64,000 nucleotides of DNA, taken from assembly GCA_030704615.1 (NCBI GenBank), contig CM060732.1:14880001-14944000 (forward strand), written 5' to 3'. The DNA comes from Takakia lepidozioides. Lineage: Eukaryota > Plantae > Bryophyta. The notes under the pieces were generated by a model, which saw nothing but the letters and a program-made list of their open reading frames with translations, was not told the DNA's origin and made no database searches. Of this stretch, positions 1 to 64,000 are shown one piece after another. Numbering within the stretch: position 1 is the first letter of the stretch; every line of letters begins with the position of its first letter. The translations under genes were made by a program, and so were the position numbers.

Positions 1-300
1 TTGGTCAACTGAGCCTTTGCAATGCTGCTAAATCCCTTGACAAACCGTCGATAGTAGTTTGCCAACCCCATGAAAGCATGAACTCTGCTAACATCTATGG
101 GGCATGGAATGCATGCAATGGCCTCCACCTTTGTCTTTTGAACACTATACCGGTAGGGCCTTCGAAAAATTGGCGTGTCACTTGTCAAATCAATACGAAT
201 CTCCTGACCCTTCAAACTCCCCAAATCCTTCAAACCGAAGGCAAAGCAATTTCTATAAGCCCTTAGAAATCACTGGATCCTCTGTCTCTCTCCTCCGGTG
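1..300 (-). pseudogene. Pol fragment of copy A with the RT core deleted
   Basis: 1-143 aligns to 16708-16847 of copy B (AFMGLANYYRRFVKGF region). 143-300 aligns to 17463-17620. The ~615 bp between, including YIDD, is absent. Confidence 0.8.
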
Positions 301-744
301 ACTGTAGGTCCAACATCTGGTTCCCAATTGTCCTCAATGACTGCAACCTTGGGTACACCAGGCTTGGAGGTAGGAGACGAATCCTTTGGTTGCTAGATAG
401 CAACCTCTTGGGCCTTGTCCGCCCAATCTGACTATGGCATAGCCTCCACTTGCTCCGCCACAGCCACCTTGAGAACATCCTCTGAGCAAGAAACATTCTC
501 AACCTCTTCAAAAACATTGGCCACCTTTGCTTCTAACTGATCCTCAGTGTATGGCTCTCCCCACTCCTCATATTGCTGCTTGAGAGATCCAAGGACTCTC
601 TCTTTGCGCATCTCATCCCACATCTGCCATGGGTGTTTGCAACCCACGATCTTGTGCTCGCCTCCACTCACTGCCTCAACCGTCCCGGTTGGCAAGGAGG
701 ATGCACCATCCAATGGGAGTGTAGAAATAGCCATCAATGCTTGC

Positions 745-1640
745 AATCTCCGTTGCTCCGCCATGCACAAGCCAATTATCCATGTCAAGCAATTTAGAAC
801 CGTTGCCTAACCCAACACCTGGCGTCGTGATGCCTCTGACAGAGCTGGCACAGCTGTAGTGCCCGTGGCAAACCCCATTGCCCGCTCGCGCTCATCCGCA
901 TCGGGCTCCGCCAATTGCTGTAGCACACTGTCCCAAATCAACCCAAGACCATTGTCTCAAAAAGCATGAGACGAGGGAAAGCTCATGAGCGTAGGCAAGG
1001 TTGTACGTGGTTGCCCCACTCGATTGACCACTGCTAGAGGTGGACGGTCATCATGTCGCACCCTCTGTAGTTGCCTCCCTTGGTCCAAAATGCCCTCAAC
1101 CGTGAGATTGGGTGGCCGTTGAATGGAATCATATGCTCTCTTGAGCAGCTATGGTGGTGCAAGATTGGTCCACCACAATCGAGGTCGATGCGTGCGTGAT
1201 CCCACCGCTGTTGCATCCAATAGCACCGGTGATCCAGTCCAAGACCGCACCTGATGCACACTGGCCATAACCCTGGCCCGAGAGTCCCCCATAAGAGGAA
1301 CATTCTCCAAAGATATAGGCTAGAGGTTGCACTTGCCTCGTCTGCAAGTCACGCAACACTCTCAACATCTCCCAAAACAAATGTGATCGTGCATCATGCA
1401 AGCCATTCCCATGACCTGCGGGAGAGTGTCATTGGCAAGGCACCTATCATTGTTGAATTGCTGAGAGAGGCAACAACTTAGGATACCAGTGTGTGAGCAA
1501 GGCGATGTGGCGCATAGAAATACACCGAGCTATCTCATCCTTCTCCACATACAAGTACTTGCGTACTTTAATCCCTGCTTGCAATACTCCTGCAAGCCCA
1601 GTGCTCATGCCTCCAAACAAGTCTAGCAAACAAATCCCTG
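745..1640 (-). pseudogene. DNMT3-like C5 cytosine methyltransferase domain of copy A (frameshifted, motif IV deleted)
   Basis: Motif I ICLLDLFGGMSTG, GHGNGLHDARSHLFWEM, frameshifted AYI/LENVP, and ERERAMGFATGTTAVPALSEASRRQVLG C-terminal motifs. The GWPCQG segment is missing near 1430. Confidence 0.85.
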
Positions 1641-3312
1641 AGTCAGGTGGTTGCCAGGTAATGGGCACTGTGTCCAAAGGAGCTAACTCAGGAGGTCCAG
1701 GTGATGTCACCGAACTCCCCTCACTCACCAATGGAAAGGCCTTCTGCCATGCTTGGTGCACACACTCGCCTGCTACTTGATGCAAATTCCCAACCGTACC
1801 CCACAGTGGAATATGCACAGGCACATGAGGACGCAAATCAGCCTTGTATGCCAATTGTTTGTCCTCATCAGGTGATGGTCTATCATCTGCATGGCTATTG
1901 CCCTCCAAGAGCTCACCACCCCAAGCCACCACCCCTGAGAATGCAGCCAATGTGGGCATCATGTTCTTATGATCCACCGCTACATTCCCAATAAACCACA
2001 CTGGGAGCAGTGCATGTCGGCCATCTCCTGACTGCCATTCCGGCCTGTAGGATGTCGTTTTCTCCCAAAAGTCCAAAGTAAATCCCATGGGGTACAGCAC
2101 AACCCCACCAACAAGCACATCATAGGACATCACGTCCGCTTTAGCTCTCATGACTGAGCCGTCTGTAGGATGATCCGGCTGCAATCGAATGAAGAGCTCA
2201 TGGCGTGTAATCACTCGTGCCTTCTCTGAACCACCCAAAGATGTTTGAATTTGGAAAGGGCAAGGCTCCAAATCCGCCTCTGTAAGGCCCAAGCCTGCAA
2301 TTGCTGCTCTTCCCAACATCAATGGCTGTGCTCCTGAGTCTAACAAGACTCGCAGTGGCCTATACCTCCCCCCCGCTGGGCCACCCAACTGAAACACACC
2401 ATCCTGATTGTCCACCAGGACTACCCCAGGAGTCACCATACTGCGCTCAATGGCTGGTCTAGCTGGCAACTCCTGCAACCTTGCAGCTACCGCTTGCCAC
2501 GGCGTAGCTGTGGCTGTCTTCACCCTTGAATCCAGGGCATTCATGCATTGCATCTTATCTGCTATCCCCGCAGATAGTGCCGATGCATCACCACTCTCAC
2601 AGAGTGCAGCTGCCAGTCTAAACACTGTAGCTGGCCGCATCCCTGACATTGCAATTGTCGTGGCAGAAAACAATGAAGCTTGACAAATTGCCGTAGCCAC
2701 CCCCAACAATGTACTGGCTGCACCTTGCTTTGTAGTACCACCCACTGGCATTTCCCGAGCTATATCAACTCTCCCCAATGGCACTCGTGGCTCTACCTCT
2801 GACACACTTGGGCGAGCGGGTGCCATCGATGGCATAGTTGGCACTGTCTCAGCCAATGTGAAAGACTGTGGAAGCCTTGTCTGCCGACTTGTTTCCCCTC
2901 TTTGTGGATCAAAATCCACATCCGCTCCTCTTGGCTCAGGAGCACGCGTTGCTGCTCGAGTGACAACAGCTGTAGAGTCCACATGCAATGGTCCTGCAAG
3001 TGCGGCTCCACATATGAAGCCCATACCAATCTGGTCTTCCCTAGGCATAAGAGGTTGTGCAGGTGGGGCTTGAACCTCAGGCCTTGGAGTTGGCGTAACA
3101 TGAGTAGTGGCCATGGTAGCAAGACGTTGCTCTAGCTGGGCAAGCCTATCTACCATGCCTTGGTCATGACCTTGACCGTGACCCTGTGCTCCTTGGTTTT
3201 GGTTACAACCTCCACCACGACCTCTGCCTCCTCTACCTCTCTGGACTACATTGCCTCGTCCTCGGCCACCATTGTTCCCTTGGAACTGGCTTGGCCGTAG
3301 CTCAGGATGCAA
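1447..3312 (-). CDS. Gag C-terminus / aspartic protease / DNMT N-terminus of copy A polyprotein
   Basis: 621-aa ORF with an RG-rich gag tail, retropepsin motif LLDSGAQ and VLVG, running in frame into DNMT motif I. Confidence 0.85.
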   Translation of the reverse strand: MHPELRPSQFQGNNGGRGRGNVVQRGRGGRGRGGGCNQNQGAQGHGQGHDQGMVDRLAQLEQRLATMATTHVTPTPRPEVQAPPAQPLMPREDQIGMGFICGAALAGPLHVDSTAVVTRAATRAPEPRGADVDFDPQRGETSRQTRLPQSFTLAETVPTMPSMAPARPSVSEVEPRVPLGRVDIAREMPVGGTTKQGAASTLLGVATAICQASLFSATTIAMSGMRPATVFRLAAALCESGDASALSAGIADKMQCMNALDSRVKTATATPWQAVAARLQELPARPAIERSMVTPGVVLVDNQDGVFQLGGPAGGRYRPLRVLLDSGAQPLMLGRAAIAGLGLTEADLEPCPFQIQTSLGGSEKARVITRHELFIRLQPDHPTDGSVMRAKADVMSYDVLVGGVVLYPMGFTLDFWEKTTSYRPEWQSGDGRHALLPVWFIGNVAVDHKNMMPTLAAFSGVVAWGGELLEGNSHADDRPSPDEDKQLAYKADLRPHVPVHIPLWGTVGNLHQVAGECVHQAWQKAFPLVSEGSSVTSPGPPELAPLDTVPITWQPPDSGICLLDLFGGMSTGLAGVLQAGIKVRKYLYVEKDEIARCISMRHIALLTHWYPKLLPLSAIQQ

Positions 3313-4537
3313 GTCATAACAATGGGCCTCTTCATGCCCATACTTGCCACAATGCCTACATTGTAGTTGTGTAGGCTGTGCCTGTGCCAGCCCTTTGCCT
3401 CTCTCCGGTCAATCTCTCTTAACATGGGGTCCTCCACAATCCCAACATGTCACTCCTGACTATTGTTGGCCTGAGAATGAAGGAAATGACCTCTGCAATT
3501 GAGATCCTCTCTGTCCTTCCCTGGGCTTCGCCTCAGCCCCCTTGTTGCCTTGAGCACGTTGGGGTAGTGGTTGTTGTTGGCTAGGAGCCCCACTTCGTTG
3601 TGTCTCCTTACCAAAACCCACCATGACCACTCGCTCCTCCACCATATTGAGCTCTATCTGCTCTGCCAGCAAAAACACGTTTGCTAAGGTGGGTTGGGCC
3701 ACTTGTAGGAGAGTTGCATCCCGCACCCTTCTCCTCAGCTCCTTGTCCAATATCCCATACCAGAATTGGACTGCTTGAGCTTCCGTAACCCTTGGGTTAC
3801 ATTTATCAATCGCCTCATGCACGTGTAAGCCTCCCTTAAACTCTCGGCAGGCTTTCGTTGGAACTCTTGCAAGCTCCGCAATTTCTCCGTCGTTATCCCC
3901 TGGTAGTTTCTCCTTAACTCCTCGGAAAACTCCACAACTGGGTTAAAGGCAGGCACGGGTGTTGGTGCTACAGCAGGAGCTTGGGTGGACTTCCCAGCTC
4001 CTGTTCCACTTGACGTCCCACTGCTGCTTGCAGAAGCTGCCGGTGTAGCTGCCGGTGTCACCACTGCCCTTGTGCCTCTAGTGATGGAGACATAGTCAGG
4101 TGACCAATACACCCGCCATTCCTCAATCTCCACCTCATGTCCCCGCCTAAACTCATGGTAGTCATCCATGGGCGGCCCCTCAAGGTGCTGAAACAGCCCC
4201 TTCCACACCATAAAAGGCGTAAACAGTTGTGGATTGCGCATCTGCTGCAAATCACACCACTATCAAACTCCTGTATGAAATCATCAAGCTCGATGGTGCC
4301 CACAGCTCCAGAGTACCAACGTGGCCCCTTGGTAGCTCCATACGTTTCCTCCATCGTATCCCACAACAATGGCACGGAAATGGCTTGCACCCTCGGCGAG
4401 AATCCTCCTAACTCTGAGTCTGAACCTTCCTCAGAAGACACTGAAGGTGAAGGTGGCCTAAACCGCACACCTCGTCTTATATACCCACTAGTATCGCTGG
4501 TGCTCGTACCGGCACTCTCCTCAGCAACTGGTGGCAC
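3246..4537 (-). pseudogene. Gag of copy A (frameshifted)
   Basis: Overlapping ORFs 4058-4537, 3735-4250 and 3460-3822 are homologous to the gag region of copy C; zinc-knuckle remnants near 3310-3450. Confidence 0.8.
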
Positions 4538-5329
4538 CTCCGTGGTGAAAACTCACAACCACACCTGTTGTAAACCTGTCTCTAATCCCTCTTTCCACAA
4601 GGTAACCGGGTAGAGAACCTGTTGCGGCTTATGGCTTAGACTACTAGGTTTGTAACATAAACTTGCACCTGCATCCACCGCAAGCACTCCTATGGTCTGC
4701 TGGTCATCAACCCAGTCTTACCATAAGAGAAACAATGATGGTATGACTGGTCATCACCCCAGCCTCACCACCGACAGCACGCTCTAGGATTGACCGGTGA
4801 TCAAATCCGGACCAACCTCCTGTGAAAACAAGCGCCCACACAAAGCTAACATGGCGCACAGTCAAGCATGCAGGTGTGGAGAGGATCCAAACACAAGAAA
4901 TCAAGACAACAACTCCCCCACACCAAGAACACTCCATAGTGTCGCTCCTGCAATGACACCCCAGCCCAAACCCGGACTGACTCTTGCCTCCACCTACAGA
5001 AAGGTTTTGGCCTACAGAGAGGGTGGAAGACTACAAGGAAGAGAGACTAAAGCAATTCCTATCATAGAATGCTCTCATCCCACTACCCTATCTCCACACT
5101 CTCTTGCTTGAACAATATACAAGACTACCTTTCAAGGGTCTCTCAAATAACTCTCCAGGAGCCCTCAAGAATATGTCTCTCAAACAATCTCACTAAGGCT
5201 CCTAATCCTTGCACGATGAGACTCCAAAACAGTACACCAAGGCCCCAAGCTTGCCAAAACTTAGCCCTCGAGGACCCCAATAGTCCCTCACACAAGTCGC
5301 CAAAGACTCCTCAAGCTCGCCAAATATTG

Positions 5330-5700
5330 GCCTCCAAGGACCCCAAATAGTCCTCCAAAGAACTCCAAATGGTTCTCCAAGGACCCCAAACAGTCCTCCA
5401 AAGACGCCCAATGGTCCTCCAAACAGTCCTCCAAGGACTCCCAATGGTCCTCCAAATAGTCATCCAAGGACTCCCTATGGTCCTCCAAGGACCCCAAACA
5501 GTCATCCAAGGACTCTTCCTATATCACCATGTTCCCAATGCGTTCCCAATAAGTTCCCAACAGGTTCCCAAAGTTCCCTAGGAATATTCCCAAGAATATG
5601 CCATAGTATTCCCCTAGTATTCCCCTTGTATTCCCCTTGTATTCCCCTTAGGAATAGCCATTTCCCCCTTGGAATAGCCATTTCCCCCTCATAGAGTAGT
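5330..5700. repeat. Degenerate short tandem repeats (gtcctccaagga / gttccc / attcccct units)
   Basis: Visible 11-12 bp reiterations. The minus frame gives a repeating LEDHWESLEDC-like peptide. Confidence 0.8.
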
Positions 5701-7452
5701 TCATTTCCCCCCAAGGTTTAGCCCTTCCCCCCTAGGCTTTAGCCACTTCCCCCTCTATTTCCTTGAGGTTTAGCCTTACCAAGCTAGGGTTTGTGCTCTT
5801 GGGGCTCTATGCTTAATCCCCTCAAGCATCCATGAATTCTATGGGGTACCAAGGCAAATTCCCTTGATCTTCTTCACCTTAAGCTACTCAAGTTTGTCTC
5901 CAACTCAACTAGCAATGCATTGGCCACACAACAAGCTCAATTTCTCATTGGAACTCCAAATCAAGCTTGTACCTCCTTTGGCAAGCCACCAAGCTTTGTC
6001 TCCTCTCAAGCCTTGGTCATTCAAGCTCCCTTCACTTGCTAGCTCAAGAGCCACTCCTCTCAAGCTTGCTCAAGCCAAAAGCTCAAGCCAAAAACATGCT
6101 CCACACATGCATCACCTCATACACAAGAGAATCAACTTGCTCCCTTTATCTTCTAGCTCTCCTCAAGCTTGAAATTGGAAGCCACACTTGGGAAGCATGC
6201 TCCACATAAGCATCACTTGCTTGATCAACCATCCACCACAAAACTTAAGCCAAAAGGAAATGAATACATAAGTTTCACCTTCTCCTTCCTTGTCTTGTCA
6301 CATGCTAATGTATGGTTGAAGTTGCTATGCATGCCTTGAGCCACAATCTCTTTTCTTCATAAAGACCACTGTAGTGTGAAAAGAAGGGGCGTGAATCCCC
6401 TTCTGTATAATTCTAATTGTGCTCCCCTCCATTGGTTGCGGAGCAAAAGGAAAGAAGCGTTCTTTCTAATCTGTCCAACTGTCGTCACTTGGCTGTGGGT
6501 TTCCCTCAGCTCCTTTGTGATCAGAGTTCAAGCAATCCTCATCCACGCCGCAGCGGAAGGGAAGACATGGATGGGGAGTCAATTTGTTGTTCACTCTTGG
6601 TTCTACCTTTTACACAACATCCCCTATCAGCAGGTACAACACCAGCTATGCTGGTGCGATGTATTCAGTGATGCAAATCAGCCCAATGGCAGCGGTAAAC
6701 ACGATCCTTTATGTGAAGCCCACTTGAGCAGTGACAGGTCGGAAATCCCCTTTTTGTAGTGGTGACACAGATTTAGGAGGAGGCAGCTCAGATCTTCACG
6801 GTCTGCAGGGGCACTGGTTTCTTTCAGGTTTCAGGTTTTCTTCATCTCATCTCCCCAAATTGGCCAACCCCCCAACAGCCCTTTTGAATTGCAGCTCTCT
6901 CCTTACCCAAATCCCATTTTTCACTCTCTCTCTTTCTTTTCCCTTTTTGTCTGTTTCACTATCTCTGTCTATGTCCCCAGGTTCCCCACTATTTCACAGC
7001 AGCAGATCTGTCATGTAATGTGAATGCACACTCTGCTAGGCATCCAGTGCGGCCAGCCTTGAAGTCATCCTCGGTCTCTCAAGACACAACCATCCCATCC
7101 ATCAGTCTCTCTCTCTTTCTCTCTCTCTTGTCCCTTTTTCCAATGACCCATCGCTCAAACAGCTCTCATCTCTTTTGTCAGACTTCAACCCAAATACCCC
7201 AACATCCCTCTTTTCCCTTCAACTGTGGAACGCAGTTGTTCAGATCCTGATCCCATACTGAAATCACCTTATCCTTTCCATGTTTTTTTGCAGCTCCAGC
7301 TAACCATCATTGATCTCTCCAAACAAACAAGCCAGATCTACATTGGTTCCAGGTTCTCACTACACACGGCAGCATGGTGTCCAGGTTTATGACACTGAAT
7401 CAGAATGCAAGAATGAAGACAACAGTGACCATTCTGAATTCAGTGACGAACA

Positions 7453-7454
<2 letters not shown>

Positions 7455-7492
<38 letters not shown>
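7455..7492. repeat. (CT)n microsatellite
   Basis: Uninterrupted CT run. Confidence 0.95.
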
Positions 7493-7494
<2 letters not shown>

Positions 7495-9959
7495 ACTTAT
7501 TTCTCTCACTGTCATCACAACATCAGGTGCATCCATCCTTTCCACGTTCTGGTCTGAAGTCCAGAGTCTCCATTCCCATTTCAAAAACTTTTTCTTGTCA
7601 CATGTCTCCACCTTTTCTCTTCTGCCAAGATGGCAGTCCTAAATCTACCAAAGCAATTTCTAAGTTCACCAAAAAGAAGCCTCTGTTCATAGACTTATCT
7701 GTTTTTATCCACTAGTGAAGCGGCGGGTCTGCCTGTCAAGGTGGCACCTTGCCATCGCCCGTCAGCAGCCACTTCAACCCTTTCTCTTTGTCTTGATTCC
7801 AGACCTTATGACGCCATGATGGCTCCCCTTCTTCACTTGGACCATCATGTGGCCTGACAACCAGATTACGCTATGCAATTCTTCCTCACGAATTGGCCTG
7901 GTCCTATAACAAGGAGACACAAAGCAGCTAGAAGCTTAATGACAGAGAACCTGAGATACCATACAGCCAGCACTCCACATGCTTTACCTCCCCCCCATTG
8001 ATTGTGCCCAGACTCTCTTCCCTGTGCTTTCAGCAGCTGGCCTTTTCCTTGCTTGCTCATCTGCCCATAACTATCATCTTCAAGGCACTGGCGGCAGTGG
8101 TGGTGCGCCGCTTTCCTGACATGCTTCTATCTCTTGGAATTGATCATCACTACGAGAGAGGCGGCACCGCTTCTTTCTACACAGAATACCAAGCAGAGGC
8201 GTCTTAATGCCGCTTCCTAAGCCAAGCAAGATCCCACCGCGCAGGTACAACCTCCTAACGCAGGCTGCCCTGCCGACACCACTGCTTGCAACAGCCGCTA
8301 CGAGCCATCCGTCATCTTCATCTTCGTTTTTCTCAACCCGCGATCTTTTAGATCAAGAACCAGTGATGAAAACGTTCATCGCATGGATGAAAATGTGTAC
8401 CGTCATGACTTAGCCATTTTCTCCTGGCAAAGCATAAGCTCAGTGCGCTCATGAAATTACCTACATGAAGGGATACATCCTTTCTACAGTTGGGATGACG
8501 GGCACTCCCGTCATAGTGATGTAGGCCGTAATGGTAAACATATGTAATGTTCACTCCCCTGCATTCACACTACACCACCTCCAATGATCTCCCACATGTG
8601 CTCCAAGCTCTTCAATGCTCTAGGCTTGGTTTCACATCATCATGGATAGAATTTTCACCCATATGCTTCCCTTCAAACCTCTTGAGCTTCCTAATGCTCT
8701 CGAAGTGTTTGCCCTTGTTGTCTTCAAGCCCAAGCCTATGTAGCTCCTTGGCTTCTCTTCCACAACATCCACAATTGAGCTTGCTTAACCCTAGATTGAT
8801 AGTGATATGAGTACTAACAATCATTTAGTTGTTCTCCACAAGCCATGGCACACACCATTGACTCCATAATGCATTGAAAAGATTCTCAAACCCTAGAATC
8901 CATGCTTCCACACACACAAGACTTCCTTCTTGCAATCCTTGCAAATCTTGTGGCAACAAGCTCCTTTTTGAGCTCTCCAACACCTTGGTGTAACACCACA
9001 AGTACCTTTCTTTGCAAAGGCTTGTGATCTACAAGAGCTCCATCTTTGAGCTCTCCACCTCCTTAGGGCAAAGCAATATCTCTCAAAGCCCTAACACCAC
9101 AAGGATTTTCCTTTGCAATATATGCAACACCTTGCAACACAAGAGCTATCTTCCCAAACTCTTCAACACACAAGTGCTAAACTAACCCTTACACTCCGCA
9201 CTCACAAGCATAAGGTCATCTTCTTGTAGTGATAATGAAAATGAACACAAGGGAAACACTCCACTCATGAATCCACTCAATCACATAAATTAAGTCAAGC
9301 CAAGGGCACCTTTGCTAAAGGAATCCACCCTACAAAGCCCTTACCACACTCCTTCTCAATACCTAGAGCTATGGAGGTGGGAGAGGCTCATGGAGGCTCA
9401 ACTACAAGAAGATGAGCCCTCCTCAACACTCACAAGGGGAAAACCCATCCCCATGTCCCAAGTGAGGTTTGACACCTCACTTGGCATGTGAGACCAAATG
9501 AAGTCCCAACACACAAAATACAAATATAAATATCCAAAATGTCCTAGTTAACTAGAAGTAGGTAATTCTAGTTAATCATGACTAAAACCATGACACTAAC
9601 CTCCACCGCCGACGCACTGTCCTACATATTCTATATTTATAGATCTATGCAGGTGGCTTTGCTAACTTACGAAGATAAGCACTATCTAGATAAGGTACAA
9701 ATAACGATTGACGTCGAGCAAGAATGAGCTGTACAAATGCTGCGATCTAGCTATTTTTAACAACTGTCAATCGCAGAGCTTGAGGTGAGCAAAGGACCTG
9801 AGCTCCAAACATCTCATGGCCATGTTCATTTGAGGATCTTCAAGCGAGTTGGAGAATGGACAGATTTCAAAGACAGCAGGGGGGTGGTGTGGACATGGAC
9901 GAGGTGGTGGAGAGGACACGGATAGCGAGCCAGTCCTTTTCCGCTTAACAGCCCGTCCA

Positions 9960-10991
9960 TCAAAGAGCGTGGGAATTGTGGGGATCCAGCGAGGCAGCAG
10001 CTGCGGTGCTGACATCCAAGGATCGTGAGGGAGACCCCGGGTGGTGTCTGGGGGCACATATAGGGATTATTGGGGGAGCAGCTGATACGGGGGCCACCGC
10101 ATTGGCCTTCGCCTCTCCTTTTTCCTTGTGAGGACAGTCTACCTTGACATGCCCCTCCCCATTGCACCCAAAACAAATAATGCATAGGACTTCATCTTTG
10201 ATTTGTACTAAAATGAAGGATCCGTCCAGTGTTGGTAGTTTGATCGCAGATCCAATTTTGGCAGCATCTGGCATCATCACCACAATTTTGGGCACCCCAC
10301 TGTCCTTGTTAGATTCAAATAGGGAGGGGTCTTGCTCAACACTGAGCACAACATCATCTATGGGGTCAAAAACATTGAGACTACCTATGTAGGAGCCAAA
10401 GTGGGCTCCGATTTCCAGGAGCGACGCCAAATAGTTGTCTGGCAGGAATGGCAGGGCGATTATTCTGGGCTTGCAAGTTGCCCCATCCTTATGGCCCCAA
10501 GCCGGTGACCACGAAAAGATGTGCACCCAAAATTTGGATTTGCGCGTGTTGAATTGCAGGGCCCTGTCCGCATCCTCCTTTGATCCAAACTTAACCGTGT
10601 AAAAGCCTCGTCTCATTGAGTGGCAGAAGTGATGTGTGAGACCCCCTGTTGCTCCTAGATGCTCTATGACCCACTTACGAGCCCAATCTTTGTCTCTCGG
10701 GCGGCCTGGGAAGTGAACTAAGATGCCATGCTGCATCATCTTCGTGGAGTGCACCCTGAGACACTCCAAATCCAGCGGGATAATGTCCTGCGAGTCCGCT
10801 TTAGGGGCCATGGATTCCGCCCACAGAACCATGTCAGCAACCGCCGAAGGAGCATTAGTCTCCGGACCCTTATCCAAGATAGAGGCCGGGGCGGGGGTGG
10901 AGGCTGAGGCACGGGGAACCCAATTGCCCCTGCCGCGAGCACTAGAGTCGGATCTCGAACGTTTCTTACGAGGAGCACCCCTTGAAACCAT
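9960..10991 (-). CDS. LINE ORF1-like protein (DUF4283-type RRM region plus CCHC zinc knuckle)
   Basis: RGFYTVKFGSKEDADRALQ...HIFSWSP, IGAHFG and CFGCNGEGHVKVDC (CX2CX4HX4C). No ORF2 follows. Confidence 0.75.
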   Translation of the reverse strand: MVSRGAPRKKRSRSDSSARGRGNWVPRASASTPAPASILDKGPETNAPSAVADMVLWAESMAPKADSQDIIPLDLECLRVHSTKMMQHGILVHFPGRPRDKDWARKWVIEHLGATGGLTHHFCHSMRRGFYTVKFGSKEDADRALQFNTRKSKFWVHIFSWSPAWGHKDGATCKPRIIALPFLPDNYLASLLEIGAHFGSYIGSLNVFDPIDDVVLSVEQDPSLFESNKDSGVPKIVVMMPDAAKIGSAIKLPTLDGSFILVQIKDEVLCIICFGCNGEGHVKVDCPHKEKGEAKANAVAPVSAAPPIIPICAPRHHPGSPSRSLDVSTAAAASLDPHNSHAL

Positions 10992-11764
10992 GGAGGGGAG
11001 AAGAAAAGGACAAGGAGGGGGGGGGGGGGGGGGTGGGGGGTAAACGACTACTCACCGAAGCAGTCTAGAGAACGAGCGGAGGACTAGGAGCAGAGTGGGA
11101 GAGTAGGGGAACGAGGTCACCTTAAAGGATTTCGCAAGAGCAGGTAGCAGCTGGGCGGGCCTTGGAGGTAACAGATCCTTGATGAGAGCTGGAGGGGAGC
11201 CTGACAGATCAATAATGTCCAACAGCTCTTAAACTTGATGGCGGGGCAAGAGGAGCCGGCAGAATCACAAGAGGTACAGTGGCGGTCCGCCGGTTGATGA
11301 AGAGGAGATTAACACAATGGCAAGCTCTGACAGAGCTATCAAGAGGGGAGGGGCAGGAGGGGGACTAACGAGGAAGAGGCACTGCCAGTAAGAACTGACG
11401 AGGAGATCAGCAGCAAAAGGGCGGCGAGAGACTGGAGCAGGAGGGAGTAACTGTCGCGGCCCTTTACCTTGAGGGCAGGGGGTCGAGATGCAGAGGGGCT
11501 GCCCCTGTGGTGGGGGTGGTGGCAGCAATAGGTACGGGGGGCTGAAGCACCCTTGAGTCCCCAAGGCACTCAAGGAGGCGGAGGCGCTCACTAGGTGGAG
11601 CCCCGCACACCGGGTTGCGGTGGGGGTGGCTCCACAAGGGGTGGAGTTCCTGCTTTTGGTGTTCCATGCCAACTCTTATCAAAGATTTCTGTCAAATCTT
11701 TTATCCAGGGATGTACCTCAGATCTTTTACCTCGTGGTTGATCTTCTTCCTGTACCAATTCCCT

Positions 11765-12590
11765 TAATCTTTCTTACAAAGATTGTGGATGTTCGATGTT
11801 TTTGTCCTGCACCAAGGATGTCCGTCATGTTTCTTGTCCATGCCCTGCAGAAGCCTAGCAAGTCCACTTGAAGACGTGGGAGGGTTGAGCTCAAACAAAA
11901 TGTCCCCGTCAAACTCTGCTGGCACATATTGAACTCACTGCATCCGAAGGGACTCCCAGTCAACAAACCGGAGCTCGCTCTTGCACCCAGGCACCCCTGC
12001 GAGGGCTTTCAATTTCGGAATGACACTCGTTATCTCCTGCAATTTGTCATCATCTAAGAATGGAGTCTGGACTGGCGGAGGAATCTCAGAAACATCCTCC
12101 GAGGAGGAGTCTGATAGAGTAACGAATATAGTGGATGTGCTCACCTCTTGTTTCACATGAACTGTGCCCTTCTGCTGCACGACCGATGCTGCAGTGCCAG
12201 GGGTAACTACTGATCATGCTGATTGTCTTCTCTCTTTTCCCAGGACCCGGTAAGTGCCTGGAAGGACTCTACTTCCTCCCACACTCCATGCAATGGTTTC
12301 TGCAAGTGCCCAGAATCCAAATTCCCATCCTCGTCATACACTTCTTTTTGAACAAGCAGAAAACCCATATCCAGAGGGAATACTGTAACTAGCTCATCTT
12401 CATGAACAACTGCAAACCCATCGTCATCTGCAGTGGCAGTTAGTGGAAGACTACCTGCATTGGAATGAAATCTAGCGAGTCTGTCTCCCTCCCTGGACAT
12501 GTTTTCATACTCTGAGCCAAAGTTGCGATCCACAAAGGGTCCCCCAAACTGATAGCCCGTAATTCTTGAGAGGGGATCCACCACCAACAA
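11765..12590 (-). pseudogene. Decayed transposon-type gene of unknown family (truncated next to the LINE)
   Basis: Reading through one TGA gives RFVDWESLRMQ*VQYVPAEFDGDILFELNPP...GMDKKHDGHPWCRTKTSNIHNL, a protein-like block. Family assignment is uncertain. Confidence 0.4.
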
Positions 12591-13599
12591 ACTGAGGTGA
12601 ATAAGGGTAGGTCATGCCCAATGACTGCGGGTGATGTATGCAACGGAATTTGGGGATTTCAATCTTCTGTAATAATGACATGCACGGAGATAGTCTGCAC
12701 CGAACTCCTCAATCAGCCACACTGAGAGACACCAACCAGAAAAACTGTTTTCAAAGACAAGAAGCCACAAGAAGCCGTATTGTATTTGGATGAAAAGCAA
12801 ACCCTGAACATGACATGAAACCATCCATTATGGAAAGACGGCAACGACCCTGGAGACCAGTAAAGAGGAAACCCCGAATCTAATGAGGTTGTGCTCCGCC
12901 AGAAGAGCACAACACAAACACTGACACTTCGGGGGACACCTCGCACGAATGTGTGCAACACAACACCATTGCCGACACAAACCTTTATACCGAATCACCG
13001 CATTCCGACGGTGATGGCGAAATGCAAACCGCAGGGTAGGCAGTACAACATACGTGGATGCATATGTGAAGCATCACAATTATTGCGAATCTGCGGGGAA
13101 TGCTTGCGCGTGAGCCTATGAGCGTGTGAGCCCAGCCAGGCTCACGCCACGTCAGCAAGGTTTCCCACGTGCAGGACCTAATTCCGCGGATGCCACCTAT
13201 TTCCGCGGAACTGCAGACGACTACCACGCCCCAGATTTGCCAACATTAATTTCCGAGAAGTCTCATCCCTCATCCAAATCTTAGTCGGATGAGAAATCAC
13301 GGGTGGTTTGTGGATGATTTTTGTCCACGGGCACAGGATATTTCAGAGAGTACAATGTCATGTTGCGTAATGAACACGAAGGAGAATGAGTTTGTTCTAA
13401 TGAAGTTCCGTCCCCCCAATTCACATCCACTTTTCATTGATAGACGTTCTCCAGACAAACACCAGGAAATCCCTAAAGCGTCTTTGCGGTTTATGAAAAA
13501 AACATGGTGCAGAACAGGTTGGCAAGACTTGCAATGTAAGACACGAAACGAAGAACAACAGGGCCAGCAACTATACAAAATACAAAAAAAAGTCCTAAA

Positions 13600-13817
13600 A
13601 AAAGAATGCTTTCATTTTTCAAATCAAGGTTGCGTCAACGCAAGGTTGATTTGCATCACCCTCCCAGGAAAAAAAAAAAAAAAAAAAAAACACTTTCATT
13701 TCTCAAATCAAGGTTGCGTCAACGCAAGGTTGATTTGCATCACCCCCCAGGGAAAAAAATAAAAATAAAATCAAAAAATCAAAAAATCCAAAAAATGATG
13801 CTTCATTTCTCAAATCA
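13600..13817. repeat. Palindromic repeat array, left part (ttctcaaatcaaggttgcgtcaacgcaaggttgatttgcatcacc plus A-rich spacer)
   Basis: Two full units plus the start of a third, which is interrupted by copy B. Confidence 0.9.
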
Positions 13818-13819
13818 GC

Positions 13820-13886
13820 TGTCGTGCGCATACGTATCCCTACACAACTACATCGCTGTCCAAACCACACCACACATATATGCATA
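13820..13886 (-). repeat. Terminal repeat segment B2 of copy B (partial duplicate of 14240-14324)
   Basis: Direct repeat of 14240-14306 with one mismatch. Confidence 0.9.
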
Positions 13887-13888
13887 TA

Positions 13889-14324
13889 TGATAGAAAAGC
13901 TAAGTACACACTGTTGACACAAAACATGACAACCAAAACCATCACTCTTTAGAATAAAAGTCGAGCCAGGGGCACCCCAAGCTATGGGGACTCCACCCCA
14001 CAACAACCTACACTCCCATCATAAGCACACTCAGTCCTAAACGATGCAGGAGCTCGGTCACGCAGGCTCAACTCGAGAGAGATGAGCCGCGCGATTGCCG
14101 CTCTCGTGAAGATAAGACGGGTCAGGTGTCAAACTAAACTTGACACTTGATTTAACACTTGACCTAAATCCAAGTGTTAAATACAAATAACTAGCTTTAT
14201 TCTAGCTAATTTCACACTGTGCTTATTTAACTTGACAGCTGTCGTGCGCATACGTATCGCTACACAACTACATCGCTGTCCAAACCACACCACACATATA
14301 TGCATAGTAAAGTAGTCTGCCACA
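13889..14324 (-). repeat. 3' LTR of copy B = B1 (14240-14324) + GC + A2 (13889-14237)
   Basis: On the minus strand it starts TGTGGCAG directly after the PPT and ends CTATCA. Confidence 0.9.
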
Positions 14325-14336
14325 ATCGCCCCCCTA
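14325..14336 (-). promoter_or_regulatory. Polypurine tract of copy B
   Basis: Minus-strand AGGGGGGCGAT immediately precedes the LTR TG; identical in copy C (54863-54874). Confidence 0.8.
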
Positions 14337-14584
14337 GCTGGTGGATAGGTCCCTCTAACTCCAGATAGCTACAAGATGTAATAGCCACAGCCGTACTAAG
14401 TCCTCTATCACTGTCCCTATTGCACTCAAACCCTATAGACTAAGAGGCCAGGTACAAGAGTAGCCCCATCGTTAGTCGCCGTCTTGCAATCTGTGAACTT
14501 GAGCCAGGACCTCGTGTGTTCAAGGTCTCCTAGTAGCTGGGCCTTGCGTTTCTTGTTAGCCTTCCATGGTTGTATCCACTCCCA

Positions 14585-15833
14585 CTATCCAATGCAATGT
14601 GGACATAACCAATCCCCATCCGGAACCATCTCAAGAGGTGGAGTCAAGCATCCCATATGCCAACCTCTAGAGCATCGATCACACACCAGCATGGTGGCTG
14701 CCCCTTTAGCAGACCCACACAACATGCACCTCAAACCTGCAGATACCACTGCCAGGTTTGGGTCAATCCTGCCATCGACATTCGGAAGGTGACATGGCGC
14801 ACAATTACGCACATGGTCCTTCCAAGTTATGCCATCCCGACCCTCCAAGACCAAGACGCCTGAGGGCAAGACCTCTCGAACCCTCAAAATAACACGTCCT
14901 GCAGTCACATCCAGGGTCGTAGGAGCAGTCTGCTGCAGATAGACATAGTCACCAGGGTTGAATCTCCGAACCCCAGGATGATAGCCCCCACCACGTATGG
15001 TAGCATACCTCAACGTATCACGGTGTTGTGCAATGGCAAGGTTCTCGAAAGCCATGGGCATGACTCTCTTGAACAACTCTGCACGCTGCTCACATGCACG
15101 TGCCCACACGTCTGGATCGTCAAGGTTAAGAACTGTAGCAGCTTCTCTGCGAATGGATGTAGGCAAATCCGGCTCTCGGCCAAAGAGAAGAAAGTATGGT
15201 GAGAAGGAGGCAAGTGATGCTTGCTTGCTGAACCTGTAGCCCATGGCTAACCAGGGTAACTGAAGGTCCCAATCTCCTAGGTGTCCCTTCTGCAAGCCAT
15301 ACTTGCGCAAACCCCTCTTTACTGTCTGAACAACTCTCTCTGCCAAGCCATCGGCCTCAGGATGATCCCGAGAAGTGGTGCGGTGGTCTATCAAGGCCTT
15401 GTCACACAAAGCTTGAAACTCCCCCAAGAACTCTCTCCCTTGGTCCGTGAGTACCTCAGCTGGAGCACCGAATCGGCTAAGCACACAATCCAGGAATGCA
15501 TACGCAGCTCCCTCACTAGCCTTATCAGGCAATGGAACCAAGTTCAATCCACTTGGAGAAGTGCTCCACCATCACCAACACGTACTTGTTGTGGCGCATG
15601 GTCAGTGGCAACGGCCCTGCGAAGTCAAGACTCCACCTGTAGCCCAATCCCATGATCGGAAGAGGGTGCAATTGTGGAGTAGGGGCGTTGAATGAAGCAC
15701 GCACCCTGTCACACACCATGCACCTAGCCACAAATTGTTGCACCTCTGTGTGCATACCACGCCACCAATACTGCCCCTGCAGTAGACTATGAGTGCGTCG
15801 CACCCCAAAAATGCCCCAACTCCTCATGGGCAT
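14585..15833 (-). CDS. Integrase (HHCC, DDE core) with C-terminal PHD finger, copy B (frameshifted)
   Basis: H(ee)LGHFG...CMVC, WSLDFAGP, VLTDQGREF, GLAERVVQT. The C-terminus is CMLC-X11-CDRC-X4-H-X2-C-X14-CPHC (C4HC3). Confidence 0.92.
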
Positions 15834-16088
15834 GCCGCACTAAACGTGCCCGCTGTGTTGGGTGAGGCACAATCCTCACTCGACCATCCTCCCACACTCG
15901 GAGCAGGTGTGTCCCCTCCCACCTGAACCTCTTGGCTCGTTGTAGGATCCGATCCCTCTCCTTGGCAGTCACAGTGGCTGCCGTGTCTCCAGTGCGGAGG
16001 TAGTCCAACACAACTGAATCCTCATGTATATCTTTGGCGCCACCTTGTTCATTGCTGGCCTCAGGGTCCTCAGACACTTGATCCACAG

Positions 16089-17553
16089 TCATCCCAGTTG
16101 CAGGTCCAACCTGGCCTTCCGCTGCCAAGATACACAGAAATGCAGATGCATGCCATCCGGGCACCATCTCCTCATCCGTCTCACCATGCCACCGAGCCCA
16201 GTGTCATCCTGTTGGCTCGTGCATGGATTGCGACTCAACCCATCTGCATTACGATTGACCAAACCCGGTCGATGCACCACCTGAAAGTCATACTCTTGAA
16301 GGATGAGTGCCCACCGTGCAAGCTTCCCCGTAAGCTTGTCTGACTCCATCAACCACTTGAGTGGTTGGTGATCCGTGACAAGGGTGAAGAGATTGCCGTA
16401 TAGATAGCACCTAAAGTGTGCCACGGCCCACACTGCAGCTAAGCATTCTCCCTCATATGAGCTATACTTAGACTCTGCAGCGTTGTTCGAGCGGCTAGCA
16501 TAAGCCACTACGAACTCTCTCCCCTCATCATCCACCTGTGTGAGCACCGCTCCAAGCCCCAGCATGCTCCAATCTGTATGCAGCTGAAAAGGACGCCCCC
16601 TGATAGGTCGTCTCAAGATGGGCGCCGAGGTCAACCTCGCCTTGAGCTCTTGAAAAGCTTGTTCTTGCTCATCTTCCCACTGCCACTCCTGGTCCACCTT
16701 GGTCAGCTTGGTTAGAGCCTTTGCAATGGCACTAAATCCCTTAACAAACCGTCTGTAATAATTTGCTAACCCCATGAAAGCTCGAACTCGGCTCACATCC
16801 GTGGGGCGTGGAATCTGTGCAATGGACTCTACCTTAGTCTGCTGTACCCCCAATCCTCCAGGATATATCATGTGACCCAGATACTCAATCTGGTTGTGGA
16901 AAAACTTGCACTTGCCCGGATGTAACTTCAATCCGTGCGTCCTTAAGCGCTCAAATACCCCCTGAAGGTGTCTCTCATGCTCCTCCACCGTAGCACTAAA
17001 GATGATGATGTCATCTATGTAGCACCGAGCAAACTCCACCCCTGCTAGAATCCTGTCCATGACTCTTTGAAACTCAGCGGGAGCGTTTTTAAGCCCAAAT
17101 GGTAAGAACCGCCACTGGTATAGGCAATCCTTCCCATGCTCATTGATCCCCCAGAATGCCGTCTTTTGCTTATCCGCCTCCTTGATCGGCAACTGGTGAT
17201 ATCCGGATCGTAAATCCAACGTGCTAAAGACCTTGGAATGCCCAATGGCATCAAAGATCTCCTCTGGTGTTGGCATGGCATACCTATCGGACTTGGTCTG
17301 ACGATTTACAGGCCGGTAATCACCGCACATACGTCTCTCCGTCCAATTGCCATAGACATCCTTCTTAGCTGGCATCACTGTGGCTGAAGCATACTCTCCA
17401 CCAGAGAGCTCCACCAAACCTGCCTCCCAGAGTCCTCATCTGAATCAAAGACCTCTCTATGTCACTGTATCTATAGGGTCTCCGAAATATTGGCGTGTCA
17501 GTGGCCAACTCAATACGGATCTCTTGACCCTTCAGTGCTCCCAAGTCCTTCAA
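16089..17553 (-). CDS. Reverse transcriptase and RNase H, copy B
   Basis: RMCGDYRPVN, STLDLRSGYHQ, LPFGLKNAPAEFQ, CYIDDIII; RNase H LHTDWS, YEGECLA, VTDHQPL, NADGLSR. Confidence 0.95.
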
Positions 17554-17999
17554 ACTGAAGGCAAAGCAATTCCTGTAAGCCCTCAGGAACCGCCGTATAC
17601 ATCGTCTCTCTCCTCCGGTGACAATGGGTCCAATGTCAAGCTCCCAATTGTCCTCCGTAACTGCAACCTTAAGTCCAGTGGGCTTAGAGGTAGAGGACGC
17701 GTCTCGTGGTTGCTATGCTGCAACCTCTTGAGCAGTACTCCCTTCCTGCTCAGTCAATGACAAGGCCTCATCCTGCCCCATCATCTCATCATTGAGAACC
17801 TCCTCATCCCGAGAAGAATCCCCAACCTCATCCATCACAGCTGCCTTGGCTGCCACCTCCCTCTGAACCTCGAGCACCTCCCACGTGTGCCATGGATGTC
17901 TACACCCCGAGGTCCTCACCGGCTCGCCCCCACTCGCTGCCTGTACCGTCTCGGTAGGCAGAGAGACCGTCAAGGGAAGTGCACTCCGCACTCTACGTT

Positions 18000-18951
18000 G
18001 CTCAGCCATAGCCAAGCTGATAATCCAGGTCAAGCAATTGAGATCCATTGCTTGCCCCAACACCTGACGACGTGATGCCTCCGAAAGAGAAGGCACCGCC
18101 GTGGTCCCAGTGGAAAATCCCATAGCCCGCTCTCGCTCGTCGGCATTAGGCTCCACTAACTGTTGCAACTGGCTATCCCACAAGAGGCTAGGTCCACCAT
18201 CCCGAAAAGCATGGGATCCTGGGAAGCTGAGCAGTGTAGGTAATGCTGCTCATGGTTGACCCACCCTGTTGACCACTGCCAAAGGCGAACGGTCATCGTG
18301 TCTCACACGTTGAGACTGCCTCCCTGTGTCCAAAATGCCATCCACGGTGAGGTGTGCTGGCCGTTGCACCCCATCAAATGCACGCTTAAGCAGTGCGGGT
18401 GGCATCAAGTTAGTCCACCAAAGCCGTGGACGATGAGCCCGTGATCCCACTGCAGCTGCATCCAGCAACACTGCTGACCCAAGCCACGACCGGACTTGAT
18501 GCACACTGGCCATCACCCTGGCCTGAGAATCACCCACCAGTGGCACATTCTCCAAGATGTATGCTGGAGATACAGCTTGATAAAGCTGCAAGTGGCGCAA
18601 AACCCGCACCATCTCCCAAAACAGACCCGTCCTCGAGTCTCGCAATCCATTGCCATGCCCGGCTGATGAATGCCCTTGGCAGGGCCAACCTGCCACTATC
18701 AGATCAATGGAGCCAACCTGCTCCAAATCTTGCGCCCCCAACAAGGAAATGTCTGCTGGCAAGGCTTGAACTGCAGACACTGGCAACAAAGCAGGGTACT
18801 GCTATACCAACTGAGCAACATGGCGCAGTGAGACGCGTCGTGCAATCTCATCCCTCTCCACATACAGGTAACGCCTTACCCGCACACCTGCCTGTAGCAC
18901 AGCAGCCAATTCGGTGCTGATCCCGCCAAACAAGTCCAGAAGGCAAATGCC
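18000..18951 (-). CDS. DNMT3-like C5 cytosine methyltransferase domain, copy B (catalytic PCQ and ENV intact; frameshifts elsewhere)
   Basis: IDLIVAGWPCQG (IV), GLFWEMVR, YILENVP (VI), DAAAVGSRAHRPRLWWTNL (VIII), ERERAMGF...RRQVLGQAMD (IX/X); motif I at ~18900-18950. Confidence 0.92.
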
Positions 18952-19241
18952 TGTGTTCCAAGCCTAGCTTTCACCCACTTTGGTATTTCACCTACAGCTG
19001 CAGAACTGCTGGCTCCAACAGAGTTCTGACTGTCCAAGGCGATATTGAGGCCCTCAATGCCAATTACAGCAGTCTGTTGTCTACTGCTAATGCCTGACTC
19101 CCAGTATGCAATCAACTCGTCCAACTGTTCTCCACTCAAATCAGTCTGAGTTCCTTGGGAAACATAAATCCTATCCCCTTGTGTGCACAGGCTAAGAGAA
19201 GAGACCTGCCCTTCAATTACGTCCTCATTTCCCCCAGCCAT
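18952..19241 (-). pseudogene. Truncated extra ORF (ORF0) of copy B
   Basis: The first ~97 aa match 62873-63622 and are fused out of frame to the DNMT by an internal deletion. Confidence 0.8.
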
Positions 19242-20088
19242 ACAAGGAGTACATCCACAGATTTGTCTCTCATATAGACCAGAACAGGTTCTAGAAACAG
19301 AATTGTGGATCTTTCATGGCACACTCACACTCTAAAAATTCCATAGATTTTTAGCAGAGTCCCAAAAACTAAAACCAGATCAAGATAGATAGATTTCCCC
19401 TTTCTGCAGCTATCCCCCCAAAAACTGAGTCAAACGGAGTCCATCTGACAAAGTTATGACCAATTAGGCTCTAAATCATTTAAATTAGATCTAAAGGTTT
19501 TTTTTTTTTTTTTTTTTTAACACCAAAACGTTCTCACCATTACAACCTGTTCCCAGGTTATCTATGGGTTCCCGAGGCCGTTCCCCTCCAGGCTTCTCCA
19601 GGCACCAAGAACTCTCCAACTCCAAGACTCGACCTCAGTTATGGATGGGGTATCACACCCTGGAGCAGCAGGCGTGCGATAACGGATTGCCCTTCATCAC
19701 CGAATTGGGGACAATGGCAGAGCTCGAGCGCCTGGGCTTAAGCGCATCCGAGATTGATGATCTCCGACACAGTCTCAAGGCATTTCCACATGCCTTTCAG
19801 CTCTACATCAGCGGCAGATTTTGAGAAGTCATGCAGACAGACTGCTACAGCCTAACACTTTACAGCAAATTGAAATTCCTTGTGTCTGGGCATCAACACC
19901 GAAAGCCTATGTAGGTACGCATGCAAAAATTGTTGATGATGGCTGATATATGTGCCTATTCAAGAGGCCCGTTGCAGGTTAAAGGGCGATTGGTAGGGAA
20001 ATAGGCAAGAGTACTTTCCACTGAGCTGACCTTACGATCCCCAGAACTACTTGGAAACGGTAGCAACGAGAGCAGAGGTCGGACCTCA

Positions 20089-20388
20089 TCAGTGGGAGGG
20101 CACCCAGATGAGATCATTATGAGTTGACCAATGGCATGCTTCGGCTCCCTGAATAATGTTGAGAGCCGTGAAGGCAGGATGCTCTGATGCCCAGAGACTG
20201 GTATCCAAATGACATATGGCGACTGCGTGAATGATTGATCCATCTACAGCTGCCAACGACGCCTGCACCACCTTGGTTCCTGTGACATGATGGCAGTAGT
20301 AGAGAGCCGAAGGAAACATAACGTTGTGGCAAATGACAACATTCTCGCCCTCTACCACACTTCGCTTGGTAAAGTCAACAACCTTCAC
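20089..20388 (-). pseudogene. BURP-domain gene fragment captured inside copy B
   Basis: Four CH dipeptides and a terminal W (VICH...YYCH...AICHLDTS.W...ACHW...LIWVP), the BURP signature. Confidence 0.8.
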
Positions 20389-20488
20389 TGGTGCCTTGGT
20401 AATGCCTACACGTCCCAGTGATTTTGGTGAACAAGACTGACAAGGCCAACAGTTTTTTTTTTTTTTTCAAGAAAGCTGCTAGGTGCTT

Positions 20489-21222
20489 TCAGCAGGCAAG
20501 TGAGAGTGGATCGCTCAGGTGCGTGGCCCAGTTGTCCAAGGGACCCTTGCCTGTAGCAGCAGCTTGCACAGCAAAACCCAAAGCAGCAACCATGGCCAGC
20601 CTTGCATGCTTAATTTCGGCGAGTTTTAGAACCTCTTTCTTCTCGGGGTCAGCTGCCAGTCCGAGGGGATCGAAGTACTTGCCACCAGGATACAAACGCC
20701 TCTCTGGGTCTAACTCGGCATTCCTTTGGAACTCAATGTATCCTACCACAAGAGTCTCAATCCAGACAAGAGCAGAGATGCTGAACGGCAACGAGAGACC
20801 AAAGTAAGAGGGACCATCAGCAAGTTCCACCTTTACAGCATCTTGCCATGTCACGCCAGTGAACGTCTCGACAGACAACGCTCAACAATGGCAAGCATTG
20901 CCCATTTACCGTGGATCAGTTCGCATTCCTTGAACCTTTGGAGGCCGAACACCTCACTGTACGGTCGGAAGGGAATGGGGTTGATATCCTTCTTCTTATC
21001 AAGACGGGTTCCGATCACAACTCTAGCAGAGTTCTTAGCCAAGTTCTGGTTCAGTGAATCCAGCTCGAACTGCAGATACTCTGGAGATTTTCCCAAGGAC
21101 AGTGGATCGAAACCGTAGTCACCAACCAAAGATCCATCCAGCCCAGACGGGGCCTTTGCACCTGGGAACCACAGAGGCCTATCCGCCGACCCAGTCTTCT
21201 TAGACCCAAACAGCAGGTCCAA
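20489..21222 (-). pseudogene. LHCB4: Lhcb4/CP29 chlorophyll a/b-binding protein fragment captured inside copy B (frameshifted, intronless, ends truncated)
   Basis: [82 protein letters not shown]. Confidence 0.9.
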
Positions 21223-21428
21223 CCCACCTGCTTGTTGGCTTGGACCCGCTACATTCCCAGGAGGTTAGAACTGCTGTAGTGACACTTCGAGTGGTTCCTG
21301 CCTTTCTGTTATGCTCCACTAGGCACACATAGCCAGTCTACCTACCGGCTCTCGTGACCAAGCTATATTATAATAGTGCTTAAAAACAAAAACGTCACAT
21401 CTAGCTTAGCACTAGAAAACTAGATACA

Positions 21429-21444
21429 GCTCATCTCTCTCGAG
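21429..21444 (-). promoter_or_regulatory. Primer-binding site of copy B, self-priming type
   Basis: 16 nt directly adjacent to the 5' repeat end; perfect reverse complement of 21628-21643 inside the same repeat; no TGG tRNA-type start. Confidence 0.75.
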
Positions 21445-21793
21445 TGATAGAAAAGCTAAGTACACACTGTTGACACAAAACATGACAACCAAAACCATCA
21501 CTCTTTAGAATAGAAGTCGAGCCAGGGGCACCCCAAGCTATGGGGACTCCACCCCACAACAACCTACACTCCCATCATAAGCACACTCAGTCCTAAACGA
21601 TGCAGGAGCTCGGTCACGCAGGCTCAACTCGAGAGAGATGAGCCGCGCGACTGCCGCTCTCGTGAAGATAAGACGGGTCAGGTGTCAAACTAAACTTGAC
21701 ACCTGATTTAACACTTGACCGAAATCCAAGTGTTAAATACAAATAACTAGCTTTATTCTAGCTAATTTCACACTGTGCTTATTTAACTTGACA
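21445..21793 (-). repeat. 5' terminal repeat A1 of copy B
   Basis: 349 bp, TGTCAAG...CTATCA on the minus strand. About five differences from A2 (13889-14237). Lacks the 85-bp B segment. Confidence 0.92.
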
Positions 21794-22040
21794 CAAGGTT
21801 GCGTCAACGCAAGGTTGAATTGCATCACTCCCCAAGGAGGAAAAAAAAAACAAATCTTCAAAAAATGATGCTTTCATTCTCAAATCAAGGTTGCGTCAAC
21901 GCAAGGTTGATTTGCATCAACCCCCCCCCCCCCCAGGGAGGAAGAAAAATAAAGAAAAATAAAAAATAAAAAATAATGATTTCATTTCTCAAATCAAGGT
22001 TGCGTCAACGCAAGGTTGATTTGCATCACCCCCAGGGAGA
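21794..22040. repeat. Palindromic repeat array, right part (continuation of 13600-13817)
   Basis: Three more caaggttgcgtcaacgcaaggttga units. Confidence 0.9.
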
Positions 22041-22197
22041 AATAAAAAATAAAAAATAAAATAAAATCGTATGTCTGTCGGTGTATGTCACGTCATCAAT
22101 CATGTTGTGCGTGCGTCTACCATTTGTTGCATTCGTTCCTCAAACTCATTTGTTCATTTGCGAACACATCAAGTCACATTCAAATGAACATTCTCGG

Positions 22198-22441
22198 AAA
22201 TCAACCTCGTGTTAATACAAGGTTGATTTCGAGAACTTCAAATCAACCTCGTGTTAACACAAGGTTGATATCAGTTCTAGGAAATCAACCTCGTGTTAAT
22301 ACAATGTTCATTTCAAGTTCTTTGAAATCAACCTCCATGTTAACACAAGGTTGATTTCAGTTCTAGGAAATCAACCTCGTGTTAATACAAAGTTCATTTC
22401 AAGTTCTCTGAAATCAACCTCGTGTTAACACAAGGTTGATC
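22198..22441. repeat. Tandem ~42-bp palindromic units aaatcaacctcgtgttaacacaaggttgattt
   Basis: Six near-palindromic copies. Confidence 0.9.
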
Positions 22442-22929
22442 TTTGCGGACGCCCTAAACCCTTAACCCATCTCACCTTCAAATGGTGAAATCCCACGGTT
22501 ATAGGCTCCACGGTTATAGGCCCACCATCTTTGTGGTGACGTGGCACAACCTTGGGTGGGCTCACGCCACATCAGCACCAGCGCCATGTCAGCGCTGTGA
22601 GCGTAGGCTCACGCCACATCACCATTGTGTGAGCGTACGCTCACACGCTCACACGCCAGGCTCACACGGTAGCGTCGTTGCGAATCTGCAAGTACTGCTC
22701 GAAATTGGACTAGCAATAGATTTTGACGGAACTTCCGAATTTGAAAGAATGCAAGAAGGCTGCCATGTATTGGCAGCCGGCGAAGTACATCTGACATATA
22801 TCACAAGTACATGCAACGACATAGGAAGTGCCACCACTTTTTTTCTTGGATAATACAAAGACGCAGAAATGGATGAATTCCGTTCGCACACAATGATGAC
22901 ACCCGCATCCAAATACATGACACCCGCAT

Positions 22930-23428
22930 CTCAAACAGTGTGCGGCAACGCACACAGTTTGAGACCCCATTTGTGCTTGTCTTTTGATATAAGAATCACC
23001 TACATACGGCATCTCTGTCTGGTTCAATCCACCCATATTTAGAAGCTCAAACAGTGTGCGGCAACACACACTACTTGAGCCCCAACTTTGTGCTTGTTTT
23101 TTGATACGAAGATCGGCCACAAACGGGCCTTTTTGTCTGGTTCAATCCAACACTATTTGGAAGCTCAAACAGTGTGCCGCAACACACATTGTTTGAGCCC
23201 CCCTTTTGCCTTGTTTTTTGGTGTGAAAATCGTGCACACAGGCCCTATCTGTCTGGTTTAATCCACCCCTATTTCGAAGTTTAAACAGTGTGCGTCAACG
23301 CACAAGCCCCCCTTCTCATTGTTTTTTTCATGTTAAAATCGGCCACATAGGGCGTCTCTGTCAGGTTCAATCCGCACTTACCTGGCAGCTCAAATAGTGT
23401 GCGTCAACGCACACTGTTTGAGCCCCCC
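22930..23428. repeat. Tandem ~117-bp units containing the palindrome aaacagtgtgcg(g/t)caacgcacactgttt
   Basis: About five diverged copies. Confidence 0.85.
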
Positions 23429-24074
23429 TGTCAAGCGGCTTTTATTCACCCATCCCTTCGCTATCCGAGGTGGAAACTCCAAGATAGAAGAGTTGGATAT
23501 CTCTAAGCACTCAGCCCGCTCAGAACAATCAGTCATGACCTGCAGCTAGTGAATCATGGTTGTGCTTCCTATTTGTATTCCTTCCTGCCTTCATGTTATC
23601 AATTTACCTTACCGTGTATACTGAAGCATCAGATTGCTTCAGTATCTACTAAGTTCCATTTAATCATGCATTCATTCCACAGCTTCTCTTGTGTCTCTCT
23701 ACACAGTATGTTTGTATCGATTCAGTATCGGATTAAGATTAATCAAGTATCATGCCTAAGCCATGGAGTCTCTATTCTACCCTATTGTATAATTTTATAG
23801 CTTGCATGAACTAAGCCTCATTCAAGTCATCATCTCCTCTTCACTGTTTCCGCTCTCCGTTACGTCTCCTCCTCTCCTGAACAAATCTCCCTCCTCAAGA
23901 AGTGATCCCCTTCCTGTTGCCGCTCTCCTAATCTACCCGCAAGCTGTTCTAACCACCTAACTAACTAACCGTCACCTTGGAGAAAACGGCCCGGTCGGTT
24001 CTACATACGCAGCTGGCTGACTATGGCATCACCATGACAGCACCGAAGGTCTCCTTCCAAGCATACATGAGGAA

Positions 24075-25945
24075 ATGGAGAGCCACAGTGTGACAATCTT
24101 GTTTCTTCAAGAGTTCAACAAGGAAGGTGGCATCAGTCGAACAAATGAGCTTGACCAGCAAGAGAAAGGAGAGGAAGCTTGGAAACGATGCCTTTACAGG
24201 TGCGAAATGGACTGTGCTTGTTTGTTTTGCAAAGACACACTCTCCTCCATCCAACCAATTTTGGGCTGGCTCATATGAGTTTGCGGTGCCGCACACTCAT
24301 TTGTTCTATCCGTGTGTAGTAACGCCAACGTGCACACCCTGGGCCCTTCAGGCTATTTTGTGTGCGGTGGTTGCAGTGAACTGTGCCGCATACTTTTTTA
24401 GGGGGTCTTCGTGATGTGGTGGAAAAGCTGGGAGACAATAATTGCATTGCATAATGAGGCTGTCTCTGTTCCTGCAGGTACATAAAGTATGTTCTCATGG
24501 CAGAGAACTGCTTGGACAAACATCCTGATTTCGTGGACCTTTGGCTTGTCCTTGCTGGCAACCAGACCATGTTTATTACGGGGATCTTGCATGACTGGGG
24601 CCCAGACCATCTTTCTGCTTGTGGTTGGTATTTGGATTGCCCTGCTTCTGAGACCCCAGCTCAAGAGGTGTCTTTGAGGAGAGAGAATGAGCGTATAACA
24701 GCCACCGCCGCAACAGCCGACCTCGACATTCATGATAGAAATTTGAGGACTCTTGCAGAGAAGGAGCCTCCCGCTCAGGATACCCCGGGTAAAGGTAGAA
24801 AGGCAAAGGGAAAGGATGTTGCTGGTGGTGTGGGGAAAGGAAGGGATAGGGGGAAGGGAGCACAAGGGCAGGTAGGTGGGCAGGGAAGTGTTGCAGAAAC
24901 TGGCCCTGTGGTGGATGTCCAGCAGACTCCACCGCATGGTAGGGGATCCGGGAGAAAGAACAAGGGGGTGGTTGATCCTAAGGACCCGTACCATGCAGTG
25001 GAGCATTCCACGAGGGTCATTCGCCCTACCAGGTAGGAGATGGCGAACGTCGGGTTCCTTGCCATGATGGAGTCCAAGAAATCTGATTACAATGGCGAAC
25101 CATCACCAGTGTGGGAGAGGATTGTGGAGTTCCTCAGCACGGTGCGTGTTGTCTTTTGCTTCTTGTCTGTTGTGGGCATGGGTCGTTTCAATCCTCTTGA
25201 GCATTCCATTGCATGTTTGTTTGCAGGCTAAAATGACCAAATCCTGGGTGAACGGGAAGGAGAAGCCATATGCAGCCGAACTCATCATCTTGGACATCCC
25301 TAATGGGTTGCCAGTCCTAGATGTCCCTCCATCGGGTGCTTGTCTAGGTTGGAATGCTTTTGATGAGCACGGTGGGTTTTCTCCTTTTGCAATTTCTTTC
25401 TGTCCGATGCAGGTGTTTTGGTGCTCATCCAGTCCATCGACCTTCGCTGTCGCCGTGCACTTGCCAGCTATTTGAAAGCCTCCGGTATGAGGGTGTGAAG
25501 TCATGGAATTGTGTGAACAACATGTACCTGACGAAGGGGGATCGTCCGAGAGAGATGGTAAATCTGCCTTCTTATTCCTCTTCTTCGGATGGAGTTGCAT
25601 AAGTCACTCAAATGAATATGTAGGGGCCTGGTTTTCAAGCTTCTTAGTTCCTTGTGGATGTCTTGTTCGCAGACTCGTTTGTTTGAAGCTGTTTGTCTCG
25701 TCCGAGTGCCGACTCCAGCCGTCATTAGGGAGTTCGCCATCACTCATGGGGGCAGGTTCATAGACGAGAGGACAGATCCTCCCACGAATGACATGCACTA
25801 CAACTACGTGGACAACAACGTGTGCTTGCGAAGGGGGAATGGGGTTCCTTGGAGAGGGGCCAGGGAGAGGAGCCCGGCTTTCATTCAAATGATTGTGGAG
25901 TGCTGCACCTACACAAACGCCAGAGTTCTGGATTTGTCAAAGGGC
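24075..25945 (+). pseudogene. Spliced, decayed gene with a beta-class N4C/N6A DNA methyltransferase-like C-terminus
   Basis: GT..AG introns (e.g. 25142-25227). Exons give AELIILDIP.G (motif IV-like) and PWRGARERSPAFIQMIVECCTYTNARVLDL (motif X/I-like). Stops/frameshifts; cut off by LINE sequence. Confidence 0.5.
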
Positions 25946-26349
25946 GAAAGTGGGGTTGGTTGGAGATGGGTAGATGACTCTGATATGTCGTTATAGGGGT
26001 TTTATGGAGGTTGGGGGTTGTCACGGCCTAGTGCAGTGGTTTGAGTGGGTTGTGGTCGGTGAATGCGGAGTTATTATTGTCATATGAGGCTTTAAGTTTC
26101 TGGAGTATGGAGGCAGCGGGGGTAGACCTGTATCGGGGTAGCAAGTCTTGGGGTGTGTGGGGAAAGTGTAAATAGGGGATTTCACAATCAAGGGTACATG
26201 AAGCTGAGGGGTGGCATGAGAGGGCACGGAGATGGCGCAAGTAACGACCGGTTTTGGCCGTAGCTATGGAATGCTTAAGGGTGAATTCACTCGGTTTCAG
26301 GAGTCGGTGTCCCGTAGCGGTGGTGAGTTGGGCGAGTAGCGTTGTTGCA

Positions 26350-26640
26350 CCAGAGGGTTCAACATCAACATATTTCCATGGAATTCCAATTTGGGACACA
26401 GAAATGGGAAGTTGTGGGGAGCCCGAATTATCTCTGTCCCATTCATTCCAGATCAATATTTGGTTAACTTGCCGGATATCGCAAATCATTTTGGTCATTA
26501 CCTAGGATGTTTGGTTGTGTTCGACCCCCAGATGTGTACCCAGAAGTTGCGACATGACCCTGCTTGGAAGATAGGAACTATTGCTACTCGAATTCATGAA
26601 ACATGTTGTGTAAAAATTATCCGTGATGCCAAATGAAGAC
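26350..26640 (+). pseudogene. Fragment of LINE ORF1, same family as 9960-10991
   Basis: ARIISVPFIPDQYLVNLPDIANHFGHYLGCLVVFDP aligns with PRIIALPFLPDNYLASLLEIGAHFGSYIGSLNVFDP. Confidence 0.75.
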
Positions 26641-28543
26641 TCTCTACCTCAGTTTGTCAAACTATAATATGCATCTATTTGAAATAGTTGAGTATGGGTG
26701 TTTTTTGTTTGGGATGAGAGATTTCAAACTGAGCCTAGAAAAGGGCTGGTGAGCCATGCGAGTTCTAATTGTGATGAGGTATTAGGATAGTCCGGTAAAT
26801 CGGTTTGAATACTGATTTTCATTTGATGTAGGATGAGTAGTGTGCGTGCGATGGGGGAGTGTAGGCAGGCTTGTCGGTGCAATGATGGTAGGGAGTAGAG
26901 TCCATTGTATTTTAAGGCAAGAAATTTAAGGAGTCCCTGATATATTAGGCCTAAGCGTCCAGGATCATTAAGGGCCTCTATTAATTGTGTGCCAAGGTGC
27001 GGGCATATGAAATGATTAAGAGGCTTGAGCCAATCCCGTAGCTATCGGTTGGGAGTTGGGTGAGGGCATTAGGGATTCGTAGAGGTCAACTGTAAATAAG
27101 TCCAAAATACGGTCTGTTGGAGAGCCTCTCTTATCCAGTGAGAATCCGTCTATATCATGCCATGGATAATGTTTAACTTTGCACATGCGAGTGGGAGTGT
27201 GTTGATCGGGGTGTAGGCAGTTGACAACCGTAGGTGTATATGATGATGACGCCTAGGTCCATATTTCATTGTTTATGTCCTTTGGGGCGGTTAGGAAGTG
27301 GTCATGTCGATGCTTAAGGCAGTCAATAGGAGGGTTTAGTGCAGGATTGTGGGATGTCTTGGGATGGTCATGCAGTAACTGATTGAAAGAGGAGACAATT
27401 TTTTGTGGTTGGTCGTGGCTTTTTGTTTGGTAATAATATAGGCAGTTTTTCTGGCTTCCCTACCAAGTTTGGAGAGAGCAGCAACCCAGTTGGGAATAGC
27501 GGATGGATCATCAGGAGGGGGCATAAGTGCTTGACAGTTTGTCAAAGTACTCAAACAGGTAATGCGAGGGGGATTTCCAGTTATTGCATGGGTGGGTTGT
27601 GGGGGAAGTAGGTAGGATAATGAGGGCGCGCTTGACTGTGTGGTAGGTGTTGAGGTGGGAGGTCCATGCACGCTTCTGTGTACGGATAAGGTAGCCTCCG
27701 TTTTGTTTTGAGCGTGTGGTTTGTGGAATCTCAGGGAGGGGGGCGGAACAAGTGGCGAGGACGCTTTTGGTCATTTCTTTCATTATAGATGTGAGCGCGA
27801 CCTCGGCTTCAAGCCAAGTTCTTTCAGGGAATTGGGTTAAGTTTGTATCGGAGAGAATGTAGGAGAGTTTTAATATAAGGAGTGAGGCTGCCGGGTAAAA
27901 GTGGTTTCAAATGAAAAGCGACGATGTTGCGTTGAGGTAGTGGGGAAAGAATCCTAGATTGTGGTGGTGGGATATGTACGGCTGATGTGGCCCGAAAGGG
28001 GATAAGAGCTGGAGGGAGGGAAACTCAGAGAGGATAATGGTCATAATTACATAAGCTGTCAATGTGTATGTGGCTTTGGAGATACGCTGGGATTTCACTT
28101 TGTATAAAATGAGGTAGAAACCATCAAGAAGACTTAATGAGGAGTAGTTAAGTCCGTCTTGTCTTGAGTAGTGGTGGTCAGCGGGTATATATCGGAATTT
28201 ATGAAGCTGAGTGAATTTAGCCCATTCATGGTCCAGTGGGGATGGGGTTTGTGTATACCATTGTATGTATGGCAATGAAAGAGGACGCACACTTTTTGGG
28301 CACCTTTGGCTCGAGATAGAGTGCACTTGCTGTTCAAAATAGTACCCCCTACTGGTCCATTCAAGGTTATTCCATGATTTCACATTGAATATTCACCAAT
28401 ATTACAAAATATTTCGGAAAATATTTTATTTATTTTGCATTAAATTTTATTTCTTTGTGCCCACATCAGAAAAATGTATGCGACGACACTGCACACCTGA
28501 AACTGCACACATTTCTTAAATGATCCATTTTAGGTGTTTCTAC

Positions 28544-29344
28544 CAGTGTTGGACCGGTATCATCAACATTTCATACCAGCCAGGGTATGGTATTGTCGGT
28601 GAAGAGGCCTCCTTCATACCTGGCAGGTAATGGTATCAAAGTAGGTATTAAGCTTTTAATGTACCAGTCTGGTATGTATATTGTTTTGTTTGGCCTGGTA
28701 TGGTATGGTATCAGTATTCCAAATTTCAAATCTTATACTGGGGGTATATCAATACTAGTATCAATATAGTTATTTATTTTTATTTTTTATTTTTAAACTG
28801 AAAAATAAAAATCTGTCCAAATTATACCGATGAGGTGAGCACTTCAGCCGCTGAAGTGATCACCTCATGGGCTGAAGCGCTCACCTTAGCGGCTGAGTGC
28901 CACAATTCATAATAACAAGGAGCGGGATATCACCTTAGGTAATTTGAGGTCACCTTACAAGAGCCATATTACAGGCTGATAAATGAGACAATGCTCCAAG
29001 CCTAAGCAAATTTTCGCCAAAATCGCCATCCAGATCGTCTCAATCAAAGAGCCGCAACTCTCCATAATGCACCCTAAATCCCTAAATCCCTAACGCTCCA
29101 CATATTGATACCTAGGGTGCAAGCGACGGCGATAGACATAGTACTGATATCGACAAAGCTGTGTTCCTTGTGATACCAGGCTGGTATGGTAGGAGCCCAG
29201 ATATTAGCGTTTCACTATATTGCCCCCAATATGTTCTACCCGGGGTATTGCCAGTTGCTAATACCCGCCTGGTCTGGTACCATGCCGTGATACCCTTACC
29301 CGTTCTGATACCCCGCCTCACCCCCATATACCGGTCCAACACTG
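28544..29344. mobile_element. Non-autonomous hAT element (MITE)
   Basis: 17-bp perfect TIR CAGTGTTGGACCGGTAT; 8-bp TSD GTTTCTAC at 28536-28543 and 29345-29352; GGTAT/ATACC subterminal motifs. Confidence 0.93.
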
Positions 29345-30974
29345 GTTTCTACCTTAGCTCGACTCCACCACGGGTAGGGTGGTATGGAGTTGAGCGCTGT
29401 GTGAGGCATTGTGTAGCGGAGAGCCGATTTCCGTATAATAGGTAGTAAGCTAGGAGGAGTTTGTTTATATAGGAACTATTGGTGTTGTTTGTATTAAGCT
29501 TGGTTTCTTGTAATAGGATAATATGTGGAGGCGTAGTGTCTGTGAGAAGGTGTATTAGACTTTGGATGCTAATGGCCAATGAACCGACATTCCAAGTGGT
29601 TATGTTGAGTGAGTTTGCGTGTTGGGGAGGAGTGGGTTGGGAGTGGTTGGGTGAAGCAGGCGTTGGGGGGTCCCTGTTGTGAGTAGGTGTGAATGACGAG
29701 AGGGGAGGGCGGGGGGGGGGGGGGGGGGGTGCCAGCGAGGGTTGATATCTTGCAATGGTGGAGGTAGCTTGGAGGGTGGCGGAAAGAATGTTGTTGGATA
29801 GGAATGGAAATTTGTTGGTGATAGTATGAGAGTCTAGTGCGGGGTTTGCTAACTGTTCACCTATATTTTGTGAGCTTCCCCTGGTTTGGATTGTAAGAGG
29901 TGAAGCGACGTGTGTAGGTCAGATAGGTAGTGAGGGGGGTCCAGGTATTGGGGGGACTTTGTAGTTTGTGTAGAAGTGTGTGGACCTGTGAGTCTGAATG
30001 GGCCTCAAAGTAGTCGTTACATATTGTTGTTGGTGGGGAGATAATGATGATTAGGGAAAAGAGAAGGTGTTGTGCGGGGTATGTTCTGAATTCATGGGTA
30101 GCTTTAGCGAGCGCTAGGTATTGACATGGAAGAAGGCCAAATTTGGCAATTGGCTGGGTGGATGTGTGAGTGGTGATTGATATGTTTAGAAGAAAGGGAG
30201 AGAAGTGGTCGCAAAAGTGTTGATATGCGGGTACTAATGAAATGGTGTTTATTTGAAAATATAGTGCATATATTTCTTGTGGGTCAATTGAGAGTTCACC
30301 AATGAGGTCATTGATAGGGTTTGGATGAATGTCTCCACATCGCATAAGTATAAGTGTTGCACATGCAATTTTAATTGTGTTGTGATGTGAGGGGGGGGGG
30401 GGGGGGGGGTGGTGCTGTGAATGTTTAGATTTAAGGGGGGTATTGATGGTATCGGCCATGCGGGCAGTGGGTAATAAGGTAGGTTTTAGGAGTTCGGTAT
30501 ATAGGTGTACACAGGGGGTAGGTAGCGTGGGGGTGTGTTTGAAGTATATAGTAGGGGGTAGTATTCAAGGGTAAGAGTAGAACGGGTCTTTGATGAGTGA
30601 GAGGGGGAGTCTATTAACGGGCAATTTTTGTGTGCCGAATAATTTCCATGAGAAAAAATGCTTTAAGTATGGAACGGAGATGATGAAGAGTACCACAGAC
30701 CGAGTTGTTGGCGGTGGGGTATTGTTGAGCAGGACGTTGGCTTAGAAAAATATGAATGAAATGGTATAGTATGAGTTGGTACAGCATGAATGTAGAAGCT
30801 GATATGGGAAATAGTGGTGTGTAGGGTAGACGATTTAAAATGGTTGTTCGTGAGACATGGTATGATAGGGTCTTTGTAGATACCGCGGATGTAATATGAT
30901 GTGCAAGGAAGATGTAGATCGTTGTGTGAATGTGATTGAATTGAATAGCAGTAGTGGGGAGGAGGACCTTCCCA

Positions 30975-31145
30975 TGGTAACCAGTATACCCGAATTGTTT
31001 GTGAGAGAGAATTGAATCTGGTGAGATGAAATGGTGACCAGTATACCCGAATTGTTTGTGAAAGAGAATTAAATCTGGTGGGATGAAATGGTAACCAGTA
31101 TACCCGAGTTGTTTGTGAGAGAGAATTGAATCTGGTGGGATGAAA
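30975..31145. repeat. Three tandem 57-bp units
   Basis: accagtatacccgaattgtttgtgagagagaattgaatctggtg.gatgaaatgg x3. Confidence 0.9.
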
Positions 31146-32189
31146 TTCTTGTGATAGCGTGCATGTAAAGTAGTATTGCAAATTGCAAGGACCCCCGCAG
31201 GTGGAGGTAATCAAAGAGAGTAATGCTAGGATTGGGATAGCACTTGAACAATAAAATGAAAGCTGTGTGCTGTCTAAGATCTGTGGGCATCTAGCAAAAT
31301 ATAACACACAAATTGGGGAAGTTAGCAACCATCTGCGAGAGAGCGGGATGTGAGTGTGCACATGGGGGCTCCAGTCAACATAGCCACAGGAGGACCTTAG
31401 GCACGTTGGACTTGGAATAAGTTGAGCGGGAGCTGCCGCGGTGCTTTCAGGATCCTGGTTGTAGACTGAGAGTGCAGCCGAGGTGCCTTGTAGATGGTGG
31501 ACACCGTCCCCGGGGTGGGGGGCCACCCGTTTACTTGTGTTCACAGTGTGAATGGGTAGCACGGCCATTTTGATCTGTAATTGCTGCATAGAGGGAACAG
31601 ATAAGATTAGTTATGGGGAAGTGAGTGGGAGAGAGAATAAGGGGAAGTGCCATCATAGTGCTATTGGATGGTGTAGTGTAATCTCTGGTAATGATAGAGC
31701 GGCTGTATGGTGCCTGTAGTATGGTCAGAGACAGATTGGTGATGAGAGTGTAAATTATGACAAGAGGAGGTGGGGGAAGGAGGGTAAGAGGGTTCCCTGA
31801 ATCTCGAGGAACTTTGGTGTATCTGGTTGCCGAGGCACGACCGAAACGGCTGCTGAATAGTCCGCCCTCGTCCAGCAGTAAGTTGCAGTATATCTCCGCC
31901 AAACTGAGATTCCTGGTATGCAGCAATATACAGAGAGGCCTGGGGAACGAGGTCTGGGTAGAATCTGGTTGTGAAAACTCCATTAATAGATGCAACAGAA
32001 TATCCGAGCTGGGCATAAGCGACAAATCTACGTGATGTGGTATTTAGGTGAGCTCCCGTGTTGAGATATTCAGAGTGCTGGCTTGGGTGGCTTGTACGTA
32101 AGCGCAAATTTGCGTGTATCAGCAACATCCCTTGACGCTCTGGGGCCACGGTTGCTCAACTGCCACCAGGTTATAGTCGAGTGGGTAAC

Positions 32190-32360
32190 GTTATCAGATA
32201 TAATCTCAGCTAGGGCTTGACCTCCAGCCAGACCAGGATAGCCTGCCCACAGTATACTTTGAGCACGGTTGTCATCCTTGGCAGAGGACACATCAGCTGG
32301 CCCTCCAGATAGAATGACGAGCACTATTGGGCCACTCTTGGCAGCATCCAGAACAGCAGA
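32190..32360 (-). pseudogene. GH3 beta-xylosidase C-domain fragment
   Basis: GPIVLVILSGGPADVS...SILWAGYPGLAGGQALAEII. Confidence 0.8.
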
Positions 32361-32599
32361 AATATCAATGCCAAATTGACCCGGAACTTGAATGGCGTAC
32401 TCCACCGCAACCTCAGAAAATTCCACTTTCATGCACTGGTTTCATTGACGTCAGTACCTCTGAAAGAGTACTCTCCATTCTCTATTACAAGCTCTTGGCC
32501 ACTGTTGCGTCCAATTATAAGCAGATGCTTGACTATCGCCCTCAACTTTTGGCGCCCCAGCATTTGATGATAGGTTGCCGAAGCATCCAGCCTGCACCC

Positions 32600-32885
32600 G
32601 TGTTGAGCATATCCAAGATTGGCAGGAATGGTGCCTTCCATGTGATTGAACCACAACATCAAGCTCTCCAAGTTGGCTAGATTCCCGAACTCTAGTGGAG
32701 TTGTTCCAGTAATATAAGCAGAGATCCGGCGTTATAAGCTGTGTACAGTTGGAGAGCCGAAGAGGAATTATGCCAGGAAAATTATTGTCTGGAAGGAGTA
32801 GACTCTCCAGTTTCGAAGCAACTTCACAAAGTCCAACATGTATGTTCCCATGAAAAAGGTTTGAACTCAGGTCGAGAAACTTCAT
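32600..32885 (-). pseudogene. LRR receptor-like gene fragment
   Basis: Plant LRR consensus: FLDLSSNLFHGNIH, LESLLLPDNNFPGIIP.LSNCTQL, LESLMLWFNHMEGTIPANLG. Confidence 0.8.
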
Positions 32886-33843
32886 CACTTCAGCAAAAGT
32901 TAGCTGTTTATGCCGAGCCATATTCAATAGTCCAGTTGTTTTGAAGTGGTTGCCGGGAGTTGTCCAGGAGGCCTCGTCCATTGCAGTGTCCAGGGGGCCA
33001 CTGTCTGGTCGGTGGCTGTATGAAAATCCAATCTCTTCCATGTCTCCAAGTGGTGGACAGCCCTTTTCCCACCCCCTTATCCAGCCCACGAATCAAACTA
33101 AACTGGGTAGTATGATTGTCAGTGCACATGTGCAGTTGCACAGAGAGGACACAGTTTAACAATTGCTTCACATTAGCAGTGTAATATGACCAGCGGTAAT
33201 CAATAGAAAGCAGATGGTGTAGGTTTATAAAGATATCTGCCAGCCAGTTGATTGCGAGGTGCTCAGTGCACATATGTGGTTTAGTATTGACAGTAAACAA
33301 GTAGGAAGCACGGCAGGGTGTGAAAACAGATTCAGAGAAGAGAAATTTGGATGAAGTGGGCAGAGAATGGCATTAGTTATTGGATTAGCAGTAGCACAGT
33401 AGGATAAATCTGACCTTCGGCTTATGCAAGAAACGAACCAAGGACGGGCAGCTGATATGTAGGAATAAGGAGTAAAAAACTGGCTCTGTACTTTCACAAA
33501 CCAATGGTGGTGTGGGATGGGACTGTTGCACCTGAGAGAGCAGTTGTGGAGCCAGTGCGTTTGTAGAATCGTAGCCAGTTGGGAGTACTGCACATTGGTA
33601 GTAGTAATGCTGGAGGTGAACTGCCAGGGTTGTGTGCTCTGAGCAGACGTGCTGGCTGCTTCAGTTCCATCCAATCGAAGATGAAGACTTGCCTGGTCTC
33701 CAGTTATGCCTGGTCTCCATATCAGCCTTTCCCAAATTTTGAGGAAGATGTATCCCTCATTCCCTCCTGCCTGCTGGATCCCATAGAACCTTTCCACACT
33801 CTCCATACCGTGAAGGTTTGTCTCTCGAACTGCAGGCGCATCC

Positions 33844-34150
33844 ATGCAAGTCACCCGCCGAGCTGGTGGGGGCTTTGGTGGCAAGTCTTTTCGTAACTGT
33901 CTGGTTGCGGTATCTTGTGCACTGGCGGCTTACAAGCTGGAGCGGCCAATGCGGATATCACTTGATAGAATCACGGACATGATTCTGCCAGGCGGGCGTA
34001 GTCCTACAAAAGCTACCCTCCCTGTGGAATTTACTGCCGAGGGGAAAGTGGCAGCCCTCCAAGCTCATGCGATAATCGAGGGGGGTTGGTCTGGTGATGT
34101 CAGCACCTTCCTACCAGGGTATTTGATGTCTGCCATGAAGAACTACCCTT
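33844..34150 (+). pseudogene. Aldehyde oxidase / xanthine dehydrogenase molybdopterin-domain fragment
   Basis: TRRAGGGFGGK...ALAAYKLERPMRISLDRITDMILPGGRSP...GKVAAL. Confidence 0.85.
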
Positions 34151-34261
34151 CGAGGTGACTTGCGTGAGCCATAAAATCAAGCCACATCCATATTGGGATC
34201 GTGGGCCTCGACATAGGAGATGCACTTGGATACATAGGGATTTGCACTTGGACGACACAGG

Positions 34262-35511
34262 AGGGAATTCCAAAAAGGCCTTATGTGAAATGCATTGCAA
34301 TTCACTTGATCACCCCCCTAAAAGTGCGCAATTCAATTGAATTGCAGGGGCAATTCAATTGAACTGCTAAAATTAGCTTGAAAACAACCCTAATTTGCAA
34401 TTCAATTGAATTGTCGGCACACGATTCAATTGAATTGCTAGTTGACAATTCAATTGAATTGTTGACTGTAATTCAATTGAATTGTGAATTGGCAAATCAA
34501 TTGAATTGCTGATTACAATTCAATTGAATTAATCTATAATTTTTTAACTTATTTCTGTATATATTGTATATATATGTACATATTTAAATTATACATATAC
34601 GCATATAAAAGTATAAGCTAAAAATACATGTTGGCCATCTATTCTTGTTGTCCATCTGTCAATCCTTTGCCCGTGGTAAGGCTTGAGCCCGAGATAAGCC
34701 TAAGGGAGAGCGAGAGAGGGAGAGAGAGAGAGGAAGTCACGAAGCGCTTGTAAAAGCGGGATTGTCCCTCTTTGTGGATGTTGGTGCCAATATATGGCTA
34801 TGTACATATACCAAACATGATACCAATGTAAGAGTATCAACGTGTAAGAGTTTGATATATTAAACTTAATATGGAACACACATCCCAACTTCAACATGAT
34901 ACCTTTGTAAGGGTATCGAAACAATATTATTTTTGATAATTCTCAAGATGAACATATCATTTGTTTTCTTTGTCCTGGGCCAGATACTAGTGTTAGGGGA
35001 CTACATGATGATGCAGGGGAAGCCTTTCATCAATTGTCAGGTTTGATTTTGTCTGTTTCTTTCAGAGCCAGCCATGTTTCTTTTGCCAGTGAATCACAGG
35101 AAGCTGCTGATCTCTCTCCCTCTCTGGCTCTCCCTTTCTCGCTCAGACTGAGGCTCAGGCTGGCTTCACAACTCCACAATTTCCTCAAGGGCACAAGAAA
35201 GAGGGGCAGCAAGAATAGACGGGCAACATGTATTTTCAGCTTATACTCTTATATGTGTATAAGTATAATTTGAATATATATATATATATAATATACAGAA
35301 ATAAGTTAAAAAATATAGATTACAATTCAATTGAATTGCCAACTAGCAATTCAATTCTGCAATTCAATTGAATTGCAAATTAGGGTTGTTTTCAAGCTAG
35401 TTTTAGCAGTTCAATTGAATTGCCCTTGCAATTCAATTGAATTGCGCACTTTTAGGGGGGTGATCGTGAATTGCAATGCATTTCACATCAAGGCCTTTTT
35501 GGAATTCCCTA
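34262..35511. mobile_element. Foldback-like hAT MITE with long inverted arms
   Basis: Ends (T)AGGGAATTCCAAAAAGGCC; arms ~270-350 bp built of CAATTCAATTGAATTG palindromes; 8-bp TSD GACACAGG (34254-34261, 35512-35519). Confidence 0.88.
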
Positions 35512-35639
35512 GACACAGGACACTTCTGCCAACGGCCCAGGCTACCCTAGTTACCCTATTTGGAATACAATGGGGTGATAATCATCCGCAAATCCAAAAT
35601 GCTGTGCCCATTGAGAATGGACGTACATTAAAAGTTTGT

Positions 35640-35739
35640 GAATATTCTAATACAATGGAATTGGCTGGTATTGAAAAGTAAAAATATTTTAATACCAGGA
35701 CCGGGATGGTATTAAAAAAGTAATACCTGCCCAACACTG
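35640..35739. mobile_element. Solitary hAT end
   Basis: ATACCTGCCCAACACTG resembles the right TIR of 28544-29344, with GGTAT/ATACC motifs upstream. Confidence 0.55.
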
Positions 35740-36089
35740 CTCCATACACCTGGCATGCAGCCCAATGGTTGGGAGTTTAGTACCTTGTTTGTGTGCAATC
35801 CTTGAAAAATCCTTCAAAAGTTCCTTCAACCATTTATAGCCCCTCTGACAGTGTGTGCCATAAGCAGTAAGCTCTGTAAACTTGCTAGATGTTAAACAAA
35901 CTTTATCTACATAGAGGCATCTAAATCATCTGAGGAGGCTCTGTAAATTTGCTGGACGTTTAACAAACTTTATCTGTAGAGAGGCATCTATCTTGCAATA
36001 AATATTGCCAGCATGTGCTCCACACAAATCTGACTTTATGCCCAATCCACACAAATCACTCCCGCACAAGGGCTCTCCTCACCATGAAG

Positions 36090-36800
36090 AGATCCTTCTA
36101 CATACCTAAATAGACCAATGCTCTTGCGAATAACTCTCATCCTCTCATCAATCGAGATTTCCATTGAATGGCTATAAATGGAATGTAATCCAACAGGCCT
36201 TGGACATAGCCACTGTCAAAGCCTCTGCAAAGAGACTCCTGCCTCGTCCTATGTCCATCAAAATCTCCCTAGTCCCATGAAGAGGAGCACCAGCCTATGC
36301 TGTATATTGAGAGGTTCCTATCGTGTGCTAATGAAAATCAGAAGTGAAGGTGGAAAACAGCAATCCTGTCTCAAGACCTAGCCCCCCAAGGCCAGTAACT
36401 GCCTTCAACCAACCCAAACCTTCAAGCCTGCGTATTGGAGAGACGTCGTCTTTATTGAGATGTGAAATTTCTGCAAGAGTTAACTCACAGTAGGTATGCT
36501 AGGGATGCTAAAGAACTAGCATCACCCTCTCTCCCACATTTTCCGCGGTGACTTATGTGGCCCGCTCACCTATGCTGATGATAGGGAGATCATCCATGCC
36601 CCCTACATCAAAGATCACTTCTCAGGAAGGGACAGAATCAAGGGATGCGACAAGATCCACATCCCTCCCAGACTGGCTTTCTGATGCATGTCACTCCATA
36701 AGAACTCAAACAGTGTGACATTCAGCAGCCAGGGCTCACAGTTAATGTCGAGCAAGGGCACTGTTGCAGATCCTATGCAAAGATCATTGAGGCCTGGAGA
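36090..36800 (+). pseudogene. Highly decayed LINE reverse transcriptase relic
   Basis: TLSPTF followed by LTYADD at ~36525-36585; no long ORF. Confidence 0.35.
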
Positions 36801-37564
36801 GCACACCCGATGTGATTCTCTGGGCCACATTTGACACAATTGAGTTGGAGTTTGAGGCATTATTCAGGATCATCAAAATCATACTGGACAGGCTCAGATA
36901 GTTACTGAGACCATTACCTGCCAGTGAGAGCACTTCGTACCACATAGAGACAAGCCAGCGACGGTTCAATAGCTTGCTGGCTCAGCCTCAATGTCTATAG
37001 AGAGTCTGCCACAATTTGATCAACCCCAGAGGTTATCCTGGAGCAGGACAGGAACAGGCTGAGCAGCTAGGATCTGCGGAAGATCAATGTGCAAAGAATT
37101 TGGGTCCAAGCATCTGAGGATACTCTCACAAACATCTGGGTTAACCACATATGCTGATACCTTGTGGCTAGTCTCCCGTGTTCGCCACATCATTCCAAAG
37201 GGCTGTGGGATTTTCCAAATCAGATATCTCCAGACTGACCTAGACCATAAATGCTTTACTGCTTACCTCACCAGGCACTGCATCTGCAAACAGTGGTTCA
37301 GGCATAGTTTCTGGTTATTTCTTTCTATGTAGAGCATTCTTGTCATGTAAGCTCTGGCTTCGGGTGGAATATATAAAGCTCCTCTCGTATCAGTCTGCCC
37401 CACTGACACCTTACGGAACGATGATGATTTGCATTTTAAGAAGGTCTACTCCCAGTTTCAATGGCTTGGAGAGTTGGAACTCCCTGTTCTTGTGTTGCTA
37501 ACAAGCTGACTCACGGTGCCAAAAGAGTTCTGATATATTTGGCCAGCACATGATATAACATGGT

Positions 37565-40500
37565 TCAGTCACCTTCACCCTCCGCGCCCCCACTACTCTC
37601 ACTGTCCCCTCGCCGCCGCCTGCTACGTATGCCACGATGTACCACCATTTCTTCATCTTCTTCACTATAATTGCTTACAGCTTCCTCACTTGAGGGTGAT
37701 GATGGAACATCGGGTTCTTCCTCTTGGCCAATATCAACAACATCCTCTTCCTCTTCCGTCTCACACATGCTTATACCCTTATCCCCTTTTGGCCAACCTC
37801 CGCTATCCTCCCCTTCGTGCCCCTCGTCAATGGCGAGTCGCCGCCGCTGCCGAGCTTTGCGCTTGCCCTTAGGCACATCCTCTGGCAGTGCCTTGTCAAT
37901 GTCCTTTAGCCTATCTGAGACATCAGCTTCCTGTGTCCTATTTCCCTCTGGGTCCCCTTGATGCTTTCCAGACCTGCCTGAGTCGATGTCGTCGTGGTGT
38001 TGAGGGGAGGCCCAACCTTCAGCCTCATCATCATCATCTGACTCCGTTAGCATCACTAGGTCAGTACGGCGCCGTTTCCTGCTGAAGATGGTGTGTGCCC
38101 CCTATTGAAGGCAAAAAATACAATGAACGGTCATCAACATACTACTACTAGCTGGCTGAAACATTCTGCAAAATGTTGCGACTGACAATTTGAAGACAAA
38201 AGAATATACTCATGAGACAATTGCCATACCCATGTGGCCATAGATCCTTGGAAGTGAAGACAGAAGGTAAAACAGTACACGAGGTCATCTAATGAAAGTC
38301 ATCCCCCTATCCTGCGCGCCTGCAGACTAAATACTACTGGGTTTCCACTGTCAGTGTACACCATCTCCCTGATGGTGTTTGATTTGTGGATTCAAAAATC
38401 TTTGAAAAATGTAAACCATATGGTCAGAGGATTGCAGAGTCAGGACTCAAACAGAGTCCCTGATAAAACCTGTATGATATCTGATAAAAATGTCTGATGT
38501 TGTTTTGACCAATAAATTGGAATTTCCGAGTAAGTTAAGCAACCAGAATTCTTGCTATCTTTCTCCAGACGCTTTCAACAAATAGCCTGATGCTTAAGGG
38601 AATCTGGACACCGCAGAAGGTGGTCCTAATTCTAATTCAATGTGGCCAACTGAATCTTCTTAAACATGGTCCACCCAGCTGCAAGCAGGGACACTATTTA
38701 CCGCAGTATCTGGTGACTGCATAGATTGAAGAGGCGGAATAAGACTACAAATTGTAAGCATTATGTGATAAGTGACTGACCATATCAAAGGCCACCCTGA
38801 ACTGGGCCCAATGAGTCAAGGAGGTACTATGACTTGGAGTCAGTGCCAAGCATAAACTTACGTAAGTGCTACTTGCTTGGCAAGAAAGGGTTCTCTTCTA
38901 AGGGGGATGGAGTAAGTCTCACCTTTTGACTGCGGTCTGCTAGGTGCCATGAACTGCGATTTCGCAAGCAATCGAGCACAGCCTGACGATGGGTGCCGTA
39001 CATGTACCGCTCCCCATTATGTTTACGCATTTTCTGCAAATGCTACCACAACCCCCAAGTACTGAGAAGTACGCGGGTGAGCAAATAGTTTCTTCTATTA
39101 ACTAAGAACGCAAACAACATCAGAAAACAGCAAGAAAGTGTTGAACACTGCTGCTGCTCTTAGAAAGCCCCCTGGTCCAACTGCATCTACATCCTAGAAA
39201 ATTGACTGACACTGGAACATAGACTCCATTGGAACCAAATTCATAGAAAACAATGGCATTAAACAGATGCCGTGGCCTTGCAGCCACACACCCCCCCACA
39301 GGATACTTAGTGAAACGCCTCAGCAGTCCCAAGCCACAGATGGCTGCATTGAAAACTGCAAACTGCTCTAGCTTTTCTCAAAGTGTGACATTGGCTGGAA
39401 GTGCAGGGCTTTAAGAGAAACACCCTTGTGGTATTATATAAAAACTAAACCTGCAGCCCAGTAGCCATTGTTAAAACGAGATTGGTGTTGCGCATGCAAA
39501 CTAGCATTATTGTGGAGTAACTCTACCACATCAGTATGTGATCACCATGCCCAACCACATTTATGGGACATAAGCTATACAAGGACAAATGTGCTGGACT
39601 TGCACTTCATCTACAACTGATGTTCAAGTGCCCTCCATGGCTTTTTGGGTCAGCACTCACCCTCTTCTAGCTAGAGAGGACGAACTTATTTTATGTCCAA
39701 GGGGGACTCAAATGCAAGAGAGGAGAGAGATGCAGTTCACATGTTGAGCTGAGGCAGGTTAGTACTGCCCTGGACTAAATCAAGGGCCAAACATGACATG
39801 AAGGGGAGGAACTTGCTCTTCTATTGCATATTGTAATCAGATGGAAGAATCCAGTACCAATTACAAGCAACAACTAGATCAAGACAGTGTTTACTGGAAG
39901 AACAGACATACAGGAAGAACAGCTTCAATTACATCTTCTTGAGGAATGGGACCTCTGATGCTCAGCACTTCATCAATCACTCCTGCCATACCATCCCCAC
40001 TCCCATGATCATGACTAAAAGTTATGGCCACCCAAGGCATCTTGTCAATTGAGAACGCTCAGCACAGTAGATAATTACTGACACACCACTTTTAACCCTT
40101 TCATCAAAGTTACTTCACCCTCAAGCTCCTCCAGACCATTGGCCAGCTAGTTACCAAATCCAGGAACCAATCGAAGTAATCAAAAGTTTTCTCTCTTGGA
40201 ACGACCTCAGATTGATTGGTTTAGGCCAAAATATGCTACCACTATAAGCCATCTAGATACACTGAAATAGGAAAGACATACTGACTCTCTCAAAGAGATT
40301 GCCCATCTATTATGTTTACACTACAATATGGCCCTGCTGGAGCGGATGTACAGACACATTTGTTTTTCTCCAAAATGCTAGGTTAAAGCTCCCTGCTAGC
40401 TGGAAAGAAGTTTCCTTGAAGTTATTTGCGCCTGACACAGTGTTGGAGGAGAATCTAAAGAAGATATTGACAGTCTTGTCAATTGACTCGTTGAACAATT

Positions 40501-43500
40501 CTTGCAGCGCAGTTTCAGAACAATTCTTGCTTTCAGGGCAAGCCACAATCAGGAACACCAAACTGCAGGTCCTCAGACCAACAAAGAATGGGAAGAACTG
40601 ACCAGGAAGAGAGAGAGTGCTAGTCTCAGCAGGGCTTTTGCGTTCACCAGAATCTGATGATTCATCAGCACCTCCTGGAACTATGATCGAGAGACCTCTG
40701 GGAAACCCACTCTGGCGGCCGATCCCCTCTCCACAACTCTGCACACCACCCACAGCATTTGCAGCCTTCTCTTTGGTGCATCCACCATCTGAAGAAGTCC
40801 CAGAGACACCCTTCTCACCAGAAAATCCTGTGTCATCTGCCTTGCAGGAATCTTCCGATTTTCTGGCTGTGCTGGGGGGCAAGGAGCTTCCCACATTGCC
40901 ACCTTCATCAGCGCCTCCAGGAAAGACTCTAGATGCATCCTTGTGCCTATCATCACGAAGTCTCTTTCTTGGAATCTGGACCATCACACTTGCTCATAAA
41001 TCACTTCCATGGCCAATAGCTACAGAACCAAGTTTCAAACATCTCACACTCTCAAACAGCAATTTTGAGAAGCGATTTGAAGTTCGTCACCGCACTATCT
41101 TTGCCCTGGGGCTTGATGAGGTTTGAGTCTCTTGCAAGTCTCTGAAGCCTGAGTTCAACACACGACTGACAACCTCCAATTCTGACATGAGCAATTGGGA
41201 AAACCATTTGGTGAGCAGATGGGATGATAGACTTAAGGATACGAAACACAGGCACTCTACTTAATTCTGAATACAACCTCTTGTCCCCATCAGCATGCCA
41301 CGAGCTGCTTAGGATGATGTTTTCAAATGCGTTGAAGTCGAGGGTTGTGGGCTGAAGCCCAGCCACATTTAACTGCCAAATATAAAAATCATTACTTTAG
41401 GAGAAAAGAAACCTAAATGTGCAAGAAACACCTACCAAGAGATGGTCCTTCTGACTAGACCCGGCAGAAGGTACTACTACTGTAGCACCAGCTGTTCGCT
41501 TGGAGGTTGTGACAGCTGAAGACTGGGTAGATGATGCCAGCTGGAGTGTGGTTGCTGCTTGCCGCACTCTTGGTACACGAGGGACTCTGGGTGAGCTATT
41601 GAGTTCTTGGTGCAATAGCAATGCAATCTGGGACAAAAAGAAACCAGATCAATAACCAGGTGGCTTAAGTATATAACTTCAACATATTCCCAACATGAAG
41701 TTGGATGGAGCTGATGACTGCTGATTAAACTTCACTTTACATATGAAAGATTCCTGAAGGTGACATTTCAAGGGACAAACCTCTTCATCATGGAGAGTGG
41801 CTGATGCCACTGGGTTCGTACTTATGGCAGGAGGCACGCGTTTCAATGCAACGGGAGGGGGTGGAGGCGGCATGGTCGAAATAGCCTTAGGAAGCGGGGG
41901 AGCTGATATTATGCCAGCTTTCTCTTCCTTGTGTGATGTTCCCACTAAGATTGGCTTATTTGCAGCCGTAGTTAACTGTTTACTGACCAGACTCCCGGTA
42001 GCAGGCTTTGTCCCTGTCAACAAAGCGGCAGAGTGCTGCTTTGTTAAAGGTGGCTGGCCTGCTGGTAATTTTGAGGAGTGAGGGTGAGAACCCTTCGAAG
42101 TTGAGGCAGTGTGCTTGACAACTAAAGGCTGTGAAGGTGGTTTTCCTGAAGTGGAGATTTTGGTAACTGGACTTGCTGAATGTTTTGAACTGTCTTTCAC
42201 TGACAACCCTGAGGGGAGAACCCCTTGGATACGACTAGCAGGACCACTGACACTTGAAGGTTTGGCCACAGCACTGCTGTTCTCACTTGACTTCAAGACA
42301 CTGGGAAGACTGATAGTTCTGGAAGGAAGCTTAGAAGCAGCAGGAGGCTTGGGCAAAGACGACATAGATAGAATTGGAGCTGGCTTGTTTGAGTGTGAGG
42401 CACCAGCTGATGGCTTGCTACCCAACATTGGAGTCGTAGAAGTGCCCACTGACAGCTTCCCACTCAACGTATGATTTACGGGCTTGGAGGAGGAAGAAAC
42501 CCCTAGAGCTGCCCGTTGTGGAGGGGGAGACCCAGGGCCAGATCTGGGAATTCCTTGCTGGGGCTTTAAAGGGAGCACAGAAGAGACTGGAGATGATGTT
42601 GGTGATAACAAGGCTCCAGAAAGAGATTTCGTTGTTGCAATGCCAGTAACCTTAGTGGTTAAAGTTGAGGTAGAGCCCACCCTGGCACTCCCAGTGCTTC
42701 CATACGAGAGAGGGTTGATGGCCAAACTGGTAGGTAGTAATGTTGCCGGCATTGATCTTGGTCGCACCACATGTGCGTGATGCCCGCTAAGCTGCCGCGC
42801 TTGCTGGCACACTGGACGATGAGAAGGAGAAGAGGGCTTCAGCTCCAAAGCCTCAATGTGTGACCCCTGCCCAGGTGGGAAAGCCAGCTCCTGCGGGCAT
42901 GGTTCAAGCAACAGGGTTTCATCGTTCACAATTTGATTGAATGCTGCTAATGACTGGCGTGGCATATGGAGGTGATTGTCAGGCTCTGCCAGTTGGCCAG
43001 AATAAGAAGGCTGCCAGTCCAACGGTACCCCAGGCTGATGTTTGTTGGATGAGGAGGATTGTGAAGAATGAGAATGCCCTGATACAACAAGCTTGGTTGT
43101 CAGGGGTTGAAGTAGTTGCTGTCCCTGAGAGCTGGTCATCTCCTCTGATACAACCCGCAACATGATCAATGTCAGGCAGTATAGATTAACAGATACTTCA
43201 CAAGTGACAAGTGACAAGTTACAAGTTCTGAAAAGTGCTTCCAAAACAAAAATTATCAAGCTAAAGAAGCTCCGAATCAGTAGCCTGGTTGTTGAGTGCC
43301 CTTGCAGCTGAGACAAACCTTCTTACTGACACATAACAAATGCCGCAAATAGTCACTAGAATCTCAAGAGCAAGGCTGAGCTATATGCTAGGAAAGAAAA
43401 ACACCCAATAAGCTCTGCAAGATATATCGTGAACCACGGCAGGGTCACCCAGTGAAGCTACTGGCTTGAACCTGCGTTTACTGCCCACGATGATCTGAAG

Positions 43501-46500
43501 CAGTCAACTATAATCGCAGGCAAAAAATTGAGTCAAACAAATTACAGGATGGTCTCTTTGCAATATAAATCTACAGTCAAAAAAGGTGCGACAGTAAGAA
43601 GAGCATTATTAAGGTAGCTCACCAGAGATTGACTTTGTAGACTGCTCTCCACTATAGCTCCCAGCAGAGAGTCTTGGCTTGCGAAGTAGTTGCAGAGGGG
43701 CACCTGGTAAGGGCTGATGGTGTGGTGAAGGTGAGATTATTTGTGAGGGCCATATCCCTGTGTGCTGCTGCTGCACTGGCACAGACCGTTCAGCCAGCAG
43801 CTTATCTCGAACCAAAACTGGAAGATGCCCTGCTGTGCGGGCTGAGCCTTGGCCCCTACTGTCTGTGTTGCCTGCAAGGTAGTTTTTTCCAGACGGTCTA
43901 CTTAAAAAGTGCTGAAGGTCCAGGATCAACAAATCCACATCAATAAGCGAATGGAACAGCAATAAGCCATTCTAAATCACAAATGCAGCCAAAGCCAACA
44001 ATGCTACAAATTGAGAACTTATAAGAGCGTGGAATAAGAATCGCAAAAGTGTGAGAGAAACAGGACTGACCTACACTTGGCTTGTCGTCAGCTGCCATGT
44101 CAACATCCATTGATGAAGTTTTGAGGCTCAGGGGGCCAGCCATGATCCCACCGTTTATGTCAGCTTGGGACTTCAAAGGTAAAGATTGAATCTCTAACAA
44201 GGAAGTGGCTACAGAGAGTACAGGCTCTACATCAACATCCAATTGCTTAGTCAGTGTATCAACTGATTCAGGCTGAGATTCTGAAATAGTTTCACACAGG
44301 AGGCCTGGGGAACTTCCAGAGAGGGGTTGGTCCTCGAATCCAGTAACACTTGCGACTTCAACAGGGATCGATGGACCCTCTGCACTAGTTGCAGCTGTCT
44401 CAACACCGCCCATAGTCAAACAATCCAGCTTCTCCCCATCTGAGTTTATCTTTGTTGAAAATGGCCGACCCGATGTCACTTCCATAGCCTGTGATGTCAT
44501 GGCAGAGGTTGCAACGACTTTCAGCACAGGCATAGCCCTTGCACATCCAGGGGACCACGCAGTAGTTCTAACTCTATTGCTCGACGGAGAAATGCTGGAC
44601 TGAGCTGGAGAGGCGGATGTATCTGCTTTGGACTGCTTTGGTGAATCAAATCTTGATGGAGGATACGCAGCCAGCTTCTCCTCCTGCTGAAAAGTATCTG
44701 TCCCATCTCCTGGTGTCTCTGTTAATTCTACTTTGAGGCCTGCCCCACTCACAGGCAGTTTGTCACGAGTTTTCACCTGGATTACGGAGGAGTCTAGTCA
44801 CTTCACATGTTTACATCCCATCGCCCTCCAACTCAACTGAAGCCAAATACAAGCTGATCAAACTATTATCATTCTAGACTTCTTTTAAACCCACACAAGA
44901 GAGACAGTCAAGTGATAAACAGAAGGAAGTGGTTTGTAGATACAAGTGAAATGTACTCTACAACAAAGAAGGGAGATTCATCAACAGACTTCATTCTGAA
45001 ATAACACCTACCTCAAGGGTCTTTCCTGTGTCTGATTCACTGACTTGCCACTGCTTCATCAGTTTCTCAGCCTCCAAATTCATGGAGGGGATCGCAGGAT
45101 TGCCAATCGGTTTCAACCTCATGTGCCTGTCACTATCTGTCTCTCTATGAAAATCCCTGTCCTCCCGCTCTGTGACCTTCACATCTGACCGTAGCTCCTG
45201 CCCAGGCCATTTGCTCTGCATTCCTCCAACCTCCTGCTTAATAGAGTTTGGGGTACCAAGCTGCTTGGAGACATCCTTGTTATCTTCACACTTTACTGAA
45301 TCTTCTGCGCCATTGACTTCGCGTGGTTTTGGTTCTTCAAGCCTCATTCTAGTGTCTCCCTGTACTCTTGTTTCTGCAATGGGTAGCACAAGTAGAAGAC
45401 TCTCCTCCTCTCTGATATCTGAACTGACAATATCCTGTCCAGGGAAAGGAGCTAAACCTCCCAGTTTCTCACAATCAGAGCAGAGATTGGGCTCAAGTCT
45501 TCCACCTGCCAGAGATAAGAAGAAGACAAACCAACCACTGTAAGATTGACGGCCAGTGATTGACCAAGTTGCACTTCAACAATAATCAAAGTGATAGGTA
45601 CACTATTGCAGCCCAAAAAAGCCAGCAAACAAAAAGTGCACGGAATGAAATTTGGGTTCCACCACCTTGTAACAAGTCAGCTAATCTCCTAACAGAGGAC
45701 CATAGGCACATTCTTCTCCACTCCCTTGCCCAAGGGGCAGGATCTAATAAAATCTTACATCAATCAAAATTGAATTTATGAAACAATGTTAACTTCTCAG
45801 CAGAAAACTTCCAAGGTCAACACAAATCTACTGACATCTTCTACCAAAAGCCAGAGACAAGACGTGTGCAATGGCTGGCTTCCAGGCTCTACACTTCAGT
45901 TGGGCACTCCAGCACACATACAATCTTTAATCAATTGCCGGGATGCCCAACCAGTACCACGAACTGCATGCAAGCCCCACGAGAACGTGGGTCAACCATA
46001 AAAAACCTCAGCACAGCAGACTTTGCAGTCTACACCTAATATGATGACCTTGTCAAAAATTTCCACGTTCACTCGGGTCCTTAATATCACTTTGTAGTTC
46101 GCCACTACTTCCACTACTGCTAGGGGTACTACCAATGAGACCAATGACCTTTACCACTTAAGAATTTCACAAAGGTGCGATCCACATATGGCATGCTCCT
46201 CAATTCATGAAACATCAGCTTGAAAGCTTCACAATTACCAAAGTTCAAAGAGACATTGGATGTTAGTTAAAGTACAGGATAGCACTCTCTGGACCCACCT
46301 GCAGTATCAAGCTCATGAGCCACAATCAGCTCAACCCTGGCACATCGGCTGCAAACTGAAACATCTCCATCCATGAACTCCTGTACAGCCATCTTCTTCA
46401 TCGCCTTGGGATTCTTTGGTGAGGACAGAGGAGACTTGAAAACCACAGGGCCAAGTTCAGGCAGTAACCCCTCAGCATTCTTTGGGCGTTCTTCCTCTGC

Positions 46501-47491
46501 TTTGAGAGTATCTCCACTAGTCCTAGCCCGTTTCCTAGTGGTGTGTTCCTTGTGACTGCCTTCCTCGCGTCCCCGCTTACTGTGGTGATGTGATCTCTCC
46601 TCCTTTGTCCCTCGGGGTTTATGCCGATGCTTGCCATGTTTCCCATCCCCTTTCTTGCCTTCCCGCTTTCCATGCTTCTCCTTTTGGGCAGCCTGCTCCG
46701 CCGGTGGGCGAGGCCTTAACTCTTTGCGGCTTCCTGTATCCCCATCCACCTGTTCTTCATCCACCTTCTCATATTCCTGGTTCAAGATATTGTTGTAGAG
46801 GTTACTTGCAGGTTTCATGAAAGTCGAACCTAAAAGACCTACTCGATGATGCAAATAACCGAACTAAACCACCCCATGCTCAAAACTCCCAAATGTGACT
46901 GCTTGTTCTCACGTAGAACATAAAGTGACAGTTACCAACCTGTTTGCGAGTCGATTCAAGGAGCATAAGATGAGGGATGTCATCTTCATACGGCCATGGA
47001 GGAACTTCATTACACTGAATGTGGAGAACCTTGGGCACGTAGCCTGAATACTTCCATAATTGCTGACAAAAAACCGTTGATATTCCAACAAACATGCGTG
47101 CATCGCCCCCTGGTGTGCCTTGTACATGCACTCGGTCCTCGATTGGCATTTCGGCAGAACTATGGGGGTGGTCTGGGAAAACCTCGCAATTCTTTTCATG
47201 TGTTTTCTCGTCAAAGCTCACGGGCTTTCCAGGAAGCTCGGCGAGCAGCTGCGCAACCTCCGATTCTTCGGTTTCTTTCTTCTTCTTGCTCTTGCATTTG
47301 TCACAGACATATGTGCTGAGCCCTTTGGGCACGCGACAACATGCCGTGTGGACCCAGACCCCACATTCATCGCACTCAACCATCTCTTCTCCATCGTCGA
47401 AATTGACCCCACAAGGACAGTCGACAATCCAGGACTCGTCGCCCCAGTCGTCCGACTCCGAACTGGAAGGATGATGTGCCTTGCCACCCAT
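37565..47491 (-). CDS. Multi-exon PHD-finger protein (plant family resembling Arabidopsis AT1G32810/AT4G10600)
   Basis: ATG at 47491; N-terminal PHD WIVDCPCGVNFDDGEEMVECDECGVWVH..C..CDKC; EVAQLL.ELP; VHVQG.PGGD; ALLLHQELNSSPRVPRVPR; GERYMYGTHRQAVLDCLRNR. Approximate exons: 47491-46940, 46830-46300, 45507-45010, 44777-44070, 43916-43615, 43150-41780, 41627-41433, 40989-40600, 39034-38921, 38101-37565. Confidence 0.85.
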
Positions 47492-47564
47492 AGCCTGATC
47501 CACTGAAACTACACTAACCCTAGAGCAAAAAAGAAATAAGGGTTGGCGTACGTTGGTGTGCACG

Positions 47565-47596
<32 letters not shown>

Positions 47597-48744
47597 GGGG
47601 GGGAGGGGGTTGGTGGGGAGGGGTACGCAAAGAGAATTTGTGATTTAGGACAACGGAAGAAGGAAGAAGCGCCCAGAAGCACAATGTGTAATCCATCGGT
47701 TGTCCCACAAGTCATTGGACTCCGAGCTCGAATGATATTCCTTGCCACCCATCGGCCAAGGCTCACTAATAACCCTACAGCAAGGGATATATGGGAGAGA
47801 CAGAAGAGATGGAGGTATTTACAGCGATGCGTAAAAGACCTGCTAGTTTTTTCTTAGTTCTTACGCGACGGAAGATCCCACCTCCGCGAGAGGATTGCAC
47901 CTTACTTGTAGGGTAAAAAAAACCGGGGCAAGGGGGTCCACCAGTTCCCTAAGGCCCTGGCCGCAGTCGGCTGCTAATGGATGTTAGGTTAGTGCTAACT
48001 ACTGCTAGCTTGAAAAATGCGGCCGCACTGCCCTACTTGACAAATTTTTAGCTCTATTTTTTTCTAATTCTAGCGACGACTACTGAAGGTCGGAAGCTAG
48101 TTTAGCATAGAGCAGGAATAGGGTGCCATAGTGCCACGTCATCATCGCCATGTCATCGTAGACACGTCATCGCAGACACGTCATCGTAGCCAGGTCATTG
48201 TCGTCGTCAATTTCTTTGGAATCTGCCCGGACGGCCCGCCCGAAAATCCCCAAAGCGCCAAGTTGTTTTGGAATTGCCTGGACTGCCAGGTTCTTGAAGT
48301 TCTTGAACTGCAGGAGCTCTGCGTTTTCCGCCATCGTACACCTTGCAAGCTCTCAACAGTCTCGCTGCTCAATGCAAACCGTGGCCTTTCCCACATTCGA
48401 TCAGCTTCGGTTTTCGTGCAAAAGCTCCGCAGATCACATCATTTTGCTTGCTTAGGCTTGTGAATGTGTTTTGGTCGTGACAGCCACATCATCAATCATG
48501 ATGGTAAGGTTGTTTGCTTTTGGGCCCTTTTCCAAGCATTGAATAGCTTCTGTGAGGCAGAGAAAGTTTGGGGTAAGGAATCAACAAGAAGTGATACAAA
48601 GTATGCTGATCAGCATAACAATGTTTTTCTGATGGAATGAGATGTTTCTGAAACTCAACAATGAAGGAGAAAGAGGCTTAAATGGATACTGCAGACATGT
48701 CTTCCTTCAAAATATGACTTGCTAAAGAGTGTGTTTTGAATTGG

Positions 48745-48975
48745 CAGTACGGGTGAGAGATCATGTCACCTCCCGTCTGATAGGGCACAATCAGGAGGTG
48801 TGTGGCCTCAAGTGGTCACCGTCGGGCCAACAGCTAGCAAGTGGAGGCAATGACAACTTGCTCTACATTTGGGATGCAGCTGTCACATCATCATCACCTG
48901 AGTCAGTAGTCTATTTACACAATGGTAGTCAACGCTGCTGCGGATGAGACACTTCACTTTTGGAAGGTATTTGGG
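48745..48975 (+). pseudogene. CDC20/FZR WD40 gene fragment
   Basis: GHNQEVCGLKWSPSGQQLASGGNDNLLYIWD and AADETLHFWKVFG, with the intervening region missing. Confidence 0.8.
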
Positions 48976-49264
48976 ATGGCACAACCTGTCAAGAAGGTCT
49001 CCATGGGAGGAACTGGTGATCTGTTATTGTGAAGTATTAACATAAGATAGGAGCGTCAGCTGTGGACTACAAAAATCAGAGCTCCAACATAGCAGGAAGC
49101 AAAACATTGATGCCTTGGGACAGGGGGTCACCACCTCAACATAATGCTGGTTTTAAAAGCATAATGAACGTTTTCCGCCATCGTTCACATTTCCGCCATA
49201 TCCATGGACATTGCAACCTTGCGTAGAATAAGGCTGGTGGTTGTCTAACTTATTGCACCAGATT

Positions 49265-50012
49265 CATCCTGAACACTGCCCTGGTGGACATATGCCAAAT
49301 GTGGGTGGATCGAGGATGCGAAGGGAGTTTTCTACACTGTGGCTGAACGAGATGTGGTGTCGTGGAACGCATGCTTGCAGGGTATGCACAGCAAGGGCAC
49401 GGGATGGAGGCTTTGGAGACCTATGAACAAATGATGGGGGAAGTGGTGAAGCCTGACCTCATCACGTTTGTGTGCATTTGCAGTGCGTATGCAAGCCTGG
49501 CAGCCCTGGAAAAGGGCATGGTTGCATCGCCAAAGCTGGAATTGTACCAGATGTGGTTCTGAACAATACCCTCGTGGACATGTATGCCAGATGTGGGATG
49601 CGATGATCGCAGGATATGCCTAGCATGTTGTTATAGGGAGGTCCTGCAACTATTTGAAGGAATGCAAAAGAACGGCTTAAAGCTGGACAACCTTTATATG
49701 TGTTCTCTCTGCATGCAGCCACACTGGCCTACTAGAAGAAAGACATTACTTCGATTCCCTGAGTCAAGATCATGGTATCACTCCGACAGTAAAGCACTTT
49801 GGCTACATGGTGGACCTTCTAGGACGTGCGGGACAACTGGACGAGGCAGTGGACCTGGTTAATAAAATGCCAATCAATCCAGATGTTGTGGTGTGGAAGG
49901 CCTTGCTTGGTGCCTGCAGAATCCATGGTAATGTGGAGATGGCTAAATGTGTGGCAACATCTATCCTCAAGTAGGATGAACAGGATGCCGCGACTTATGT
50001 GTTGCTATCAAA
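49265..50012 (+). pseudogene. PLS-class pentatricopeptide repeat gene fragment (with E domain), frameshifted
   Basis: RDVVSWN.MLAGYAQQGHGMEAL, KPDLITFVC, NNTLVDMYARCG, MVDLLGRAGQLDEA, WKALLGACRIHGN, TYVLLSNM. Confidence 0.85.
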
Positions 50013-52236
50013 CATGGAGAAGCTTTGGAATGAACACTTCTCCGAAGCCAGTCAATTGTGGGACAATGGAGACAAAAAAGTGAATTCCTGTTGGAAGCAG
50101 ATGCAACTCGGCATAAAAACTAGTTTGATAAGTATGGTTTGGGTTTTTGCTGGAAGAATTCTAGGCTGTCATTGTATGTTGCTAGCAGCAAGGCAAGGAT
50201 GTATGCATGATTTGTGCAGAGGCATGGATAGCTGAAGGAGCTGGAATGAAGTGTGGGTTCCCTCTTATCAAAACCGGCCCTAAATTTTCATGTTGAATTC
50301 TGCAAGTTAGCTGGTTGGGTGAACCTTTGATAGTTGGAGTGACTTTGACATGATACTGCCAAAGTATCTAGAAACAGGTAAGAGAGAACTTTTACAGTAT
50401 AGCCTGAGAAGAGCGTGAAGAGATGTCTGCCCCTGCCACCAGCTAACGTTTGTGACTTGGACTAGTTAGACTTTCTATTTAGTTTATCTTTCATACTGTT
50501 GTTACAATTCTGGGACTCAGACTGTGTGGACAACAGGTCATGAAATCGAAACAAAACTGCAGCTTACCTTCTCCGTCCGCAGCTTGCCTCTACCACCACC
50601 ACCAGCGGCGACGCCTCCCCCTCGAGCGTCCTTCTTCCTCCCCATTGCCGCAGCAGCTCGTTGCCTCGGGGTGGTATAGTATAAGGACGAGATGCGGCGC
50701 CTCCGTCTCATCTTCGCAACGGGAGTCTCCAGGGTGTAGAGACTAGAGACGTGTTAAGTGCTTGTGTAGTTTGTGTGTGTTTGTGTGGGGGAGTGAAAGG
50801 GATAATGTGCAAGTATAGTAGACTAGGTTAGTGTAGTAATGAGACTGGGGTAGTCGTGTGGTAATGGCAGCAAGTTTAGCTGAATAGAAACAGTTTATTA
50901 ACAAAAAAGTAAAGGTTGTTTTATTGAATACAGCATGGCTTGGTTGTAAGGTCGTGGTGTATTTTCCACTAGGTTGCGGGTTCAAACCTGTGCCCGCCAA
51001 GGAGAGCGAGGGCGAAGGCTAAGGCCTTAAAAAGGCCAAATCTGAAATGTGAAATGTGAACCTTTTTTATATTCTCTAGTGTTAGTCCTTTTGAAACCAA
51101 TGGCTCCATCATGTCAATCGTCATAAACTTCTGATAGACCCAAATCTGAAAATTAATTTGACTCAAACCTGAAAGTTTTAATTCTATTTGTCGAGGTTTT
51201 TTTCAAACAAATTTTAAAACAAGACATTTTTGTCATTACACTAATGGACTTCAGTGAGTGGGTTACACGTGGATCCTCACAAGATGGTTGTACGATTGAC
51301 ATGTTACTTTTTGGCGGCGCCTTAATAAAACAATATAAAGTAAGTGATAAAGTAATTGAACATTTTGTTATGGGTGTATTAATCAATTTATTGGTTTTAG
51401 AGTCAATTGTCGCCGCAAATACTCGTACTCATTACTCATTTTTCAAGAGTTTGTTGGACCCTATGTTTTATTGCATATGGTTTGGAATTCATGCCGAGTA
51501 ACTTCCCCTAGTTGTTGTAGTGACACTGACATGTACGTCTACATGAGCTATGTAATCGTGCTTCTAGTAAGGTCTACAACTAGAATGATAGCCGAACCCT
51601 GCCAGAATTTTGGACCCTGGTTCTTGGAAATTGTCCACTTCCATTGTCATAATATGCTTCACATATGCAGTTTGTCAAATAAGAGAAGTTTGATGATTGC
51701 AAGATCCATAATGAAAATGTGTCATTTGTTACTTTTAATATACATCATCGTGATGTCCACCTCCATCAACATCAGAAGTCTGATCTCTAATGACCATTGG
51801 GTTTGGCAAGGATATGCCACGGGGTGTGCCTGCCACGTGCTGGAATGTGAGCCTGCCCATGCTCACAAGCTCACGGGGCTAGGTTCACGTTCTAGCGTTC
51901 CCCTATTGATTTCAAATATACCCTCAGGGTCCGGGTTACCCCTTTATAGTTAAAAAATGGACCCTCCGGGTCTGGGTTTCAAATTTGTGTGCACATACAA
52001 TCCAGGTCGGGTCAGGGTAAAATAAGATCTGAATAATGAACTGGGTTAGGGTATGTCCGAGTAGTCATGTAATACACCCTCAGTGCTAGGGTAAATTAAG
52101 GGTCCAGGCCTATTAAGCAAATAATGGCACAACACAGTAATAAGGACCCAAAAAAAAAACTTTAAAACAATCCAATAGAAATGGCGCAGCTAATTCATGT
52201 TTTCAACACTTTAAAAAAAACAATCGGGGTGGTATC

Positions 52237-53251
52237 CAGTGTTGGACTAGTATGTCTAATTTTTAATACCAGACTGGTTCTGGTATCAAGGGTCACACCC
52301 TTTTTTCATACCAGGCTGGTATAAGTATTTATACAGACATGAGCAACCTGGGTATGAATAGGGTATGAATTTTTATATTTTGGGCTGTATATGAGTATGG
52401 TACTGGTATCGTTCTTTTTTTATATATATACTGGGGGTATATGAGCACTGGTATGTATTTCATCCACATTAATATCATCCATATTCATTTTAAAAATAAT
52501 AATAATTTTTTAAAGCTGAAGTGCACACTTCAGCATCAAGAGGGTCCTCGTCTCCAAAGGGAAGTGCTCAAATCAGGCAAAATAAAATGCCCATATGATT
52601 TTAGAGTTTGAATTCAAACAGGGAGCCTTGCATTAACAAAGTGGTAGTAAAGATTTTGACTACCTGCACTAAGATCCTGGCAAGCTGCACTAGCAGATGT
52701 TACTCCTCGAAGTATCCAGCCTCTTCTAACTCGTCCTCATGTTCGTCAAGTAATTCTGCCTCTGCAGAGTAAAACTCTCCCACTATATCCGATGCAAATG
52801 AACAGCCCGACCTTGCATCGTCTGGCCAGTTTTTATAAATCATGACTAGCGTGTCTAGATTGGTAATTCCAAGTCGACAACGTCGCAAGCTCGTGAGCAA
52901 TCCGGCAACCGAAAAAATTCTCTCAGTCTCAATCTGAGATCCAGGTATGGCAAGAATTTGCCTAGCCAAAAATGCAACATTTGGGAACTGAACTGCATGG
53001 TCCTTCCACCAAGTCAAAGATTTGACAGCCTCTTCCTCCGACACAGCAAGACGACAAAAGACAGATAATTCCGATACAAGTAGGGCCTCAGAAGCCTCCT
53101 CTGCCGATGTTGGAGCATCAAAGAGGGAATCCATGGGGTAATCTGCAACTGTTAGACATTGACAATGGACTGTAGAGACGCATGAATATATGAAGTAGGA
53201 ATGTGAGCATACTTGAGGCTGTTGGAGTAGAAGCAACAAACATCGAGACAA
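52237..53251 (-). mobile_element. hAT transposon remnant: TIR plus transposase C-terminal dimerization domain (52700-~53130)
   Basis: CAGTGTTGGACTAGTAT at 52237; LTWWKDHAVQFPNVAFLARQILAIPGSQIETERIFSVAG..RRCRL. Confidence 0.88.
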
Positions 53252-53659
53252 GTGGCTACTTCATTGACAATGGGAGTGATGTAGTGTGATGGTTGGGGAT
53301 TTGCACAGCCTGTTCCTCAACATCTTTGATCTTCATATTCCTTGGTTTGACAATAAAACTACATATTTGCCTACCTAATCCTTGCTGCATGTGCAACCGC
53401 TGATTGAGGTGCTATTTAACAATAAATTTCAGATGCCAATATCATATACATATATCATGACCTTCCCATCCTCACAAGTGCAGCCCAAGCCCCCCCCACC
53501 CAGTCCAATAAAACTTCCCTTGCTAGCATACTCAAATGGGACGACTTTGAAGCCTCCAAATCCCTACAAAAATCAAAATATGAAGACGCAATCACATTGG
53601 CCATTCCTAGGACCACCATGTTCCATGAAACAGGCATATGATTCCGGGGTGATGCCTCT

Positions 53660-54340
53660 GAAACAACGTAAACGTGTGACTAACAGAGCCCACCTCTATT
53701 GGGGTATAGAACAGGGCATATTTTTAAGGGTAATACCCTTACAAGGATGTCCTCTGCTTGTGACAGACTATACCTCTACTGGTATATGCAGCAGGATGCT
53801 GTTTTTCAGGTGATACCCTTACAAAGGAGTGCACAGTGAGTGACATCCGCACATCACCCTCAGATTCACCTTCATTACGGGCGACAGCCGTTGACAGTCG
53901 CCCTTTTAAGCATGACAACGGGCGACCGTAACAGCGGTCGCCCATCTAATGGGTAGTCGGGAGGCGCAGGAAGTGGCGGGCACGTTCATGCTTCACCTTA
54001 ATAACAGTCGTCCATTTACAGATGGCAATGGGCGACCATATTCGCGGTCGCCTGCCTAAAGAATATAGGCCCGCGAGCACATGACTTGGCGGGTTCAGCA
54101 TTTTTGAGAAACACGCAGCGACCGTCCGAAAATGGAGGCTCCCGGTGATACCTCTTAAAGGATGTACGCTGTGACTCACGGACCATGCCTCTGTTGTGTC
54201 CTTGGAACAGGGCATGGACTTATAGGCGATACCACGGCAGGGATGTAGACAGTGGATTCCAGACTATACCTCTGCTGGTGTATGCAACAGGGCGACGATT
54301 TGCAGGTGATACCTCTGCAAGGGTGTGCGCTGCAAGTATC
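53660..54340. repeat. Degenerate array of gtgatacc(c/t)t...gg.tgt motifs, interrupted by copy C
   Basis: At least six related motifs (e.g. ~53730, 53768, 53810, 54145, 54264, 54306). Confidence 0.6.
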
Positions 54341-54425
54341 TGTCGTGTGCATACATATCGCTACACAACTACATCGATGTCCAAACCACACCACATATAT
54401 ATGCACAATAAAGTAGTCTGCCACA
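54341..54425 (-). repeat. Terminal repeat segment B2 of copy C (85 bp)
   Basis: Direct repeat of 54778-54862 with two mismatches; TG...CA ends. Confidence 0.92.
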
Positions 54426-54426
54426 A

Positions 54427-54862
54427 TGATAAGAAAACCAAAGAACACACTGTTGACACAAAACATGAAAACCAAAACCATCACTCTTTGAAATAGTAGT
54501 CGAGCCAGGGGCACCCAAGCTATGGGGACTCCACCCACAACAACCTACACTCCCATCATAAGTACACTCAGATCTAAACGCATGCAGGAGCTCGGTCGCA
54601 CAAGCTCAACTCGAGAGAGATGAGCTACTCGACTGCCGCTCTCGTGAAGATAAGGCCGTTCAGGTGTCAAACTAAACTTGACACCTGATTTAACACTTGA
54701 CCTAAATCCAAGTGTTAAATACAAATAACTAGCTTTTTTCTAGTTCTTTTCACACTGTGCTTATTTAACTTGACAGCTGTCGTGCGCATACATATCGCTA
54801 CACAACTACATCGTTGTCCAAACCACACCACATATATATGCACAATAAAGTAGTCTGCCACA
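54427..54862 (-). repeat. 3' LTR of copy C = B1 (54778-54862) + GC + A2 (54427-54775)
   Basis: Homologous to 13889-14324 and preceded by the PPT at 54863-54874. Confidence 0.92.
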
Positions 54863-55121
54863 ATCGCCCCCCTAGCTGGTGGGTAGGTCCCTCTACCTCC
54901 AGATAGCTACAAGATGTAATAGCCACAGCCGTACTAAGTCCTCTATCACTGTCCCTATTGTACTCAAACTCTATAGACCAAGAGGCCGGGTACAAGAGTA
55001 GCCCCATCGTTAGTCGCCGTCTTGCAATCTGTGAACTTGAGCCAGGACCTCGTGTGTTCAAGGTCTCCTAGTAGCTGGCCTTGCGTTTCTTGTTAGCCTT
55101 CCATGGTTGTATCCACTCCCA

Positions 55122-56543
55122 CTATCCAATGCAATGTGGACATAACCAATCCCCATCCGGAACCATCTCAAGAGGTGGAGTCAAGCATCCCATATGCCAA
55201 CCTCTAGAGCATCGATCACACACCAGCATGGTGGCTGCCCCTTTAGCAGACCCACACAACATGCACCTCAAACCTGCAGATACCACTGCCAGGTTTGGGT
55301 CAATCCTGCCATCGACATTCGGAAGGTGACATGGCGCACAATTACGCACATGGTCCTTCCAAGTTATGCCATCCCGACCCTCCAAGACCAAGACGCCTGA
55401 GGGCAAGACCTCTCGAACCCTCAAAATAACACGTCCTGCAGTCACATCCAGGGTCGTAGGAGCAGTCTGCTGCAGATAGACATAGTCACCAGGGTTGAAT
55501 CTCCGAACCCCAGGACGATAGCCCCCACCACGTATGGTAGCATACCTCAACGTATCACGGTGTTGTGCAATGGCAAGGTTCTCGAAAGCCATGGGCATGA
55601 CTCTCTTGAACAACTCTGCACGCTGCTCACATGCACGTGCCCACACGTCCGGATCGTCAAGGTTAAGAACTGTAGCAGCTTCTCTGCGAATGGATGTAGG
55701 CAAATCCGGCTCTCGGCCAAAGAGAAGAAAGTATGGTGAGAAGGAGGCAAGTGATGCTTGCTTGCTGAACCTGTAGCCCATGGCTAACCAGGGTAACTGA
55801 AGGTCCCAATCTCCTAGGTGTCCCTTCTGCAAGCCATACTTGCGCAAACCCCTCTTTACTGTCTGAACAACTCTCTCTGCCAAGCCATCGGCCTCAGGAT
55901 GATCCCGAGAAGTGGTGCGGTGGTCTATCAAGGCCTTGTCACACAAAGCTGAAACTCCCCCAAGAACTCTCTCCTTGGTCCGTGAGTACCTCAGCTGGAG
56001 CACCGAATCGGCTAAGCACACAATCCAAGAATGCATACGCAGCTCCCTCACTAGCCTTATCAGGCAATGGAACCAATTCAATCCACTTGGAGAAGTGCTC
56101 CACCATCACCAACACGTACTTGTTGTGGCGCATGGTCAGTGGCAACGGCCCTGCGAAGTCAAGACTCCACCTGTAGCCCAATCCCATGATCGGAAGAGGG
56201 TGCAATTGTGGAGTAGGGGCGTTGAATGAAGCACGCACCCTGTCACACACCATGCACCTAGCCACAAATTGTTGCACCTCTGTGTGCATACCACGCCACC
56301 AATACTGCCCCTGCAGTAGACTATGAGTGCGTCGCACCCCAAAATGCCCCAACTCCTCATGGGCATGCGCACTAACCGTGCCCGCTGTGTTGGGTGAGGC
56401 ACAATCCTCACTCGACCATCCTCCCACACTCGGAGCAGGTGTGTCCCCTCCCACTTGAACCTCTTGGCTCGTTGTAGGATCCGATCCCTCTCCTTGGCAG
56501 TCACAGTGGCTGCCGTGTCTCCAGTGCGGAGGTAGTCCAACAC
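55122..56543 (-). CDS. Integrase plus PHD finger, copy C (frameshifted)
   Basis: Same motifs as 14585-15833; the PHD peptide is identical. Confidence 0.9.
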
Positions 56544-56765
56544 AACTGAATCCTCATGTATATCTTTGGCGCCACCTTGCTCATTGCTGGCCTCAGGTCC
56601 TCAGACACTTGATCTACAGTCATCCCTGTTGCAGGTCCAACCTGGCCTTCCGCTGCCAAGATACACAGAAATGCAGATGCATGCCATCGGGCACCATCTC
56701 CTCGTCCGTCTCACCATGCCACCGAGCTCCAGTGTCATCCTGCTGGCTCGTGCATGGATTGCGAC

Positions 56766-58087
56766 TCAACCATCTGCATTGCGATTGACCAAACCCGGTC
56801 GATGCACCACCTGAAAGTCATACTCTTGAAGGATGAGTGCCCACCGTGCAAGCTTCCCCGTAAGCTTGTCTGACTCCATCAACCACTTGAGTGGTTGGTG
56901 ATCCGTGACAAGGGTGAAGAGATTGCCGTATAGATAGCACCTGAAGTGTGCCACGGCCCACACTGCAGCTAAGCATTCTCCCTCATATGAGCTATACTTA
57001 GACTCTGCATTGTTCGAGCGGCTAGCATAAGCCACTACGAACTCTCTTCCCTCATCATCCACCTGTGTGAGCACCGCTCCAAGCCCCAGCATGCTCCAAT
57101 CTGTATGCAGCTGAAAAGGACGCCCCCTGATAGGTCGTCTCAAGATGGGCGCCGAGGTCAACCTCGCCTTGAGCTCTTGAAAAGCTTGTTCTTGCTCATC
57201 TTCCCACTGCCACTCCTGGTCCACCTTGGTCAGCTTGGTTAGAGCCTTTGCAATGGCACTAAATCCCTTAACAAACCGTCTGTAATAGTTTGCTAACCCC
57301 ATGAAAGCTCGAACTCGGCTCACATCCGTGGGGCGTGGAACCTGTGCAATGGACTCTACCTTAGTCTGCTGTACCCCAATCCTCCAGGATATATCATGTG
57401 ACCCAGATACTCAATCTGGTTGTGGAAAAACTTGCACTTGCCCGGATGTAACTTCAATCCGTGCGTCCTCAAGCGCTCAAATACCCCCTGAAGGTGTCTC
57501 TCATGCTCCTCCACCGTAGCACTAAAGATGATGATGTCATCTATGTAGCACCGAGCAAACTCCACCCCTGCTAGAATCCTGTCCATGACTCTTTGAAACT
57601 CAGCGGGAGCGTTTTTAAGCCCAAATGGTAAGAACCGCCACTGGTATAGGCAATCCTTCCCGTGCTCATTGATCCCCCAGAATGCCGTCTTTTGCTTATC
57701 CGCCTCCTTGATCGGCAACTGGTGATATCCGGATCGTAAATCCAACGTGCTAAAGACCTTGGAATGCCCAATGGCATCAAAGATCTCCTCTGGTGTTGGC
57801 ATGGCATACCTATCGGACTTGGTCTGACGATTTACAGGCCGGTAATCACCGCACATACGTCTCTCCGTCCAATTGCCATAGACATCCTTCTTAGCTGGCA
57901 TCACTGTGGCTGAAGCATACTCTCCACCAGAGAGCTCCACCAAACCTGCCTCCCAGAGATCTTGAGTCCTCATCTGAATCAAAGACCTCTCCATGTCACT
58001 GTATCTATAGGGTCTCCGAAAGATTGGCGTGTCAGTGGCCAACTCAATACGGATCTCTTGACCCTTCAGTGCTCCCAAGTCCTTCAA
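56766..58087 (-). CDS. Reverse transcriptase and RNase H, copy C (frameshifted)
   Basis: CYIDD, LPFGLKNAP, LHTDWS, VTDHQPL. Confidence 0.93.
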
Positions 58088-58539
58088 ACTGAAGGCAAAG
58101 CAATTCCTGTAAGCCCTCAGGAACCGCCGTATACGTCGTCTCTCTCCTCCGGTGACAATGGGTCCAATGTCAGGCTCCCAATTGTCCTCCGTAACTGCAA
58201 CCTTAAGTCCAGTGGGCTTAGAGGTAGAGGACGCGTCCCGTGGTTGCTATGCTGCAACCTCTTGAGCAGTACTCCTTCCTGCTCAGTCAATGACAAGGCC
58301 TCATCCTGCCCCATCATCTCATCATTGAGAACCTCCTCAACCCGAGAAGAATCCCAACCTCATCCATCACAGCTGCCTTGGCTGCCAACTCCCTCTGAAC
58401 CTCGAGCACCTCCCACGTGTGCCATGGATGTCTACACCCCGTGGTCCTCACCGGCTCGCCCCCACTCGCTGCCTGTACCGTCTCGGTAGGCAGAGAGACC
58501 ATCAAGGGAAGTGCACTCCGCACTCTACGTTGCTCAGCC

Positions 58540-59470
58540 ATAGCCAAGCTGATAATCCAGGTCAAGCAATTGAGATCCATTGCTTGCCCCAACACCTGAC
58601 GACGTGATGCCTCAGAAAGAGAAGGCACCGCCGTGGTCCCAGTGGAAAACCCCATAGCCGCTCTCCGCTCGTCGGGCATTAGGCTCCACTAACTGCTGCA
58701 ACTGAGCATCCCACAGGAGGCCAGGTCCACCATCCCGAAAAGCATGGGATCCTGGAAGCTGAGCAGTGTAGGTAATGCTGCTCGTGGTTGACCCACCCTG
58801 TTGACCACTGCCAAAGGCGAACGGTCATCGTGTCTCACACGTTGAGACTGCCTCCCTGTGTCCAAAATGCCATCCACGGTGAGGTGTGCTGGCCGCTGCA
58901 CCCCCATCAAATGCACGCTTGAGCAGTGCGGGTGGCATCAAGTTAGTCCACCAAAGCCGTGGACGATGAGCCCGTGACCCCACTGCAGCTGCATCCAGCA
59001 ACACTGCTGACCCAAGCCACGACCGGACTTGATGCACACTGGCCATCACCTGGCCCGAGAATGTATGCTGGAGACCAGCTTGATGAAGCTGCAAGTGGCG
59101 CAAAATCCGCACCATCTCCCAAAACAGACCCGTCCTCGAGTCTCGCAATCCATTGCCATGCCCGGCTGATGAATGCCCTTGGCAGGGCCAACCTGCCACT
59201 ACCAGATCAATGGAGCCAACCTGCTCCAAATCCTGCGCCCCCAGCAAGGAAATGTCTGCTGGCAAGGCTTGTTGGTATCCACGAACTGCAGACACTGGCA
59301 ACAAGTCAGGGTACTGCTGTACCAACTGAGCAACATGGCGCAGTGAGACGCGTCGTGCAGTCTCATCCCTCTCCACATACAGGTAACGTCGAACTCGTAC
59401 ACCTGCCTGCAGCACTGCAGCCAATCCAGTGCTGATCCCGCCAAACAAGTCCAGAAGGCATATGCCTTCA
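58540..59470 (-). CDS. DNMT3-like C5 cytosine methyltransferase domain, copy C (motif VI ENV deleted)
   Basis: ICLLDLFGGISTG, YLYVERD, IDLVVAGWPCQG, RAHRPRLWWTNL, RRQVLGQAMD. About 30 bp around ENVP is missing near 59055. Confidence 0.9.
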
Positions 59471-59879
59471 TCCGGCACTGCCACACAAGAGGTGTGGTGT
59501 CCAATGGCGACAACTGAGGTGGTCCTGGTGCAATCACCGCACTCTCCTCCTCTCCTGACGGTACAAAGCTTCTACCCAGCTTGTTGCACCCGTCCATCAG
59601 CAGCCTGCTGCAAATCCTTGCTCGTACCCCACAATGGAGTGTGAGCAACCATGGCAGGCAACTCCGCCATACCATGCATGTCATCCTGCTCTGCTGGAGG
59701 TGGCACATCCTCTGCATGGGCATTGCCTCCAGCAACTCTCCAGGCCAACTAACTGCAGCTGTAAAGGCGGCTAGTGTTGGCATCTTGCCCGCTGGGCAGC
59801 CGCAATACCCCCAATGAATGTCACAGGGAGCTGTGCACGGCGACCATCCCTGACTGCCATCCAGGCCTGTAGGATGCTG

Positions 59880-60270
59880 ACTCCTCCCAAAAGTCCAGGG
59901 TGAAGCCCATGGGGTATAACACTGCCCCACCAACGAGGACATCGTAAGAGACGCGTCTGTCACAATGGCCTTGGCTCGCATCACTGAGCCATCTTAGGAT
60001 GATCCGGCTGCAGTCTAATGGCCAACTGATGCCGTGTCATGCCCGAGCCTGCTCTGATCCTCCCAGAGATGTCTGTATCTGGAAAGGACAAGGCTCCATA
60101 TCCGCCTCCATGAGGCCCAAACCTGCAATAGCAGCTCTGCCCAACATCAGTGGCTGAGCTCCCGAGTCCAACAAGACCCGCAGTGGCCGGTACTTCTTGC
60201 CTGCCGGTCCACTCAAAGTGAAAATGCCTCCCTGGTTGTCTAACAAGACAACTCCAGGTGTCACCATGGC
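59880..60270 (-). pseudogene. Aspartic protease, copy C
   Basis: RPLRVLLDSGAQPLMLG...CPFQIQTSLGG. Confidence 0.85.
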
Positions 60271-60899
60271 GCGCTCAAAGGCTGGCCTAGCTGGCAGCTC
60301 TCAACCTGGCAGCTGCAGCTTGCCATGGCGCAGCCGTGGCAGTCTTGACCCTCAAATCCGAGGATCCCTCTGCCACTACACTCTCACAGAGTGTTGCTAC
60401 TAGTCTGAACACTGCAGCTGGTCTCTCACCCCCCGCGTCGCAATCATTGTTGCCGAGAACAGTGGGGCCTGACACACAGAGGTGGCTGCCCCCAATAACC
60501 ACACCGGACGCACTAGCCTTGGCAGCAGGAGTCAATGCTGCACGTGTAGCTCTCCCCAATGGCATAGTAACCTCCGCCTCGGTAACAGTCGGGCGAGAAC
60601 TAGGTGCCATGGCGATGGCGTCGACACAGTCTCTGCCAATTGGAATGACTGAGGAAGCCTCGCCTGACGGCTTGCCTCCCCACGTTGTGGATCCAAATTC
60701 CACCTCTGCACCTCGTGGCTCAGGAACTCGTGATGCTCCTCGAGTCACGGCTGCAGCAGACTCCACCTGCTCTAGTGGTAGCGCTGCTCCGCACATGAAT
60801 CCCATGCTCCCATATCTCCTCCCTCAGGAGCAGGAGGTGGACCATCCCGCCTGGGAGCCGGTACCGCCTGAGCTATAGCCATGGCAGCGAGCCTCTGCT

Positions 60900-62320
60900 C
60901 TAGCTGCTGAAGCCGATTGGCCATGCTTGGTCAACACCCTGACCTCCGCGTCCTTGGCATGTGGAGCTTGCCCTTGGCCTGCACCTCGTGCCCGACCACC
61001 TCGTCCTCTTGGGCTGGTCCACCTCGCCTCCGGCCACCATTGTTCCCTTGGAACTGGCCTGGGCGCAACTCAGGATGCAAGTCATAACACTGGGCATCTC
61101 CATGCCCATACTTGCCACAATGCCCACACTGCAACTGTGCAGGCTGTGCTTGTGCCGGCCTTTTGCCACTCTCTGGGCAATCTCTCTGACATGGGGTCCT
61201 CCACATGTCCAACATATCACCCCTGGTTGTTGTTGGCCTGCAAAAGATGCCACGGGCCTCTGCACCTGAGGTCCCCTTAAGCTCCATGGAACTTGGCTGG
61301 GCAAACCTGCCCCCCTGACCACTGTTGGGCAGTCCCTTGTGCCTGTGGGCTGACAGCTGTGCCCCATGCAGGCATGTCCTTGCCAAATCCAATTGTAACA
61401 ACTCGCTCCTCCACCATGTTGAGCTCAATCTGCTCAGCCAGCAGAAACACATCTGCTAATGTGGTTGGGCTGCTTGTAACAGGGTGCATCTCGCACCCTT
61501 CTCTTGAGCTCCTTGTCCAGATTCCATACCAAAATTGGATTGCCTGAGCTTCAGTAAACCCCTTGGGTCACACTATCAAGCGCCTCATACGAGTGGTACG
61601 CCTCTCGCAGGCTCCACTGGGTTTGCGCTGGAAGTCTTGCAAACTTCGCAGCTTCTCTGTCCTACACCTTGGTAGTTCCTCCGCAACTCCTGGAAGAACT
61701 CCACCACCGGGTTGAATCTAGGCACATGTGTTGTAGTCGTGGCAGGAGGAGTAGTAGCACCTTTTGAACTGGTCCACCTGCAGAAGTTCACACTACTTGC
61801 TCACTACTAGTGCTGGCAGTGGGAGCTATGGTAGTGATGCAGCTACTGTCGCGTCATGCCTCGAGTAATGGAGACGTAGTCAGGTGACCAATACATCCTC
61901 CACTCCTCAATCTCTGCTTCATGTCCTCGCCTGAACTCGTGGTAATCGTCCATAGGCGGGCCTTCCAAATGCTGGAACAGTCCCTTCCAGCCATGAATGG
62001 GGTGAATAGCTGTGGATTGCGCATCTGCTGCAAATCACACCAGCTGTCGAACTCCTGGATAAAGTCATCCAACTCGATTGTGCCCACAGCTCCAGAGTAC
62101 CTACGAGGCCCCCTTGGTAGCTCCATACATCTCCTCCATGTCGTCCCACAACAATGGCGAATGAAAGTGCACACCTGTTGATGAAGCCTTCGAGTCTGTG
62201 TCTGACTCTACAGTAATTGAGGGTGGCGGTGAAGGTGGTCTGAACCGAATACCTTGTCTTGTGAACCCACTCTCACTGTACTGCCTGTAGCCGTACTCCC
62301 CTCAAAACCCTTGGGTAACT
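60900..62320 (-). pseudogene. Gag, copy C (frameshifted; two zinc knuckles)
   Basis: GTIELDDFIQEFDSWCDLQQMRNP; CWTCGGPH..RDC and CGHCGKYGHGDAQC. Confidence 0.85.
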
Positions 62321-62872
62321 CCGTAATGACACTCACAATGTGCACCTCCTCCACGTGATACTATAAGGCTCTAGTACTAATCTAATAGTGACACGGGTGG
62401 GCACCTGTTGCAGTCTAAGGGTCATATCCCAATGGCTCAGGGCACCTGCACCTGCATCCACCGCAAGAACTCCTATGGTTGGCTGGTCATCAACCCAGCC
62501 TCACCATAGAAGAAACACTGGTGGTCTTGCTGGTCATCACTCCAGCCTCACCACCGACAACATACTCTAGGATTGACCGGTGATCAAATCCGCCTAATCC
62601 CTATGAAAGCAAGCGCCCACACAAAACCAACATGGCGCACAGTCAAGCATGCAGGTGTTGGGGGGGATCCAAACACAAGAAATCAAAACATCAACACCCC
62701 CACACCAAAATCCAGCTGCAATGCTGATCCTGCAGAATATCACAGCCCAAAACCCCAGACTGACTGGCCTCCACCAAGAGAGGCTTTGGCAACTACGAGT
62801 ACAAGGTAATGAAAATAGTACAGAGATGGAGGGGAAGAATAGAAGCCCGCCCAAGCAAGATCTAATCCTGAT

Positions 62873-63622
62873 CTATGCTATCAACTTCCAGACTTCTCTC
62901 AAAGTGCCTCGCTCTTCTTGATGGTAAGGTGTAGGAGGTATATCTATGTCCAGAAACCTGCCACTAACCTTGTCCCAAGCTACAGTAGCTCGCTCTAACC
63001 AACCCTCCTCCTCTTTCTGCCAGGTAGAGACAAAGCAACACTCTGTTATCTCCCGCTCACTGAACACTAAAGAAAACAAAGGTAGGGTCTGATAGTCTCT
63101 CAACTCGAAAGCTTTGAGACGGTTGCGGGTGTCCTCATTGCAAATGATTGCATCTCCTTCAAACAGAACAAACTTGTCCTCACTAATGAACCCCAGCTCG
63201 TGGTTGCCTTGTGCAGAGCGTGTCCGGTTGCAACGCTGTCTGATTGCACAAACTTGTGTAGCTCCTGCTCCTCTACTCCAGTACACCACGGCCTTGTGGC
63301 TGAACACCTTGGTCCCCGGGGCTGTCTTTGGCTGTGTTCCAAGCCTAGCTTTCACCCACTTTGGTATTTCACCTACAGCTGCAGAACTGCTGGCTCCAAC
63401 AGAGTTCTGACTGTCCAAAGCGCTATTGAGGCCCTCAACGCCAACTACAGCAGACTGTTGTCTACTGCTAATGCCTGACTCCCAGTATGCAATCAACTCG
63501 TCTAACTGTTCTCTACTCAAATCAGTCTGAGTTCCTTGGGAAACATAAATCTTCTCCCCTTGTGTGCACAGGCTAAGAGATGAGACCTGCCCTTCAATTA
63601 CGTCCTCATTTCCCCCAGCCAT
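62873..63622 (-). CDS. Extra ORF (ORF0) upstream of gag, 249 aa, unknown function
   Basis: Uninterrupted ORF in the element's sense; its N-terminal part is conserved in copy B with mostly conservative substitutions. Confidence 0.65.
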   Translation of the reverse strand: MAGGNEDVIEGQVSSLSLCTQGEKIYVSQGTQTDLSREQLDELIAYWESGISSRQQSAVVGVEGLNSALDSQNSVGASSSAAVGEIPKWVKARLGTQPKTAPGTKVFSHKAVVYWSRGAGATQVCAIRQRCNRTRSAQGNHELGFISEDKFVLFEGDAIICNEDTRNRLKAFELRDYQTLPLFSLVFSEREITECCFVSTWQKEEEGWLERATVAWDKVSGRFLDIDIPPTPYHQEERGTLREVWKLIA

Positions 63623-63919
63623 ACAAGGAGTACATCCCCAGATTTATCTCTCATGTAGACCAGAACAGGTTCTAGAAACAGGATTGTGGATCTTTCATGG
63701 CACACTCACACCTTCTTTTTTTCTTTTTTTAAAAAAATTAATAAATTTTATAATAAGACAACAAATACAAAGAAAACTCTTTTAAAATAAAAATAAAAAT
63801 ACTTGTCTTGGTTCCTGTTCCCAGGTTATCTACAGGTTCCCAAACATGTTCATGTAGTTCTCACAGTCTGGATTCACCCCTCCTCTCGTTCTGTGCTCTT
63901 ATGATGTGGCAGTGCGTGG

Positions 63920-63985
63920 GATGTGAAGGTCGGTGATGCGGGTCTTGGCCTTTCTGTCAAGGAGAACGTGAGAAGGCTTCAGATC
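63920..63985 (-). pseudogene. Protein kinase (subdomain VIb-VII) fragment in the leader of copy C
   Basis: Translates DLKPSHVLLDRKAKTRITDL, resembling DLKPSNVLLD....ARIADF. Confidence 0.55.
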
Positions 63986-64000
63986 AATACACCCTGTGCT

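Follow-up and report, generated by a model that had tools for sequence, protein, structure and literature searches.

Copies of the element and the finger at the end of integrase

The window, by which we mean the whole stretch of 64,000 nucleotides analysed, carries three minus-strand copies of a Ty3/Gypsy retrotransposon with the order Gag, protease, DNMT3-like domain (DNMT), stop, RT, RNase H, integrase and PHD finger, and with repeats arranged as A-coding-B-A-B. Copy A occupies 1-5011 and is about 70% identical to copy C, copy B lies at 13820-21793, and copy C extends from 54341 to at least 63711. All three copies are defective, carrying frameshifts or extra stops. In copy A, Gag, protease and the start of DNMT form a single frame of 653 codons (1447-3408), and the integrase and PHD finger would fall past the window edge. 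In copy B a deletion with its junction near 18950 has removed Gag and protease; this copy contains the DNMT3-like C5 cytosine methyltransferase (18004-18957, with two in-frame stops), RT and RNase H (16290-17336, flanked by frameshifts near 17430 and 16197), integrase with its H2C2 zinc finger, core and C-terminal beta domain (14731-15860, with frameshifts near 15810 and 15545) and the PHD finger with its stop codon (14585-14730). Copy C includes Gag with a CCHC knuckle and aspartic protease (60100-62790, broken), the DNMT3-like domain (58536-59472, frameshifted), RT, RNase H and integrase (55268-58207, broken by frameshifts) and the PHD finger (55122-55267).

The catalytic motifs I, IV, VI and VIII of DNMT occur in the standard order, and the domain, intronless and unrearranged, matches PF00145. 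For the DNMT of a relative, L002, the best matches were DNMT3A/B/C (E 1e-8), bacterial enzymes giving 1e-5 or worse. A total of 59,153 contigs of run X1 matched the region 13500-19400, a figure that is not a copy number; runs X1 and X2 may be the window's own sample, and read depth is not usable as copy number. The X1 contigs over this region therefore indicate many variant copies in the host. No RNA run was listed as a holder of the element among 18 runs, and run X6 may be RNA.

In copy B, repeat A1 (21445-21793) forms the 5' end and begins with TG, and the coding region is followed by B1 (14240-14306), A2 (13889-14237, with 4 differences from A1 in 349 bases) and B2 (13820-13886), which forms the 3' end and terminates with CA, all on the minus strand. 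The B1-A2-B2 repeats of copy C were located at its 3' end (54341-54864, minus strand), and no A1 of copy C was seen within the window. The full layout was also detected in L006, L042, L047 and L048, with a target duplication of 4 bases in L006 and L042 and a 3-of-4 match in L047. L006 and L042 have different flanks and share the identical 4-base duplication, two cases hinting at a sequence preference. Copy B is inserted inside a tandem repeat with units of about 90-110 bases (13584-13817 and 21794-22066); its target duplication is imperfect, and at its right junction the same two-base spacer appears as between the internal B1 and A2. No tRNA-type primer site was found after repeat A1 of copy B. 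The 16 bases after A1 (21429-21444, minus strand) are the exact complement of A1 positions 151-166 (21628-21643), which suggests self-priming as in Tf1; the match at the same place is 8 bases long in L006, L047 and L048 and absent in L042. Further into copy B, between 19330 and 21445, fragments of BURP and chlorophyll a/b-binding genes (20089-21264) replace the element's own 5' sequence, a capture of host genes by this deleted copy.

The finger of copy B is encoded as C-x2-C-x11-C-x2-C-x4-H-x2-C-x14-C-x2-C, followed by two residues and the stop. Pfam PHD (PF00628) matched in two copies with E values of 7.3e-11 and 6.6e-11, at 42 bits against a cut-off of 24. The predicted fold, built from an alignment of 22 sequences, showed block pLDDT values of 83-90 across the finger, and the model superposes on solved PHD fingers at 0.6-1.7 A across 46-51 columns. 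The claim of the earlier note for copies B and C, that integrase terminates in a C4HC3 PHD finger, is thus borne out. So is its placement of the finger where chromoviruses carry a chromodomain. Pfam detected PHD at the integrase C-terminus and no chromodomain there, the frame stopping two residues after the last Cys. Chromovirus membership, considered for the element, was rejected without a chromodomain. The wording that PHD "ends the pol ORF" needs a qualification: the finger is terminal to integrase in both copies, but frameshifts leave no continuous pol frame in either, and DNMT is located beyond a conserved stop.

The fingers of copies B and C are identical at 146 of 146 bases, in line with the identical peptides of the two copies. 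Over the rest of the coding region B and C differ at 1.3% of sites, and at 0.5-0.8% within RT, RNase H and integrase. At this divergence, the probability of finding no difference in 146 bases is about 0.14, and the identity was rejected as a mark of selection; it reflects a recent duplication. Among the variants listed at 14600-15493, 20 in number, 12 are silent and 8 are replacements; the three inside the PHD finger, two of them silent, are too few for a silent-versus-replacement reading.

H3-tail positions of the PHD finger

The best PDB matches of the finger were CHD4, PHF12, PHD1 of KDM5B and KDM5A, ATXR5, DPF, BHC80, BAZ2, UHRF1 and AIRE. Its closest solved relatives are thus readers of the H3 tail (KDM5A/B PHD1, ATXR5, BAZ2, UHRF1 and AIRE). 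In the alignment with KDM5A PHD1, the window finger retains the H3A1 pocket (L309, P331, G333 and W335) and the aspartate for H3R2 (D312). By the same alignment, the acidic K4 patch (D292 and E305/D306 in KDM5A; D1688/E1689 in BAZ2A) and D315 are absent from the window finger, where Ala replaces D292, E305 and D306, and Ser replaces D315. The roles of the KDM5A residues were taken from the text seen of 10.1101/715474, where D312 is described as essential for H3R2 and where D292A and E305A each reduced binding about 6-fold; neutralisation of the same acidic patch in BAZ2A caused a 17-fold loss (PMC5415848, which also describes the conserved Trp of H3K4me3-reading PHD fingers). Given losses of 6- to 17-fold elsewhere when these acids are missing, the predicted H3 binding of the window finger could be very weak.

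The comparison covered 121 fingers, 112 being canonical and 9 off-pattern. Among the 112 canonical fingers, Asp after the third Cys was found in 104, and the Pro, Gly and Trp of the A1 pocket in 103, 99 and 103, respectively. The residue two positions before the zinc-binding His, which we take to be the site of the cage Trp in methyl-K4 readers of the ING2/BPTF type, is Gly in the window finger and in 107 of the 112, and Trp in none. The window also contains a host gene with introns (41679-47644), of which the N-terminal PHD finger (46880-47644) carries Trp at this position, as in H3K4me3 readers, in contrast to the finger of the element. An acid at the K4-patch position was present in 20 of 26 fingers from the group with RNase H-DNMT-integrase (chlorophyte-type), and in 8 of 33 fingers without in-frame DNMT, a group including the window's kin. 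Prediction of the complex between the finger and the H3 tail gave a score of 0.26 against a mark of 0.34; the controls were unfolded, and this result was counted neither way on binding.

Based on these residues, the finger looks like a reader of unmodified H3, or of the free H3 N-terminus, rather than of H3K4me3. As both the acidic K4 patch and the methyl-K4 Trp are missing, discrimination of the K4 state by the finger in the window's lineage appears doubtful. The proposal of the earlier note that the finger is a histone reader is supported by its nearest solved relatives and weakened with respect to K4 by the lack of both features.

The same pattern could be read differently, the finger no longer usefully reading histones and serving as a zinc-stabilised cap for integrase folding or multimerisation, or for binding DNA or a non-histone host factor. 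The lack in the window finger of the acids that give KDM5A and BAZ2A their affinity, and the low frequency of the acid among fingers without in-frame DNMT as compared with the RNase H-DNMT-integrase group, agree with such a role; against it, the A1 pocket and R2 aspartate are retained in 99-104 of the 112 canonical fingers, and we consider this reading doubtful.

The in-frame stop and the co-occurrence of PHD and DNMT

All three copies in the window carry, in the interval between DNMT and RT, an in-frame TAG followed by CAA CCA, which conforms to a stop plus CAR-YYA: copy B at 17707-17715, copy C at 58241-58249, and copy A, about 70% identical to C, at the same place (387-395), all on the minus strand. 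After examination of the relatives, a stop plus CAR-YYA was detected in 22 of 25 DNMT-to-RT segments, comprising 19 of 22 loci (8 with TAG and 11 with TAA) and the three window copies; after clustering at 85% identity, 13 of 15 clusters had it. L011, L044 and L046 were left out of this count, as insertions place RT more than 1,200 bases away. The expectation from shuffled sequences was 1.46, and 36 of 643 control windows contained the motif. In 21 of the 22 positive segments the motif is in frame with the sequence preceding RT. The exact motif is absent from three segments, L026 and L027 being one base off and L008 having none; L044 and L046, outside the count, are one base from the motif. In all four variant runs, two of which (X5 and X9) came from other studies, no variant at 3% or more was found at 17707-17717, and the adjoining positions 17704-17706 and 17718-17719 vary.

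The ends of DNMT homologues agree with this arrangement. Of 40 homologues, 25 are protease-DNMT proteins, most with the Gag knuckle, ending 57-143 residues past DNMT, and 8 terminate within 37 residues after the DNMT match; 7 continue into RT, RNase H or integrase, 5 of these being genome gene models. None of the 40 lists a PHD finger. Conservation across segments, clusters and runs, together with these ends, indicates that the stop between DNMT and RT is a feature of the family and not decay. The readthrough signal of tobacco mosaic virus is a stop with CAR-YYA behind it; its efficiency is about 10%, and a UAA in this context is decoded as well (PMC2754532). We infer that readthrough takes place at the predicted site. 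Given the conserved stop, DNMT would likely be made at the level of Gag, and integrase-PHD only by the predicted readthrough. The separation of reader and writer by the stop is not universal in the clade: DNMT and RT share an open frame in P0178 (one frame of 2,811 residues), P0013 and P0020, and in none of the three window copies.

A search with integrase-PHD retrieved 337 proteins, and PHD was present in 119 of the 120 listed, a fraction biased by the query, which itself contained PHD. The hosts named through integrase-PHD were Marchantia, Pleodorina, Volvox and Tetrabaena; Coleochaete and Hariotina were named too, and those named through DNMT were Marchantia, Calypogeia, Sphagnum and Closterium; no match in the protein searches bore the name Klebsormidium. 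Among the 120 listed proteins, 30 are of the form RNase H-DNMT-integrase, with DNMT placed after RNase H and before integrase and sharing the frame of PHD, 21 are DNMT-integrase with RNase H not in view, 2 are DNMT-RT, 35 have RNase H-integrase and no DNMT in the same protein, and 32 show integrase only. A quick tree of RT-RNase H with 60 rows was divided 30 versus 30 with an SH-aLRT of 100. One side contains the window, Coleochaete and the forms with DNMT before RT, and the other all RNase H-DNMT-integrase forms plus three nested proteins without DNMT; as this tree was midpoint-rooted, with no outgroup and no reference RTs, no order of events is claimed. One protein, P0086, has the order protease-RT-RNase H-integrase-PHD with no DNMT and is nested among DNMT-bearing relatives.

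At the level of loci, 34 of 74 had matches to both RT and PHD, of which, duplicates included, 25 had DNMT, 6 had none and 3 were too short. The six were considered as DNMT-free elements and rejected as such, because the five that were checked also lack same-strand Gag and protease matches and are therefore truncated. The survey of PHD and DNMT across the clade, suggested in the earlier note, thus shows that the two co-occur, and the pairing, which that note took to have been assembled by the element in the window, has long been present in a green-lineage clade. From the co-occurrence counts, the domain orders and the tree, PHD is the constant partner of integrase and DNMT the movable part.

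Two proteins of chlorophyte type, P0186 and P0052, continue for hundreds of residues beyond PHD and show a weak match to Tudor (PF21743), below the cut-off, possibly a second reader. The Marchantia gene models Mp_4g09160, Mp_8g17980 and Mp_7g09570 (P0217, P0219 and P0006) resemble parts of the element. Marchantia models labelled hypothetical protein or methyltransferase appear to be its first ORF, which matters for inventories of bryophyte DNMT3.

In reader-writer enzymes of the DNMT3 ADD type, the reader adjoins the catalytic domain on one mature chain. The element might be coupled likewise, PHD bringing DNMT to a chosen chromatin state so that the insertion site and its flanks become methylated. 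The presence of DNMT in most RT-plus-PHD loci is in agreement with such coupling, as is the chlorophyte-type clade, where DNMT directly precedes integrase-PHD in one frame, and proteins separated by cleavage could re-associate on cDNA. In the window, however, the two domains are located at opposite coding ends, about 1,100 codons apart, and the stop between them would leave most DNMT on a chain free of PHD in this lineage. DNMT also changes position, PHD staying with integrase, and PHD persists where DNMT is missing, as in P0086 and in Gypsy-7a_cRei, the legend of which lists PHD and no DNMT (PMC9940879). The analogy with DNMT3 and ADD drawn in the earlier note is therefore not supported for the window element, and coupling of PHD to DNMT in its lineage is judged unlikely. 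We also consider it unlikely that, at this one step, the stop is bypassed through splicing, or that the RT-integrase-PHD frame is initiated separately. Such a bypass would fit the five genome gene models that span DNMT into RT, RNase H or integrase, and the many RT-integrase-PHD proteins whose called start is a methionine about 100 residues ahead of RT. The models may simply avoid the stop through predicted introns, however, and the six bases after it form the readthrough consensus, which in 21 of 22 positive segments is in frame with what precedes RT.

Proposed mode of action and comparison with known systems

The best explanation, to which we give a probability of about 0.6, is an element encoding Gag-protease-DNMT, a stop predicted to be leaky and RT-RNase H-integrase-PHD, in which PHD likely tethers integrase to H3 tails and DNMT likely works apart from it, on DNA newly made by the element. 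Most ribosomes would terminate after DNMT, making Gag-protease-DNMT the major product, and readthrough would yield RT-RNase H-integrase-PHD at roughly a tenth, the figure being that of tobacco mosaic virus (PMC2754532). Cleavage by protease would then release DNMT and integrase-PHD as separate proteins. The abundant DNMT in the particle could methylate the cDNA, an idea of de Mendoza et al. (PMC5890265). PHD would contact A1 and R2 of the free H3 N-terminus; in this lineage such binding would be weak and would hardly discriminate the K4 state. Docking of integrase-PHD may bias integration, at most modestly, toward nucleosomal DNA lacking H3K4me3.

A more specific picture is offered only tentatively: particles loaded with a DNMT3-type enzyme at capsid level, cDNA methylated before insertion, PHD on the scarce integrase directing it to H3K4-unmethylated chromatin, and split repeats combined with self-priming. 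If true, this would be a transposon arriving pre-silenced in silent chromatin, from a clade widespread in the green lineage and so far unclassified.

Among known systems, KnitGypsy-Dnmt3 of Klebsormidium nitens (PMC5890265) resembles the window element in the Gypsy domain set, the intronless and unrearranged DNMT3-like domain, the DIRS-like A-coding-B-A-B repeats and the streptophyte host. It differs in that DNMT is described there within the Pol ORF together with RT, whereas the window copies have the conserved stop plus CAR-YYA between the two; the window element is therefore a variant of the KnitGypsy-Dnmt3 kind and not KnitGypsy itself. The text and supplement text seen of PMC5890265 gave 0 matches for PHD, and its Fig. 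4c may show one; its passages on KnitGypsy-Dnmt3 mention no land-plant or chlorophyte relatives. The DNMT of KnitGypsy showed no activity in yeast, a test called inconclusive by its authors (PMC5890265). EpiLTRs (bioRxiv 10.64898/2026.05.21.726589) likewise combine a histone reader and a cytosine methyltransferase in one retrotransposon, but their reader is a chromodomain, an adenine methyltransferase is added, and their DNMT is sister to DNMT4; streptophyte Gypsy-DNMT3 is also named in that preprint.

Within the green lineage, PHD was described in the Gypsy polyproteins of Gypsy-7a_cRei and REM1 of Chlamydomonas (PMC9940879; REM1 as cited there, PMC6673714), and PHD domains are called widespread in retrotransposons in the latter. 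Gypsy-7a_cRei, which by its legend differs from the window element in having no DNMT, inserts into intergenic DNA 2.6 times over chance, and targeting was proposed (PMC9940879). Chromoviruses (PMC6317226) share with the window element a chromatin-reader module at the integrase C-terminus; the latter differs in carrying PHD instead of a chromodomain, its own DNMT and split repeats. The parts seen of that classification of plant LTR elements leave both PHD and methyltransferase unmentioned. As to the finger, KDM5A/B PHD1, BAZ2A/B, ATXR5 and UHRF1 share its fold, A1 pocket, R2 aspartate and lack of the methyl-K4 Trp (PMC5415848, 10.1101/715474), and the window finger differs in having neither their N-terminal aspartate nor their acidic patch ahead of the first strand. 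The stop resembles type I readthrough of tobamoviruses (PMC2754532), where the same motif lies between an abundant upstream product and a polymerase-bearing extension. In the window it follows DNMT inside a retrotransposon. A candidate readthrough in the rice gypsy element RIRE2 is noted in PMC2754532.

Both the idea of a reader plus writer and PHD-bearing retrotransposons are thus already in print. Literature outside most subscription journals, Repbase entries, figures and preprint supplements yielded no report of PHD, a leaky stop or land-plant copies for Gypsy-DNMT3, and what is new and informative here is the conserved, predicted-leaky stop. The question of why retrotransposons would retain an enzyme of silencing has stood since 2018. 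The conserved stop offers a specific lead on it, as DNMT is predicted to outnumber integrase; such a surplus agrees more readily with methylation, within the particle, of cDNA made by the element than with writing on host chromatin under the guidance of PHD. Marchantia and the volvocine algae have relatives of the element as well as chromatin maps and genetics, so that PHD specificity, readthrough and insertion bias can be tested there.

Other mobile sequences were also observed in the window. The regions 9960-11051 and 29349-33929, where an ORF1-like frame with a zinc knuckle and a fragment of an endonuclease were seen, are probably broken LINE elements; a fragment of a hAT transposase dimerisation domain lies at 52700-53260; and a pair of inverted repeats of about 200-400 bases at 34262-35510 is probably a non-autonomous DNA transposon. 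Outside the window, 46 contigs of the viral collection (L075-L120) code for proteins resembling histone H3, and the tails of several are divergent.

What the first reader, a model, noticed from the sequence alone, without database searches (positions are those of the whole stretch)
19574..21250. Variable cargo slot in the retrotransposon leader: Lhcb4 and BURP fragments in B, kinase fragment in C
Seen: between the PBS and ORF0, B carries an intronless Lhcb4 piece, an A-tract (20453-20467 on minus), a BURP piece (both pieces in the element's sense) and another protein-like stretch (19580-19910). At the equivalent position C has unrelated sequence with a kinase-like peptide (63920-63985). Inference: closely related copies swap host mRNA-derived cargo at one site, probably by RT template switching. 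A methyltransferase-bearing element carrying host sequences could trigger silencing of the donor genes or mimic them.
Basis: partly seen in the sequence, partly recalled or inferred. Interest (0 to 1): 0.7.

Follow-up and report, generated by a model that had tools for sequence, protein, structure and literature searches.

The report
Retrotransposon carrying three host-gene scraps
A broken copy of a methyltransferase-bearing jumping gene in a moss-like plant carries stitched pieces of three host genes, one of them backwards, likely picked up mostly from RNA and then copied along with it; this is a new case of a known kind of gene capture, with no sign here that it silences the donor genes.

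Summary
The cargo is real, but the description needs correcting. B's leader holds three host fragments, each about 97% identical to contigs from two RNA-type runs: Lhcb4 (20504-21203, sense), a previously missed TOM20 piece (20388-20503, ANTISENSE) and BURP with its 3'UTR (19796-20399, sense).

The A-tract is not a poly(A) tail. It is a T-run inside TOM20 coding sequence, 9 bases shorter in the parent. The 'protein-like stretch' is largely BURP 3'UTR. C's kinase peptide is not significant (Pfam E 0.11-0.17).

The Lhcb4 piece reads across a site where Marchantia- and Sphagnum-type genomic ORFs break, which favours an mRNA template. BURP and TOM20 overlap by 12 nt. However, the DNA contigs show no intron branch there, so an intronless parent is not excluded.

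The cargo is older than B's insertion and probably lies in a few copies of a very large family. The variable zone has nested edges rather than one site. In 23 related leaders no such cargo was seen. The donors are transcribed, and the methyltransferases of B and C are both broken.

Verdict: Bs1-type multi-gene capture, here in a KnitGypsy-Dnmt3-like, split-repeat, self-primed gypsy element.

The parts
21445..21793 (-). 5' repeat A1 (TG...CA, 349 bp), 4 differences from A2
21429..21445 (-). Likely self-primer binding site: 17-nt perfect complement of 21627-21643 inside A1
   Evidence: a 17-nt complement of the same kind in relative L010
21204..21428 (-). Element leader, shared by progressively fewer copies towards the cargo; hairpin 21212-21250 ends 8 nt before the cargo
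20504..21203 (-). Lhcb4/CP29 fragment, sense, lacking both ends of the coding sequence; frameshift at 20880
   Evidence: colinear with RNA-type contigs of two studies, 21 differences and 1 gap in 700 nt
20830..20831 (-). Exon-exon-like point (WQDAxK|VEL) crossed without an intron
   Evidence: genomic-type ORFs P0110, P0109 (Marchantia cluster) and P0094, P0097 (Sphagnum cluster) end or start exactly here
20388..20503 (+).
   Evidence: PF06552 E 3.4e-6; RNA-type and DNA contigs continue beyond it
20453..20467 (+). T15 run (the 'A-tract'): a coding T-run of TOM20 lengthened by 9 bases, not a poly(A) tail
   Evidence: 9 letters left out in parent-type contigs of X1, X3, X5, X6; length variants -9, -7, +2, +3 in X3
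20388..20399 (.). 12-nt overlap shared by the BURP and TOM20 parents (junction microhomology)
   Evidence: BURP contigs reach 20399 and TOM20 contigs start at 20388; chance about 1e-6 if the overlap is exact
19796..20399 (-). BURP-domain gene fragment, sense: last ~100 codons, stops, and 3'UTR 19796-20088
   Evidence: PF03181 E 8e-28; 16-17 differences and 1 gap in about 603 nt
19662..19795 (.). Unidentified piece that travels with the cargo (same contig depth)
   Evidence: no hit
19546..19661 (-). Subfamily leader; includes the 28-nt motif 19546-19573 shared with C (63814-63841); other copies leave it at 19592 and 19661
18948..19330 (-). 5' part of ORF0, an unnamed accessory ORF; joined over a 2-nt overlap to the methyltransferase region by a ~3.9-kb deletion that removes gag and protease
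18210..18950 (-). C5 cytosine methyltransferase domain, broken by two in-frame stops
   Evidence: PF00145 E 9e-14
14585..17435 (-). RT, RNase H, DDE integrase and PHD finger, frameshifted
13820..14335 (-). 3' end: polypurine tract, B1 (14240-14324), GACA-GC-TGTC palindrome, A2 (13889-14237), B2 (13820-13886, first 17 nt missing)
63842..64000 (-). Element C's different leader (cut by the window end) with a kinase-like peptide at 63920-63985, not significant

Best explanation
Element B is a gag-less copy of a methyltransferase-bearing gypsy retrotransposon whose leader holds joined fragments of host Lhcb4, TOM20 (backwards) and BURP genes, likely captured in an ancestor by reverse-transcriptase template jumps onto host RNA and likely spread afterwards as passive cargo by intact family members. 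SHOWN: the identity, limits and orientation of the three pieces; about 97% identity to RNA-type contigs; the 12-nt BURP/TOM20 overlap; loss of gag; cargo-parent divergence (about 3%) greater than LTR-LTR divergence (1.1%). INFERRED: the spliced origin of the Lhcb4 piece; RT as the joining enzyme; that the short antisense TOM20 piece came in by a jump during second-strand synthesis, onto a cDNA, or as a repair filler; mobilisation in trans; and that the non-coding leader simply tolerates replacement, so that different subfamilies carry different sequence there without a function.
For: Lhcb4 piece is colinear with RNA-type contigs of two studies across 20831/20830, where 4 genomic-type ORFs from the Marchantia and Sphagnum clusters end or start (P0110, P0109, P0094, P0097). 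All 1,408 identified bases match RNA-type contigs, with no intron-like insert. Pieces are partial, lack poly(A) and flanking duplications, and one junction has a 12-nt overlap, the features listed for LTR-mediated retroposition (PMC5131818, passages). A1/A2 differ at 4 of 349 bases. Window-only differences from the DNA contigs are about 13 in 1.57 kb, while a parent-type contig in the same DNA run differs from the window at 9 of 161 bases and the cargo-type contig at 2, so capture preceded B's insertion. Cargo-type against parent-type depth is 271 against 54 in run X3, a weak hint of several copies. 16 of the 25 listed differences are C-to-T in B, 10 of the 16 in CG/CHG (p 0.03), as expected of silenced, methylated DNA.
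Against: DNA run X3 shows one unbroken contig 20504-20881, no joint and no listed loose end at the intron site (6 of 10 loose ends and 8 of 58 pieces shown). So this species' Lhcb4 parent may be intronless, or a short intron branch was removed by the assembler (my recollection of assembler behaviour, not tested). Six other short Lhcb4 ORFs read across the site, two of them seen on contigs of 5.3 and 8.3 kb (P0099, P0113); whether those are transcripts is unknown. The TOM20 piece is antisense and lies within one genomic exon for at least 104 of 116 nt. The BURP piece shows no branch either, so neither tests splicing. The Lhcb4/TOM20 junction shows no overlap, and the other junctions could not be scored. 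The RNA status of X5 and X6 is the tool's guess, though their depth pattern (LTR near zero, Lhcb4 high) fits RNA. Contig depth is not a copy number.
Confidence: 0.6

Rival explanations
1. The pieces were copied from genomic DNA by double-strand-break repair (synthesis-dependent annealing or polymerase-theta end joining) into a chromosomal or extrachromosomal copy of the element, then amplified by retrotransposition.
For: Mixed orientation; one microhomology junction and one blunt junction; no intron branch seen in DNA contigs; TOM20 piece inside one exon. In this clade the A2|B2 junction differs in every copy examined (window B and C, L010, L017, L036, L043), one with a filler of about 18 nt, which suggests that the cDNA meets host end-joining. 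Maize Sirevirus captures show no orientation bias (10.1101/777037, passages).
Against: The Lhcb4 piece crosses a site with an intron in two bryophyte lineages. All identified bases are transcript sequence, and one donor is by far the deepest contig laid in its RNA-type run.
Confidence: 0.25
2. The Lhcb4-TOM20-BURP chimera was built elsewhere (a LINE-made chimeric retrocopy, or another element's cargo) and entered this leader as one block by recombination.
For: A LINE-type endonuclease remnant lies in the window (weak, E 7e-4). Depth rises about threefold over the TOM20 piece, with several variants.
Against: No poly(A) tail at either piece: the BURP transcript continues at least 100 nt beyond 19796, and the A-tract is internal to TOM20. 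No flanking duplication found. The extra TOM20 depth is explained by parent copies and overlapping short contigs.
Confidence: 0.1
3. The cargo is a separate Helitron or Pack element nested in B after its insertion.
For: A 15-bp-arm hairpin lies next to the 5' edge.
Against: No terminal inverted repeats or target duplication around the cargo. The cargo is older than B's LTRs and is present in DNA contigs that lack B's private changes. The hairpin lies in leader sequence with higher depth than the cargo.
Confidence: 0.04

Closest known systems
Maize Bs1 and LTR-mediated retroposition (Bs1 via review PMC13317346, passages; Tan et al. 2016 PMC5131818, passages; the primary Bs1 paper was not held)
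   Same: Partial fragments of three host genes joined inside an LTR element, junction microhomology, no poly(A) or TSD around the cargo, non-autonomous carrier copied again after capture.
   Different: The cargo sits in the leader and does not replace pol; one piece is antisense; no chimeric ORF (stops and a frameshift); the carrier is a split-repeat, probably self-primed, methyltransferase gypsy in a bryophyte.
Sirevirus gene capture and epigenetic conflict in maize (10.1101/777037, passages)
   Same: LTR elements with captured exon fragments (204 of 6,200; 15% of them with two or more; no orientation bias; preference for 3' exons), with proposed siRNA cross-talk to donors.
   Different: Copia there, gypsy here; no siRNA or methylome data here, and the donors appear transcribed.
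KnitGypsy-Dnmt3 of Klebsormidium nitens (PMC5890265, passages and section 9; 'streptophyte Gypsy-DNMT3' in 10.64898/2026.05.21.726589, passages)
   Same: C5 methyltransferase inside a gypsy polyprotein; 'DIRS-like' repeat structure with gypsy domains.
   Different: Here in land plants (relatives in Marchantia, Calypogeia and Sphagnum), with a PHD finger, an accessory ORF0 and host cargo; none of these appear in the passages I read. Supplements were not opened.

Membership tests
LTR-mediated gene capture (Bs1 type) | Host gene fragments enclosed between the terminal repeats of one element | tested here: met
LTR-mediated gene capture (Bs1 type) | Introns of the parent gene are missing | tested here: inconclusive
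   Site crossed where 4 bryophyte ORFs break, but 6 others read across and no branch shows in the host's DNA contigs; no host assembly was held
LTR-mediated gene capture (Bs1 type) | Microhomology at switch points | tested here: inconclusive
   12 nt at 1 of the 2 junctions with both parents in view; none seen at the other; the remaining junctions could not be scored
LTR-mediated gene capture (Bs1 type) | No poly(A) tail or target duplication belonging to the cargo itself | tested here: met
LTR-mediated gene capture (Bs1 type) | Secondary retrotransposition of the cargo-bearing, non-autonomous copy | tested here: inconclusive
   Cargo older than the LTR pair, gag deleted, and shared cargo changes in DNA contigs; other insertion sites not seen
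LTR-mediated gene capture (Bs1 type) | All pieces in the element's sense, as a simple minus-strand switch between mRNAs predicts (my inference from the model in PMC5131818) | tested here: not met
   TOM20 is antisense; antisense capture is reported for maize Sireviruses, so this limits the mechanism, not the class
KnitGypsy-Dnmt3-like elements | C5 methyltransferase domain within a gypsy gag-pol (RT-RH-INT order) | tested here: met
KnitGypsy-Dnmt3-like elements | Split (A...B-A-B) terminal repeats with a DDE integrase | tested here: met
   B; 3' end of C; relatives L010, L017, L036, L043. The paper's figure was not visible, only its legend
KnitGypsy-Dnmt3-like elements | Methyltransferase falls in the Dnmt3 clade with the K. 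nitens sequences | not tested
Pack-MULE / Helitron nested insertion | Own terminal inverted repeats and target duplication, or TC...hairpin-CTRR ends bounding the cargo | tested here: not met
   the hairpin lies in higher-depth leader
L1-type processed pseudogene | 3' poly(A) tail at the transcript end plus target duplication | tested here: not met
   The A-tract is a TOM20 coding run; the BURP transcript continues past 19796

The most novel reading that the evidence does not exclude
The leader of this very large methyltransferase-gypsy family is a capture hot spot in which many subfamilies hold different host fragments in both orientations, because the family's circle-based insertion route exposes its cDNA to host end-joining. 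The genome would then hold a large, self-renewing library of gene scraps inside elements that encode their own DNA methyltransferase, a direct test bed for transposon-host epigenetic conflict in a bryophyte.
Probability: 0.12. Interest if true: 0.75.

Novelty: new member of a known kind. Interest (0 to 1): 0.36.

Why it matters
Capture of several host genes by LTR elements is established in maize, rice, sorghum and animals. One search of the held library (bryophyte + moss + LTR retrotransposon + gene capture) listed 3 papers, none on this by title or abstract, so a bryophyte case with mapped parents, a junction overlap and an antisense piece is a modest addition. It would matter more if the whole family proved to rotate cargo, or if capture were tied to the circle-type insertion of this clade. 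The carrier's odd ends are more unusual than its cargo, but they were noted in print for K. nitens and by earlier reports of this scan.

Tried and rejected
No host genome was held, so parent genes and other copies could not be read directly.

Poly(A) reading of the A-tract: rejected.

Piece 19662-19795: I considered an LRR or F-box fragment on either strand. Pfam gave only DUF7621 at E 0.21 and nothing with stops read as X; the 5.8-billion-protein search gave 0 of 39 candidates; the Atlas gave no usable hit. No RNA-type contig covers most of it, which is no evidence either way.

Kinase in C: not significant.

The shared 28-nt motif was not found in metagenome contigs. The viral collection gave one unrelated phage-type methyltransferase locus.

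Element A (1455-5011) is too diverged, and its upstream DNA is unrelated to the leaders of B and C.

ORF0 as host cargo: unlikely. It has 23 unnamed relatives of similar length with no Pfam family; the Atlas TraN hits (0.83) are chance-level.

The run search listed no holder on record as RNA; X5 and X6 are guessed RNA.

A paper search for the Lhcb4 intron position found nothing usable. Earlier-findings look-ups for this genome, by sequence and for the cargo were empty.

Full report
SETTING. The window is repeat-rich plant DNA; no assembly was held. Element B (13820-21793, minus strand) and element C (54340 to beyond 64000) are 96% identical over 5.1 kb. They carry C5 methyltransferase, RT, RNase H, DDE integrase and PHD domains. 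B has lost about 3.9 kb (C 59467-63329: most of ORF0, gag, protease) across a 2-nt overlap, so it cannot be autonomous. Named relatives of the methyltransferase are liverwort and Sphagnum proteins at 48-70% (36 hits). The N-terminal Lhcb4 piece is closest to mosses (85%, against 76% for Marchantia, among 12 compared). The host is a bryophyte, probably moss-like (inference).

WHAT THE CARGO IS. I laid 4 of the 11 listed runs on 19200-21900: two DNA runs of one sample and two guessed-RNA runs from two other studies. In both guessed-RNA runs one contig covers 20504-21203 (21 differences, 1 gap) and continues at both ends into further Lhcb4 sequence. Another covers 19796-20399 (16-17 differences, 1 gap) and continues at least 100 nt past 19796, so 19796-20088 is BURP 3'UTR. 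The gap between them, 20388-20503, matches a third transcript on the opposite strand, and its read-through hits TOM20_plant above the curated cut-off. The A-tract lies within this piece and is 9 bases shorter in parent-type contigs of all four runs. It is a slipped coding run, not a poly(A) tail. 19662-19795 travels with the cargo but stayed unidentified. C's peptide resembles a kinase catalytic loop but reaches only E 0.11-0.17 and E >= 0.86.

RNA OR DNA TEMPLATE. The window reads [12 protein letters not shown] without a break at 20831/20830. Among the 10 short Lhcb4 ORFs retrieved, 4 end or start at exactly this point: P0110 and P0109 (Marchantia cluster, 2.2-kb contigs) and P0094 and P0097 (Sphagnum cluster, contigs up to 13 and 32 kb), as expected of an intron. 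The other 6 read across it, and their source (transcript or genome) is not given. That angiosperm Lhcb4 has an intron here too is recalled, not tested. Against this, DNA run X3 shows an unbroken contig 20504-20881 and no joint (only 6 of 10 loose ends and 8 of 58 pieces were shown). A parent-type contig of 162 nt survived next door, so a long intron should have left a branch. A short one may have been smoothed out, or the parent lost it. I put the odds that the parent keeps the intron at about 2 to 1 (judgement). TOM20 is colinear with a DNA contig over 20388-20491 and BURP shows no branch, so neither tests splicing. The BURP and TOM20 parents overlap by 12 nt at their junction (about 1e-6 by chance if exact); the Lhcb4/TOM20 junction shows no overlap.

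AGE AND SPREAD. A1 and A2 differ at 4 of 349 bases, cargo and parents at about 3%. About 13 changes in 1.57 kb are private to the window copy, and the rest are shared with the cargo-type DNA contigs. Capture therefore preceded B's insertion, and the cargo moved with the element. Summed contig depth in X3 is 4.8-7.8e5 on the LTR, 2.7-2.9e5 at ORF0, 1.1-1.2e4 at the shared motif and 370-450 on the cargo; cargo-type against parent-type contigs is 271 against 54. The tool warns that this is no copy number; I read it only as 'large family, few cargo copies'. Depth falls in steps on both sides (41,000, 11,800, 2,200 on the 5' side; 150,000, 12,000, 2,100 on the 3' side), and other copies leave B's sequence at 19592 and 19661. 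No DNA joint that skips the cargo was listed. So the leader is a hypervariable zone with nested edges. What the other copies hold there was not identified.

IS THE SLOT CLADE-WIDE? Of 80 related loci from metagenome contigs, 23 span repeat A to gag; at least three pairs are the same insertion. All 23 align to one leader of about 1.14 kb. Seven have a 150-240-bp indel and one (L073) a 0.9-kb LTR-like insertion. Six-frame Pfam scans of three of these stretches found no family. None of the 43 loci of 6 kb or more matched ORF0. In these relatives, mostly one family, the slot does not exist; it appears specific to the window's family.

SILENCING. 16 of the 25 listed differences inside the cargo are C-to-T in B, against 4 in the other direction (p 0.006); 10 of the 16 are in CG/CHG against 37% background (p 0.03; the listed rows are a subset chosen by the tool). 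This fits a methylated, silent copy. The donors appear as contigs in both guessed-RNA runs. B's methyltransferase has two in-frame stops; C's has lost the ENV motif and is frameshifted. A methyltransferase domain has no known way to read cargo homology (established knowledge), so any effect on donors would run through siRNA, as published for maize. Nothing here tests it.

THE CARRIER. B runs A1 - internal - PPT - B1 - A2 - B2, with ends TGTC...GACA and a GACA-GC-TGTC palindrome at B1|A2. Relatives show the same form, or A - internal - B. Of 9 two-ended loci, 7 have an exact 4-bp target duplication, 1 has one mismatch and 1 is unresolved; B's own flanks match at only 2 of 4. The A2|B2 junction differs in every copy examined, sometimes with filler. 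This suggests integration of end-joined circles cut at the palindrome (inference). It agrees with the legend for KnitGypsy-Dnmt3 and with two earlier, unchecked reports of this scan. It is not new here, but it gives the DNA-repair rival some weight.

LITERATURE SEEN. PMC5890265 (passages and section 9); PMC5131818, PMC13317346, 10.1101/777037, 10.64898/2026.05.21.726589, PMC12344493, PMC6317226 and PMC12885004 (passages only); others as search listings only. No supplements were opened. Those of PMC5890265 may list land-plant Gypsy-Dnmt3 copies, and those of PMC5131818 may give fragment orientations.

VERDICT. Real, better resolved than first described, and of a known kind: Bs1-type multi-gene capture, most likely by RT template jumps (0.6), with DNA repair as the main rival (0.25). 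The 'swapping cassette that silences donors' reading is not excluded but has no direct support (0.12). Interest 0.36.

Noticed in passing
window 13820-14335 and 21445-21793; 54340-54864; L010, L017, L034, L036, L037, L043, L044, L045, L073: Permuted LTRs on a DDE-integrase gypsy: A...B-A-B and A...B forms, GACA-GC-TGTC palindrome, 4-bp target duplications in 7 of 9 two-ended relatives, variable A2|B2 junction. Suggests integration of 2-LTR and perhaps 1-LTR circles; B1-B2 recombination could also give the A...B form.
   Followed up: partly
window 21429-21445 / 21627-21643; L010 2017-2033 / about 1842: 17-nt self-complementary primer site, as described for Tf1/Tcn1-type self-priming (PMC6317226, passages).
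   Followed up: partly
window 62876-63643 (C), 18948-19330 (B): ORF0 belongs to an unnamed protein family of about 200-240 aa (23 relatives, no Pfam) and did not match the 43 longer related loci.
   Followed up: partly
window 13584-13817 and 21794-22067: B is inserted into a short tandem repeat (unit about 90 bp); its flanks match at only 2 of 4 bases as a target duplication.
   Followed up: partly
window 19546-19586 and 21742-21793 (run X6, record 26): One guessed-RNA contig joins the start of repeat A to the shared leader motif with only 27 other bases between: a rearranged or heavily deleted family member.
   Followed up: no
window 20880-20966: Cargo-versus-parent differences cluster here (7 substitutions or gaps in 87 nt among the listed rows), perhaps a second donor paralog or gene conversion elsewhere in the piece.
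   Followed up: no
window 432-5011: Element A, an older relative (about 70% to C) that is closer to Marchantia polyproteins over a 653-aa open frame; its ends were not found.
   Followed up: partly
P0113 / P0118 (moss-type cluster, contigs up to 8.3 kb): A truncated Lhcb4 ORF that reads across the intron site and then turns into unrelated sequence: possibly another captured or processed Lhcb4 fragment in a different moss.
   Followed up: no
window 22191-22440, 34262-35510, 29352-29918, 46883-47644, 52703-53260: Palindromic short repeats, a weak LINE-type endonuclease hit, a lone PHD finger ORF and a hAT dimerisation domain.
   Followed up: no
L073 5784-6697: A 0.9-kb TG...CA insertion, probably a solo LTR of another element, in a relative's leader.
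   Followed up: partly
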